64,000 nt of DNA from assembly GCA_009602735.1 (NCBI GenBank), contig WELA01002297.1, forward strand, positions 335,097 through 399,096, in the 5' to 3' direction. Below the pieces are notes generated by a model that searched no databases, was not told the origin of the DNA, and worked only from the letters and a program-made list of their open reading frames with translations. Each line of letters begins with the position of its first letter. Position 1 is the first letter of the stretch. Below, piece by piece: positions 1 through 64,000 of this stretch. The DNA is from Mesotaenium endlicherianum. Its lineage: Eukaryota. Made by a program: the position numbers and the translations under genes.

Positions 1-75
<75 letters not shown>

Positions 76-92
76 GGGGAGAGAGAGAGAGA
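1..92. repeat. (GA)n microsatellite
   Basis: Near-perfect GA dinucleotide run at the window start. Confidence 0.97.
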
Positions 93-139
93 GTGAAAAG
101 AGAGAGAAAAGAGAGTACCTGGCAGCACCTGATAGCACA

Positions 140-975
140 CCTCTCTGATTTGCTCTTTTCCACACTCTCTAATTTGCTCTCTGCCCCTGCCTCCCGCGGT
201 CTCTTTCTCTCTTTTTGTTTCCCTTCCTATCTCCTTTGGTCTCTTGTAGCCCTACCTCGCTCCCTCTCCGTCCCTCCCCTTCCTCCCACCGTCCCATCGT
301 CCCATCCAACCTCCCACCCTCCCAGGCATCCTATCCCATTCTCATCCCCCCCTATGACCCTTCCCCACTTGGCCTCCCTCCCCCAACTCTCGCTCATTAT
401 CCCTCCCTCCCTTGCTACCTTCTTCCCTTGCAACCTCTTTTGCTCCCTTCCTCCTCCCCTCTCTCATTCCTTCCCACTCTTGCTCTCTCTCTTTCTCTCT
501 ACGTCTCTCCGTGTTCCCTCCCCCCTCCCAAGCTTTTCGCTCGCTCCATCCACCCCTTGTTCCCTCCCCTGCTTTAACGCCTTTCACCCTCCCCCTCCAT
601 GCTCTCTTTTGCACTCCGTCCTCTTTCCCCGCTCCCTCCCTCACTCACGCCTCCCTTCCTTACCTCCTTCCTCGTGCTCCCTCCCTCCCTCCCTCCCTCC
701 TTCCCTCCCTCCCTTGAACCCTGCCTTCTTTTCTCTTTTGCTTCCTCCTCCCCTCTCTCTCTTCATCTCTCCCTCCGCTCTGCCCCCACCCTCTTTCTCT
801 CCCTCTATCCCTTCCCAATCTCCCTCCTAATCTCCCTCGCCTCCCTTTCTCCCTCGCTTTTCCTTCTCCCTCGCTTAGTCAGCCGCTCCTCTCTCGCTCC
901 CCTACTCCCTGCTTGCTCCCTCACTCGCTCCCATCCATCTGTCGCTCCTTGCATCTTATCCACCTTCACTCTCGA
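140..975. repeat. Pyrimidine-rich (CT/CCT) low-complexity tract
   Basis: Mostly C/T. The Pro/Ser/Leu-rich ORFs here are compositional artefacts. Confidence 0.85.
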
Positions 976-1321
976 ATTTGGTGGCTTCAATTGGATTTGT
1001 GCCTCTGCGCAGTGAACCAATATCCATCAGCAACTGCAAGGATGCAAACGAGCGTTATCGGTGCTGCAATTTTTTGAAGTTGGCGTCGTTGCAGCAAAAC
1101 TTGCCAAATTGTACTTTTAAAATTCCAATTGCGTCGATCGACGCGTTTTTTAGACTCACGAGTGAAGTAACCCCGACCCTTACGCGCGTCAAGGACGACG
1201 TAACGTCTCTGGGCGACACGCACGAGTGAAACGCTTCTCGTACGCTTAGCTCGAGCGAACGACTCAGTTCACTTAATTAAGCGTGCGAAGGTCGACCAGT
1301 TTGGCGAACGGCGTAACCTTG
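976..1321 (-). mobile_element. hAT transposon terminus (5'-type end) inserted into a Gypsy RNase H region
   Basis: Ends ...CTTAATTAAGCGTGCGAAGGTCGACC...GGCGTAACCTTG at 1321, homologous to the hAT end at 41820-41878 (...CTTAATTAAGCGTACGAGGGTCGGCC...GGCGTAACCCTG). It truncates the Gypsy reading frame after PADPLS. Confidence 0.8.
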
Positions 1322-2615
1322 CTTGAGAGGGGGTCAGCCGGGATTGTCTTGCCGGGTTGGTACTGAATTGTGATGTTGTATTGTTGCGAGTATCCACTCC
1401 ATCTTGCTTGTCTCCTTGAGAGATACGGCTGCGTCTGGAGGTGCTTCAATGCCTCGTGGTCCGTGGTGACCAGCACCTTGCGTCCTTCAACGTAGCAGCG
1501 CCAAACCTTCAAGGCATGTACAATCACCAATGCCTCTCGCTCCGTGGTTGTATATTTTTGCTCCGCTGGATTTAGCTTCCTTGACTCGTAGGCAATGGAC
1601 TGCAGGCCCTTGCCTTGGTCTTGAAGCAGGATTGCTCCTATTGCACAGGAAGATGCATCGGTGATGACGTGGAAGGGCCAATCTGGGTTTGGACTTGGGA
1701 GTGTGAGCACCGGGGATGTTGTCAATCTTTGCTTCAGTTGTTGGAATGCTTCCTCCTCTTTCTTGGTCCATGTATATGGCTTGTCTTTCTTTAGTAGATC
1801 CGTAAGAGGGGCTGCTATGTGCGAGAAGCTCTGGATGAGTCTCTTGTACCAATTGACAAATCCCAAGAATGATTAGAGTTCTTTCTAAGTCGTGGGGGTT
1901 GGCCATTCCTCCATCACCGTGGTCTTCTTGGGGTCCATCTTAATGCCATCAGCAGTCACGTGGAGACCTAGGAACTCCACTTCTTGTTTGGCAAACTCGC
2001 ACTTTGACTCTTTTGCAAATAGCTTGTTTTGCTTCAATACTTCGAGGACTTCTTTCAAGTATCTTGCATGCTCTTCAAGGGTCTTGCTGTAGATAAGGAT
2101 GTCATCAATGAATACCACCACAAATGTGTCCAACATGGGCTGACATATGGTGTTCATCATAGTCATGAAAGTTGCTGGCGCATTGGTGAGTCTAAATGGC
2201 AGGACCATGAACTCAAAATGTCCATATCTTGTCCTGAACGGCGTCTTCTCTATGTCAGGTTCAGCGATGCAAATCTCGTGGTAGCCGCTTTTCAAGTCCA
2301 CCTTCGTGAAGTACTTGGCTCCTACCAGCCGGTCCATGAGCTCATCCATGCGCGGCAGCGGGTATCGATTCTTGATGGTGATCTTGTTGAGGGCGCGATA
2401 GTCCACACACATCCTCAAGGTACCATCCTTCTTCTTGACAAATAGCACCGGGGCTCCAAATGGCGACTTGCTAGGTCGAATGAAGCCATGCTCCAGTAGC
2501 TCCTTGATTTGCTTCTTGACTTCGTCTAGCTCCGTGTGTGACATTTTGAACGTAGGCCGAGAGATGGGCTTGCTTCCGGGCTCCAAGTCTATCTTGTGGT
2601 CTACACTCTCTAGTC
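1322..2615 (-). pseudogene. pol: Ty3/Gypsy (chromovirus-like) reverse transcriptase-RNase H, frameshifted and truncated
   Basis: RT motifs [50 protein letters not shown] and FIDDIL. RNase H motifs TDASSCAIGA, AYESRKL and TDHEAL. Frameshift near 1880; most of gag and the protease are missing. Confidence 0.93.
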
Positions 2616-2718
2616 ATTGTTGGTGCTGCCTGCTGCTCCACGCGTTCAAGATGCTCATGTTCGCCTCCTCCAGCTGCCGAATGCGACTCCGTAATATAAT
2701 ATGCAATTTAGTCTGGTT

Positions 2719-3475
2719 GCGATACCAGATGAAAGGGGCACAGTGCCCTAATGGAAGCGTAGTGACTCAGGAGGAACCAAACTAATTGCAATTTTACTCA
2801 AGAATGCAACGGCAGATCACTAAGATTGCCTTGGAAAATTACTTGACATTGTGACTAGCAAGAAATTGCTCACAAATGATGTAGAATAAAAGGCCTTGTC
2901 ATTACAAACCCGTAGAAATTTACAAAAGGGAAAACTAATGAGAAATGAGGAAGTTATGCTTATTGATAGTTTTCTTACCTACGTCCTCTTTGGGCAAGAC
3001 GGCCGCTTAACCACGGATTTTCCTAAGTGTTTGTCAAATCGTCCCTTTCAGAATATTTTTGAGTAGGTCAGATTAGTCTCATCTGACGTGTTGGGTGGAT
3101 TTGACGTCCACATGCGTGCATCAAAATATCTAGAATATACTAATTTAGACGCGCTAGGCTAATCCGAAACTTCTAGGTGATTCGATCTAGTCAGCACTCC
3201 ACGTCATTTAAAATTACGTGAAGGTTTGAATTCACTTTAACGGCCCAGCTCGCTCAACGCTGTTGGTCAATCCGACGGTCGCGCTCACCGCGAATCAAGG
3301 ATTGTCGTCAACCGACCTCAAAACAAATCAAACTTTGGAAATCCATAACTCTACTCAACCAAATTCAATGAATTTCATATCAAAATGAGCACAAAAATGC
3401 ACCCTACACTTTTGTGCAAATAAAACATACTTTGAAGTAACTCAAAAATGCACTTTATAAACCTATGACTTTACA
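2719..3475 (-). mobile_element. Putative 5' LTR (about 2730-3475) with Met-type PBS of the Gypsy remnant
   Basis: Minus-strand TGGTATCGC at 2719-2727 lies next to a non-coding segment bounded by TGAAAG...CTTTACA. No partner LTR in the window. Confidence 0.5.
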
Positions 3476-3654
3476 AGCACCTCCCTCTTCCCATCTCCTC
3501 ACTCCTTCAAGAGAGTGAGATGCTAGCTTGCATCAATGTCTTCATGGCTGCCCTTAGCAACTTATAAGTCATCTGTTCTTCTCCTCTTTACCCTCTCTCC
3601 ACTCCTACAAGCATCACCAACCAAAGCTCCTCCTCCAAATGAAGCAACTAGGTA

Positions 3655-4390
3655 GCTCCGATACCATGTGAAAGGGGGAATGGTGCGGTGAGTGCGCCCA
3701 TACACACTCACGCACCCTCACCCGCGAGTGGAAGCGTGCACGAGGTCCTCACCTAGTTGCATACACAAGGTGGAGTGGCCTGGTGGTGTGCCACCCTTGC
3801 AAGAGTAAGAGAGCTACATGAGAGAGGAATGAAAAAGAACTCACTTAATGAAGAAAAGTTGTGTACAAGATATCAAGGTTAGACTAGACTAGACTAGGCT
3901 AGACTCCCTCTACTTCTTTGTGCTTCCTATTTATGCTTCCATTTCAAGTGTCCTTTTCAACAAAGTTCCTCCAAAACCTTCTACTATGGCTCCTTCCATA
4001 TAGGTAACCTTGCCTTGTTGGACAAGCTAGCGCACACACACGCACACAATCACGCTCTAGAATACTTTTCTACACAACCCACTAACTCCTCACGGAGTTT
4101 CTAGAAATTCCACAATCACTTTGGCACTCTACGTATTCGTACGTAGTTTTTGGAACCCTCATGATTCAGTGTTGTACTCCCTAGAATCCAACCACATTTT
4201 TTGTTACTGGACCTGTCCTTGTCACTAAATTGAATCTCTGACTTTTTAAACTCACTAAAAACTCCCAAAACTCATAACTTTCTCAATACTTATTCAAACA
4301 ACTTGAAACAATTACCAAAATTCTTCTATGCATACAAAATGCTAGAAAAATATAAAATACATTCACATAACCTTACATTTGGTCTCTCAA
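3655..4390 (-). mobile_element. Second putative LTR (about 3669-4390) with Met-type PBS
   Basis: Minus-strand TGGTATCGGAGC at 3655-3666, next to a segment bounded by TGAAAG...CTCTCA. It abuts and truncates the integrase fragment at about 4400. Confidence 0.55.
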
Positions 4391-4401
4391 ATAAGCAAAT
4401 T

Positions 4402-5501
4402 TGTCCGTTCTTGCATATCTTGTGAACGAGTTAAGAACACCTTCAATGCACTCCCTTCCGTCCTCAATCCTCTCCCCTTGCAAGGGCTCTTTTTTCGATG
4501 ATCATTGGATTTGGTTGGACCTTTACCTCTCTCTAAGTGTCGTAGGCGCTACGTCTTGTCATGATTGAGCACCTCACCAAGAGGATTGAGTTAGTGAATA
4601 ATCCTGATAAGTCCAATGCTTACATCGCTCGTGCATTCACTGAATGTGTTCTTATGTCGCTATGGTGCGTGCGCTGAGATTCTCCCTAATCAAGGGTCAA
4701 AGTTTCAAGGTGATCTAGCTGAACTGCTTGATAAGTCATTCAGTGATCACCGTATTACTTCTCGCAACCACCCACAGACCGATGGGCTTGCTGAGCACAT
4801 ACTTCAAACAGTCAAGCGCAGCTTGCGTAAACATGCCCTCACGTATGATGTGACAGACTGGGATTTTCACATCTTATGACTTGCCATGAATTACAATTTT
4901 AGCAACTAAGCCTCTCTGCGTTTGTACTTCCCATACTTCCTTCTCTATGGGTTGGAACCCCTCCTTCCATCAGCCATACGTTGTCGGGTCATCGTTCCCA
5001 ATCACACCGATGATTATGATGTTGTCTCATCTGGATGAGCGAGCTGCCTTGTTCCTTAAGCACATGCCTATTGTCATGGGTAACTTGCTTACGGCTCAGC
5101 ACCGGGATACGCTACGTTATGCTCGTTTGCATAGTGGGGTGTACAAGCCTCGTGTGGTCAAGTTTGAGGTTGGGGATTATGTCTATTTGCATCGCAAACG
5201 TGTCACTCCCAATGGGGTGCTTACGCTTGAGGGTTTGGATGGTCGCCCCATTTGCGAGAACATGAAGAACTGTGCACCGTGTCACTTGCTTAACATCGTT
5301 AACGAAGTTAATCCGTTGCGTGCCACTGTCCCAGCTAACCACCCTCGTCAAGGGTGTGGCTCTATTTGTCGTCCCGCTTCTATCCTATTGTGCGATCGTT
5401 GCAATGCTGGTTGGCATTTAACTTGTTTGTCCCCACCTTCACCTAAAGTCCCTGAAGGTGATTGGTTCTGCCCTTTGTGCAGACCACCACCTCTAGCTTA
5501 G
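4402..5501 (+). pseudogene. Gypsy integrase with C-terminal PHD finger (degenerate fragment)
   Basis: VRSCISCERVK...PLPLQGLFFR*SLDLVGPLP...MIEHLTKRIELV, NQGSKF, HPQTDGLAEHILQTVK, then PHD GCGSICRPASILLCDRCNAGWHLTCLSPPSPKVPEGDWFCPLC. Several stops and frameshifts. Confidence 0.9.
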
Positions 5502-5966
5502 GACCCCCTCATTACTTCCTTCCCTTTCCGTATTTCCGCTGCGTCTTTCTGTATGTGGTTGTTGATTTTTTGCTTCCGTCTATTGGTTGTCGCAGGTCAC
5601 CCTCCTCATTCATGGTGGTTAGAGTCCCTGCTCCACAACCTGCGGAGTCTCCCTCCTCAGATGCTGACGCCTGCTATTGCTGACGCTCTTCGTGGGTGTT
5701 TCCTGGAGCGTGCACACGCGCCTTCTCAGTGGTCCCGTGGTCACCTTCTCAGTGGTCCCGTGGTCACCAGTTGGCCGCAACGCCCCACCTCTTCTCCGTT
5801 TCGGATTCGTATCAGGTGTCCGTTTGCCATGTGTATCACCTGGAGTATCTTCCGCCAGGGTTCTACTTCCCCGGCTTTTTAGAGACCGTCCACTCTTCCA
5901 TTGTTCCTGATGATCACAATTAGCTCCTTCGCGTTCAGCCGCGCTCACAGTCCCTCGCCTGCAGCT

Positions 5967-6244
5967 GAGGGGGGATTTTCGTAGCTCATTTTTTGCTCAG
6001 CTAGTAGCTGCCCATTTGCCTAGTAGTGCCCAGTTCAGTTTCTTGCTAATCTCTTCGCTTTTGCAGCTAATAAGCTGTGGGCTTTTCCCCCTAATAAGGG
6101 GGGTTTTTACCCACGGCACAAAGGTCACTCGCTCAGTTCCTAGTCCAAGGTGTAGTCCCTCCCTTGTAGTTGTCACCCGCAGTTTGAGTCCTTTCTCTCA
6201 ATATTATCGATGCCTAGCGTCTACCAACAGTGCCAGTTGCGACA
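5967..6244 (+). mobile_element. Polypurine tract and probable 3' LTR of the PHD-integrase element
   Basis: GAGGGGGGA at 5967-5975 is followed by a ~270-bp segment TTTCGTAGC...GTTGCGACA with imperfect inverted termini. Confidence 0.55.
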
Positions 6245-7645
6245 GGTTCATGTGTTTGCGTCTGCAAGCACATACAGGTGATTCAAGAAAACGAGGGGCT
6301 CCTTCACTTGCTCAATCTAAAGCACATGTGACATGAGAGGGGACTCAAGTGTTCATTGGTGTTGCTCAGAGTGTTGATGCGCTTCGCCAAAAATTAAAGA
6401 TTTTTTGTAACTTGATATGTGTGAACAGTGCCAAATTAAAGATTATTTTATGATATAATATGACCACTCTTCACCATGCACGACCATGCACAGTAATAAA
6501 TGACATTTTTAAAGCACTAAGTATTGCTTAGACTTGAACCGACTTGGTGAAGGCTCACGTAGCACAAGTTAAGGATTCAATTTACCTTCAAACCTCTTTA
6601 CACTATCACTATAAATGACACGTGCGCATGCAGACGCATAATTCTAAAAATGAGTGTGTTAGTACGTTGTGCGTGCCAAACATGGCCCAGGAAAGGTTTA
6701 GACTTTGGTTCATGACATGGAAGCAGTTGTATGCAGACATGTTTGACATTCACCCATGCACAATGCACGAAGAACCTGGAATCGACGACTGATATTGTCA
6801 TTGTAGGTGATGAGCGAGCTCACGTGAACGCTGTTGATTAATCTCTGCCATGGCTAGAGTCTGGCAGATTTTAGTAGAAAGTAAAGTATAGATGAAACTT
6901 TACATGAGGATCTTTTAAAGTGATAAAGTTTGACTTTCAGACTTTGAATTACAAGGTGTAGCTTTTCTTCATAAATGATATTGATTTTGCAGAGTGAATT
7001 ACAAGCATGCTGTGTAATCTTTTATGTCTGCTGGACTGCTCTGGCTAGCTAGTGTGTGTGACTAGTTGTTGCTAGAATGCTTAGCTAGGATGCAACGCAC
7101 TTGGCAACTTCTAGTCAACACATATGTCAGCAGGTGACAGATTTGACAACTGACTAGGTCCTGCAAGTGTGAACGAAAAACACTAGTCTAGTTGGAACTA
7201 GATAAGCTAGTACTAGTGTGAACACATAGTAAGCAATTCTAGGTCAACTGAATGAATGACATATTATAGCGTCAGCAGAGTCAACTTAGTCAACTTCAAG
7301 TGGTCAACTGACTCATGACTGAGGGGTCAGTCAACAAACGCTGCAAGGTATGAGCAACTCTAGTTTCAGTTGCTGATAGTAATAAATCACACATTCGAAT
7401 GCGATATTTATGGTCAAGTGGTTGCTCCCAAGCTGACTTGCTAGGAGGGGTCAGGTATCTGAGGGACAAGCGAATTGTTCTACGTCTGCAATTTCTGCAC
7501 ACATTCACTTCAGAAATAGGTACAAATGAATCTGTGGCATGTGGCAACCTGCCAAGTAACCAACATTCATAAACGGCAACATTGACAATAATGGGAAGGC
7601 TCCCCAAGGAGGAGAACCGGAGCAAATTGGGTCAAGCAACAGGAC

Positions 7646-9115
7646 CTACTCATATCTTGCTCCTAGACAATGTGTTGACGACACAAATACGCATCTTTCA
7701 TCAGTGTAAGTCCCAATGCACTTAATCCGCCAGAAGCCTAACCTGTTCAAGCTTTGGAAAACCCTTTCCCTTCCCTCGCCGCCCGCCCTCTGCCCCTCCA
7801 CTACCGGCCCAAACCTGAGCAGAAGCTGACACACGGGCAAGTCGGCCTGTACAACATCCCACCTCTCAATAAGGGCTGCCTCGGCCCCCAAGAGATCAAT
7901 CCTGAGGACATCCACCATTTGGTGGTGAAGCTCTTCCATTGATGAGCTCAGCTGCCTCCTCGGCACAACAGAGGCTCTCTTTTTTGCAACACCTGCGCCC
8001 CCCTCCTCCACGTGCTGCTCTGGGACGCTTGAGGAGGCGCTGACAGCTGCCGGGACGTAGAGGCTGTTGTCGCACTGCCCCCGGTCGACAGGGCCGATGC
8101 ACCACTTGTGGAGGAACACGCTCCTCTTCAGGCGCTTCTCCTCCCTCGTTGCCCTCCACCACTTGTCGTTGGGGAGAGAATTGAACACGTGGAAGTTCTT
8201 GTAAACACCCCCCTGTGTCATCGCCACCTCCCACTGCAAGGAGCACGCCATACAGGCTGTGTACACGACGCTCTGTGCGTGCAAGGCTGCCAGGTGCAGG
8301 GGCCACGGGTCCCCCTCAGGGCCTGTCACCTCAGGACTGCCCCAAGTTCCGAGCAGGCACAGCATGGCAGGTGGCGGGCCCCTGTACAAGCGTGCCGACG
8401 CTTGCAGCGCCCTGTTCTCGGTCACGCATTCCTTGAACGAGCGGCCGAGTATTGACTTCCGAGCAGCTGTTGCCGCCGGGCCGGCCACCGCATCGAACAG
8501 CGAGTCCCAGTTTGCATCCCAGGGGCCCTGCGCATTGCACATGCGCACGCGCACACCCGTGGCTCCCGGCTGGACGCCGAGCAGCGGCAGCAGCTCCGGC
8601 TGCGACTCGTTGGCTGTGGCGGCAGGGAGACAGGGGCAACACTTGGCGCCGTTCAGGACCGCCGTGCGGTCTAGGGCGGCCACGGGGGGGACCCAAGCCC
8701 CTGTGGGGGCCCATGCGTACTGCCGGTGGCTCAGGATGCAGAAGGGAAAGTGCGCTCGCGCGGTCGTCACACTGCACGCGAGCAGCTGATGCTTGAAAGC
8801 CTCCTCTGAGTTCAGGAGGCTGCAGCCCCTCTCCTTGAGCACGGGCAGCGCAGATAGCCGTCTGAGGGCTGCTATACTCGTCCTCCGCGTGCCAACGCCC
8901 AGCCGGTCGTTGACCCCGTTAAAGTCCAAGCCGTGGGGCACTGTGAGCACCATCCCCCCACTTGAGTCCAGCAAGGAGAGGGGCGGGGGCCTGCCGCTCC
9001 AGAAGCCGTCCATGCGAGTGCGCATGATCCACCTGTACGGCGCCCCGCGCTCACGCTCAAACTTCTCAATGAGGCTGGCGCAGCCCTCCACGAGGTCAAA
9101 GTACTGCAGCAGGCC
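7646..9115 (-). CDS. Exon 3 of a plant-type conserved uncharacterised protein (DUF7796-like by recall) plus a degenerate FkbM/Methyltransf_22-like C-terminal domain
   Basis: Open 489 codons after acceptor TTCTTGCAG|GGC. GLLQYFDLVEGC, WIMRTRMDGFW, NGVNDRLGVG, LNSEEAFKHQL, PFCILSHRQY and GAKCCPC match a conserved land-plant family. The C-terminus has HHQMVDVLRIDLLGAE and PVCQLLLRF. Confidence 0.88.
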   Translation of the reverse strand, partial: GLLQYFDLVEGCASLIEKFERERGAPYRWIMRTRMDGFWSGRPPPLSLLDSSGGMVLTVPHGLDFNGVNDRLGVGTRRTSIAALRRLSALPVLKERGCSLLNSEEAFKHQLLACSVTTARAHFPFCILSHRQYAWAPTGAWVPPVAALDRTAVLNGAKCCPCLPAATANESQPELLPLLGVQPGATGVRVRMCNAQGPWDANWDSLFDAVAGPAATAARKSILGRSFKECVTENRALQASARLYRGPPPAMLCLLGTWGSPEVTGPEGDPWPLHLAALHAQSVVYTACMACSLQWEVAMTQGGVYKNFHVFNSLPNDKWWRATREEKRLKRSVFLHKWCIGPVDRGQCDNSLYVPAAVSASSSVPEQHVEEGGAGVAKKRASVVPRRQLSSSMEELHHQMVDVLRIDLLGAEAALIERWDVVQADLPVCQLLLRFGPVVEGQRAGGEGRERVFQSLNRLGFWRIKCIGTYTDERCVFVSSTHCLGARYE

Positions 9116-9798
9116 CTGCAAGAACGAGAATGCGACACCAGAGCATGGAGCAGGAGAAGCGCACGCTTCAGCAGGGGTTCAGGGCACCGGCAGCAGGCCC
9201 TCGAGCAACCGCAGCAACGGCATCTCCATGACAAACTTTGCAGGTCGCAACCCAAGACATGGCAGGAGGCTCACAACCCACAGGAAACCAAATTCATGAC
9301 AAATCTGGAACACATGGGAACACAGCTTACAGCCCCGGCCGGGCTTGGCTGCGAGCACAGCCGGTTCCCCTGCCAGGCTGACGGGACTGCGGGTCTACAG
9401 GCAGCACACGTGCTGCCATAAGGGCACCGAAGGGTGGGGCATGGATTGTCCAGGATACCAGTAGCGACACAAGGCACAAGCAGATGGCACGAGCCCTTTT
9501 GAGATGGCATTGGCCCATCGGCCCTGCAGGTCAGCAGCAAAGTCTGGTTTGAAAGGTTGCACAAAAAAGCTGTGTCAGAAGTGGCCAGCTCCCTGCCCTT
9601 TCTCATCCGTCAGATTGTGCAGCAAGGTGAGGCCTGTGACTACCTCAGTAGGCAGAACAAGAAACAGCCCTAGCAGATAAGTCAGACATAGCACAGCAGC
9701 TCTGCTCAACGCCAAGGTCTCGTGACAGATAATCCCAGGGTATTAAAGAAGCCAACCCTTCAGCACACAAGTCACCGTAGGTCAGAAGAGACACCCCC

Positions 9799-9802
<4 letters not shown>

Positions 9803-9876
<74 letters not shown>

Positions 9877-10470
9877 NATAAAGACCAGTGATGTATTTGA
9901 GCACCCAAGGCTCGTGAGCTCAGTTTGGCTGCACGCTGACTCGTGTGAACATTTTCAACAAGAACATGCAAAAACATACACGCACACAAAGACACGCGCG
10001 TGCGCACAAACACACACATGCGCGTGCACACACACGCACGCGCGCACGCACACACACACTCACACACACGCACACACGCACGCACGCACACACACATCCA
10101 CCAACAAAACCATTTGCACCGGCTACATTCAATATGGACGAGGGAAAGAGGGAGGAAGAACAGGCGGGAAAAAGGAAGGGAGGGGGGGGAGGGAGGGAGG
10201 AAAAGAGGCTAAGGGAGGCAGGAACAAGGGAGGTACGGATGGCAGGGAGGGAGAGGGGGGAGAACCTTGGAGAGGCGAAAGGCGATGAGATCCAGCATGG
10301 ACGTGAACTGGCTGAACACCAGCGCCTTGGCCGAGGGGTCCTTCTCCAGCATGATGTCCAGCTCCTCCCTCTGCTCGCGCCACCCGCACCACCCACCCGT
10401 CATAGCCACGACAGGGTCACTGTGAGAATGAACACACATGCACCCGCCTGCTCAAGCACGCACGCACACG

Positions 10471-10506
<36 letters not shown>

Positions 10507-10532
10507 ACAAAGTCATCGCACGCTTGCGTACC

Positions 10533-10582
<50 letters not shown>
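9803..10582. repeat. Intronic microsatellite cluster: (GA)n at 9803-9876 and 10535-10582, (CA)n/(CACG)n tracts between
   Basis: Seen directly; a single n at 9877 marks a contig join. Confidence 0.92.
10266..10370 (-). other. Isolated exon of a SNF2-family RAD5/RAD16-like helicase
   Basis: REELDIMLEKDPSAKALVFSQFTSMLDLIAFRLSK, a typical SNF2 helicase-C VFSQF motif, bounded by CAG| and |GT; 35 codons. Confidence 0.75.
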
Positions 10583-10585
<3 letters not shown>

Positions 10586-11089
10586 CTATTTTATCTTAGT
10601 TTGTAATGATGTTCGGAGAGGTATGATTCTGAGTACGTGAATCCTGAGTATGTGTTCAGGCTGAGGGTACATCTCAGACACCTACTGCATCTGCTGCAGA
10701 GCCTAGAAGTAGCTGACAGACAGCTGTGCGTACAAAAGTTTTGACGCAGACATGCTTTGAAGAAGTGATTTGAAAGAAAGTCCCCTCCCCGCCCCTCCCC
10801 CTCCCCACCTCGAGGCCTTCCTCTAGCATCCGTCTGAAGTGAATCTGTAGAGCTTAGACAGCGACAAGCACCTGGATGTTGAAGAGGAAGGAACCTGACG
10901 AGCACTCTCCTCAACGATCGGCAATGCCAGTCAGCCATTTCTCAAAGAAGAGAGCTCTGAGCCTTGCCTGTCCGCTCGCCAGTACCACATTAATGCAATG
11001 GGATTCAGCCACACCCATTTTCACATCTGCAAATGAAACATGTGTCGTCTCGTGACTTCAGAATGAGAATCTGCATCAAGTAGGCTGAC

Positions 11090-11353
11090 CTGCAGGCCAT
11101 TCGATGATCCCCCAGCTTTCAGAACCTGCAATGCGGCCTCGTCTTCCTTCATGGGCCCCTGGGGAAGAATTGCCAGTGAGGCAATTCTGGGGGTTCCAAG
11201 CAGGACTGACAGTTTGTGTGTGTTCTCATCGATTGGCACATTCAAGAAGACGTCGGAGCCGGGATAGGCTTTCAGAAGGTTCTCCTTAATTGACCATCCT
11301 GTCAGATCGAATGCTTGAGCGCCTCCCACAAGACAGACAGCAAGTTCATCCAC
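11090..11353 (-). CDS. Exon 2 of the same gene
   Basis: Acceptor TTTTGGCAG|GTG and donor CAG|GTCAGC; 88 codons, phase 0. LAVCLVGGAQAFDLTGWSI...GGSSNGLQ joins to GLLQYF as in the plant family (SPNGIQGLLQYF). Confidence 0.88.
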
Positions 11354-11888
11354 CTGCCAAAACGTCAAGAAGAATATACAAGAGAGCAAAGAATGGGGGT
11401 TTTGAACCGGGGAGGGGAAAGGTGGTAACTCTAGGGGTCAAAGGGTCCGACTGGCGAGCAGATGGTAGAACTGAGTCAACATGTTTGCACATCCTGCCAA
11501 AAGGTCAATCTTGAGCAGCACCTATACTTGGAGTCAAGGATACCAATGAAAGTAGGGCAAAAAGATATAAAAAGGCAAGGCTTGTATGGAGACCGTCAGC
11601 AGGTGATTAGCCAGTCAGTCAGTCTTTTAAGCTAGTTCTACATTTGGCTTAGAGCGCCCTGATAGAAGCAGCCTGTGCAGTTAACCAGAAGCTGAAGGAA
11701 GAAGTAGACCTCCACTTCTTTCAACAGCGTACAACATGAGTAAATAGCAGACGGGAAGCTGCTGGAATTTCCCATAGTTCAGCCTCTTCGCATATGAGCT
11801 GGTAAAGATTAAGGCTGGCCGGACTGCACCAAAGTACTAATTTCAAAGGAACACGTACATAATAATTTTCAGCTGGAGCCTGCCTTAC

Positions 11889-12056
11889 CTGACTACTTTC
11901 GATCGTTTTTAAGCCGTAGAAACAGTAAGATGCAATGAGGAGCGAATTGAATGCAGCTCCTATGACCAATAAGAGCCGCCATCGCTTCCCCCACATGCTC
12001 CAATTAAGTGAACACAGTAACTTTGCCACTTTTCCAAAAGCAGCCTTCGAGCACAT
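11889..12056 (-). CDS. Probable exon 1 of the same gene (N-terminal transmembrane anchor)
   Basis: ATG at 12056, basic residues followed by hydrophobic LLLVIGAAFNSLLIASYCFYGL, and a strong phase-0 donor CAG|GTAAGG at 11888. The start codon choice is uncertain. Confidence 0.65.
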
Positions 12057-12583
12057 TGAGCTACATGTACAAGCTCAAGTTTCTTGGATCCTACAAGTCG
12101 AGGGTCAGCAACCATTAAGCCCAAGGAAGCGACTCTGAAAAAGCCCATATGAAACACTGCCTCACGTTCTGACAAGTCACCCTAGTCAATGTGTTGGTGA
12201 GCTTTTTCTTAGAAGGCTATTCACCAGGAGCATCTCCAGTAATCTGCTTCTTACCACATGTTGACATGCATTCGGATGTTAATGCTGCAAGTTAGTGGAA
12301 AGCTCAATAGTATGCACCAAATCAACAACACGATTTCCGCGTCAGTGTCCTTCCGTTCGAGCTCTCGGCATTTTTAGCTTGTCGTGTGCTCTAGTTTATT
12401 AATGATTGCATTGGTCAGCGTTGCTAGTGAGAACCAGTAAGAACGGCCTGCACCAGCCTGCACACCCTTAAATGTGTCAGAGCAACAGGGCAGACACGGG
12501 AAAAACGCGGAGAAAGGTTCCCGAGAGCAAGGCTGTACTCAGGAGTCAGGAGTTACACGGCTGTACCCGCTTGGAATTCAGCT

Positions 12584-12977
12584 GACCAGATTCTACAACC
12601 AAACAGAATTGCACCTCATCCATACGTCAGCAATAGGTGAAAAGTGGTCAAGAAGTGCCGGAACTTTGGAAGCCACCGAGAGCAGCGAGAGCTGGCGAGA
12701 ACAGTCAAGTCGAGAACTCCAGAGTCATTCTCTCGGTGGCTTCCAAAGTTTCGGCACTTCTCGAGTCTCGACTCTCGACCACTTGCTACCCGTAACTGAC
12801 GTATGGATGAGGTCATGCTTGACTTTTGAGTTCTCGAGTCTCGACTTGACTTGACTGTCCTCGCCAGCTCTCGCTGCTCTCGGTGGCTTCCAAAGTTCCG
12901 GCACTTCTTGACCATTTGCGCTACCTATTGCTCAGGTGTGGATGAGTTGCAATTCTGTCTGGTTGTGGGATCTGGTC
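12584..12977. mobile_element. Foldback/MITE-like element with ~130-bp terminal inverted repeats
   Basis: Left arm GACCAGATTCTACAACCAAACAGAATTGC...TCAAGTCGAG is the reverse complement of the right arm ...GCAATTCTGTCTGGTTGTGGGATCTGGTC. No TSD found. Confidence 0.8.
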
Positions 12978-13076
12978 CATGGGCTGCTAATTCTTTTTTT
13001 TTGAGGGCTTTCTTTGTGAAAATAATCAATCAAAATTTGACAAGCGGACAGAAATCAATATTTGAGGCTTAGTTGC

Positions 13077-13793
13077 TGTCGCGACTACTATCCATTTGAC
13101 GGCGCCGCACGCGTAACGCAAGTTACGGTTGCCCAGGTACGGTAATCAACGCTGACCCCAGGTCCACTGATTTACCACCAACAGGTCAGCCTTGGCACAG
13201 GACAAGTGCAGGATGAAAGACGGATTGACCCCGCCCCTCAGGGGTGAGCGGGGATTGACGGCCCAGTTAGCTGAACAACTGACCAAGTCGGGATCGCAAG
13301 AATGTAAAGCTCAGCCGAGAAGTTGATTCGATCAAGCGACCATGTGAAGACGCCGAGTCAGCCGCAAAGCTGACTGTGCTGCAGACATGCAGGCGTCACG
13401 AGGAGCCCAAGCGTTGACTGGACGGCGCTCTTAGTTACTGGACTCGGGCCGAGGCTGGCACGACTTAAGCAAACAGTCAAAGGGCGTGGGTCGCTAACGT
13501 CACGCAGCCATGCATGCTAATTGAGTGGCTAAGACAGTCGAGCGATAAGCTCAAGGCTGCATGTATGACTCGGTAAAGGAAGACGCAGCGTGGAAACTCC
13601 CAAGAGAGAGAATCCAGCGTGCGTGGTGCCTGGGTAAAGCACAAGAGCTGCACACACTCGCCTCCTTCTTGCCACACACATTTGCCAGTGGAGCAGAAGG
13701 AGCGCAAAAGGGAGAGAGAAGAGGACAAGAGAAGGGCGCGAAGGAGAAGGAGTCCCAAGTAAAGTTACGCTGTTTGCAAACTAGCCGCTTGTA
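13077..13793 (+). mobile_element. Possible 5' terminal-repeat segment of the + strand DNMT-Gypsy, split off by the hAT insertion
   Basis: GC-rich non-coding segment starting TGTCGCGAC, similar to the TGTCG termini of related elements here. If the hAT at 13794-28066 is removed, it lies upstream of the + strand gag. No partner copy to confirm. Confidence 0.3.
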
Positions 13794-16700
13794 GTACGCT
13801 TAAATAAGCGTACTGAGTCGGTACGCACGTACCGAGCGTGCAAAATTTAGTTCACTCGTAATGCGTGGACGCCTTCACGTATGGGATTGTATGCTTAGAT
13901 TCACGTTTGAGTTTGACTTTAACGTCAATCGACGGGATACTAAGTTTGAAAGTACGATAATGTCTGGTTCCTGCAGCAACGGCGGAAACTAAAAATTTTC
14001 ACCAAAACATGTCCACCAATATTTTTGCAACCGTAAATTTTGCTCTTGAATCTGCTTCGCTAGCTGCACGGCACACTGGCACAACCCCTTTGTGGCCAAG
14101 CCTAAGGCCTACCTACATAATAGCTTGAGTTGCCCCTTTCACTTCATTCGCAGCATCATTGAGCTTGTAAGGCACACTTTCTGCTCTGTTGTTCACCTCA
14201 ATAAAAAGTTCGCTCTTTGTTGTTGTACTTTGCGTATACGATTCTTTATACTGCAGCCTGGTGCAGGCAATAACATGTTGTTTTCACTTCTTCATTCTTA
14301 TGTGCGTGTGATTTTATGTGTGATGTTCATTCTCGTCTGGCCTGCTACACCTGCTCTCTCTTGCTCCGTGTAGTCTGTATGCATTTGTGTAGTTTGTATG
14401 CTGGTATTTGTTGCTTTGTGTTTCAGATTTGTATTGTAGTGGTGGTTGTTATAGGTTCTCAAATGTCACTCAACATGCTTACATTGTGTTCAATCTTTGC
14501 TTGATGTGATATTGGGGACGTCAATAGAAGAAAGGAGGCCGTGACTCATATTTTCAATGGGCACATTTTACAAGGTTAGCTTGGCTCCTTTTCTTCACTC
14601 TCTCATTTGTCCATCTTGTATGACAACCTTTAGTTTTGTTCTTTGCGTGTAGTGGCCTGTTTTTTGGATCTGTGGGATTTGAATCATTAATATGTGGGGA
14701 CGTATTTGTGTACCAGATTAGCATGGTCCAATTGGTCTTATGTGTGCTGAATCTATTGCGCCCTTTGTTTTCTATGTACCTTCAGGTTTGAAGACTTTGA
14801 AAGCTCAGCTTCACGTCTGAGATCCAGCTTTCATTGGTGCCAGCCAGTTCGACTTCTCATCTTAGGTATGTTGATGCAACTACAAAAGATTCTTGTCTTC
14901 TAGTCTGTCAAGATAGAGGGACGAGATAGTGGTGCCATCGCAGCGTCTGTTGAGGCCATAGTTTTTGCACTTTTAGTAGAGGTGGACTGAGCTTTATTTT
15001 ACCTATACAAAGCAACCACTGGTAAGTTCACAGTATTATAATTTTGATGAAGAGTGTGTGCAGTCAAAGGTAAGTCATTTTAATTGCAGCTGCTTCTTAG
15101 TATATATTTGCTAGAGCGGCTAGGCTATGCATGAAACCTAGACTTTTGTAAAACATATGCTAGTAGCGAGATCCAAGAGGCATAGGCGACAAGGGCTTCC
15201 AGTCCAAAGCCTTCATGAATATGGTCTCTTATGATGCTGCTGGCTTGTCTTGTGCATTTTGTTTGTGCTTGCTACCTCCTGCTCATTTTAAAGCTGGCCC
15301 CTTTTTTTTCTTTCCTTGTATTTTTGTCCTTGTCAGGCATGGTGAGCCATATTGACGTGTGATTATCTCTTCACGTGCGCATCAGGTGCCCATCCCCTTC
15401 CTTCTCCCCATTTCTCCTCTTTCTTCTGAAGGTATGCCTTTAATTTTTTTGTTGATTGACTTCCCCTTATGCATGCTGCTTTGCTGCCCAAACCTGCCCT
15501 CCTTCTCTTGGCTATTTATTTATGTGTTCTTATTGACCACCTGCTGCAAGAGTGTTATGTGACTGGTTACTGTCACATGCTGCTAGGCTGCAGCTGTTGC
15601 TCCTGTGCGTGGCCTCTTGTGTGTTTGTCGCTCGCTACCTGGTACCAGCTGCTTCTTTTACAACAATTTGCACGTTTTGTATAGTGTAATACAGCCGAAG
15701 CCAAAAGAAGGAAGAGCTCTGTCTTGCCACTTGAAGTGAGACCATCTTCCACCCTGTGCATCAGGTGCCATGCCCCGCCATTCTCCCTCATTCCTTGCCT
15801 CTCTCATGGAGGCTCATACTTTGTTTGTTCTCAATTTCTCGCCGCCCATACAATTTCTTTATTGGGCCAGGGCTGGTTCTGTCGCGTGATACTGTCGCCT
15901 GCTTCTGATGCGCCTTATTTTGTTGTTGCTGTGGCTATCTCTCAAAACTTGCCCGTGGGCACATGCTACTGTACATGTCAACTGTTGCCAATTTAATGTT
16001 GTCTTGTATTCCTTGTTACGTGATTTTTGCTTGCAAGTAGAGCACCTTTGCTCTTTGTCAAGTGTGTTGGTTATCCTTAACCAGTTGCTTTGTTTTAAAG
16101 CTTTGTGCCTGTTTTTTCTTGTGTGAGGCAGGCCGGCAAAAGAGCTGCGTCAGCAGACTTGCGCCCCTTGTGCCTATCAAAGGGGGACCCTCTTCCAGCT
16201 TGCAAAGTGGGGACCATCTTCCAGCACGCGCATCAGGTCCCAAGCCCCTCCATTCTCCCTCTTTCATTCTCTTTCTCTTGGAGGGGGGGTCTTCGTTCGT
16301 TGTTTTTGGCCTGCTTGCTGCCCGTGCATGTAGATTTCTTAAGCCTCTCCTCCGTGTCTTTATGCGCAATAGTTAGTGTAGATGCTCAACAGTTGCCGAC
16401 TTCATGCTCCCTTGCCTGCCCCGTCACGTGTTGCTGTGCCTTCCCTATTTTGCAAGTATGTTTGTTGTCTGTCGCTTGGTACTTGTTTTCCAGCTTTGTT
16501 ATCGCTTAACCCTGTGAGCAAGCTGGCAAAAGAACTGCGTCGGCAAAAGAGTTGCGTCGAAAGCCTCGGCACCCCTCGCGCGTATTAAGTGATCGTATTC
16601 CAGCACTTGTATGAGGTGCCTTATCCCCCCTTTCTTCATCTTTCCATTTCTTTCTTTTTGCTGTTGTTCGTTCTTGTTGCGCACCACTTGCGCTTGTCTT

Positions 16701-17833
16701 TTGCTCATTTGTGATCGACCTCTGTTGTCCCTGTCTGGCGTGTGTGGTGCACCCTATTTCTTTTCGTGTTCTGTGGTGCGTTCCTGTCGCGCACTGCTTG
16801 CGCTCACCTTTCGCTCATTTGCGACCTGCTGCTGTCTAGCGGGCGTGATGTCCCTTGTTTCTTTATCATGCTGCAAATGCTTGCCCATTTCTTGCTGTGC
16901 TCGGGGCGAGTTGCCTGCAGCAGCTGCAGCCTCTTGTTCCTTGCTTGCTTTGTTTGGGACCGGCTGGCTGCAACAGTGCTGCAGCCGCTTGCCCCTTTCT
17001 TGCTTTTGTCGAGGCTGGCTGCTGCTTTTGCTTGCTTTGGTCGGGGTGGGCTGGCTGCAGCAGTGCTGCAGCCGTCCGCTTATACATTTGTGCCTATGTT
17101 TGTATCTTGTTTGATGCAAGCCAAGCTGAAAGGAGAAAGAAGAGGCACCCCTTGCGCCCATCAAAGTGGATTGTCTTCCAGCCCGCGCATCAGGTGCCGT
17201 GCCTATTCTTTTTCTCTCTTGTCTTTTTCTTGGATGGACATTGTGGCTTATGTGTGTTGTCAACTATTCATTGCTGGCCTCTGTGTGTGGATCCCTCCTA
17301 CTATGCGTTCTAGTCACGCACCCCTTGCTCTACTTTCGTTCATTTACAAGTTGCTGCTGTCCCTGTCTGGTGTGTGTGTGGTGGCACCTAGGTATTATTT
17401 TTGCTGTTGTGCATTCGTGTCACGCATCGCTTGCGCTTATATGCGACCTGCTGCTGTCCTTGTCTGCCGTGTGTGGTGGCCCCTGTTTTTTTTTTTTGCC
17501 TCTGTGCATTCCTGTCGCGCACCGCTTGCACTTTTCTTTTGCTCACTTGCGACCTGCTGCTTTCTGGGGTGTGTGGTGCCCCCTATTTCTTTATCATGCT
17601 GCACTTGTTGCACCTGCATTGCTGCAGCCGCTCGCCCCTTTCTTGCTTTCGTCAAGGCTGTCTGCTGCCCTTGCTTGCTTCAGTCGAGGCAAACTGGCTG
17701 CTGCATTGCTGCAGTCGCTCGCCCCTTTCTTGGTTGCTTTGGCCAAGGTGGGCTGGCTGTGCATTTGTGGTAATTTGGTGCTTGTTCCCTCCATTCTCCA
17801 TTGCTGCTTCCTTTTGCGCTTCTGCCGCCCCTT

Positions 17834-18308
17834 TGTTGTAAATCCTCCTCATCCATCTCCTCTTCTTACCGCACTTTCTCTCAGTTGGTCACACAGACAG
17901 CTTCATCCTTCTTCAAGTCACACAGACATAGTTGGTCACACAGACAGCTTCCTTTAGTCACACAGACAAGGCCACACACCCCTGTAGCAGATTAAGCACT
18001 TAGCATAGATCTTGCGCACACACTTTCCTCGGAGACTCTTCTTCTTTCTTACACTCAAGAGTTCACCATACATCTTCTTTCACAGCGCCTATATTCACTT
18101 GGCGGTTGCTCACCCACCTCACACTCATCGACACTTCAAACCTAATGTCCTACTACCCTACACTTCTACACAATCAACACAATGTCAACACATCGACGGT
18201 CCACCCACTTTGACTATAATACAAGTCTACTCTATGCATTGACACACACACATGCAAGCCCACCAAACCGACACAAGTAAATAGAGTCAGGAGTGCCTAT
18301 TTACAACA
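17834..18308 (-). repeat. Copia 3' LTR
   Basis: Direct repeat of 22671-23145 with scattered substitutions; TG...CA ends. Confidence 0.96.
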
Positions 18309-18327
18309 CTCCCTCTCAGCTCCTACT

Positions 18328-21300
18328 CTATTTAACTACACACTCTATCAAACCAAACATCTCTGCACACCATTGGTGCTTAGTTTTTGCGACTGCCTTG
18401 GTCAAGGAATCAGCCACCATCTGATCAGTCCTCACATACACAAACTCTACACTTCCATCCAGCACACACTCTCTACACTTATGATACTGAACATCAATGT
18501 GCTTGCTCCAGGCATGCTCTGCTGGGTTTTTGCCCAGTGCAATGCAGCTCTGACTATCACTCAGAATCACCGTGGGTCTTTTCTGCTTGTAGATGAGGTC
18601 CTCCAATAATCTTCTCAACCATAGAGCCTCCCTGACCGCCTGTGAAGCAACCATGTACTCAGCCTCTATGGAGGACAATGCCACCACCTTCTGCCTCTTA
18701 CTCTTCCAGGTCACAACTCCCTTGGCAAGAGAGAAAGCATACCCTGTAGTAGACCTCCTGGTGTCCAGATCACTACCCCAGTCAGAATCACTGCAACCCT
18801 CCAACTTCACACTCTCTGCTCCTCCCAAATGCAACCACAAATCAAGAGTGCCCCTCAGATATCTCAGGATCCTCTTCATTGCCTCCCAGTGAGCAGGGCC
18901 TGGGTTCTCCATGAATTGACTCACTACTCCCACAGCATTGGCAATATCAGGCCTAGTGCAGACCATCAAATACATTATGCTACTAGCTACCTTCCTCAGA
19001 GGCACCTGAGACATTATCTCCCATTCTCTCTCACCCTTGGCACACATACTCAAACTCATCCTATGCTTACGATCAAGAGGCACACTGACAGGCTTGCACG
19101 TCTGCATATCAACCTTTCCAAGGTTGTCTGCAGGTAAGCTGGTTGCCCAAGCATGATCATCCTCTTGGCCCTGTCTCTCTTTACCTGTATGCCAAGTACA
19201 AACTCCACCTCTCCGAGATCCTTCGTATCGTATGTGCTACTCAGCACATCCTTCACATCCTGGATCTTCTTCAACTTCTTCCAACTAGCAGCAGATCATC
19301 CACATACAGTACCAGCATCACTCTGTCTTCTCCAACACCCTTCATATAGAGGCTGCTGTCTGCATTTGACCTCACAAATCCTTGCTCCAATAGCAAAGAG
19401 TCAATTTTCTGGTTCCACATCCTGGGACTCTGCTTTAAACCATATAGAGACTTCTTCAGCTTACAAACCTTCTTGGGGAACCTGGCATCAACAAATCCTT
19501 CAGGCTGCTCCATGTACACTTCCTCCTCCAAGTCCCCATTCAGGATTGCAGTCTTCACATCCATCCGGTGCATCTCCATATCCTCCACAGCTGCGATCTG
19601 GGCCACCACTCTCACAGTAGCGATCTTGGCAACAGGGGAAAACGTCTCATGATCATCTTCTCCCTCTGTCTGTGAATACCCCTTGGCCACGTACCTTGCC
19701 TTGTACCTGTCCACAGATCCATCAGCTTTCCTGTTCTTTTTGCAAATCCACCGGCCACCAACAACCTTCTTGCCAAATGGCAGATCCTCTAAATCCCAAG
19801 TGTGATTCTTCTTTAATGACTCCATTTCCTCAACTGAGGCCTTCCTCCACTACTCCGCTGCATCTGTCTTCATGGCTGCCTCATAGGTCTTTGGCTCAGA
19901 GTCATCAACCATATAGGCAACCTCACACTCCAACTCATCTTCTGCCAGCTCCTCCACGAGTTCCACATACTCGTCCACTCCAAATTTCACAGGCTTCACA
20001 CTATGTCTGGTGGAGCTTCTCCTTGCTGCATGACCCTCTCGACTGGTTGAGGCCTCTGCACCAGATGCTGACCTGAAGCTTCTCCCAGCTCCCTCTGCTA
20101 CAGCAGGGTCGTTGCCTGCTCTTCTCCTTGGTCTTCTTCTGGTTGCACTTGAAGGTCTCTCTCCGACGAACTCCACTTCATTGTCAAAGTCAGAGGCAGC
20201 TCCCTCTTGCTCAACACCCCTCTCCACTTCTGCTTGTCCTCCTGCAGCTGGCTGTTGCACCTTAGGTTGTACCTGAGCTCCCTCTGGAGATGCAGCCAAT
20301 CCGGGCTGCACTGCTACCTCCTCTTCAAGATCTTTTGGAAGATACCCCTCATACTCGTTGGAGTTCACAGGATATATCACCCTCTCGTTGAAGACAACGT
20401 CCCGGCTCTCAACCACTTCACCGATCCTCACATTCAAGAGCCGGTATCCCTTGCTCTCATCTGCATATCCCACAAACACACATCTCTCCGACTTTGGCTG
20501 CAGCTTGTTCCTCTTCTCATGGGGATATGAGACCACACCTCACAACCAAACACTTTGAGTTCCTGCACAGACAACTTCTTCTCGCTCCAAACTTCTTCTG
20601 GAATCTTCCCTCCAAGAGATAAGAATGGCAACTTGGCACTCACATATGCTGATGTCTTCACTGCCTCAGCCCACAGGCTCACATGCATGTCTGCAGCAAA
20701 CAGCATAGCCCTTGCTGACTCAATCAACGTCCTGTTCTTCCTCTCTGCCACTCCATTCTGCTGAGGAGAGTAGGCCACCGTGTGTTGATGCCTGATTCCC
20801 TCCTCCTTCAGGAAATTTGAGAAGTACCCATTCACATACTCTCCTCCGTTGTCTGTCCTCAAGGTCTTGATCTTCCTCCCACTCTGGTTCTCGACCACTG
20901 CCTTATACTCCAAGAACTTCTGAAATGTCTGGTTCTTCTGCTTCATGAAGTACACCTCTGTCTTCTGGGGAATAATCATGAGTGAAGGTGATGTACATCT
21001 TATTACCTGTTCTCCTGGCTGCTGTACTAGCAGGCCCCCACACGTCCGAATGGACCAACTCCAAGGGCTCCGTGGCCCTCGTCACCTCTTCTCCTCTTAG
21101 AAATGCTGCTCTCGATTGTTCTCCCATCTGGCACCCTCTGCAGAACTCCAAGTTCTGCCCATTGAAATCTGGTAGTCCTCCCTGCTTATCCTTTGACATT
21201 TTCTTCAACTTCTGCTCACTGATATGTCCTAGTCTCTGATGCCACAGGTTGATGTCTCCACTCTTCTTCTCTTCAACCTGGGCCACTCCTGCTGAGTCAT

Positions 21301-22650
21301 CCGCTTTGGCCTCCAGGGCCTGCAGTCCACGCACCACCTCAGCTTCACACTTCAGTTGGAACAAACTTCCCTTGACTGCTGCCTTATGTGCTTTCAGGAC
21401 AACTTCTCCCTTTTCAGTAAAAACTGAGCAGACAGAACCTTCAAACACCACCTTGTTCTCCAATGTAGTAGTCTTGGGCACAGAGAACAGATTCTTCACC
21501 AAGCCAGGGGTGTGCAAAACATCCTACATTGTGAATTTCCACCGCTTCCATCCAATCTTCGAATGCACGACTACCTTTCTTGCGCCAATCCCTTGCAGCA
21601 AATTTCCATCTCCCACTCTGATATGAACAGGCTCACACAGCTTGTAGTCAAACAAGAGATCTCTCCGTGACGTGCAGTGCCTGGAGGCTCCTGAGTCTAC
21701 ATACCACCTGTTCCTATCCTCCTCTTCAGCACATATGTATGCTTCATCAACAGTGACAGCATGTGCATTCTCCTCTCGGGCACAAGAGGATGTACCTTCA
21801 CTCTTCCTCTGTGGGCAATTCCTGGCAATGTGGCCCTTCTCATCCAATCTGTAACAGACAAAGTCTGTGCAGCTCGATGCCAAATGCCCCGGCTTTCCAC
21901 AGTGATAGCACGCCCTCACTCCTCCCCTGCCTCTTCCTCCTTGATGGCCACCTCTGCTGGATGACCTTCCTCCACCTCGACTTGTGCTGGCCAAGTTCAT
22001 CTCCTCCATTTGTAGAGCCAGATCTGCTACGCTGCCTTCTTCACTTTCACCATCTTCATCAGCTTTTCGCTGTTCAGCAGTCTGGTCTCCACCACTCTCA
22101 GTGTCGTGGCATTCACATCCATGTCCAGCAGCACCTTCTTCGTCATATTGAACTCAGGTCTCAGTCCCATCAGCAGTTGGATTACTTGGTCTGCCTCTCC
22201 TACCTCAGCTTCAATAGCTTGCATTTCTTGACATAACTTCAGCATGCGGGAGAAGTACCCCTGTATGCCTTTTCCATCTGCCTTTTATTGCATACTAATT
22301 GAACTACCTCTTGTAGATCTGCTTGCTAGCTGTGCTGACTAACTGATGAAATGTCTTCAATGCATCCCACACTTCTCTACTGGTTGTCAGTCTGCTCACT
22401 CTCAGCAGAAACTCCGTCCCCAAGCTCTTGATCAAGCGGGAGAAGGCATGTGCCTCCTTTCTCTTCCACTTCGCGCGCTCCTTCTCTCTGGTCGTCACAT
22501 CTGCTGCTGATGCTCCTGCTGCCAACTCTACTGGCAATGTATCTATCCCCAGAACAATGTCCTTCAACTCGTACCGTGCTAACTGTGCCATACACTTCAT
22601 TGACCACACAAAGTACTATGTACTCTTCCCATCAAAGTGCGGCATCCTCA
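18328..22650 (-). pseudogene. gag-pol: Copia gag-pol (frameshifts and stops)
   Basis: Zn knuckle CYHCGKPGHLASSC, protease WYVDSGAS, pre-integrase LWHQRLGH, integrase VHSDVWGP/RTDNGGEY/QNGVAERKNRT, RT KARYVAKGYSQ/LYGLKQSPR/YVDDLL, RNase H SDSDW/EAEY. Confidence 0.95.
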
Positions 22651-22670
22651 AATCGCCAGCTCCGATACTT

Positions 22671-23145
22671 TGTTGTAAATCCTCCTCATCCATCTCCTCT
22701 TCTTACCGCACTTTCTCTCAGCTGGTCACACAGACAACTTCTTCCTTCTTCAAGTCACACAGACTTAGCTGGTCACACAGACAGCGTTTTTTAGTCACAC
22801 AGATAAGGCCACACAGACCTCTAGCAGATCAAGCACTCAACATAGATCTTGCACACACACTTTCCTCAGAGACTCTTCTTCTCTCTTACACTCAAGAGTT
22901 CACCATACATCTTCTTTCACAGCGCCTATATTCACTTGGCGGCTGCTCACTCACCTCACACTCATCGACACTTCAAACCTAATGTCCTACTACCCTACAC
23001 TTCTACACAATCAACACAATGTCAACACATCAACGGTCCACCTACTTTGACTACAATACAAGTCTACTCTATGCACCGACACACACACATGCAAGCGCAC
23101 CAAACCGACACAAGTAAATAGAGTCAGGACTGCCTATTTACAACA
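22671..23145 (-). repeat. Copia 5' LTR
   Basis: Direct repeat of 17834-18308; adjacent to the PBS. Confidence 0.96.
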
Positions 23146-25129
23146 GTTTTGACTCTTTACTCCTGCTTCTGTCGCGTTCCTGCCGCCCCTCAACTCGTTA
23201 CTCCTGCTTTTGTCGCGTTCGAGCCGCTCGTTTCTTTATTTATGGTGCTGTCGAGGTCTTGCTCCCCACTGTTTCTTTTTAGTTTATTCCTGTTTTTGTA
23301 TGAGTAAACTTTTAAGCCAGCTGACGGCACAATATTTTCTTTTCTTCTTTAAGTTCGAGTGAACTTAATTTTTTTAGTACTTACTGTCTGCTTATTCTTC
23401 TTGTTTATTGCAGGTTTCACACGCATCATGTCTCAGCCTTCACTTAGTCCAGATCAACGCTTGCTGCAATGAGAGCGTCTATTGGGATTTTTAACCGCTC
23501 GTGTACCCCCTTTGCGCGCCACAAGTTCTACAGCTGAATGGGGCCATGTGTCCATTGTTGCAGCCGCCGTGCATAAGAGTGCACATTCAAAGATGAAGTG
23601 CAACTACTGTGACATAATCTTTTGTGCTGGTGTGACCAGGATTTGTGGGCATCTTACAAGAGGACTTAAGGACATTGGAGAGTGTGGGAAGGTTCCTGAT
23701 GTTGTTGTGGCTTGCATGATGAGGCGTGAGAATGATACGTATGGCACGCTCTTGGGAAAGAGACATACTAAGAGTTCCATGGCTGCTGCACAAAGTCACG
23801 TGTTGGGTAAGATTTCTTCCGGTATTAGCTTAGAGCTTGCTTCACCTGCAAGTGCTTGGAGGGTCTTCTCTTGAGAGGGAGACGGGAGAGACTTCTCTTA
23901 GTGAGATCCTTCAGAGGTTGAATGTTGATGCAGTTCATGAAATTGTTGCTCGCTTCTTCTACGATATTGGTATCAGCATTCAATATTGCCCGTAGCAAAT
24001 TTTTCAGTGACATGTTGGTTGCAATAAGTAAGCACACTCTACAGACGGGCGTAGTGTATGTCCCTCTCAAAGATAAGCCTCTGGGAAGTAGCCTACTAGA
24101 CAAAGAGGTGTCAAGGATAAAAGCTTGGGAGCAGAGCCAAACGAAGGGGCTACCCATGACGGATTGTAGCATTGTAGCAGAAGGGTGGACAGATCCATGC
24201 GGACATCCTCTTCTGAATGTGCTTATGCTTACAGCAGGCGTTGAGATGTTTGGAGATGCTATTAACACTGAGGAAGCTAGGAAGACGAGTGACTACATTG
24301 GTAAGCACTTGCTTGAAGCCGTGGAGAAGGTAGGGTGTGAGCATGTTGTACAGCTTTGCATTGATACAGCAGCCAACATTGTAGCTGGTTATAGGGTGGT
24401 TACTGAAAAGTACCCGCACATATTTTGGACGCCGTGTGCTGCCCACAACATCCTAGACTTGCTGCTGAAAGATCTAAGAAAGATTTCAGAGCTAGAGGAT
24501 ATTATTCAGAGGTTCAAATTGCTGGTGCAATTTGTGGCAAACCACCACATACCTCACGCTCTTTACCGTGAGCATGGGGCAAGGCTTAAAAATAAGTTAG
24601 AGTTGTTGTTGAAGCCAGGACTTACGAGGTTTGCTAGTAATTTTCTTTGCTTGCAAAGACTCATCGCTGTGAGAGATACCTTGCAAGCTATGGTGTCTGA
24701 CAATAGGTGGCTTGAGTGGGCAGCAAAGAACAATTATATTTTGAGGCTATAAAGATCAGGGATCTAGTTCGTGACGGCCAGGTTTAAGAGCGAGTGAAGG
24801 TATGGATAGCTGTTTGTGAGCCGATCATTGTTCTTCTTTGACTTGTTGACTCTCTACAACCTTCTCTTGGGAAGGTTTGGGATTGCATGTGTGTTTTTAC
24901 AAAGCATATTAACAAGGTTCCTGGGCTCAGGGCTCAATAAAGATTCCAAGCTAAGAAGGACGTGGCGCTCGCTGGAGCAACTTCACAGCCCGCTATATTC
25001 TGCAGACAAGTGTCTATTTCTCTACTGATCACCTATTGTTGCCCTTTTGCTTTTTTGGTAGTTGTCGCATTTTATTCCTCGCTATTGCTATTGTTGACTC
25101 TTGCTGCTAAATTTCTCCCTCTTGTTGCC

Positions 25130-25898
25130 ATTTCCCCAACTTTGCTTGGTTCTTGTTTTTGCCCTACTGCTGGCCCTTTTATTAGGTCTGCTGCTGGCCC
25201 TTTTCTTTGCCAACTTGCTAACCTTTTTTGCCCCGCCGTTTGCCCTTCTTCTGGCCCGCTCTCCCCTTTTTTTGCCTTGTTGCTGGTCCTTTTTTTGCCC
25301 TGCCATTTGCCCTTCTTTTTGGCCTTCTCTCCCCTTTTTCTGCCCTGCTGCTGGTCCTTTTTTTGGCCCTCCTGCTGGCCTTTTTTAGCCCTGTTGTTCT
25401 CTCCTCTTTCTGGCCTGCTCTCCCCATTTTTTGCCTTGCTGCTGGTCATTTTTTTTACCCTCCTACTGGCCTTTTTTTCCCTCCTGTTCTCCCCTTTTTT
25501 TGGCCTGCTCTCCTCTTTTTCTACCCTGCTGCTAGTCGTTTTTTTTGCCCTCCTGCTGGCCTTTTTTTGCCCTGCCATTTGCCCTTCTTTTTGGCCCGCT
25601 CTCCCCTTATCCTGCCCGACTGCTGGCCCTTTTTTTTACCCTCCTGCCCGCCTTTTTTTGCCCTGCTGTTTGCCCCTCTTTTGCCTGCTCTCCTCTTTTT
25701 CTACCCTGCTGCTGGCCCCTTTTTTTGCCTTCCGATTGGCCTTTTTTTACCATGCTGTTCTCACTTGTTTACGGCCTGCTCTCACCTTTTCCTGCCCTGT
25801 TGCTGGCCCTCTTTTATCCCTGCTGCGAACCTTTTTTTTTGCCCTCCTGTTAGCTTTTTTTTGCCTTGCTGTTGTCCCCATTTTTAGACCTGCTATCC
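25130..25898. repeat. Degenerate pyrimidine-rich tandem repeat (units like GCCCTGCTGCTGGCCCTTTTTTT) in the transposase intron
   Basis: Repeated ~20-bp subunits, resuming at 26383-26620 after the solo LTR. Confidence 0.85.
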
Positions 25899-26377
25899 TG
25901 TAGTGATTTGAGTTATTATATATTAGTTTGCATATATTTTGATGTTTTCAAATATATTTGAAGTAGTATTGTGTGGATTCATGTGTGAATAGGTACTCTA
26001 GTAACTTGGTTCATGTCCTTTGAACCTTCCAAGGCATTTTCGAAGTTAGAGGAAAGACCTAGAAGAACTCTATGTGGCAAAAGTCAAATGTGCCATTTTT
26101 AGGTCAAAAGGACATGTGTACATTATTCTAGAAAGAGGTGGCAACACATCAACATACACTTTCCTATAAATTACTTATGTAACAAGTATATAAACAAGAG
26201 CTAGAACATAGAAAGACATTCCAGAATCACTCTTGTACTTGCCAAAATCCAGAAATATATTAACTTTCAAGAAGCCATCTCTCTTTCAAGAAGCTACCAC
26301 TTGTGTTCAAAGATCCTTGTCTTGAATAGATAAAATATTTTATTTCACTAAGTACTTTATCTATCTGTTTCACTACA
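25899..26377. mobile_element. Solo LTR (479 bp) with 5-bp TSD
   Basis: TGTAGTGA...TCACTACA inverted termini flanked on both sides by TATCC (25894-25898 and 26378-26382). Confidence 0.9.
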
Positions 26378-29008
26378 TATCCCCTTCTTGTGCTACGCTG
26401 CTGCCCTCTCTTTGCCAACCTGATCTCCCCTTTGTTTTGGCCTACTGCTCTCCCCTTTGTCTGCCCTATTCCTGGCCCTTTGTTTGCTTTGCTGCTCTCT
26501 CTTTGCCTGCTGTTGGTGCTCTCTTTTTCAGCAATTTAGTGCCCTCTCTGTGTGCCTTGCTGTTGCCCCCTTTTGTTTGCCCCGCTGCTCTCTTTGTGCC
26601 CTGCTGCTCCCATCTTTTTCTTGGCGTTTTGGTGCAATTATTTGTCATGCTCTATTTATTGCCTGCTGCATCCCTCTTGCTTGCTTGCTTATTGACTTGC
26701 TTTTAAATTATCTTTGAATGCAGGCTACTATCTAGACCCCGAGTTTCAGAACCATGAGTCTTGGACCGCTGACAAGTGTCCACTCACCAACTGGTGCAAT
26801 GTGCGGGATACCCTTGTCGGAGGAGGTGTGGTCGACCAAGCGTTGGTGGAACAAGAATTGGCGCTCTACCGTCAAAGTGGTGAGCATTTTGGTGATGAAG
26901 TTGTGAAGGATAATAGAACCATGATGCCTGCTCACGTATGGCGGGAAACATATGGAAGCCCATGCCCTCATCTTCAGCTCCTTGCTATGAGGTTTTGTCG
27001 CAACGTGGTTCAGCAGTTGCATGTGAGAGGAATTGGTCTGAGTATGAGTTTGTCCAAAGTCCACTTTGGAATAGGTTGCTTACTACTAGGGCAAAGAAGT
27101 TAGTGTATGTGCATTTCATATTGAGACTTTAGGAAAAGAGTGTGGACTTTCTTGGGCTAAGTGTCGGCGCAACTCCATGGGTTGTTGAAGCAGAGGAGGG
27201 TCCTAACATGGATGGATTGTTGAGTGAGTTGGAGGATAATGAAGAGGTAAAGGAAGAGGAGATGGTCGAGCTTCCTATTGTTGCAACACTCGGAAGAAGA
27301 AGAGCTAGATTGATGAATTACTAGATGTGATATTCAATGAGCTTGTACGTAATAGAGCTAGGATGTACTTAATGTGCAGTTGAAGAATTTGAGGAACACA
27401 CTTGACTTCAATTTTTGGTGCATTATAATTTTTTGTTGCATGACGTATAATTGATGTACATGGTATGGAGTTTGCGACATAAGATGAGAGATAGTGGTGC
27501 ATTATGTGTTTAATTGGTCCTGTAATTTGTAAATATTTAAGTGCCATTGTGAAGTTATTAGACATAACTCTCATTAAGTTAATCCAATCATGAATTTTTT
27601 CTGCAAAAAATACTTTGCAACCAATCATACACATGTCACAATAAAACATAACAACCAATGCAACACATTGTTGTCACATACATATTGAAGGAGCTTAAAT
27701 TACAAGTATGTATTGATTTGAAAGGAGGGTCGTACAATTATAGAAATATTAATGCCAAAGGTCTGCAATAAAATTTAATTGTCAAAGTGTAGCGTGCAGA
27801 GCGCACATAGCGTACTAGATGTACTAAGGTCGGACAGTCCAAAAAAAACCCATAAAAATAAAAAAAGTACCATTTGAACAAAACAAAAGTATGAACCACG
27901 ACGTTGTACTCTTACACGTGCAACCGACAAGAAACGTCGACGTTGACGCCGTCGAGACTTGGCGTACTAGGCATACTAAGCGGACTTGGCATAATTTTAC
28001 ATGTAACGGTCTAAGCGGACTAGCGTATTAGCTGAACTAAGCTCACCAGCGTACGGCGTAACCCTGGTTCCAAGGCCACAGGAGAGCCAACGAGGCACGG
28101 TCCAGCCGACGCTTGAAGACTTCCCCCTTTGTGTATCATAGAAAGTTAGAACTAAGGAGTTCCCAAAGGGAATCTCTAATAGCAAGAAGCGAGAGCTTGC
28201 AGAATGAAATCTGCTAGGAGTTCTAGCACAAAATTTGGATCAAACACCACAAGCGTGCGAGAGCACATAAAATGGTGAGTGCTGTGTTAGTTTGGAAGTT
28301 CTCAGAATTCTCAAATGTCGAATTGCTGTTAGCAAGAGCAGCGCTTGAAGCTCTCAGTGAACAATTGAGTAAGCTTAGCCATAAGTGGAAACTTCTAATG
28401 CAAGGCGTTGGGCGAAGAGCTCAACTCCAGCCGGCAGTAGAGTCATAAGTCCAGAGTTTTGTAAGCTGTGACTTTTTGACATTGAGCAAAAGCCTGAAAG
28501 GCGACTTTCTTTGAAACATTGATATTGCTGGTGCTAATCTGCTCAGACGTAATTTTTGCGAACTACAATTTGTTCACTTGGTTAAGCCATCAACTTGGGC
28601 GAAAGCCTATTTGGAAGTAAGGCACTTTTGCCCTACTTCTGAAAACTTCGGTTGATTGGTTAAGGTGAATAAGAATTTCCAAGCAAATTGGGGATTGAGG
28701 CCTGTGAAGGCTGCCGGTGTTCATCCTGGAAAGGGACCCGGAGAAATTCAACTGTATATGCGATTGAGGAGTGGAAGGAGATATCATCCGGTGTAGCCTA
28801 TGGGAGGCTCTAACTTCAGCCAGCGTTCACGAAGGAGTGAGACATTTGAGCAAGCTGATAACCTGTGGAGAGAGCTCTCGTCGGAAGACAAGTTGCAACA
28901 CACCTCTGCAAACGGCGAAACTTCGTATAACGCACGTATCTTTGCGCCTGGTTTGGGCAGAGAACAAGCACACCCGAAGAAGTCAAGGAGTGCTGGTCAC
29001 CTTTCGAG

Positions 29009-30720
29009 ATGACTGTTGAAGGTAGGAATGAAAGTCCTAAATTCAAGCTGTCCACAAAGTGCTTCAGTGGACGAATTGGCGGAAATAGTCTCACTTTCGA
29101 AGAGTTTGATGAGTAGCTCTTGCTAGTTGTCAAAGCGTTATGGAAGCTGGGAATGACCAACTGGACCTTGAGCACTGTTTGCGTCGTTTCCTTAAATTGC
29201 TTGAACACAATTTTCCGGAAGACTGCAGTCTCAAGGTGCACTATTATGTGAATTTTGTTCGTCAAAAGAACAAGACAATTATGGAAGTTAAATCAAGACT
29301 GGTGGATCTTGCCAAGAAGGCAGGAATCTATGAATCCAAGATTGTGGTTGACAAATTCTTGTTGTGCTTGGGAAAGGAAACAGATCGTGAAGTCAGGCCA
29401 CACCTTTTTGCAAAACGCAAAATTGATTGGAACATCGACGAGGCTACAGAAATTGCACGCAATGTCGAAGAAGGTAAAGTCTGGTACAAGGAGGCCTTCA
29501 GGACACTTTTGGATCCTGAGAAAAAGGAGGAATCCTCTTTGCCTAAGGCCAACAGCTCTAATCTTCACTTTAAAAAGAAGAGGGGGTCATTTAATAGGTT
29601 TGCTAAGCATGCCAACACCGCTGAGACAGCGGAAGATTGTTGGAATTGCGGGAAATTAGGACATCTGAAGAGAGATCGTCCGCACCCAGATGCTAAGCAA
29701 CTATCTCCTAGCAAGGAACAGGTATGCACCCACTGCAGCAAGAAGGGACATTCCAAAGATGAGTGTTGGTCTAAGAAGCCAAACCTAAAGCCACCTTGGG
29801 CTAATGCTGCCACGAAAGAGGCAGAAAGAGTGAAAAAGAAAGGAAAGGATAACTCTGTGGCGACCAAAAAGGCAAACAGAAGTTTGATGCCATGAGGGTC
29901 AAGATTGCTGAGCTGAAAGCTCAATTTGCAAGGCTAAACGCACCTAATGTCTACTGTGATGCAGATGTGGCCGAGAAAGCCGTTTGCAAAGGCGAGAAGT
30001 TGATGCCTGAGAAGGTAACAATTGTAACGGCTAGTGAGCGCGCGGATCACAATCGTCTGGTACCAAGCAATGCTCCGAAGCTCCCTCAGAACTTTTGGAT
30101 CACTCTGGATGAGGATACGATCGCACAGCTACGCCGTGCAAGGATTGGGTTGCGTAAGACTTTCATAATTTCTCATTGGACAAGCTAAAAACTCTATTGG
30201 AACACCGAATTCAACATACTTCTTTGGCTGATTTGCATATCGCATTTCCTTTTACAATCAAAGATGCCAAACGGCAGCTGGATATAGTTGAGAAAGGTGC
30301 AAACAGTGCCTCGTTGCCTACCAATTTCAGTACTGTGAGAGTGCAAAATAAGGAAGGTTTGTTGAAGTTCAACAACCGGTCCGCCCCCAACATGTTGTTG
30401 AATACAGGTGCATAACTAGTTATCTTGGTAAAGCGAGCCGTTAAGGTCCTGAGATTCACTGCAAGGGACCTGAAAGAGAGTCCTTTCTAGTTGAGGACAG
30501 CATCAGGGCAAATCACCAAGTCTTGCGAAGTCACATGCAAGCCAGTGAAAATCACAGTTGATTCGGGAAAACCTGAGGAGGCGTGATTGTGGATTGAATG
30601 CACAGTTACGGAGGTCGAGAATTATGACGTATTGCTAGGGACAAAAGCTTTAATCCCTCTCGGCATGGTTATTGATTTGCGAAAGCAATAAGTAACCTAC
30701 CAGCAAATTGATAGGCAACC
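29009..30720 (+). pseudogene. gag: Outer DNMT-Gypsy element: gag and aspartic protease (degenerate)
   Basis: Two knuckles CWNCGKLGHLKRD and CTHCSKKGHSKDEC; protease-like MLLNTGA and downstream YDVLLG. Confidence 0.85.
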
Positions 30721-31039
30721 AGTAGGACAAATTCCTGTAAAAATGGTGTGCCACAGTGAGGCAAGTTACAGAATTTTGGACTGTTGCGCCACCATCGAGT
30801 ACCCAAAACTCTATGCTACGCTGATGAGGAAGGAGAAGACAGCATATTCCACTATTAACATGCCACTACCCTTGATCTGGCAGCCAGACAGGATAGCAAA
30901 CCTAGAAGTAGTGAGTAACCTGGATCGTGGTCCGCAAGAGCTACTACTAATACCTTATCCAGCTACATCAGCACTAAACCTGATGCCAAGGGTGGAGCCG
31001 ATATCTCAAGCAACTGTCAGGATGAATAATTTATTCAGA

Positions 31040-31715
31040 GAGACTGGAGTGACGGTGTAGGAACTATTTGGAAGAATGAGATTGGGCACTATCGCACTGA
31101 TCCAAAGAGGCATTAAGGTATCAAAGGTCCTCTATGTGGACAATGACGAAGATGCCTTTTGCGCTTTTCAGGAAGCAATGGGCCAATTACGAACAATGTA
31201 TCATTTTTAGAACTTGGCACCTACCACTCAGCAGGTGGAGCGCATGGCTGATGGATGCATTATGAACGTCATGCTAGGAAGCTTGAACCCATACCAGATT
31301 GACTGGGTTTTTGTCGAATTTCCTTGGCAGCCATTCTTTAAGCTGGAAGCCGAAAGAGCTTCAGGGATCACCGAACGCAACACTGCGGAAAGATGGTGAA
31401 AATCATCCAGTTGCTACAGGAGCAACACTGACAGTTCTCACCAGTGTATGCGATTGAGAATGTGCATCCAAGACTGGACAACAAGAAGATGAAGCCTGGA
31501 GCTCCGTGGCTGAATTTTTACTCTACGTTAGGTCATCATGTTTTGCTGAACGATGCAAGGCACAGAGGATTGTCTCAACAAGCCAGGATATTGTGGACGA
31601 ATGGTATGCCCATCAAGCATTTGAGAGCTACGGAGACAATTTCACGACGACCTTCCAACTCAAAGAGCGTGGGAGAAGTACTGGGAGTAATCACCAGACC
31701 AGCATTCAGAAGAGA
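31040..31715 (+). pseudogene. C5 DNA cytosine methyltransferase domain (N-terminal part) in the pol of the outer Gypsy
   Basis: Motifs in canonical order: I GVTV*ELFGR, II KVLYVDND, IV IDWVFVEFPWQPF (from PCQ), VI YAIENV, VIII DARHRGLSQQARILWTN. Cut by the insertion at 31716. Confidence 0.8.
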
Positions 31716-32994
31716 TGTCGTGCGGTAGGAGATCGAGTGCGCATCATTGACACAAGCAATGCACAATAAGCAAGCAGGCTTTGCTGCAATGAAGTCTATG
31801 GTGCATGTGGCTTTATGGCCAAAAAGACGGTCAAGCGTCAATTGTTTTAATTCCGGGCGAGAGCTCCACAAGGAGTGTGTACTCTCCAGAGTGAGCACCT
31901 CAAGATTGTAATCTGGTAGGAAAACAACTAATGAAGTTTGGCCCAAAAGATCACTGGAAGCACTTCATGATCTTCAAGAGTTGTCCTATGGCAGGCTTTA
32001 AGCTGTGACTTTGCTCACCACTTGTGAAGTTCTTCAAGTGATTGGAAGCCAAGAGGGCTTGCTCTTTACAAGAGAGAAACTATGTGGTCCTGAAAACACA
32101 AGAGGTAAAAGTGTAAGCTTTACTGATAATCTCTGTGACTTACTACTGGCATAATGGGATTTCTAAAAAGATGTTTCTCCAGGGATATCTCTAGTACTTA
32201 TACTCCTGGAAACCCGGCGTCGTATGTGGCGGATCCGATGTATGCAGTTACTCTAGGAGGCTCTCCCATGTCCACTAATGTGTACGAAGCATGTACTAGC
32301 ACTCCTATAGGCTAAGCATAACTCAAGCCAATCAAAGCAAAGCACGTAGAATATGCTATGTGTCTCTCATTGGTGGAGCTTACCTTGGGTGATTCTACTT
32401 AGATAGCGCCTCAAAAGTGCCTCTGGAACTTGAGGAAGCTTCCTCTAGGAGTAAGTGATGCAGTCACCAAGTTATAGCCTCAAAGATGCACTTATACCAT
32501 GGAAATGCAAGGCTTATGTAGTCTGAGGGGCTCGCGGATTTTTGCATACAAAGCTAGGGGTCCTTGGGGTCTCGAATAGCCAACAATGTCACCTTTGGGT
32601 ACATTGAGTCACAAATCGGCCATTTGGTGTGACTCCGCTATGGGCCAAAAGGGGTGCAGACTAGATCGCGCCTATCTCGCTCGATACTTAACCAAATGAC
32701 GCAAAACCGGTGCCATTCGGAAGACGCTTCAACGCGCTACACTTTGGTGACTTGGAATTCTAGAAAAGGTCAATATATAGATGCGTAAGGTCAATGCAAA
32801 GTCGGTCTTCCTAGGTTGATGGTTCACACAAGTGGAGCTCAATTTTGTACGTCAACCTCGACTCCATAAATCATGATAGCTGTCGTGCGGTAGGAGATCG
32901 AGTGCGTATCATTGACACAAGCAATGCACAATAAGCAAGCAAGCTTTGCTGCAATGAAGTCTATAGTATAGCCAAAAAGACGGTCAAGCGTCAA
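31716..32994 (-). repeat. 3' terminal repeat block: A (31716-31841), B (31870-32878), GC, A (32881-32994)
   Basis: The two A copies match each other; B matches 50282-51291. Purine tract GGGAGGGG on the minus strand at 33006-33013. Confidence 0.9.
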
Positions 32995-33019
32995 ATACTT
33001 TATTTCCCCTCCCGAGCTC

Positions 33020-34500
33020 TCAGCCACGAGCTGATGGGCTGTGATCGCTCCCTAAAGCTAAAGCAGTGCAGTCACTGTAGAACTAGTCTCCAATTGGCAC
33101 GCGGGCCAGTGGCGGGTCAAGGCAGCCGATGTGGAAGCCGAGGTTGCAGTTGTCGCAGAGCAGCATCCTGGCCTCCTGGCCGGAGCTGTGGCAGATCTGG
33201 CACGCCCAGCCTTTGGGCGGCCGTGCATCGCGGGGACGAACCTGCATGTCAAGGTTAGGAAGGTGGCGTGGTCCATAGTTCTTCGTGTGGTCCTTGTGAA
33301 GACGGCCATCTGCGCCTTCCAATTCTAGAACTCCTGACGCCAAGACACGCTTGATGCGCAGGATGACGAGCGAACTACTGGTATCGAGAGTGTTCTTCGT
33401 CTAGCGTCGCAGGTACACGAAGTCACCTGCAAAGAACTGCAACACCCGAGGGCGGTAGGCTCCTCCACGAGTCATGGCATACCTTAGTGTGTTGCGGTGC
33501 TGAGCAATGCTAAGGTTGTCCATGGCCATGGGCATTAGGCGCTGAAAGAGCTGTGCACGCTGCCCGATAAGAGCGCTCCATGTCTCGAGACTGTCCAAGT
33601 CCAAGAAGTTCTCGGTCACGGTCCTGGCTGCTGCGGGCAGAAGTGGCTGTCGGCCGTAGAGAAGGAAGTAGGGAGAATGCGAGGCCAGGGAGGCTCGCTT
33701 ACTGAACCTGTACCCCATAGCCAACCATGGAAGGGCGTCGTCCCAGTGGGTGCTGTCGTGGGCCAGGCAGTACTTCCGCAGCCTAAGCTTGACGGTCTGC
33801 ACCATGCGCTCAGCAAGGCCGTCAGCCGAGGGATGGTCACGGGAGGTAGTGCGGTGGTCGATCATCGAGCGCTCCAGCAGCTTTTGAAAGCTGCCCTGGA
33901 ACTCCTTGCCTTGGTTGGTTAGGACCTCAGGGTAGCCGCCAAAGCGGCTAGGGACCTGGTCGAGGAAAGCTTGCGCAATCCCCTCACTGGCCTTGCTGGG
34001 CAACAATACAAGCTCAATCCATTCGAACATGTGCTAAATCATCACCAAGACATAGAGGTTGCCTCGGCGAGACTTGGGCAGCTCCCCAGCCAAGTCGAGC
34101 AACCATTTGTAAAACAGCCCCTGAATAGGGAGAGGGCTGAGAGCGACGGTGTGAGCTCTGAAGCTCGAGCGCACCCGGTCGCAAAGAGTGTAGCTGCTGA
34201 CGATGTCGGCGACGACCTTAGTCATGCCGTACCACCATTACTCAGCCTGGAGGAGGCTGAGAGTGCGCTTAACACCGAAGTGTCCAAGCGTCTCATGCAC
34301 ACGTCGCACCAGCTGGTTGTGTATAGCAAGCTCAGGAACCACCAAGACGCAGCCGTTCGCCATCACTGGCCGCATGCGCCCCTCCATGAAGACGAAGTCT
34401 CGGCTGCGCTTGAGGATACGATCGCGCTCGCGTGCAGTGATGCCTGGGGCCAACTCCTTGGCCATGACGTACTGCAGCACTGGGGCGTCGTCCCACACGT
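33020..34500 (-). pseudogene. Integrase and C-terminal PHD finger of the inner Gypsy
   Basis: HETLGHFG, LDLAGELP, TNQGKEF, DGLAERMVQT, and PHD CQICHSSGQEARMLLCDNCNLGFHIGCLDPPLARVPIGD*FYSDC. The frame ends at TGA 33020-33022; several internal stops. Confidence 0.93.
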
Positions 34501-35490
34501 CCTCTAGCCCGCGCTGCCAGCTGTTTTGCTCCTCCGCTGCAGCCAGTGCCAGTCGCCGAGTGGTGACAATCACCATGTCTAGGCTAGTGAGCCCTGCGGG
34601 CCGCACGTCGCTGTCAACGGTGAAGGCCAAAAACGCCGCCGCGTGCCAGGCCACTGGCTCTTCCTCATTGTGGCGGGCTACTGTGAGGTCCCTTGAAGAG
34701 GGCAGGGGGTTGCGGCTGAGGCCATCGACGTCCAGGTTCGTTGACCCTGGACGATGGTGCACGTCAAAGGTGTACACCTGCAAGATGAGCGCCCACCGTG
34801 CATACTTGCCTGTCAGGCCCTCTGACGTCATGAGCCACTTGAGTGGCTGATGGTCGGTGACCAAGCGGAAGTGGGTGCCATAGAGATAGTGCTTGAAATG
34901 CACAATCGCCCATACCGTTGCCAGGCACTCCCCCTCATAGGAGCCGTAGTTGCCCTCGGCACGATTGTTGCTGCGGCCGGCGTACGCCACCACATGCTCA
35001 AAGCCGTCATGCTCCTGCACCAGCACTGCTCCAAGCCCTGCCTGCAACCAGTCAGTGTGGAAATGGAAGGACTTCTGGTAGTCAGGCCGCTGTAGTACTG
35101 GGGCGCTCACCAACAGCTCCTTGAGCTTGTTAAACGCCGCCTGCTGCTCTGGTCCCCATACGTAGGCAACGCCCTTGCGTAGCAAGTCGTTGAGCAGCTA
35201 GGCCAGCTTGCTAAGCCCAGGTACAAAGCGGCGGTAGTAGTTGGCGATGCCAAGGAAGGCCCTCAGCTGCGAGAGGTCGGTCGGCGGCGGGATGCCAGTG
35301 ATGGCCGAGATCTTGACCAGCTGAGGGGCCAGGCCACTGAAAGACAGGAGATGCCCAAGGTACTCCACCTCTCGGGTCCCAAAGGTGCACTTGCCTGGAT
35401 GACACTTAAGCCCAACGGCCACCAAGCGGTCCAGGATTGCAGTGATGTGCACCACGTGCTCCTCAAACATCTCACTAAAGACGAGCACAA
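34500..35490 (-). pseudogene. pol: RT C-terminal part and RNase H of the inner Gypsy
   Basis: LKCHPGKC, VEYLGH, LRAFLGIANYYRRFV, HTDW, YAGRSNNRAEGNYGSYEGECLA, TDHQPL. The N-terminal RT including YxDD is deleted. Confidence 0.93.
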
Positions 35491-35835
35491 GGCCGTACGC
35501 GGGTCAGCGAGCGCGCCTCCCCGTCTTGCAATGGAGGAGCCCTGGTACTCCCAGCCAGCGATGATGAGGTTGATGGGCCCCAGGCGTGTGATGTGGTCGG
35601 CGGTGATGTCGCGGATGTCCATAGGCCAGTCACTCTGGGCGCGGTAGAAGGTGTGCTCAGGGAAGAGGTCCAAGAAACGCTCGTGGCACAAGGCCATTTG
35701 CCTGCGGGCCACCTGCTACGCCTCGCCATCAAGGTCCATATAAACGTACCGACGTACTGGGATGCCAGCCTAAAGGGTGGCCAGCAGCCCTGTCGCAATG
35801 TCGGCGAAGAGCTCGACAAGGACAATGCCGCCGGG
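35490..35835 (-). pseudogene. C5 DNA cytosine methyltransferase domain (motifs I-V) in the pol of the inner Gypsy
   Basis: One frame reading through two TAG stops: GIVLVELFADIATGLLATL*AGIPVRRYVYMDLD...PMDIRDI...PINLIIAGWEYQGSS...LADPRTAL, i.e. motifs I (FxG), II, III (DI), IV (GWxCQ, Cys now Tyr) and V (DPR). Confidence 0.85.
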
Positions 35836-38399
35836 ACGCTCGTCGAGCTGGGCGGTGTAGGTAGGCGTAGGAAGGGGGCGATAACCCATGGCAAGATTGC
35901 CTGCCTGCGCTGGTGGAGGGTAGGAGCGCTGAAGACTGTGCTGATGGGGCGCCATGCGGAGGGCTGCCACAGTACGCTCTGCGTAGTGACGGGTAAGCCA
36001 AGGAATGCGCTCGAGCAGCGGCTGCGGGCGAGCGGTGCGATCATGCGCCTGGTATGTGCGCCAGCGCGCGCGCGCATCCGGCAATGCCTCCTCGGGCATT
36101 GGGCGGGCCATAGCCTGTGCGTTGCGCACGCACTACAGCTGCCACCGGTCTCTCGCCCTGTGGTCGGCGTGGTGTGACGCGGCGTGGGCCAGCTGCTCTG
36201 TGGCTGTGCGCTGGTGCAGCTGGGGACGCTGATCGAAGTACAGATGCTGACGCTCAAGAAGATCCGCCTGGATGCAGACGGAGTGCTCGTCCCTGGCTGT
36301 TGCCTATCAAGGGCGGACAAGCTGACGTGGAGCGAGCTGGACTCGGGGACGCAGCGCCAAAAAGAGAAGCGAGCCGGACGCGCTCCTGTTGGCGGAGCTG
36401 CATGATCTCGGCGCGTATGGCGGTATTAAAGGGATGGCGGCGGCGGGGCCCGATAGTGGTACGGGCCACCTTATGAGGAGGTGACCCAAACGGCCCGTTG
36501 CCGGCTATGTGGCTGCGCGGGACGGCGGCAGGCCAGCCGGGCGTCGTCTGGTACAATGCGTGAGCTGCAGTAGTGGAGGAAGATTGAGCGTCATCATCTC
36601 CGGTGCGAAGATCACGCGGGCCGTTGTAAGGCGATGTGACTGAGCGCAAGCGCGTCTCGTGCAAGGGAGTGATGTCCCGCTCCTTGCAATGTGGAGTAAC
36701 CTCCTGTGCTCTCTTGTGCGTGTCGCGCAGAGGCGTGACCTTGCGAGCATCCCTGGCCTGCTCGCGGAGAGGGGTGAGCGCACGTGCGCGCCGGTCTGGC
36801 GGCATAGTGCCGCGTGCAAGGCGCAGAGCAGGACTAGCGTAGGGGGAAGGACCTGTACGCGGAGGGCCGAGGATGCTGCTCCTGGGTCTTGGCTGCCGAG
36901 CATGTACGGCTCCTAGGTCGGCGGCATGGAAAGGTGCCGTGGAGGCGACGCTGGCTGAGGCGCGAGCCAACCTGCTTGTGCCCAGGTTGTTGCCAGCAAA
37001 CAAGTGCGTGATGTCACGGCACTCGTTGCTGGTCAAATAATTGTGCTGTATGGGCCAACTAGGCCTGCCAGCACATCGATGGGCTCGACTGGGACTGGCC
37101 GTAGTCTCGTGCGAGAGAGTGCTGAAGCCGGGAGGCCCTGTTGGCTGGCGTTGGACGCGAGCCGTAGGCGTGGGCGGCGGTGGCTCCTCTAAAGGCTGGG
37201 TTGCTAGCTCCTCTGCGGCCTCCTGGGACCACTCGTGCCACTCCTCGTCCTCAAAGCTCTCCAACGACGCGTTGTTGGACATGCCTAGATACGCCGCCTG
37301 CCTCATAGCCTCATCCTCGGATGTGGTAGTGCGCGGCTAGGAGTCACCCGTCTTGTGCGACGGTGCAGGCAAGGGCGTTTGGGAGGCCATGCGGTACTGC
37401 ATGACAACTCCCACCGGAACGTCATGTTGTACGCGGATGTCCAATCTCGCAAGGGATCCACTCGCCGCTGGAGGCTGTGACCGGGGGGCGACTACAGCGC
37501 TGTCGTTGCGTCGTGGGCGTGCGCTGTAGCAGTGAAGGCAGCCGTGGCAATGGTGTGTGCCTCGACGGCGTCTGCCGCCATCTGATGCATCATGGCGTTA
37601 TGAGCAGCGTAGATCCGTACTGTCTCCCTGGCTTGTGCGGCGAGAGCGTCAGCCTGCTCCTGTAGCGTGAGGTGGAGCTCGGCGCCAGACAGCTTGGGCT
37701 CCTCTTCCTGTGTCTCAAGAAAGTCGGAGCCGACGGAGACCTCATCATCCTCGGCTCCTCCCTTATTGGCCTGAACCACGGGCCGGCCGTCGTCCTGCTC
37801 CATGCAGGGTTACGCCGTACGCTTGTACGCTTAGTTCGACTAGTACGCTAGTTCGCTTAGTACGGTGTTCAAAAAAAAGGACTAGTTCGCTTAGTACGCC
37901 AAGTCACGACGGCGTCGACGTCAAGTAGCTACGACGTCGACGTCTGATATCGGTCGCACGTGTACAAATACCACGTCGTGTCAGACTTTTGTTTTTGTTC
38001 AAAATGGCAAATTTCTTCCGTGCGCGTTCGGAATTTTTTACCTGCCCGATTTGAAACGATGATTAGCGAAAACTTGATCAAACTATACCATCAGAGCGTC
38101 ACCGGTCGGGTTTGAACTCCCGCCACCAGGTGCAGGGTTCAGTGAGCTATCCGAAGTGCCGTGCACGATTCTATGGCAGGCCAGTCTTTGTTGCATTCTA
38201 GTTAGCATTCACTATCTGCTGAGAAAAAAGAATTATGATAAATCACGTATCAGGTGCAACCCAACGGATTTGATCCCCCGTCACCGTATGCAAGGAGCGA
38301 TGCTTTACCACGCTGCCACACGCTGAATCTTACGTAAGCTGCTTTTTGTTTGGAAAATATAAATACCCGTTGTCCATGAATAATGTCGACGGCATTTAT

Positions 38400-39300
38400 C
38401 GTTCCTATTCTGGGAGGGCTGCTTAGCAGACCTGTTTTTTGTACTTCCTAATTGATTTATTAGTTGAACAAGAACAGTCAGGAGTATCATTACTACTTTA
38501 TCAAGTAGAATAAGCTTGAAGGAAGAGGTGTATACATGATTCAAACTCTTAACAAGCATGTGTAAGAAATAAGAAGTTCTTATATATGCCATATTTAAGA
38601 GTGACTGAAATTTGATTTCTCGACAAAACGTCTAACCATGGGAGGGCCGCTTAGCAGAGCATGTTTTCTGTACTTTCTAACTATTTTATGAGTTCAATAA
38701 GAAGGCTTAGTAGTATCATTGCTTCTTAATGGAGTATAATAAGCTTCAATGAACAAGTGTGAAGAAGATTCAAACTCTTAAGAAGCATGTATAACCACCA
38801 ACAAGTACCTATAAATGCTACGTTTAAGAGTGATTGACTTATTCACAAAAAGTCTAACACTAAGAGGGCTGCTTAGCAGAGCATATTTTTGTACTTTGTA
38901 ATTATTTTATTAATTCAATAAGGAGGCTTAGAAGTATCATTGCTTCTTAATGGAGTACAATAAGCTTAAATGAAGAAGTACAAAGACGATTCAAACTCTA
39001 AACAAGCATGTATAAGAACTAAGAAGTACCTATATATGCTACTTTTAAGAGTGAGTGAAATTTGACTTATCGACCAAAAGTCGAACACTGAGACAGCCGC
39101 TAGGCAGAGCATTGTTTTTGTACTTCTTATGTTATTTATTAGTAAAATAAGAAGGCTTAGCAATATCATTGCATTTTGATCGGGTATAATAAGCTTCAAT
39201 GAAGAAGTGTAAAGAAGATGCAAACTCTTAACAAGCGTGTACAAGATCTAAGAAGTACCTATAATTGCCAAATTTAATAGAGAGTGCAGTGTGACTTAGC
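38400..39300. repeat. About four AT-rich tandem repeats of ~225 bp in the hAT 3' region
   Basis: Recurring GGCTGCTTAGCAGAGCAT...ATAAGCTTCAATGAAGAAG...TTCAAACTCTTAA units starting near 38414, 38643, 38864 and 39093. Confidence 0.85.
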
Positions 39301-39362
39301 CAAAAAAAGTGAGTGAGAATACATGCTACCTCTACTACATATATGTTAGCTGACAGACACAT

Positions 39363-40733
39363 CTAGTAACCGATCTCTCTAGGCCTCCTTCTTCCTCGAG
39401 CTAAAACACTAGGTCGCTCCTCCAACTCCTCTTCCTCCACCTCCTCATCCTCTACCTCTATCTCTTGTTCCTCACTCAACGAGGCATACATGGCAAGATT
39501 GAGACCCTCCTCTTCAGGTGTCTCCAAGAACTCCGCTTCTTCAACCCATGGAGTGGCGCCAACACTTGGTCCAAGGAAGTCCAAGCTCTTCTCCTGAAGT
39601 CTCAACATAGAATGCACGTACACCAACTTCTTTGCTCTAGTAGGGAGCAGCCTATTGCGAATCGGACTATGAACAAACCCGTACTCAGACCAATTTCTCT
39701 CACATGCAGCTGCTGAACCAGGTTGTGACAATATTCTCATAGCAAGAAGCTGAAGGTTAGGACAATGACTTCCGTATGTTTCCCACCACTTGTGAGCAGG
39801 CATCATAGTCTTATTAGCCTTGCAAACATCATCGCCAAAAATGTCACCGCTCTGCCGGTAGAGTGCCAACTCTCGATCCACCAACGCTCGATCAAGCACA
39901 CTCCCTCCGACAAGGGTATTCCGCACGTTGGACCAATCGGTTAGTAGACACTTCTCAACTGCCCAAGACTCATGGTCTTGGAATTCGGGGTCCAGATAGT
40001 AGCCTGTAGCCAAACAAAGTCAAGAAGCACACTCAGTATATGAGAACGCAATGCACATCACAAAAAAGAGAGCAATAACAATAACAAGCACAATAACAAT
40101 AACAATGATCAACTCACAATAACAAGCATGCAAGAGAACAGCAGCCGCCGAGCAAGAAAGGTGAGCAACATCAAAATAGACTTTTACCCGCAGAATGTAG
40201 GGGGCTGTGAAGTTGGTCCCAGCGAGCCTTCACGTCCTTCTTAACTTGGGTTCTTTGTGTCGGTTTGAGTCCTTCAACCTCAAGCACATGCTCTTTAATG
40301 GCACTCATGCGAGCCCAGATCTTCCCGAGAGAAGGTTGTGGAGAGTCGACTAGTCGAAGGAGAACTACGATCAGCTCACACACAGCTATCCATACCTTCA
40401 CTTGCTCCCAAAGTTCATCGTCGCGAACTAGGTCTCTAATCTCCGTAGCCTCACCTACACAACCATTCTTTGCCGCCCACTCAAACCATCTTCTTTCAGA
40501 CACCATAGCTTGTAAGGTATCCCTTACAACGNTACAACGTCTTTGCAAGCAAAGGAAGTTACTAGCAAACCTCGTGGGCCCTGGCTTCAACAAATCCAAT
40601 TTATTTCCAAGCCTTGCCCCATGCTCACGGTAAAGAGCGTGAGGCATGTGGTGGTTTGCAACAAATTGGACCAAGTGCTTGAAGCTATCAATTATGCCCT
40701 CGAGCTCTTTTATCTTTCCTATGTCTTTCAACA
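39363..40733 (-). CDS. hAT transposase, C-terminal two exons (intron about 40006-40188); N-terminus lost in the gap
   Basis: KPGPTRFASNF...RWDQLHSPLHSA|GYYLDPEF...WWETYG...LAMRILSQPGSAAACERNWS. No stops apart from the n-join at 40532. Confidence 0.85.
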
Positions 40734-41283
40734 NNNNNNNNNNNNNNNNNNNNNNNNNNNNNNNNNNNNNNNNNNNNNNNNNNNNNNNNNNNNNNNNNNN
40801 NNNNNNNNNNNNNNNNNNNNNNNNNNNNNNNNNNNNNNNNNNNNNNNNNNNNNNNNNNNNNNNNNNNNNNNNNNNNNNNNNNNNNNNNNNNNNNNNNNNN
40901 NNNNNNNNNNNNNNNNNNNNNNNNNNNNNNNNNNNNNNNNNNNNNNNNNNNNNNNNNNNNNNNNNNNNNNNNNNNNNNNNNNNNNNNNNNNNNNNNNNNN
41001 NNNNNNNNNNNNNNNNNNNNNNNNNNNNNNNNNNNNNNNNNNNNNNNNNNNNNNNNNNNNNNNNNNNNNNNNNNNNNNNNNNNNNNNNNNNNNNNNNNNN
41101 NNNNNNNNNNNNNNNNNNNNNNNNNNNNNNNNNNNNNNNNNNNNNNNNNNNNNNNNNNNNNNNNNNNNNNNNNNNNNNNNNNNNNNNNNNNNNNNNNNNN
41201 NNNNNNNNNNNNNNNNNNNNNNNNNNNNNNNNNNNNNNNNNNNNNNNNNNNNNNNNNNNNNNNNNNNNNNNNNNNNNNNNNNN
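40734..41283. other. Assembly gap (550 N)
   Basis: Run of N. Confidence 1.
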
Positions 41284-41886
41284 ACATTGTTAGCACTAGT
41301 GAGCTAAGCCTAATTGAAGATCCATTACCAGAACCAACCACAAACAAACGGAATAAAAAACTTCCATAAACAAAACATGAATACATATACAAGTAACAAG
41401 AACAAGCGAGCGAGGAAGCGAGGTCATGAAAACGAGGTAAAGAAACTTACAAGAATGATCAGCAGATGTAGAATGAACAACAAGAGGCTACAGAGCTGTT
41501 AAGTAGGCCTCAAGTTTGGCTTGTAAATATTCGCGGCTGCACTACACCGAAGCAGATGCGTATGTGCAAGAGAGGGAAATTGGAACCAATGTCATGGTGG
41601 CCCAAATATTGGTGAAACTTTCACTTGTTTTTTTATGTTCCCGCCGTTGCTGATAAAACTTGTCTGCATGTACTGTCATGTTTCATCGCTTCGATCGACG
41701 ACAATTTTAAACTAATAAGTGAAACGGAGCGTGCAGTGCCAGACGTGAATACGTCGGCGCGTCACTGGGCGGCGCGCACGAGTTGAAAATTATTCGTACG
41801 CTTAGTACGTGCGTACTGGTTCAGTACGCTTAATTAAGCGTACGAGGGTCGGCCTGTACGGCGTACGGCGTAACCCTGGCTCCATG

Positions 41887-42450
41887 AAGCCGTAGAGGGC
41901 GAACTCAGCTGAGCGATAATCCACGATGTCTAGCGGCACGGATGCAATGCGGGTCCCCCTGATTGCTAGTCAGGTCTGTAGAAGACCTGCTCCACCCAGT
42001 TATCTACTGCGCCGAAAGGAAAGAGAACGTCTTGGCCAAGGAGCACGTCGAAGGTCTCAGAGCGGGTGACCAACGCGTGCCGGTGGATGGTAGTCTCATC
42101 CGAAGTGCCGGGCCGAAAGGTGAAGCGAAGGGCCAGCCGCGTGCGCTCGGTGACGATCTCAGACGTGCCAGCCGCAGTGTTGATCCGCGTCGACGAATCC
42201 TCTAGGTCCGCTGACGAGAGGCCCAACTGGCGGAAGTAGCGCAGGCTGATGAGGACTGGTTGGGCGTCAGTGTCAAACATGAAGCGTTGCGAGGCCTGCG
42301 TGTTGACTAGCACGATCCCCTGCGAATTATCCAAAAACGCAGCGTTAGGCGTGCTGATCGTCCTGCGCTCATGCGCAGGTCGTGCGAGTGCGCAGAGCAC
42401 CGCGGCTGCCACATCGGGCGTTGGCCTGCCGTCAAAGGCGCGCTAGCTAG
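41887..42450 (-). pseudogene. Aspartic protease of the inner Gypsy (repeated at 46007-46570 and 56111-56674)
   Basis: FMFDTDAQPVLIS (DTGA-like), INTAAG, FDVLLGQD. Confidence 0.85.
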
Positions 42451-44879
42451 CCTTGCGCAACTAAAGCAGTAGCTGGGTTGCCTGTCGCGTGGCCTCTTTT
42501 GACAGGCCGAGCTCCGCAAAGGAGACGGCTGGCATCCGGTGTAGCGCCAGCGAGATGACCTCGGCGTTGAGATGCACTGTAGTCATCGGCGAGGCAAGTG
42601 CGCGAGGTGCGAGCGCAGCTGGCTCTGTTGGCATCTCTAGCACGCAAAAGGAGCGGGGCAGAGGCGGCGCCTCCTCTGTGCGGCGGCCTTGGTCTGGTCC
42701 GCTGTGCTTCTGCGCCATTGCCGGTCGCCCGACTGTCGCCACGAGTGTGCACTTGCGTCTTGCGATGCCCGCTGCTGTGCGGCTGCCCAATGGCCGTGTG
42801 CGTGTGCAGCACGCCGAAACGGAGCCCGGCGCTGCTGCGAGAGCGGGAGTGGCAGCTGCTGGCGCAGCTGCAGGTGCTAGCGCAGCAGCCGAAGCTGGCG
42901 TAGCTGGCACTCGCGCAGCTGCGTGCGCAGGCGAGACGGCGAACGCCTTGGCTGGCGCAACTGCTGGCGCGAGCGCAATTGTTGCTGGCGCAGCCGTGTG
43001 CGCTGGTGCAGCCGCCAGTGATGGAGCTGCTGCAAGCGCGTACGTAACAACTGCTGGCGTGGCTGCCGACGCTGGCGCGTGGGCGGACGCGGGCGCTTCC
43101 TCAAACGCGGGCGTAGGCGCTGCTGGCGCAGGCGCGTGCGCAGCAGCTAAAAACGCGGCCGTCACTGGCGCAGCTGCGTGAACAGTTGCAGCTGCTGGCG
43201 CGGGTGCTGGCACGCTTGACGCTAGCATGTTTGGCGCTGGCAAGCCCACCGCTTGTGCGGCAGGTGTCTAGTGGGCTGGCGCTCCTGTCGTTGGCGCAGC
43301 GAAGGTGGCGAGAGCTAGTGCGGCTGCTCCTGAGCATGCCTGCGCAGCTGCCGGCGCAGGTGCCAGGCCTGCTGGCACAGCTGTCAGAGCTGGCGCCGCA
43401 GTGACCCACCTGGCGCTGGCGCTGTTAGTAGCGCTGGCTTTGGTCCTCCTGCAGCTGGCGCCTCTGCGGACGCTGACGCCTCTGCAGGAGCGGCTGCGGA
43501 TGTTAGCGCAGCTTCGAGCGTAGGCTCTTTGGCTGCTGGCGCGAACGCTGGAGCTTGCGCAGGCTTGGCTGCTGGCCGGCTGACAAGTTGCGCCTTGAGG
43601 TTGCTCCTGAGCCTGCTTGGTCGCGTCGCCCGGACGGTGTCGGTGTCTGCCTTGACTGCATGCTGTCCGTGGCGCCCTTCAGATGGCGCGTGCGCTTGCC
43701 AAGACCCTCACCACGCTTATTGTGCAGGCCTGAGGGTTTTGTGCGCAGCCAGGCTTTAAGCCCTGGCTGTGCTTAGCTGTGTACGTGCCGTCAATGCTCC
43801 GAATGGCGGTCCGGCCACATAGCGCAGTTGGGGATGCCCCCCCCTGATTGAGGATGGCGTTCACGGCCGTTAGATCCGCGCTGGCTAGGCTGGGCTGCGT
43901 GCGCGTGCCAAGTGGCAGCACGTGTGCGCAATTGCTATACGCAGCTGCTGACGTGGCTGCCGTGAGGTGGTTGCGTGGCTGGCGGCTGAACAAGCCTCGC
44001 AGTGCTGTGCGCGGCGTGAGCGGGCGCGTGCGGGCATGTGCAGGTGTGTAGCTACCGTTAGGCAGAGGTTCGCCAGTCGCGCACGCGACAAGTGGCGACA
44101 CCTGCTGGAACCTGTTGCTTGCGGCAGCCAGCAGGGGGCGGACATCGGGAGGTTGCCGGTCGGTGCGCAGGTCTATGCATGGGCGGGCGACATGTAAGAC
44201 GTGGGACGCTGCACCCGTAATAGCCGGCTGGCAGGCCCGCCCTATCGCGCCACTTGTTGCTCCGCAAGCTGCAGACAACTCTGCTGGCATCAGCAGGACA
44301 ACGGAGGCCAGAGGAGCTGCGAGAGCTTGCGCTGGCTGCCCTGGCGGGAGTGGCTGCCTGTCGGGAGGCGTGTTTGCGGCGAGGGATGGCGAGACCGTGC
44401 GGGCTTGCGGCCTCCCATCTGGCAGCCTGTCCAGAAGGAAGCCGTTGCTACTGGCAACTGTCAGTGCGACGTGCGCAGAGCTGGCAGGAGCATCTGCGCA
44501 GACGTCTGCCGCGCTGGCCGCAAGAGCTTCGTCGAAGGGCGGGCGTGTGCGGGGCTGCAACGTTGCTGTGGTGCCAAGTGACAGCCTCTAAGGCTGCCCC
44601 GTGTTGGTGCTGCAAATGTGCGCAGAGGCTGCGCGGACGCCGGCTGTCAAAGCTGGAGCGTCGGTCGGCGGGACGCGTGCAAAGAGGGCTTTGCACGCGT
44701 CGTAACTGTCGGCGGCAACTACGCCACGGAGTCTGGCGATCTCCGCGTTGGCCTCCACGAGGGCGTCGCTGACATCATCGAAGCTGCATTAGTCGGCTCC
44801 GAGGGTTAGCGCGTCGTCCATGGTGGCCGTGGCTGCCGTCATTGAGGGGCATCCACCCGTGCGAGGGTTACGCATGCCN

Positions 44880-45245
44880 GAGCCCCGACAAATGCAAGAG
44901 AGGGACTGGCAGCCAGCCCCAACTAAAATCTTAAAATAGCAAGTAAGGGGCTGGCAGCCTGCCCCACAAAAGCAAGCAGGGGGCTGGCAGCCAGCCCCGA
45001 CAAAAGCAAGCTCAGGGCTAGCAGCCAGCCCCACAAAAGCAAGTAGGGGGCTGGCAGCCAGTCCCAACAAACGCAAGAGAGGAACTGGCAGCCAGCCCCA
45101 ACTAAAATCTTACAATAGCAAGAGGCTGGCAACCAGCCCCACAAAAGCAAGCAGGAGCTGGCAGCCAGCCCCGACAAAAGCAAGCTCAGGGGTGGCAGCC
45201 AGCCCCACAAAAGCAAGCAAGGGGCTGGCAGCCAGCCCTGACAAG
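44880..45245. repeat. ~32-bp tandem repeat (GGGGCTGGCAGCCAGCCCCACAAAAGCAAG) from the hAT interior; also at 49444-49536
   Basis: About 11 units running continuously into the duplicated hAT 5' end; bounded by n joins. Confidence 0.85.
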
Positions 45246-45403
45246 CCAAATAGATCCCCCATGCCAAAAAAGACAGCAGAAAAGAGGAGGGGAGAGGCGC
45301 ATGTGACCTGATGCACTTGTCTGTGGACGGTGGCACGTCGATAGGCGCTAGATGGGTTCAACTTTGTGCTCTTTGTGTAGGCCTGCCTCTCACATGAACA
45401 TTG

Positions 45404-48400
45404 ACATTGTTAGCACTAGTGAGCTAAGCCTAATTGAAGATCCATTACCAGAACCAGCCACAAACAAACGGAATAAAAAACTTCCATAAACAAAACATGA
45501 ATACATATACAAGTAACAAGAACAAGCGAGCGAGGAAGCGAGGTCATGAAAACGAGGTAAAGAAACTTACAAGAATGATCAGCAGATGTAGAATGAACAA
45601 CAAGAGGCTACAGAGCTGTTAAGTAGGCCTCAAGTTTGGCTTGTAAATATTCGCGGCTGCACTACACCGAAGCAGATGCGTATGTGCAAGAGAGGGAAAT
45701 TGGAACCAATGTCATGGTGGCCCAAATATTGGTGAAACTTTCACTTGTTTTTTTATGTTCCCGCCGTTGCTGATAAAACTTGTCTGCATGTACTGTCATG
45801 TTTCATCGCTTCGATCGACGACAATTTTAAACTAATAAGTGAAACGGAGCGTGCAGTGCCAGACGTGAATACGTCGGCGCGTCACTGGGCGGCGCGCACG
45901 AGTTGAAAATTATTCGTACGCTTAGTACGTGCGTACTGGTTCAGTACGCTTAATTAAGCGTACGAGGGTCGGCCTGTACGGCGTACGGCGTAACCCTGGC
46001 TCCATGAAGCCGTAGAGGGCGAACTCAGCTGAGCGATAATCCACGATGTCTAGCGGCACGGATGCAATGCGGGTCCCCCTGATTGCTAGTCAGGTCTGTA
46101 GAAGACCTGCTCCACCCAGTTATCTACTGCGCCGAAAGGAAAGAGAACGTCTTGGCCAAGGAGCACGTCGAAGGTCTCAGAGCGGGTGACCAACGCGTGC
46201 CGGTGGATGGTAGTCTCATCCGAAGTGCCGGGCCGAAAGGTGAAGCGAAGGGCCAGCCGCGTGCGCTCGGTGACGATCTCAGACGTGCCAGCCGCAGTGT
46301 TGATCCGCGTCGACGAATCCTCTAGGTCCGCTGACGAGAGGCCCAACTGGCGGAAGTAGCGCAGGCTGATGAGGACTGGTTGGGCGTCAGTGTCAAACAT
46401 GAAGCGTTGCGAGGCCTGCGTGTTGACTAGCACGATCCCCTGCGAATTATCCAAAAACGCAGCGTTAGGCGTGCTGATCGTCCTGCGCTCATGCGCAGGT
46501 CGTGCGAGTGCGCAGAGCACCGCGGCTGCCACATCGGGCGTTGGCCTGCCGTCAAAGGCGCGCTAGCTAGCCTTGCGCAACTAAAGCAGTAGCTGGGTTG
46601 CCTGTCGCGTGGCCTCTTTTGACAGGCCGAGCTCCGCAAAGGAGACGGCTGGCATCCGGTGTAGCGCCAGCGAGATGACCTCGGCGTTGAGATGCACTGT
46701 AGTCATCGGCGAGGCAAGTGCGCGAGGTGCGAGCGCAGCTGGCTCTGTTGGCATCTCTAGCACGCAAAAGGAGCGGGGCAGAGGCGGCGCCTCCTCTGTG
46801 CGGCGGCCTTGGTCTGGTCCGCTGTGCTTCTGCGCCATTGCCGGTCGCCCGACTGTCGCCACGAGTGTGCACTTGCGTCTTGCGATGCCCGCTGCTGTGC
46901 GGCTGCCCAATGGCCGTGTGCGTGTGCAGCACGCCGAAACGGAGCCCGGCGCTGCTGCGAGAGCGGGAGTGGCAGCTGCTGGCGCAGCTGCAGGTGCTAG
47001 CGCAGCAGCCGAAGCTGGCGTAGCTGGCACTCGCGCAGCTGCGTGCGCAGGCGAGACGGCGAACGCCTTGGCTGGCGCAACTGCTGGCGCGAGCGCAATT
47101 GTTGCTGGCGCAGCCGTGTGCGCTGGTGCAGCCGCCAGTGATGGAGCTGCTGCAAGCGCGTACGTAACAACTGCTGGCGTGGCTGCCGACGCTGGCGCGT
47201 GGGCGGACGCGGGCGCTTCCTCAAACGCGGGCGTAGGCGCTGCTGGCGCAGGCGCGTGCGCAGCAGCTAAAAACGCGGCCGTCACTGGCGCAGCTGCGTG
47301 AACAGTTGCAGCTGCTGGCGCGGGTGCTGGCACGCTTGACGCTAGCATGTTTGGCGCTGGCAAGCCCACCGCTTGTGCGGCAGGTGTCTAGTGGGCTGGC
47401 GCTCCTGTCGTTGGCGCAGCGAAGGTGGCGAGAGCTAGTGCGGCTGCTCCTGAGCATGCCTGCGCAGCTGCCGGCGCAGGTGCCAGGCCTGCTGGCACAG
47501 CTGTCAGAGCTGGCGCCGCAGTGACCCACCTGGCGCTGGCGCTGTTAGTAGCGCTGGCTTTGGTCCTCCTGCAGCTGGCGCCTCTGCGGACGCTGACGCC
47601 TCTGCAGGAGCGGCTGCGGATGTTAGCGCAGCTTCGAGCGTAGGCTCTTTGGCTGCTGGCGCGAACGCTGGAGCTTGCGCAGGCTTGGCTGCTGGCCGGC
47701 TGACAAGTTGCGCCTTGAGGTTGCTCCTGAGCCTGCTTGGTCGCGTCGCCCGGACGGTGTCGGTGTCTGCCTTGACTGCATGCTGTCCGTGGCGCCCTTC
47801 AGATGGCGCGTGCGCTTGCCAAGACCCTCACCACGCTTATTGTGCAGGCCTGAGGGTTTTGTGCGCAGCCAGGCTTTAAGCCCTGGCTGTGCTTAGCTGT
47901 GTACGTGCCGTCAATGCTCCGAATGGCGGTCCGGCCACATAGCGCAGTTGGGGATGCCCCCCCCTGATTGAGGATGGCGTTCACGGCCGTTAGATCCGCG
48001 CTGGCTAGGCTGGGCTGCGTGCGCGTGCCAAGTGGCAGCACGTGTGCGCAATTGCTATACGCAGCTGCTGACGTGGCTGCCGTGAGGTGGTTGCGTGGCT
48101 GGCGGCTGAACAAGCCTCGCAGTGCTGTGCGCGGCGTGAGCGGGCGCGTGCGGGCATGTGCAGGTGTGTAGCTACCGTTAGGCAGAGGTTCGCCAGTCGC
48201 GCACGCGACAAGTGGCGACACCTGCTGGAACCTGTTGCTTGCGGCAGCCAGCAGGGGGCGGACATCGGGAGGTTGCCGGTCGGTGCGCAGGTCTATGCAT
48301 GGGCGGGCGACATGTAAGACGTGGGACGCTGCACCCGTAATAGCCGGCTGGCAGGCCCGCCCTATCGCGCCACTTGTTGCTCCGCAAGCTGCAGACAACT

Positions 48401-48998
48401 CTGCTGGCATCAGCAGGACAACGGAGGCCAGAGGAGCTGCGAGAGCTTGCGCTGGCTGCCCTGGCGGGAGTGGCTGCCTGTCGGGAGGCGTGTTTGCGGC
48501 GAGGGATGGCGAGACCGTGCGGGCTTGCGGCCTCCCATCTGGCAGCCTGTCCAGAAGGAAGCCGTTGCTACTGGCAACTGTCAGTGCGACGTGCGCAGAG
48601 CTGGCAGGAGCATCTGCGCAGACGTCTGCCGCGCTGGCCGCAAGAGCTTCGTCGAAGGGCGGGCGTGTGCGGGGCTGCAACGTTGCTGTGGTGCCAAGTG
48701 ACAGCCTCTAAGGCTGCCCCGTGTTGGTGCTGCAAATGTGCGCAGAGGCTGCGCGGACGCCGGCTGTCAAAGCTGGAGCGTCGGTCGGCGGGACGCGTGC
48801 AAAGAGGGCTTTGCACGCGTCGTAACTGTCGGCGGCAACTACGCCACGGAGTCTGGCGATCTCCGCGTTGGCCTCCACGAGGGCGTCGCTGACATCATCG
48901 AAGCTGCATTAGTCGGCTCCGAGGGTTAGCGCGTCGTCCATGGTGGCCGTGGCTGCCGTCATTGAGGGGCATCCACCCGTGCGAGGGTTACGCATGCC
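45404..48998. repeat. Near-identical duplicate of 41284-44878 (offset 4120), probable assembly artefact
   Basis: Identical ORF sets at a fixed offset; the first copy is bounded by the N gap and an n at 44879. Confidence 0.9.
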
Positions 48999-50281
48999 TC
49001 GCTGTCCTATTGCTGGCGCGGGGCCGTCGCGAGCGCGTCCGTTCTCAACGTCGCGCTTCTTTTGCAGACATACGATCTGCAAGTGACCGGCCTTGCCACA
49101 GTAGGTACAATTGCCGGGCTTGCCATTCTGCGCAACTGTGCAGGCCTGGCGGGAGTGGCCTGTCTTCCCGCAAGACCAACAGGGGTCACTCGTCGTGGCG
49201 GCCATGGAAATGCGGCCATGCGTAGCTCCGCGCTGCTGAGTCGGCTGGGGCAGCTGAGAGCGCTGAGTCTGCTGCTGCTGCTGGGGCTGGCGAGCCAGAG
49301 CTGGGCCCATTGTAGAAGATGGCAGCATCGAGGACTCCTGGCGTACGCCTGTTGATGCGAGGTCCACACGGTCGCTAATGTTGCTTCGTGCGGCAGCCAA
49401 GCTCTGCTTCTCAACTGAGAGGTAAGCGTCCTCCAGTGAGTANAGCTGGCAGCCAGTCCCACAAACGCAAGAGAGGGACTGGCAGGCAGCCCCAACTAAA
49501 ATCTCAAATTAGCAAGTAAGGGGCTGGCAGCCAGCCNCAATGTGATAGATGAGGGGGGCCATGGCCCTCTCCCTCACTTGTGGCTCCACGGCACGCAAGA
49601 AGATCTCTGCTGCCTCACGGTCGGTGACGGTGCCAACGTCTCGGTGAAGGTGCGTCAATCGGCGGTACATCATGCGAATAGTCTCGTTCTTGCGGCGGTA
49701 GAAGTGGTGCAGCTCGTACACCTTCTCTTTGGTCGCGGCTTGAAACTCCTTTCGGAGAACGTCCCAGAAGGCCTTGATCGGATCTGCGAGAAGGGTCTCC
49801 ACTGGGGGTTCCCCCACAAGCTCTGTGCGTGCGTATATCTTGTCACCCTTCTCGCGGAAGGTGTCACGGGCCTCGTAGAGGAGATAGCGCATGAGCGTAT
49901 AGAACACGTCACGCTTAGTGAGCGCGGGCGTCTTAAGCCTTGCGGTCACAAACTTAGCATCGAACTCTGAGATTGTGTCGTCCAGATCACAGGTTCCTGG
50001 TCTGCCGCTGAAGCGGAAGAGGGAGGAACTGTCAGCCTTGACCTCTTGGTCACCTGCCATGGGATACCAGGAATTGTGGTGAGCCCACTGGGAAGTTGGC
50101 TGAGGAACAATCACAAGAGGTACGAGAGCTGGCTCAGGGGGTTCAGTGACAGTACTGAGATCGGAGTTTGAGTCTTCTCCACTAACCCCTTTGTAGTAAG
50201 GCTGGTAAGAAAGCCCACTACGAGTAGGCATACGCTGAAGATTCTAATTGCTTGCAGGCAAAGAGAGATCTTTTTAGAAGT

Positions 50282-51291
50282 AAGGAGTGTGTACTCTCCA
50301 GAGTGAGCACCTCAAGACTCTAATTTGGTAGGAAAACAACTAATGAAGTCTGGCCCAAAAGATCACTGGAAGCACATCATGATCTTCAAGGGTAGTCCTA
50401 TGGCAGGGTTTAAGCTGTGACTTTGCTCACCATTTGTGAAGTTCTTCAAGTGATTGGAAGCCAGGAGGGCTTGCTCTTCACAAGAGAGAGACTAAGTGGT
50501 CCCGAAAACACAAGAGATAAAAGTGTAAGCTTTACTGATAATCTCTGTGACTTACAACTGGCATAATGGGACTTCTAAAACGATCTTCCTCTAGGGACAT
50601 CTCTAGTACTTAATACTCCTGGAAACCCGGCGTTGTATGCGGCGAATCCGATGTATGCAGTTACTCTAGGAGGCTCTCCTATGTCCACTAATGTGTACGA
50701 AGCATGTACTAGCACTCCTGTACGCTAAGCATAACTCAAACCAATAAAAGCAAAGCACGTAGAATATGCTATGTGTCTCTCATTGGTGGAGCTTACCTTG
50801 GGTGATTCTACCTAGATAGCGCCTCAAAAATGAATCTGGAACTTGAGGAAGCTTCCTGTAGGAGTAGGTGATGCAGTCACCAAGTTATAGCCTCAATGAT
50901 GCACTTAAACTATGGAAATGCAAGACTTATGTAGTCTAAGGGGTTTGCAGATCTGTGCGTACAGAGCTAGGGGTCCTTGGGGTCTCGAATAGCCCACAAT
51001 GTCACCTTTGGGTACATTGAGTCACAAGTTGGCCATTTGGTGTGACACCGCTAGGGGCCAAAAGGGGTGCGGACTAGATCGCGCCTATCTCGCTCGATAC
51101 TCAACCAAATGACGCAAAACCGGTGCCATTTGGAAGATGCTTTGACGCGCTACACTTTGGGTACTTGGAAATCTAGAAAGCGTCAACAAATAGATGCATA
51201 AGGTGAATGCAAAGTCGGTCTTCCTAGGTTGATGGTTCACACAAGTGAAGCTCGGTTTTGTACGTCAACCTCGACTCAATAACTCATGACA
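50282..51291 (-). repeat. 5' terminal repeat B of the inner Gypsy (duplicated at 60299-61308, partial at 55321-56102)
   Basis: About 1010-bp diverged direct repeat of 31870-32878; the gag ATG is only 50 bp downstream. Confidence 0.92.
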
Positions 51292-51620
51292 GAGATACAT
51301 ACCCGCAGTTTAGTATCAATGAGCCGAGACAACCAAGAGTGGTTCTGCCTACTTTCACAGCTTACCCAGAGTCACGTGCTTTCACGAGGAGGAGCTGGAA
51401 TGGTAAGAGCTCTCGTTGCAGACTCTCTTTGGCGAGAACCATGGGCTATGGAGAAGGGGAGTTGTTTGGGACTCCCAGAGACGATCGTGGTGAACATCAT
51501 CCGAAGACTGGGAAGAACTGGTGCAGCCAAGGTGTTTGGAACAAAATTGGACAACACACTATGACCTGGTTGCTGGAGACCGTTATGACTTGGCAACAGA
51601 TTACTTTTGCCAACAAGCCC
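51292..51620 (+). pseudogene. C-terminal part of the outer Gypsy DNMT (variable region and motifs IX/X-like); duplicated at 61309
   Basis: DTYPQFSINEPRQPRVVLPTFTAYPESRAF...LARTMGY...IGQ, in frame with 31444-31715 once the inner element is removed. Confidence 0.75.
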
Positions 51621-52694
51621 ATGCCCAAGCCCCCGACGGTGATGTGCGAAAGGTGGGTGGTGCCTACTTATGACCAGAGGGTGGGTCGAAATGTTCGGCA
51701 ATGCCGTAACATTACTCTTATGTGCAAAGATGCAGCTGGAGAACCTAGAGGTACCCACACACCACTCAAAGGAGCCGGAATGGCTGAATTAATACGCTGC
51801 CGTGAATTGATTGAACACATAGACAGGCGAATGGCTGTGGCTTCGGGAAGATGCAATACGCCCATGGCAGAAGGACTCCCTAGCACTTCCGCTCAACCAT
51901 CAGGCAAGGGAGCAGCTGTTCAAGCTCCTCCGCCTGCGCCATCAGTCTCAAAACCTGACGACAAGTCAGTCTCGCCACCTTGGCTAACAGAGGCACCAGC
52001 TGGAATGCTGAGAGGGCCAAAACCCAAAAAAAATGAAACGCCCATGCGTTTGTTAGCACCAAGACAGGAGGGAACACTAGGAGGGGGTGGAAATTCTGAT
52101 ACAAACACCAGTCCGCGAGCAACCGATATTGGACATCATTGGGAGGCAAGCTTGAGTAGCTGGAAAGCTAACCAATGCTGCCTATCATCTTCACCATAAC
52201 AAGAATGGTCAAATAAAACTCCATATTGGGGTCCTTCAAATGACAAGAATCATCGTGGGCGTCAGTGCAACCTTGGCGAATGGGCCGAGGCAAGCAGTCA
52301 GAAGTCTGCAAACTTTGGAGGGTCTGGGAAGACTATATGCTTAAAACTAACTATCAAAAGGCACAACGAGGTGGAAGAAAAAGGGCGTCAAGAAACCGAC
52401 GCAAAGCTGACCAATGAAGAACGCCAGATGGCGACAGTCTGCTTAATTGCTGGAAAAACTACCGTGCAAATTATGGATCAGCTGCTAGAGGCAGATGCTG
52501 ATGGACGCAAAGAAGGGAAGGTGATGCAAAAGGTGCACTTCCTACAGTATGCAATTATCAACATGGCTAACCTTAACACAGAAGATGACGAGGAACCGTC
52601 ACCATCGGGAGTAGAGGAGCCAGTTGGAGCTGAGGCAGAAACGCCTGCGGCGCCAAAATTCAACTTGCTTGAGCTCGCACATGGAGGGGACTTG

Positions 52695-53312
52695 GGGAGT
52701 TTTTCAAATGACTATGGATAAAGTGCTACAGGGGCTAGACTTTGCAAAACCATACAATGATGATGGGAGTGATGTTGAGTGAGTCAATTGAGCTCCACCT
52801 CAAGCACTTGAAAGAAGTGTTTCAACGCCTGGAGAAATATCAGATGACGCTGCACCCAGGAAAGTGCAGGTTCTTTGAAGCACACGTGCCTCACTTAGGA
52901 CACTAGATTGGGAACAATGTTATGTCTCCTCAGGCTGTAAAGATTGAGGTCATCTACAAGATACCTGCACCTGCAAATGTGTCTAAGCTAGGAGCTCTTC
53001 TAGGGCTAAGCAGATGTTATCGCAAAGTTGTGAAGAATTATAGTAGAACTACTAAACCCTTGACAAATTTTGTAAAAAAGGATATACTATTTGTGTGGAT
53101 AGAAGCCCAAGAGAAGGCCATTAAAGAGCTCAACGAGAGGCTGATGACAACCCCAGTCTTGCGCACGCAAGAGGACTGTAAGCCGTTCAACCTGTACACA
53201 GTTTGGAATCGTTTGAGAATTGGCCCAGTACTCACTCAGGCCAAAAGCCCTGGAGAGGGTACGTAATTGCCTACGCTTCCCCCTCAAACAACAGGGTTGA
53301 GAGCAACTACTG
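52695..53312 (+). pseudogene. pol: RT/RNase H remnant of the outer Gypsy; duplicated at 62712-63329
   Basis: FQMTMDKVLQGLDFAKPYNDD, LHPGKCRFF, LGALLGLSRCYRK, and IAYASPSNNRVESNY, then truncation. Confidence 0.88.
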
Positions 53313-54935
53313 ATATGAATTGACTTACTAATAAGTGATTAACAATTAAAAAAAAAAATTTACATCAACAAGTAATCTTTATGGTATATTCTGATTAACT
53401 TCTTAATCATCAAAAGACCACACGACTAGCGTGAGCAATATTTATAAGTCACATGCAAGTAGACGAGCATCGATAATGTAATCACTAAACTCATGCATAA
53501 GCAAGGTTAGAAAATAATGTGTATCGATGGCTTCTCGCCTTGGATTCAGATATCTCTTAGTAAGCTGTACAAGAGAGTTAGCCTCGTTTCCGAATGCCGA
53601 ACTCGAGAGCAAAACCTCGCCTATGTACATGGAATGAGAATACTGTTCAACGGCAAGTGCAATGGCACCGCCTACTTGGGAGTTAACCACGTCGGTAGAA
53701 CCTCGACTAACCAAATCATCCCGAATTACCATCCACCCAAGGGTGTCGTCTGGCCCTTCATCTATTATATCACACTTAGATGCATTTCTAGACAATTCAC
53801 TGACACCAAGTACGGCAGTCAGCTGACTGTTAAAGAATGTGTCAGCAAGTTGACCTATGTTGACTTCAACTTGCTGCTCCTGGCTGGGTCACTAGAGCAA
53901 ATATTATTACAAGTCCAGCAGACTTAGTATTAACTAAAGTACATGGTGCAATGTGAGGTGGCAACACTATTTCGCCATTCATGTAAAGGAAAAAATCCTC
54001 CTTCGGAGTCCTTTTTGGCCTTGTCATTCTGTTGGTCCCAAATGTTGATGGTCATCCAGCGCCAGTCAGTAGGTTGTAGGAAGAATGTACGGTCCGTCCT
54101 CTTCAGCGTGCAGGGGTACCAGTGTCCTACAAACTCCTGCTGGCTAGTCTCCTTTGCTAAAAACTCCCAACTCCTTATCTCCGTATCATTATACAAGGCG
54201 TGAAACTTGCTATAAGACGTAGCATCCTTGAAGCTGTCAGTCTCCATCCGGATCAAGTTGATGGCTTTTTCTGCTCCCTAGATTCCTCTGATGGGTACAG
54301 CCTCATCTTCATTGGCTTGAGCTAGTGCTCTGGCCTCCCTGACAGTGTATTCCACCATCTTGGCATAGTTCTCATACAAGACGAGCCTTGTACCGGCTTT
54401 TGTGTGCTTATCATAATTTTTCAACGTCTCTCTCTCTTGCTGTTGGATTTCCCTCTGAGTTGAACCTTCTGGGCATACTTGAATGCTTCTTCCAAAAGAT
54501 CAAATCCTTTACCAACCACCATACAGCGGTAGCTCTTGAGTCTTCTCCGCTCCTCCTTAGCTTGCTGCCGTCATGTCTCTTCAGCTAGCCTATCTTCTTC
54601 TGCCTTCTTGGTTGCCTCTGCAGCTTGACTATCAAGTTCCTCACGCATGAGCTTGGCCTGCTCATCTTCCTCCTGCTTCTTATTCTGAGCTTCTTGCCGT
54701 TGCCATAGACGTTGTTGTTGTAATTATGGCTCATAACATGATTCTCCTCTCTTCTTCTCTTCTCTTCTCCTCTCCATTAACTCACTTAAAGCTTATCTTG
54801 CCATAAAGGCCGTTGTAGTCACAAAGACTACACGACAGAGTCACATAAACTCACTTCGTAGTCACGAAGACTACCCACTGCGTCACACAGACGCTGCCAC
54901 ACAGGCGTGCCACACAAGCCCTCACTAGTCACAAT

Positions 54936-55319
54936 CAGGGTTACGCCGTACGCTTGTACGCTTAGTTCGACTAATATGCTAGTTCACTTAGATCGGTGTT
55001 CAGAACAATGGACTAGTTCGCTTAATACGCTTAGTACGCTAACATCACGACGGTGTCGATGTCCAGTAGCTACGGCGTCGACGCTTCATGTCGGTCGCAC
55101 GTGTAAAATAACCACGGCGTGTCAGACTGTTTATTTCGTTCAAAATGGCAGGGTATTCTTTTCAGGCGATTTTGGACTTTTCTCTGCCCGCTTTGCAGCT
55201 ACAAGTCGCGAAAAGTATTTGTACCTTCGTCTAGTACAGACGTCGGCAAGCGGGTTTGAACACCCGCCACCGGGTGCAGGGATGGGACAATACCCAACGT
55301 GCCATGCATGTTTCTCTGA
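54936..55319. mobile_element. hAT terminus (3'-type end) cut off at an n join
   Basis: CAGGGTTACGCCGTACGCTTGTACGCTTAGTTCGACT, homologous to but diverged from 37805 onward. Confidence 0.9.
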
Positions 55320-56103
55320 NGGTTTAAGCTGTGACTTTGCTCACCATTTGTGAAGTTCTTCAAGTGATTGGAAGCCAGGAGGGCTTGCTCTTCACAAGAG
55401 AGAGACTAAGTGGTCCCGAAAACACAAGAGATAAAAGTGTAAGCTTTACTGATAATCTCTGTGACTTACAACTGGCATAATGGGACTTCTAAAACGATCT
55501 TCCTCTAGGGACATCTCTAGTACTTAATACTCCTGGAAACCCGGCGTTGTATGCGGCGAATCCGATGTATGCAGTTACTCTAGGAGGCTCTCCTATGTCC
55601 ACTAATGTGTACGAAGCATGTACTAGCACTCCTGTACGCTAAGCATAACTCAAACCAATAAAAGCAAAGCACGTAGAATATGCTATGTGTCTCTCATTGG
55701 TGGAGCTTACCTTGGGTGATTCTACCTAGATAGCGCCTCAAAAATGAATCTGGAACTTGAGGAAGCTTCCTGTAGGAGTAGGTGATGCAGTCACCAAGTT
55801 ATAGCCTCAATGATGCACTTAAACTATGGAAATGCAAGACTTATGTAGTCTAAGGGGTTTGCAGATCTGTGCGTACAGAGCTAGGGGTCCTTGGGGTCTC
55901 GAATAGCCCACAATGTCACCTTTGGGTACATTGAGTCACAAGTTGGCCATTTGGTGTGACACCGCTAGGGGCCAAAAGGGGTGCGGACTAGATCGCGCCT
56001 ATCTCGCTCGATACTCAACCAAATGACGCAAAACCGGTGCCATTTGGAAGATGCTTTGACGCGCTACACTTTGGGTACTTGGAAATCTAGAAAGCGTCAA
56101 CAN

Positions 56104-59100
56104 CTCCATGAAGCCGTAGAGGGCGAACTCAGCTGAGCGATAATCCACGATGTCTAGCGGCACGGATGCAATGCGGGTCCCCCTGATTGCTAGTCAGGTC
56201 TGTAGAAGACCTGCTCCACCCAGTTATCTACTGCGCCGAAAGGAAAGAGAACGTCTTGGCCAAGGAGCACGTCGAAGGTCTCAGAGCGGGTGACCAACGC
56301 GTGCCGGTGGATGGTAGTCTCATCCGAAGTGCCGGGCCGAAAGGTGAAGCGAAGGGCCAGCCGCGTGCGCTCGGTGACGATCTCAGACGTGCCAGCCGCA
56401 GTGTTGATCCGCGTCGACGAATCCTCTAGGTCCGCTGACGAGAGGCCCAACTGGCGGAAGTAGCGCAGGCTGATGAGGACTGGTTGGGCGTCAGTGTCAA
56501 ACATGAAGCGTTGCGAGGCCTGCGTGTTGACTAGCACGATCCCCTGCGAATTATCCAAAAACGCAGCGTTAGGCGTGCTGATCGTCCTGCGCTCATGCGC
56601 AGGTCGTGCGAGTGCGCAGAGCACCGCGGCTGCCACATCGGGCGTTGGCCTGCCGTCAAAGGCGCGCTAGCTAGCCTTGCGCAACTAAAGCAGTAGCTGG
56701 GTTGCCTGTCGCGTGGCCTCTTTTGACAGGCCGAGCTCCGCAAAGGAGACGGCTGGCATCCGGTGTAGCGCCAGCGAGATGACCTCGGCGTTGAGATGCA
56801 CTGTAGTCATCGGCGAGGCAAGTGCGCGAGGTGCGAGCGCAGCTGGCTCTGTTGGCATCTCTAGCACGCAAAAGGAGCGGGGCAGAGGCGGCGCCTCCTC
56901 TGTGCGGCGGCCTTGGTCTGGTCCGCTGTGCTTCTGCGCCATTGCCGGTCGCCCGACTGTCGCCACGAGTGTGCACTTGCGTCTTGCGATGCCCGCTGCT
57001 GTGCGGCTGCCCAATGGCCGTGTGCGTGTGCAGCACGCCGAAACGGAGCCCGGCGCTGCTGCGAGAGCGGGAGTGGCAGCTGCTGGCGCAGCTGCAGGTG
57101 CTAGCGCAGCAGCCGAAGCTGGCGTAGCTGGCACTCGCGCAGCTGCGTGCGCAGGCGAGACGGCGAACGCCTTGGCTGGCGCAACTGCTGGCGCGAGCGC
57201 AATTGTTGCTGGCGCAGCCGTGTGCGCTGGTGCAGCCGCCAGTGATGGAGCTGCTGCAAGCGCGTACGTAACAACTGCTGGCGTGGCTGCCGACGCTGGC
57301 GCGTGGGCGGACGCGGGCGCTTCCTCAAACGCGGGCGTAGGCGCTGCTGGCGCAGGCGCGTGCGCAGCAGCTAAAAACGCGGCCGTCACTGGCGCAGCTG
57401 CGTGAACAGTTGCAGCTGCTGGCGCGGGTGCTGGCACGCTTGACGCTAGCATGTTTGGCGCTGGCAAGCCCACCGCTTGTGCGGCAGGTGTCTAGTGGGC
57501 TGGCGCTCCTGTCGTTGGCGCAGCGAAGGTGGCGAGAGCTAGTGCGGCTGCTCCTGAGCATGCCTGCGCAGCTGCCGGCGCAGGTGCCAGGCCTGCTGGC
57601 ACAGCTGTCAGAGCTGGCGCCGCAGTGACCCACCTGGCGCTGGCGCTGTTAGTAGCGCTGGCTTTGGTCCTCCTGCAGCTGGCGCCTCTGCGGACGCTGA
57701 CGCCTCTGCAGGAGCGGCTGCGGATGTTAGCGCAGCTTCGAGCGTAGGCTCTTTGGCTGCTGGCGCGAACGCTGGAGCTTGCGCAGGCTTGGCTGCTGGC
57801 CGGCTGACAAGTTGCGCCTTGAGGTTGCTCCTGAGCCTGCTTGGTCGCGTCGCCCGGACGGTGTCGGTGTCTGCCTTGACTGCATGCTGTCCGTGGCGCC
57901 CTTCAGATGGCGCGTGCGCTTGCCAAGACCCTCACCACGCTTATTGTGCAGGCCTGAGGGTTTTGTGCGCAGCCAGGCTTTAAGCCCTGGCTGTGCTTAG
58001 CTGTGTACGTGCCGTCAATGCTCCGAATGGCGGTCCGGCCACATAGCGCAGTTGGGGATGCCCCCCCCTGATTGAGGATGGCGTTCACGGCCGTTAGATC
58101 CGCGCTGGCTAGGCTGGGCTGCGTGCGCGTGCCAAGTGGCAGCACGTGTGCGCAATTGCTATACGCAGCTGCTGACGTGGCTGCCGTGAGGTGGTTGCGT
58201 GGCTGGCGGCTGAACAAGCCTCGCAGTGCTGTGCGCGGCGTGAGCGGGCGCGTGCGGGCATGTGCAGGTGTGTAGCTACCGTTAGGCAGAGGTTCGCCAG
58301 TCGCGCACGCGACAAGTGGCGACACCTGCTGGAACCTGTTGCTTGCGGCAGCCAGCAGGGGGCGGACATCGGGAGGTTGCCGGTCGGTGCGCAGGTCTAT
58401 GCATGGGCGGGCGACATGTAAGACGTGGGACGCTGCACCCGTAATAGCCGGCTGGCAGGCCCGCCCTATCGCGCCACTTGTTGCTCCGCAAGCTGCAGAC
58501 AACTCTGCTGGCATCAGCAGGACAACGGAGGCCAGAGGAGCTGCGAGAGCTTGCGCTGGCTGCCCTGGCGGGAGTGGCTGCCTGTCGGGAGGCGTGTTTG
58601 CGGCGAGGGATGGCGAGACCGTGCGGGCTTGCGGCCTCCCATCTGGCAGCCTGTCCAGAAGGAAGCCGTTGCTACTGGCAACTGTCAGTGCGACGTGCGC
58701 AGAGCTGGCAGGAGCATCTGCGCAGACGTCTGCCGCGCTGGCCGCAAGAGCTTCGTCGAAGGGCGGGCGTGTGCGGGGCTGCAACGTTGCTGTGGTGCCA
58801 AGTGACAGCCTCTAAGGCTGCCCCGTGTTGGTGCTGCAAATGTGCGCAGAGGCTGCGCGGACGCCGGCTGTCAAAGCTGGAGCGTCGGTCGGCGGGACGC
58901 GTGCAAAGAGGGCTTTGCACGCGTCGTAACTGTCGGCGGCAACTACGCCACGGAGTCTGGCGATCTCCGCGTTGGCCTCCACGAGGGCGTCGCTGACATC
59001 ATCGAAGCTGCATTAGTCGGCTCCGAGGGTTAGCGCGTCGTCCATGGTGGCCGTGGCTGCCGTCATTGAGGGGCATCCACCCGTGCGAGGGTTACGCATG

Positions 59101-62100
59101 CCTCGCTGTCCTATTGCTGGCGCGGGGCCGTCGCGAGCGCGTCCGTTCTCAACGTCGCGCTTCTTTTGCAGACATACGATCTGCAAGTGACCGGCCTTGC
59201 CACAGTAGGTACAATTGCCGGGCTTGCCATTCTGCGCAACTGTGCAGGCCTGGCGGGAGTGGCCTGTCTTCCCGCAAGACCAACAGGGGTCACTCGTCGT
59301 GGCGGCCATGGAAATGCGGCCATGCGTAGCTCCGCGCTGCTGAGTCGGCTGGGGCAGCTGAGAGCGCTGAGTCTGCTGCTGCTGCTGGGGCTGGCGAGCC
59401 AGAGCTGGGCCCATTGTAGAAGATGGCAGCATCGAGGACTCCTGGCGTACGCCTGTTGATGCGAGGTCCACACGGTCGCTAATGTTGCTTCGTGCGGCAG
59501 CCAAGCTCTGCTTCTCAACTGAGAGGTAAGCGTCCTCCAGTGAGTACTCGGAGCCAATGTGATAGATGAGGGGGGCCATGGCCCTCTCCCTCACTTGTGG
59601 CTCCACGGCACGCAAGAAGATCTCTGCTGCCTCACGGTCGGTGACGGTGCCAACGTCTCGGTGAAGGTGCGTCAATCGGCGGTACATCATGCGAATAGTC
59701 TCGTTCTTGCGGCGGTAGAAGTGGTGCAGCTCGTACACCTTCTCTTTGGTCGCGGCTTGAAACTCCTTTCGGAGAACGTCCCAGAAGGCCTTGATCGGAT
59801 CTGCGAGAAGGGTCTCCACTGGGGGTTCCCCCACAAGCTCTGTGCGTGCGTATATCTTGTCACCCTTCTCGCGGAAGGTGTCACGGGCCTCGTAGAGGAG
59901 ATAGCGCATGAGCGTATAGAACACGTCACGCTTAGTGAGCGCGGGCGTCTTAAGCCTTGCGGTCACAAACTTAGCATCGAACTCTGAGATTGTGTCGTCC
60001 AGATCACAGGTTCCTGGTCTGCCGCTGAAGCGGAAGAGGGAGGAACTGTCAGCCTTGACCTCTTGGTCACCTGCCATGGGATACCAGGAATTGTGGTGAG
60101 CCCACTGGGAAGTTGGCTGAGGAACAATCACAAGAGGTACGAGAGCTGGCTCAGGGGGTTCAGTGACAGTACTGAGATCGGAGTTTGAGTCTTCTCCACT
60201 AACCCCTTTGTAGTAAGGCTGGTAAGAAAGCCCACTACGAGTAGGCATACGCTGAAGATTCTAATTGCTTGCAGGCAAAGAGAGATCTTTTTAGAAGTAA
60301 GGAGTGTGTACTCTCCAGAGTGAGCACCTCAAGACTCTAATTTGGTAGGAAAACAACTAATGAAGTCTGGCCCAAAAGATCACTGGAAGCACATCATGAT
60401 CTTCAAGGGTAGTCCTATGGCAGGGTTTAAGCTGTGACTTTGCTCACCATTTGTGAAGTTCTTCAAGTGATTGGAAGCCAGGAGGGCTTGCTCTTCACAA
60501 GAGAGAGACTAAGTGGTCCCGAAAACACAAGAGATAAAAGTGTAAGCTTTACTGATAATCTCTGTGACTTACAACTGGCATAATGGGACTTCTAAAACGA
60601 TCTTCCTCTAGGGACATCTCTAGTACTTAATACTCCTGGAAACCCGGCGTTGTATGCGGCGAATCCGATGTATGCAGTTACTCTAGGAGGCTCTCCTATG
60701 TCCACTAATGTGTACGAAGCATGTACTAGCACTCCTGTACGCTAAGCATAACTCAAACCAATAAAAGCAAAGCACGTAGAATATGCTATGTGTCTCTCAT
60801 TGGTGGAGCTTACCTTGGGTGATTCTACCTAGATAGCGCCTCAAAAATGAATCTGGAACTTGAGGAAGCTTCCTGTAGGAGTAGGTGATGCAGTCACCAA
60901 GTTATAGCCTCAATGATGCACTTAAACTATGGAAATGCAAGACTTATGTAGTCTAAGGGGTTTGCAGATCTGTGCGTACAGAGCTAGGGGTCCTTGGGGT
61001 CTCGAATAGCCCACAATGTCACCTTTGGGTACATTGAGTCACAAGTTGGCCATTTGGTGTGACACCGCTAGGGGCCAAAAGGGGTGCGGACTAGATCGCG
61101 CCTATCTCGCTCGATACTCAACCAAATGACGCAAAACCGGTGCCATTTGGAAGATGCTTTGACGCGCTACACTTTGGGTACTTGGAAATCTAGAAAGCGT
61201 CAACAAATAGATGCATAAGGTGAATGCAAAGTCGGTCTTCCTAGGTTGATGGTTCACACAAGTGAAGCTCGGTTTTGTACGTCAACCTCGACTCAATAAC
61301 TCATGACAGAGATACATACCCGCAGTTTAGTATCAATGAGCCGAGACAACCAAGAGTGGTTCTGCCTACTTTCACAGCTTACCCAGAGTCACGTGCTTTC
61401 ACGAGGAGGAGCTGGAATGGTAAGAGCTCTCGTTGCAGACTCTCTTTGGCGAGAACCATGGGCTATGGAGAAGGGGAGTTGTTTGGGACTCCCAGAGACG
61501 ATCGTGGTGAACATCATCCGAAGACTGGGAAGAACTGGTGCAGCCAAGGTGTTTGGAACAAAATTGGACAACACACTATGACCTGGTTGCTGGAGACCGT
61601 TATGACTTGGCAACAGATTACTTTTGCCAACAAGCCCATGCCCAAGCCCCCGACGGTGATGTGCGAAAGGTGGGTGGTGCCTACTTATGACCAGAGGGTG
61701 GGTCGAAATGTTCGGCAATGCCGTAACATTACTCTTATGTGCAAAGATGCAGCTGGAGAACCTAGAGGTACCCACACACCACTCAAAGGAGCCGGAATGG
61801 CTGAATTAATACGCTGCCGTGAATTGATTGAACACATAGACAGGCGAATGGCTGTGGCTTCGGGAAGATGCAATACGCCCATGGCAGAAGGACTCCCTAG
61901 CACTTCCGCTCAACCATCAGGCAAGGGAGCAGCTGTTCAAGCTCCTCCGCCTGCGCCATCAGTCTCAAAACCTGACGACAAGTCAGTCTCGCCACCTTGG
62001 CTAACAGAGGCACCAGCTGGAATGCTGAGAGGGCCAAAACCCAAAAAAAATGAAACGCCCATGCGTTTGTTAGCACCAAGACAGGAGGGAACACTAGGAG

Positions 62101-64000
62101 GGGGTGGAAATTCTGATACAAACACCAGTCCGCGAGCAACCGATATTGGACATCATTGGGAGGCAAGCTTGAGTAGCTGGAAAGCTAACCAATGCTGCCT
62201 ATCATCTTCACCATAACAAGAATGGTCAAATAAAACTCCATATTGGGGTCCTTCAAATGACAAGAATCATCGTGGGCGTCAGTGCAACCTTGGCGAATGG
62301 GCCGAGGCAAGCAGTCAGAAGTCTGCAAACTTTGGAGGGTCTGGGAAGACTATATGCTTAAAACTAACTATCAAAAGGCACAACGAGGTGGAAGAAAAAG
62401 GGCGTCAAGAAACCGACGCAAAGCTGACCAATGAAGAACGCCAGATGGCGACAGTCTGCTTAATTGCTGGAAAAACTACCGTGCAAATTATGGATCAGCT
62501 GCTAGAGGCAGATGCTGATGGACGCAAAGAAGGGAAGGTGATGCAAAAGGTGCACTTCCTACAGTATGCAATTATCAACATGGCTAACCTTAACACAGAA
62601 GATGACGAGGAACCGTCACCATCGGGAGTAGAGGAGCCAGTTGGAGCTGAGGCAGAAACGCCTGCGGCGCCAAAATTCAACTTGCTTGAGCTCGCACATG
62701 GAGGGGACTTGGGGAGTTTTTCAAATGACTATGGATAAAGTGCTACAGGGGCTAGACTTTGCAAAACCATACAATGATGATGGGAGTGATGTTGAGTGAG
62801 TCAATTGAGCTCCACCTCAAGCACTTGAAAGAAGTGTTTCAACGCCTGGAGAAATATCAGATGACGCTGCACCCAGGAAAGTGCAGGTTCTTTGAAGCAC
62901 ACGTGCCTCACTTAGGACACTAGATTGGGAACAATGTTATGTCTCCTCAGGCTGTAAAGATTGAGGTCATCTACAAGATACCTGCACCTGCAAATGTGTC
63001 TAAGCTAGGAGCTCTTCTAGGGCTAAGCAGATGTTATCGCAAAGTTGTGAAGAATTATAGTAGAACTACTAAACCCTTGACAAATTTTGTAAAAAAGGAT
63101 ATACTATTTGTGTGGATAGAAGCCCAAGAGAAGGCCATTAAAGAGCTCAACGAGAGGCTGATGACAACCCCAGTCTTGCGCACGCAAGAGGACTGTAAGC
63201 CGTTCAACCTGTACACAGTTTGGAATCGTTTGAGAATTGGCCCAGTACTCACTCAGGCCAAAAGCCCTGGAGAGGGTACGTAATTGCCTACGCTTCCCCC
63301 TCAAACAACAGGGTTGAGAGCAACTACTGATATGAATTGACTTACTAATAAGTGATTAACAATTAAAAAAAAAAATTTACATCAACAAGTAATCTTTATG
63401 GTATATTCTGATTAACTTCTTAATCATCAAAAGACCACACGACTAGCGTGAGCAATATTTATAAGTCACATGCAAGTAGACGAGCATCGATAATGTAATC
63501 ACTAAACTCATGCATAAGCAAGGTTAGAAAATAATGTGTATCGATGGCTTCTCGCCTTGGATTCAGATATCTCTTAGTAAGCTGTACAAGAGAGTTAGCC
63601 TCGTTTCCGAATGCCGAACTCGAGAGCAAAACCTCGCCTATGTACATGGAATGAGAATACTGTTCAACGGCAAGTGCAATGGCACCGCCTACTTGGGAGT
63701 TAACCACGTCGGTAGAACCTCGACTAACCAAATCATCCCGAATTACCATCCACCCAAGGGTGTCGTCTGGCCCTTCATCTATTATATCACACTTAGATGC
63801 ATTTCTAGACAATTCACTGACACCAAGTACGGCAGTCAGCTGACTGTTAAAGAATGTGTCAGCAAGTTGACCTATGTTGACTTCAACTTGCTGCTCCTGG
63901 CTGGGTCACTAGAGCAAATATTATTACAAGTCCAGCAGACTTAGTATTAACTAAAGTACATGGTGCAATGTGAGGTGGCAACACTATTTCGCCATTCATG
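56104..64000. repeat. Near-identical re-assembly of the inner Gypsy 5' half and its flank (matches 46000-49442 and 49538-53983)
   Basis: Identical ORFs at offsets 10104 and 10017; begins after n at 56103. Includes the same element/host junction. Confidence 0.9.
59013..60248 (-). CDS. gag: Gag of the inner Gypsy (uninterrupted copy; the copy at 48909-50231 is split by n joins)
   Basis: 411-aa ORF with two CCHC knuckles, CWSCGKTGHSRQAC and CTYCGKAGHLQIVC. Confidence 0.9.
   Translation of the reverse strand: MPTRSGLSYQPYYKGVSGEDSNSDLSTVTEPPEPALVPLVIVPQPTSQWAHHNSWYPMAGDQEVKADSSSLFRFSGRPGTCDLDDTISEFDAKFVTARLKTPALTKRDVFYTLMRYLLYEARDTFREKGDKIYARTELVGEPPVETLLADPIKAFWDVLRKEFQAATKEKVYELHHFYRRKNETIRMMYRRLTHLHRDVGTVTDREAAEIFLRAVEPQVRERAMAPLIYHIGSEYSLEDAYLSVEKQSLAAARSNISDRVDLASTGVRQESSMLPSSTMGPALARQPQQQQQTQRSQLPQPTQQRGATHGRISMAATTSDPCWSCGKTGHSRQACTVAQNGKPGNCTYCGKAGHLQIVCLQKKRDVENGRARDGPAPAIGQRGMRNPRTGGCPSMTAATATMDDALTLGAD

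Follow-up and report, generated by a model that had tools for sequence, protein, structure and literature searches.

We found that a Ty3/Gypsy retrotransposon in a 64,000-nucleotide window of the Mesotaenium endlicherianum contig WELA01002297.1 is not bounded, in its inserted form, by a pair of complete direct LTRs. Its 5' end carries repeat B only and its 3' end carries A-NN-B-A, which in element sense gives the order B–ORFs–PPT–A–GC–B–A (Table 1). The element is a Gypsy by its proteins and is not a canonical LTR element by its layout. The explanation that we consider moderately probable as a whole is that a self-primed RNA would be copied into an ordinary linear cDNA with A-NN-B repeats, the ends of which would be joined, and that integrase would then cut a palindrome within the 5' LTR and insert B-ORFs-A-NN-B-A with a 4-bp target duplication.

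Table 1. Features of the element, in window coordinates
Feature	Position	Strand	Evidence or remark
Target duplication GAGA, element 3' side	31712..31715	.	Partner 51292-51295; flanks colinear and in frame within one DNMT protein
A2, terminal copy of repeat A	31716..31852	-	Ends CACGACA (right integrase-type end)
Filler, 17 nt, at B2/A2 junction	31853..31869	-	Resembles sequence just upstream of PPT (alignment)
B2, second copy of B	31870..32878	-	Begins TATCATG (mutated TGTCATG)
TATA-like TATAAG in B2	32202-32197	-	
Self-primer site in B2	32173-32159	-	
Spacer GC (2 nt) of head-to-head CACGACA-GC-TGTCATG	32879..32880	-	Putative internal att palindrome
A1	32881..33005	-	Directly after PPT; same position in relatives
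Polypurine tract (PPT) GGGAGGGG	33006..33013	-	
Integrase C-terminus with PHD finger	33086..33400	-	PF00628, E 9e-10
Integrase zinc finger and DDE core, broken	33401..34320	-	Stops; second catalytic D = N
RNase H and linker	34238..35197	-	PF17917, E 1e-32
RT C-terminal remnant	35201..35488	-	Upstream part including YIDD deleted; at 35488 the loose ends of other copies read YIDD
C5 DNA-methyltransferase domain, N-terminal remnant	35464..35916	-	tblastn of P0014 (PF00145), 40% identity, E 4e-22
Nested hAT DNA transposon	37805..41878	-	Terminal inverted repeats; 8-bp duplication GCTCCATG
Near-identical duplicate of 41284-44878	45404..48998	.	Between N joins; likely assembly artefact
Aspartyl protease	46089..46562	-	PF13975, E 6e-7; second copy 41969-42442
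gag with zinc knuckle	48912..50243	-	Broken by N joins; uninterrupted duplicate 59013-60260
Primer-binding site ACTTCTAAAAAGATC	50267..50281	-	Complementary to a site within B, not to a tRNA CCA end
B1, 5' terminal repeat	50282..51291	-	Begins TGTCATG (left integrase-type end); 35 family contigs depart here into unrelated sequence
Self-primer in B1, at the predicted start of the transcript	50571..50585	-	About 30 nt below TATTAAG (50615-50609)
Target duplication GAGA, element 5' side	51292..51295	.	

The copies of B (50282-51291 and 31870-32878) were 92.6% identical (7.3% divergence over 1009 columns), and those of A (32878-33007 and 31713-31854) aligned at 85% identity, with 6.3% divergence across 127 columns and one 12-nt gap. 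The element begins with TG at 51291 and ends with CA at 31716, and a 50-nt leader separates B1 from the gag ATG. The split layout, TG...CA ends and GAGA duplication of the original prediction were borne out by these alignments and terminal coordinates. Its two copies of A also stood, but both proved to be 11 nt longer, starting at 33005 and 31852, and the '28 nt' that it had placed between B and A consist of 11 nt of A and the 17-nt filler. The element sits inside an older gene which continues in frame across the flanks, these being consecutive residues, in the same frame, of one DNMT protein (P0014, aa 151-267 and 274-306). Because the flanks are colinear in P0014 and the 8-bp target duplication of the nested hAT element spans the large N gap, both ends belong to one insertion.

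The domain order gag-PR-RT-RH-INT is of Ty3/Gypsy type, here and in the relative L055, and the element is, judged by its sequence, a DNMT/PHD Gypsy with a DDE-type integrase, in agreement with the integrase-encoding Gypsy originally proposed. The integrase carries an HHCC finger and reads D-D-E in L055, P0001, P0005 and P0021, and D-N-E in the WELA01002297.1 copy and L008; PF00665 was matched in L055 and L008. The C5 DNMT lies within Pol, as PF00145 and RT share one ORF in L055, and only a remnant of it is left in this copy. No tyrosine recombinase was found in 11/11 ORFs of at least 90 aa of L055 or in one ORF each of L021 and L008, and minus-strand ORFs of 200 aa or more were absent from 7/7 interiors. 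A chromodomain is absent from the element, which has a PHD finger instead; in a tree (FastTree, without curated reference families and not including Phygy, Selgy, Chlamyvir or a labelled KnitGypsy-Dnmt3), the PHD lineage formed a clade separate from four chromodomain-bearing rows with support of 100. Homologues reach mosses, liverworts, Coleochaete, Closterium and chlorophytes; those of the DNMT region of a relative include a Klebsormidium nitens protein (E 1e-28, 34% identity) that is not labelled KnitGypsy. The lineage is an abundant mobile element of the green plant lineage. The copy itself is dead because of stops, a deletion of ~1.5 kb (loss of the end of DNMT and most of RT), the D-to-N change in its integrase and the nested hAT. 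The original prediction had noticed neither this inactive state nor the DNMT remnant.

N joins lie inside the element at 40532, 40734-41283, 44879, 49443 and 49537; 41284-44878 equals 45404-48998 at 99.97% identity, and a second copy of the 5' end plus flank (49538-53983) lies at 59555-64000 with 100% identity. Both duplications are most simply assembly artefacts, and the interior is mis-assembled. Duplication of the interior and of the whole 5' block at ~100% identity between N joins would suit a view in which a normal B+A LTR element lost sequence at its 5' end and gained a duplication at its 3' end in this copy, or in which the layout is itself an artefact. However, this view, which includes the two-event alternative of the original prediction, meets a target duplication with colinear flanks, and no A either follows or precedes any 5' B. 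Neither terminal block contains N, as predicted and as the N list shows. Diverged contigs bridge the B-leader junction, and the B-A and PPT-A joins are present in other copies and other studies among family reads of Mesotaenium endlicherianum (of the public runs used, X5, X10 and X13 belong to other studies, whereas X1 is not independent and may represent the sample that was assembled). Most family reads join B directly to A, with loose ends at 50281 in X5, X10 and X13. The A1-GC-B2 junction was not bridged by 31 letters on each side, 28 being the best among the contigs listed. An INT-PHD fragment at 4350-5500 and an interrupted outer element showed no recognisable A/B end motifs.

The same B–ORFs–PPT–A–NN–B–A order with the same end motifs was found in 8 distinct two-ended relatives (metagenome contigs, two further families), each with a 4-bp duplication that was perfect or had one mismatch. 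These are insertions in other assemblies, independent of one another; a change peculiar to this copy or its assembly is therefore extremely improbable, and as a reading of the lineage it is already refuted. In total, 12 of the 13 two-ended relatives had 4-bp duplications (6 perfect and 6 with one mismatch) and one was without; a 5-bp duplication was a poorer fit. L019/L026, for which no clean 4-bp duplication was seen, may be an aberrant insertion. Since all 12 duplications differ in sequence, they do not reflect homology to the junction spacer. Independent insertions with different duplications, to which the original prediction had pointed, share the layout, and the counter-case that it had named, ordinary B+A LTRs at both ends, did not appear, as no 5' B had an A beside it. 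The junction spacer was exactly 2 nt in 15/15 distinct junctions and was GC or its transition products in 13 of them, and the PPT/A1 boundary was fixed across relatives. A short form, B–ORFs–A, was also common. When each A2 was compared with 19 candidates, the A1 of the same element was the closest in 7 of 10 cases; A and B had diverged to a similar extent. Read by eye, the B2/A2 join was clean in ~9/14 cases and had 1-nt changes, filler or deletion in 5/14, irregularities such as end-joining would leave.

With regard to priming, no TGG-type PBS was found after B1. The original statement that there is no PBS held for a tRNA-type site, but a self-complementary primer site is present. In the WELA01002297.1 copy it forms 12/13 pairs with the predicted transcript 5' end (controls at most 10). 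Similarly, the L021-type family showed 10-13/13 pairs at one site below TATAAA in 12/13 5' ends, and the L008-type family 11/13 pairs in 2/5 copies, with controls reaching at most 8-10 pairs. The three families have three different paired sequences; the self-primer site was missing from B1 in 3/5 L008-type copies and in L066. Both MFE folds computed pair the transcript 5' end with the primer site, L055 with a z of -3.8, whereas the WELA01002297.1 fold was no more stable than shuffles (z -0.9). The transcript start was predicted from TATA spacing and is loosely supported by sense RNA depth of family members, which rises ~5-fold below 50574 (X10) and is near zero over the leader and gag. The RNA runs contain only diverged members of the family, most at 90-95% similarity or lower, and are uninformative on expression of this copy; among the runs listed as containing the element's own stretch, none was recorded as RNA. 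Taken together, the pairing and folds suggest that the RNA is likely primed by itself in a tRNA-independent, Tf1-like manner, which supports and specifies the tRNA-free priming of the original prediction.

Family RNAs read through B into A, which means that some of A2 can be present in the transcript. This feature, together with mostly clean B/A joins and a repeat order the same as in PAT, Ngaro and VIPER (PMC4157794, PMC6681497), would fit a PAT/TOC1-like copying in which the RNA extends into A2, B2-A2 is inherited via the RNA, a circle is closed through the terminal redundancy of A, and the rebuilt A-GC-B is opened by integrase, acting where those elements use a tyrosine recombinase. Such a route could also account for the missing mirror form (B-A-B-ORFs-A) if only the newly made junction were cut. 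However, the conserved self-primer site after B1 would place the start of minus-strand synthesis at the 5' end, from where the strand is transferred to B2 and bypasses A2, and fillers and deletions at B2/A2 are copy-specific in 5/14. We regard this route as unlikely.

A joined or circular intermediate, as originally suggested, remains the best reading of integration, although it is inferred. With A starting directly after the PPT and B ending directly before the primer site, the product of reverse transcription would have an ordinary LTR, A-NN-B. The A-start and B-end positions are without TG/CA; CACGACA and TGTCATG stand head to head, 2 nt apart, inside the LTR. The RNA, predicted to start ~30 nt below the TATA at a site that pairs with the bases after B1, would be cleaved into a primer as in Tf1, and standard LTR reverse transcription would give cDNA ends at A-start and B-end. 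A staggered cut after CA on both strands would then produce two CA-3'OH ends with a 2-nt 5' overhang, which is the normal processed substrate of a DDE integrase. Cleavage of an internal LTR-junction palindrome by retroviral integrase has been described (PMC1905944, PMC4372172). B2/A2 would represent the junction of the right and left cDNA ends, formed either before integration (2-LTR circle) or as post-integration repair. The short form may derive from an opened one-LTR circle, from a cut in each of the two palindromes, or from recombination between A1 and A2 at a later time.

Since the two palindromes of a free 2-LTR circle are identical, the mirror form would also be expected. None of 18 distinct 5' ends had A upstream, whereas the two-ended copies included 8 long forms. 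This absence is not accounted for by a symmetric circle, and an added, putative bias is needed; one speculative possibility is that the 5'-LTR palindrome is used since it would be double-stranded long before the 3' one. A linear DNA built from B to A by RT template jumps, with normal processing by integrase and no joined intermediate, would yield one orientation only, dispense with circles and give ordinary TG...CA ends and 4-bp duplications. Yet the plus strand is begun at the PPT and hence with A, not B, and precise trimming of the left A would again be an internal palindrome cut; we think this route quite improbable.

Beyond this copy, there is about an even chance that the integrase attachment sites of a widespread green-lineage Gypsy clade have moved away from the cDNA ends into an LTR-internal palindrome, with end-joined (circular) cDNA as obligatory substrate, as IS3/IS30 integrate. 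It has long been asked whether DDE retro-integrases can use circles as precursors of integration; for HIV this is at best a side route. If our explanation is true, this lineage uses the circle route routinely, providing a natural case of this long-debated pathway and a defined substrate (CACGACA-GC-TGTCATG) together with its enzyme, and split repeats of DIRS/PAT type can arise from an ordinary LTR without tyrosine recombinase. Annotation programs that require two full TG...CA LTRs would miss or mis-date the family in mosses, liverworts and algae.

One legend, overlooked in the original prediction, has already reported the layout for one alga: the repeats of KnitGypsy-Dnmt3 of Klebsormidium nitens are arranged 'the same as that of a DIRS retrotransposon' (de Mendoza et al. 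2018, PMC5890265, Fig. 4c legend). As described there, KnitGypsy-Dnmt3 shares with the Mesotaenium element the Gypsy domain set, a C5 DNMT in Pol and DIRS-type split repeats; the comparison is with this description and not with DNA, and the accessible text gives no termini, target duplication, primer site, palindrome, short form or mechanism. Accessible parts of a 2026 DAM-LTR preprint and of PMC12344493 mention streptophyte Gypsy-DNMT3 or cite PMC5890265, with the repeats left undescribed. The open literature searched (Fig. 4c itself, supplementary figures, Repbase reports and subscription papers lay outside it) contained no other description of the layout and none of the mechanism. The split direct-repeat plan A1-ORFs-B1-A2-B2, in which the end-to-end junction recurs internally, is shared by PAT, TOC1, Kangaroo, Ngaro and VIPER (PMC4157794, PMC6681497). 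Unlike them, the Mesotaenium element has a DDE integrase and no tyrosine recombinase, TG...CA ends, variable 4-bp duplications, a PPT and a self-primer site. Tf1/sushi elements and plant Tcn1 chromoviruses have two full LTRs in the standard layout and carry chromodomains, whereas the Mesotaenium lineage carries a PHD finger and is a separate clade. They share with it a transcript 5' end complementary to the primer site, independence of tRNA, and the Gypsy domain order (PMC7175516, PMC6317226). HIV-1 and foamy-virus integrases are likewise DDE enzymes that cut an internal palindrome of two att ends (PMC1905944, PMC4372172, PMC1180852), the palindrome there consisting of ligated cDNA ends and the route being minor (PMC1905944, PMC4372172). 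In contrast, the Mesotaenium palindrome is encoded by the LTR itself, at a distance from the cDNA ends, has a 2-nt spacer and would offer the sole route. In IS3, IS30 and IS21, which are bacterial DNA transposons, the transposase makes a circle junction whose head-to-head ends, spaced by 2-3 bp, are acted on by a DDE enzyme. The likeness lies in the head-to-head ends with a short spacer; the difference is that the Mesotaenium junction is carried in the LTR.

The split repeat of the window element, whose two parts are here called A and B (order in element sense B1-ORFs-PPT-A1-GC-B2-A2), is real and lineage-wide. The original prediction had placed the repeats correctly: the two copies of B were 92.6% identical, and A was present directly 3′ of the PPT with a second copy at the far end. 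The TG start, the CA end and the 4-bp GAGA duplication it had described were read directly at the window ends, and both terminal blocks were free of N, as it had stated. Its location of A was also right, while the length was not: A extended 11 nt beyond the boundary drawn, so that the supposed 28-nt spacer is a 17-nt filler. The interior was broken by N at five joins or gaps, and parts of it were duplicated near-identically; the 5′ end plus flank occurred twice in the window at 100% identity. We took these duplications and the doubled 5′ end as assembly artefacts. The two ends represent one insertion, since both flanks aligned in one frame with adjoining segments (aa 151-267 and 274-306) of a single DNMT protein, P0014, and a nested hAT transposon with an 8-bp duplication bridged the large gap. 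Two assembled copies of gag carried inserted short tandem repeats that were absent from a third, which may reflect either an insertion polymorphism or different paths taken by the assembly.

Minus-strand domains included gag with a zinc knuckle, protease, a C5-methyltransferase remnant, the C-terminal end of RT, RNase H, integrase and a PHD finger. Approximately 1.5 kb (the remainder of DNMT and most of RT) was missing, and YIDD was present at the deletion break in other family copies. The integrase catalytic triad was D-N-E, compared with D-D-E in 4 of 5 aligned relatives. The window copy is dead. Its family is big, with 5,931 contigs of public run X1 matching 4.5 kb, mostly 90-99% alike. The insertion site lies within another, older DNMT-Gypsy of this kind, which runs on the opposite strand and is interrupted in its DNMT domain.

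Features of the window element and its neighbours
Feature	Position	Strand	Remarks
B1	50282-51291	-	
B2	31870-32878	-	
AATAAA- or ATTAAA-like words starting A	33005-33000; 31852-31846	-	
Short tandem repeats inserted in gag	44880-45403; 49444-49536		two assembled copies
gag copy without insertion	59013-60260		third copy
Older DNMT-Gypsy	29113-31715 and 51292-53310	+	gag zinc knuckle, DNMT, RNase H remnant
Third clade member	4352-5501	+	integrase-PHD fragment without recognisable end repeats
Different Gypsy RT	1297-2613	-	
Three related hAT transposon ends or copies	37805-41878; ~23900-28066; from 54936		common terminal repeat CAGGGTTACGCC
Internal tandem repeats within hAT	38411-39310		220-230 nt
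Long unbroken DUF7796 ORF	7646-9178	-	E 3.5e-71
Decayed Copia-type element	~17800-23150	-	478-bp LTRs, 94% identical

The original prediction proposed an RT/INT phylogeny; a tree computed here without curated reference families grouped every split-repeat element it contained with the PHD-bearing proteins as a single clade (support 100), separate from chromodomain rows. Named homologues were from Sphagnum, Calypogeia, Marchantia, Coleochaete, Closterium, Klebsormidium and chlorophytes. An ORF scan of L055, a relative from a metagenome contig, revealed no tyrosine recombinase. P0024, a PHD-Gypsy polyprotein branching beside the split-repeat clade, had a Dam-type adenine methyltransferase (PF05869), not a C5 DNMT.

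A scan of metagenome contigs gave 485 relatives, and the best 80 were analysed. With the A and B repeats from L021 and L008, which represent two further families, as queries, 43 loci were classified by hand and flank-merged to 34 distinct 3′ ends; loci outside this classification were too short, had no 3′ end or terminated within repeats. We found A-NN-B-A (NN, a 2-nt spacer) at 14 ends, A only at 19 and A-NN-B at one. Among 13 two-ended relatives, eight had the long form (B-ORFs-A-NN-B-A) and five the short form (B-ORFs-A); 12 of the 13 were flanked by a 4-bp duplication, perfect in six and mismatched at one position in six, and no two of these duplications shared a sequence. The comparison of independent insertions suggested in the original prediction therefore favoured the split layout. 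TGTCATG started B and CACGACA ended A in both of these families and in the window, the repeats being otherwise unlike. Besides, 35 contigs from Mesotaenium endlicherianum reads broke off precisely at position 51291 and continued in unrelated sequence (agreement 0.37), the B-to-leader junction was bridged by two diverged contigs, PPT-A joins were found among family contigs, and B-A joins were seen in three other studies of this species, two of them RNA. For the A1-GC-B2 junction, the best contigs reached 28 letters past A, below the 31-letter threshold.

The short form (L003, L007, L028, L051, L019 and 14 further 3′ ends) was at least as frequent as the long form; of its five two-ended cases, four had a 4-bp duplication, two of them perfect and two mismatched at one position. 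This form has no 3′ R region and would be a dead end. L019 (~3230 and 12292) and L026 (3597) were one insertion with no clean 4-bp duplication; in L026, B was preceded by TCTAGC and A was followed by AC-TCTAGC, as though spacer bases had been retained.

With regard to priming, the 13 bases 3′ of B1 paired with a site within B ~30 nt below a TATA-like box, at 12/13 positions in the window, whereas control 13-mers paired at most at 8-10. In 13 L021-type ends, pairing was 13/13 in six, 12/13 in four, 11/13 in one and 10/13 in one, and L066 failed; in L008-type elements, two of five ends paired at 11/13 and three were at control level. The paired sequences differed between all three families. Folding joined both sites in 2/2 cases, significantly for L055 (z -3.8) and not for the window (z -0.9). 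In stranded run X10, family sense depth climbed from ~15 to ~90 below 50574, and 11 molecule ends fell at 50553, ~20-30 nt 3′ of where the transcript is predicted to begin, at about 50581-50585; both features are suggestive of that start. The sequence comparisons support self-priming in the lineage, and with it the tRNA-independent priming of the original prediction. A started with AATAAA- or ATTAAA-like words in the window, and L021-type A had no such word. Such words, together with family RNAs crossing B into A, indicate that A2 might supply a poly(A) site.

A started exactly 3′ of the PPT and B stopped exactly 5′ of the primer site. By the usual course of reverse transcription, the linear cDNA would thus carry an A-NN-B LTR at each end. 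TG/CA was absent from these presumed cDNA ends (A-start and B-end). Integrase-type ends lay within the LTR, head to head and exactly 2 nt apart in 15/15 junctions (GC 5, AC 5, AT 2, GT 1, AA 1, CT 1), supporting a candidate internal att palindrome. Cutting after CA on both strands would leave each of the two ends with a CA-3′OH and a 5′ overhang of 2 nt, as in the standard processed substrate, and joining of the cDNA ends plus cutting of the 5′-LTR palindrome would produce the long form. This scheme fits the observations that A2 was nearest its own A1 in 7/10 elements, that A and B divergence was about equal, and that the B2/A2 junction had filler (17 nt in the window), a 1-nt change or a deletion in 5/14 cases by eye. 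A PAT-like alternative, in which the B2-A2 junction is inherited through RNA, is kept alive by the family RNAs that run from B into A. We consider the joined-intermediate route fairly probable. The circular intermediate of the original prediction agrees with the A2/A1 closeness and junction scars, but A was upstream of B in 0 of 18 distinct 5′ ends; since this mirror form (B-A-B-ORFs-A) did not occur among them, a simple circle would need a bias, putatively arising if the 5′ LTR becomes double-stranded first.

With the window element, a kind that is known but barely described gains a new member, itself a dead copy. The Fig. 4c legend of de Mendoza et al. (PMC5890265) gives a DIRS-like repeat layout for KnitGypsy-Dnmt3 of Klebsormidium nitens, a name found in no other paper of the literature searched; the text of this literature yielded no account of termini, priming or integration route. 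In the self-priming described for Tf1 (PMC7175516), the initial 11 bases anneal to the PBS and are then cleaved off to act as primer; similarly, in the window lineage the bases after B1 would pair with the predicted transcript 5′ region. HIV-1 integrase is reported to cut the LTR-junction palindrome internally (PMC1905944, PMC4372172), and by analogy such cleavage is putative for the window lineage.
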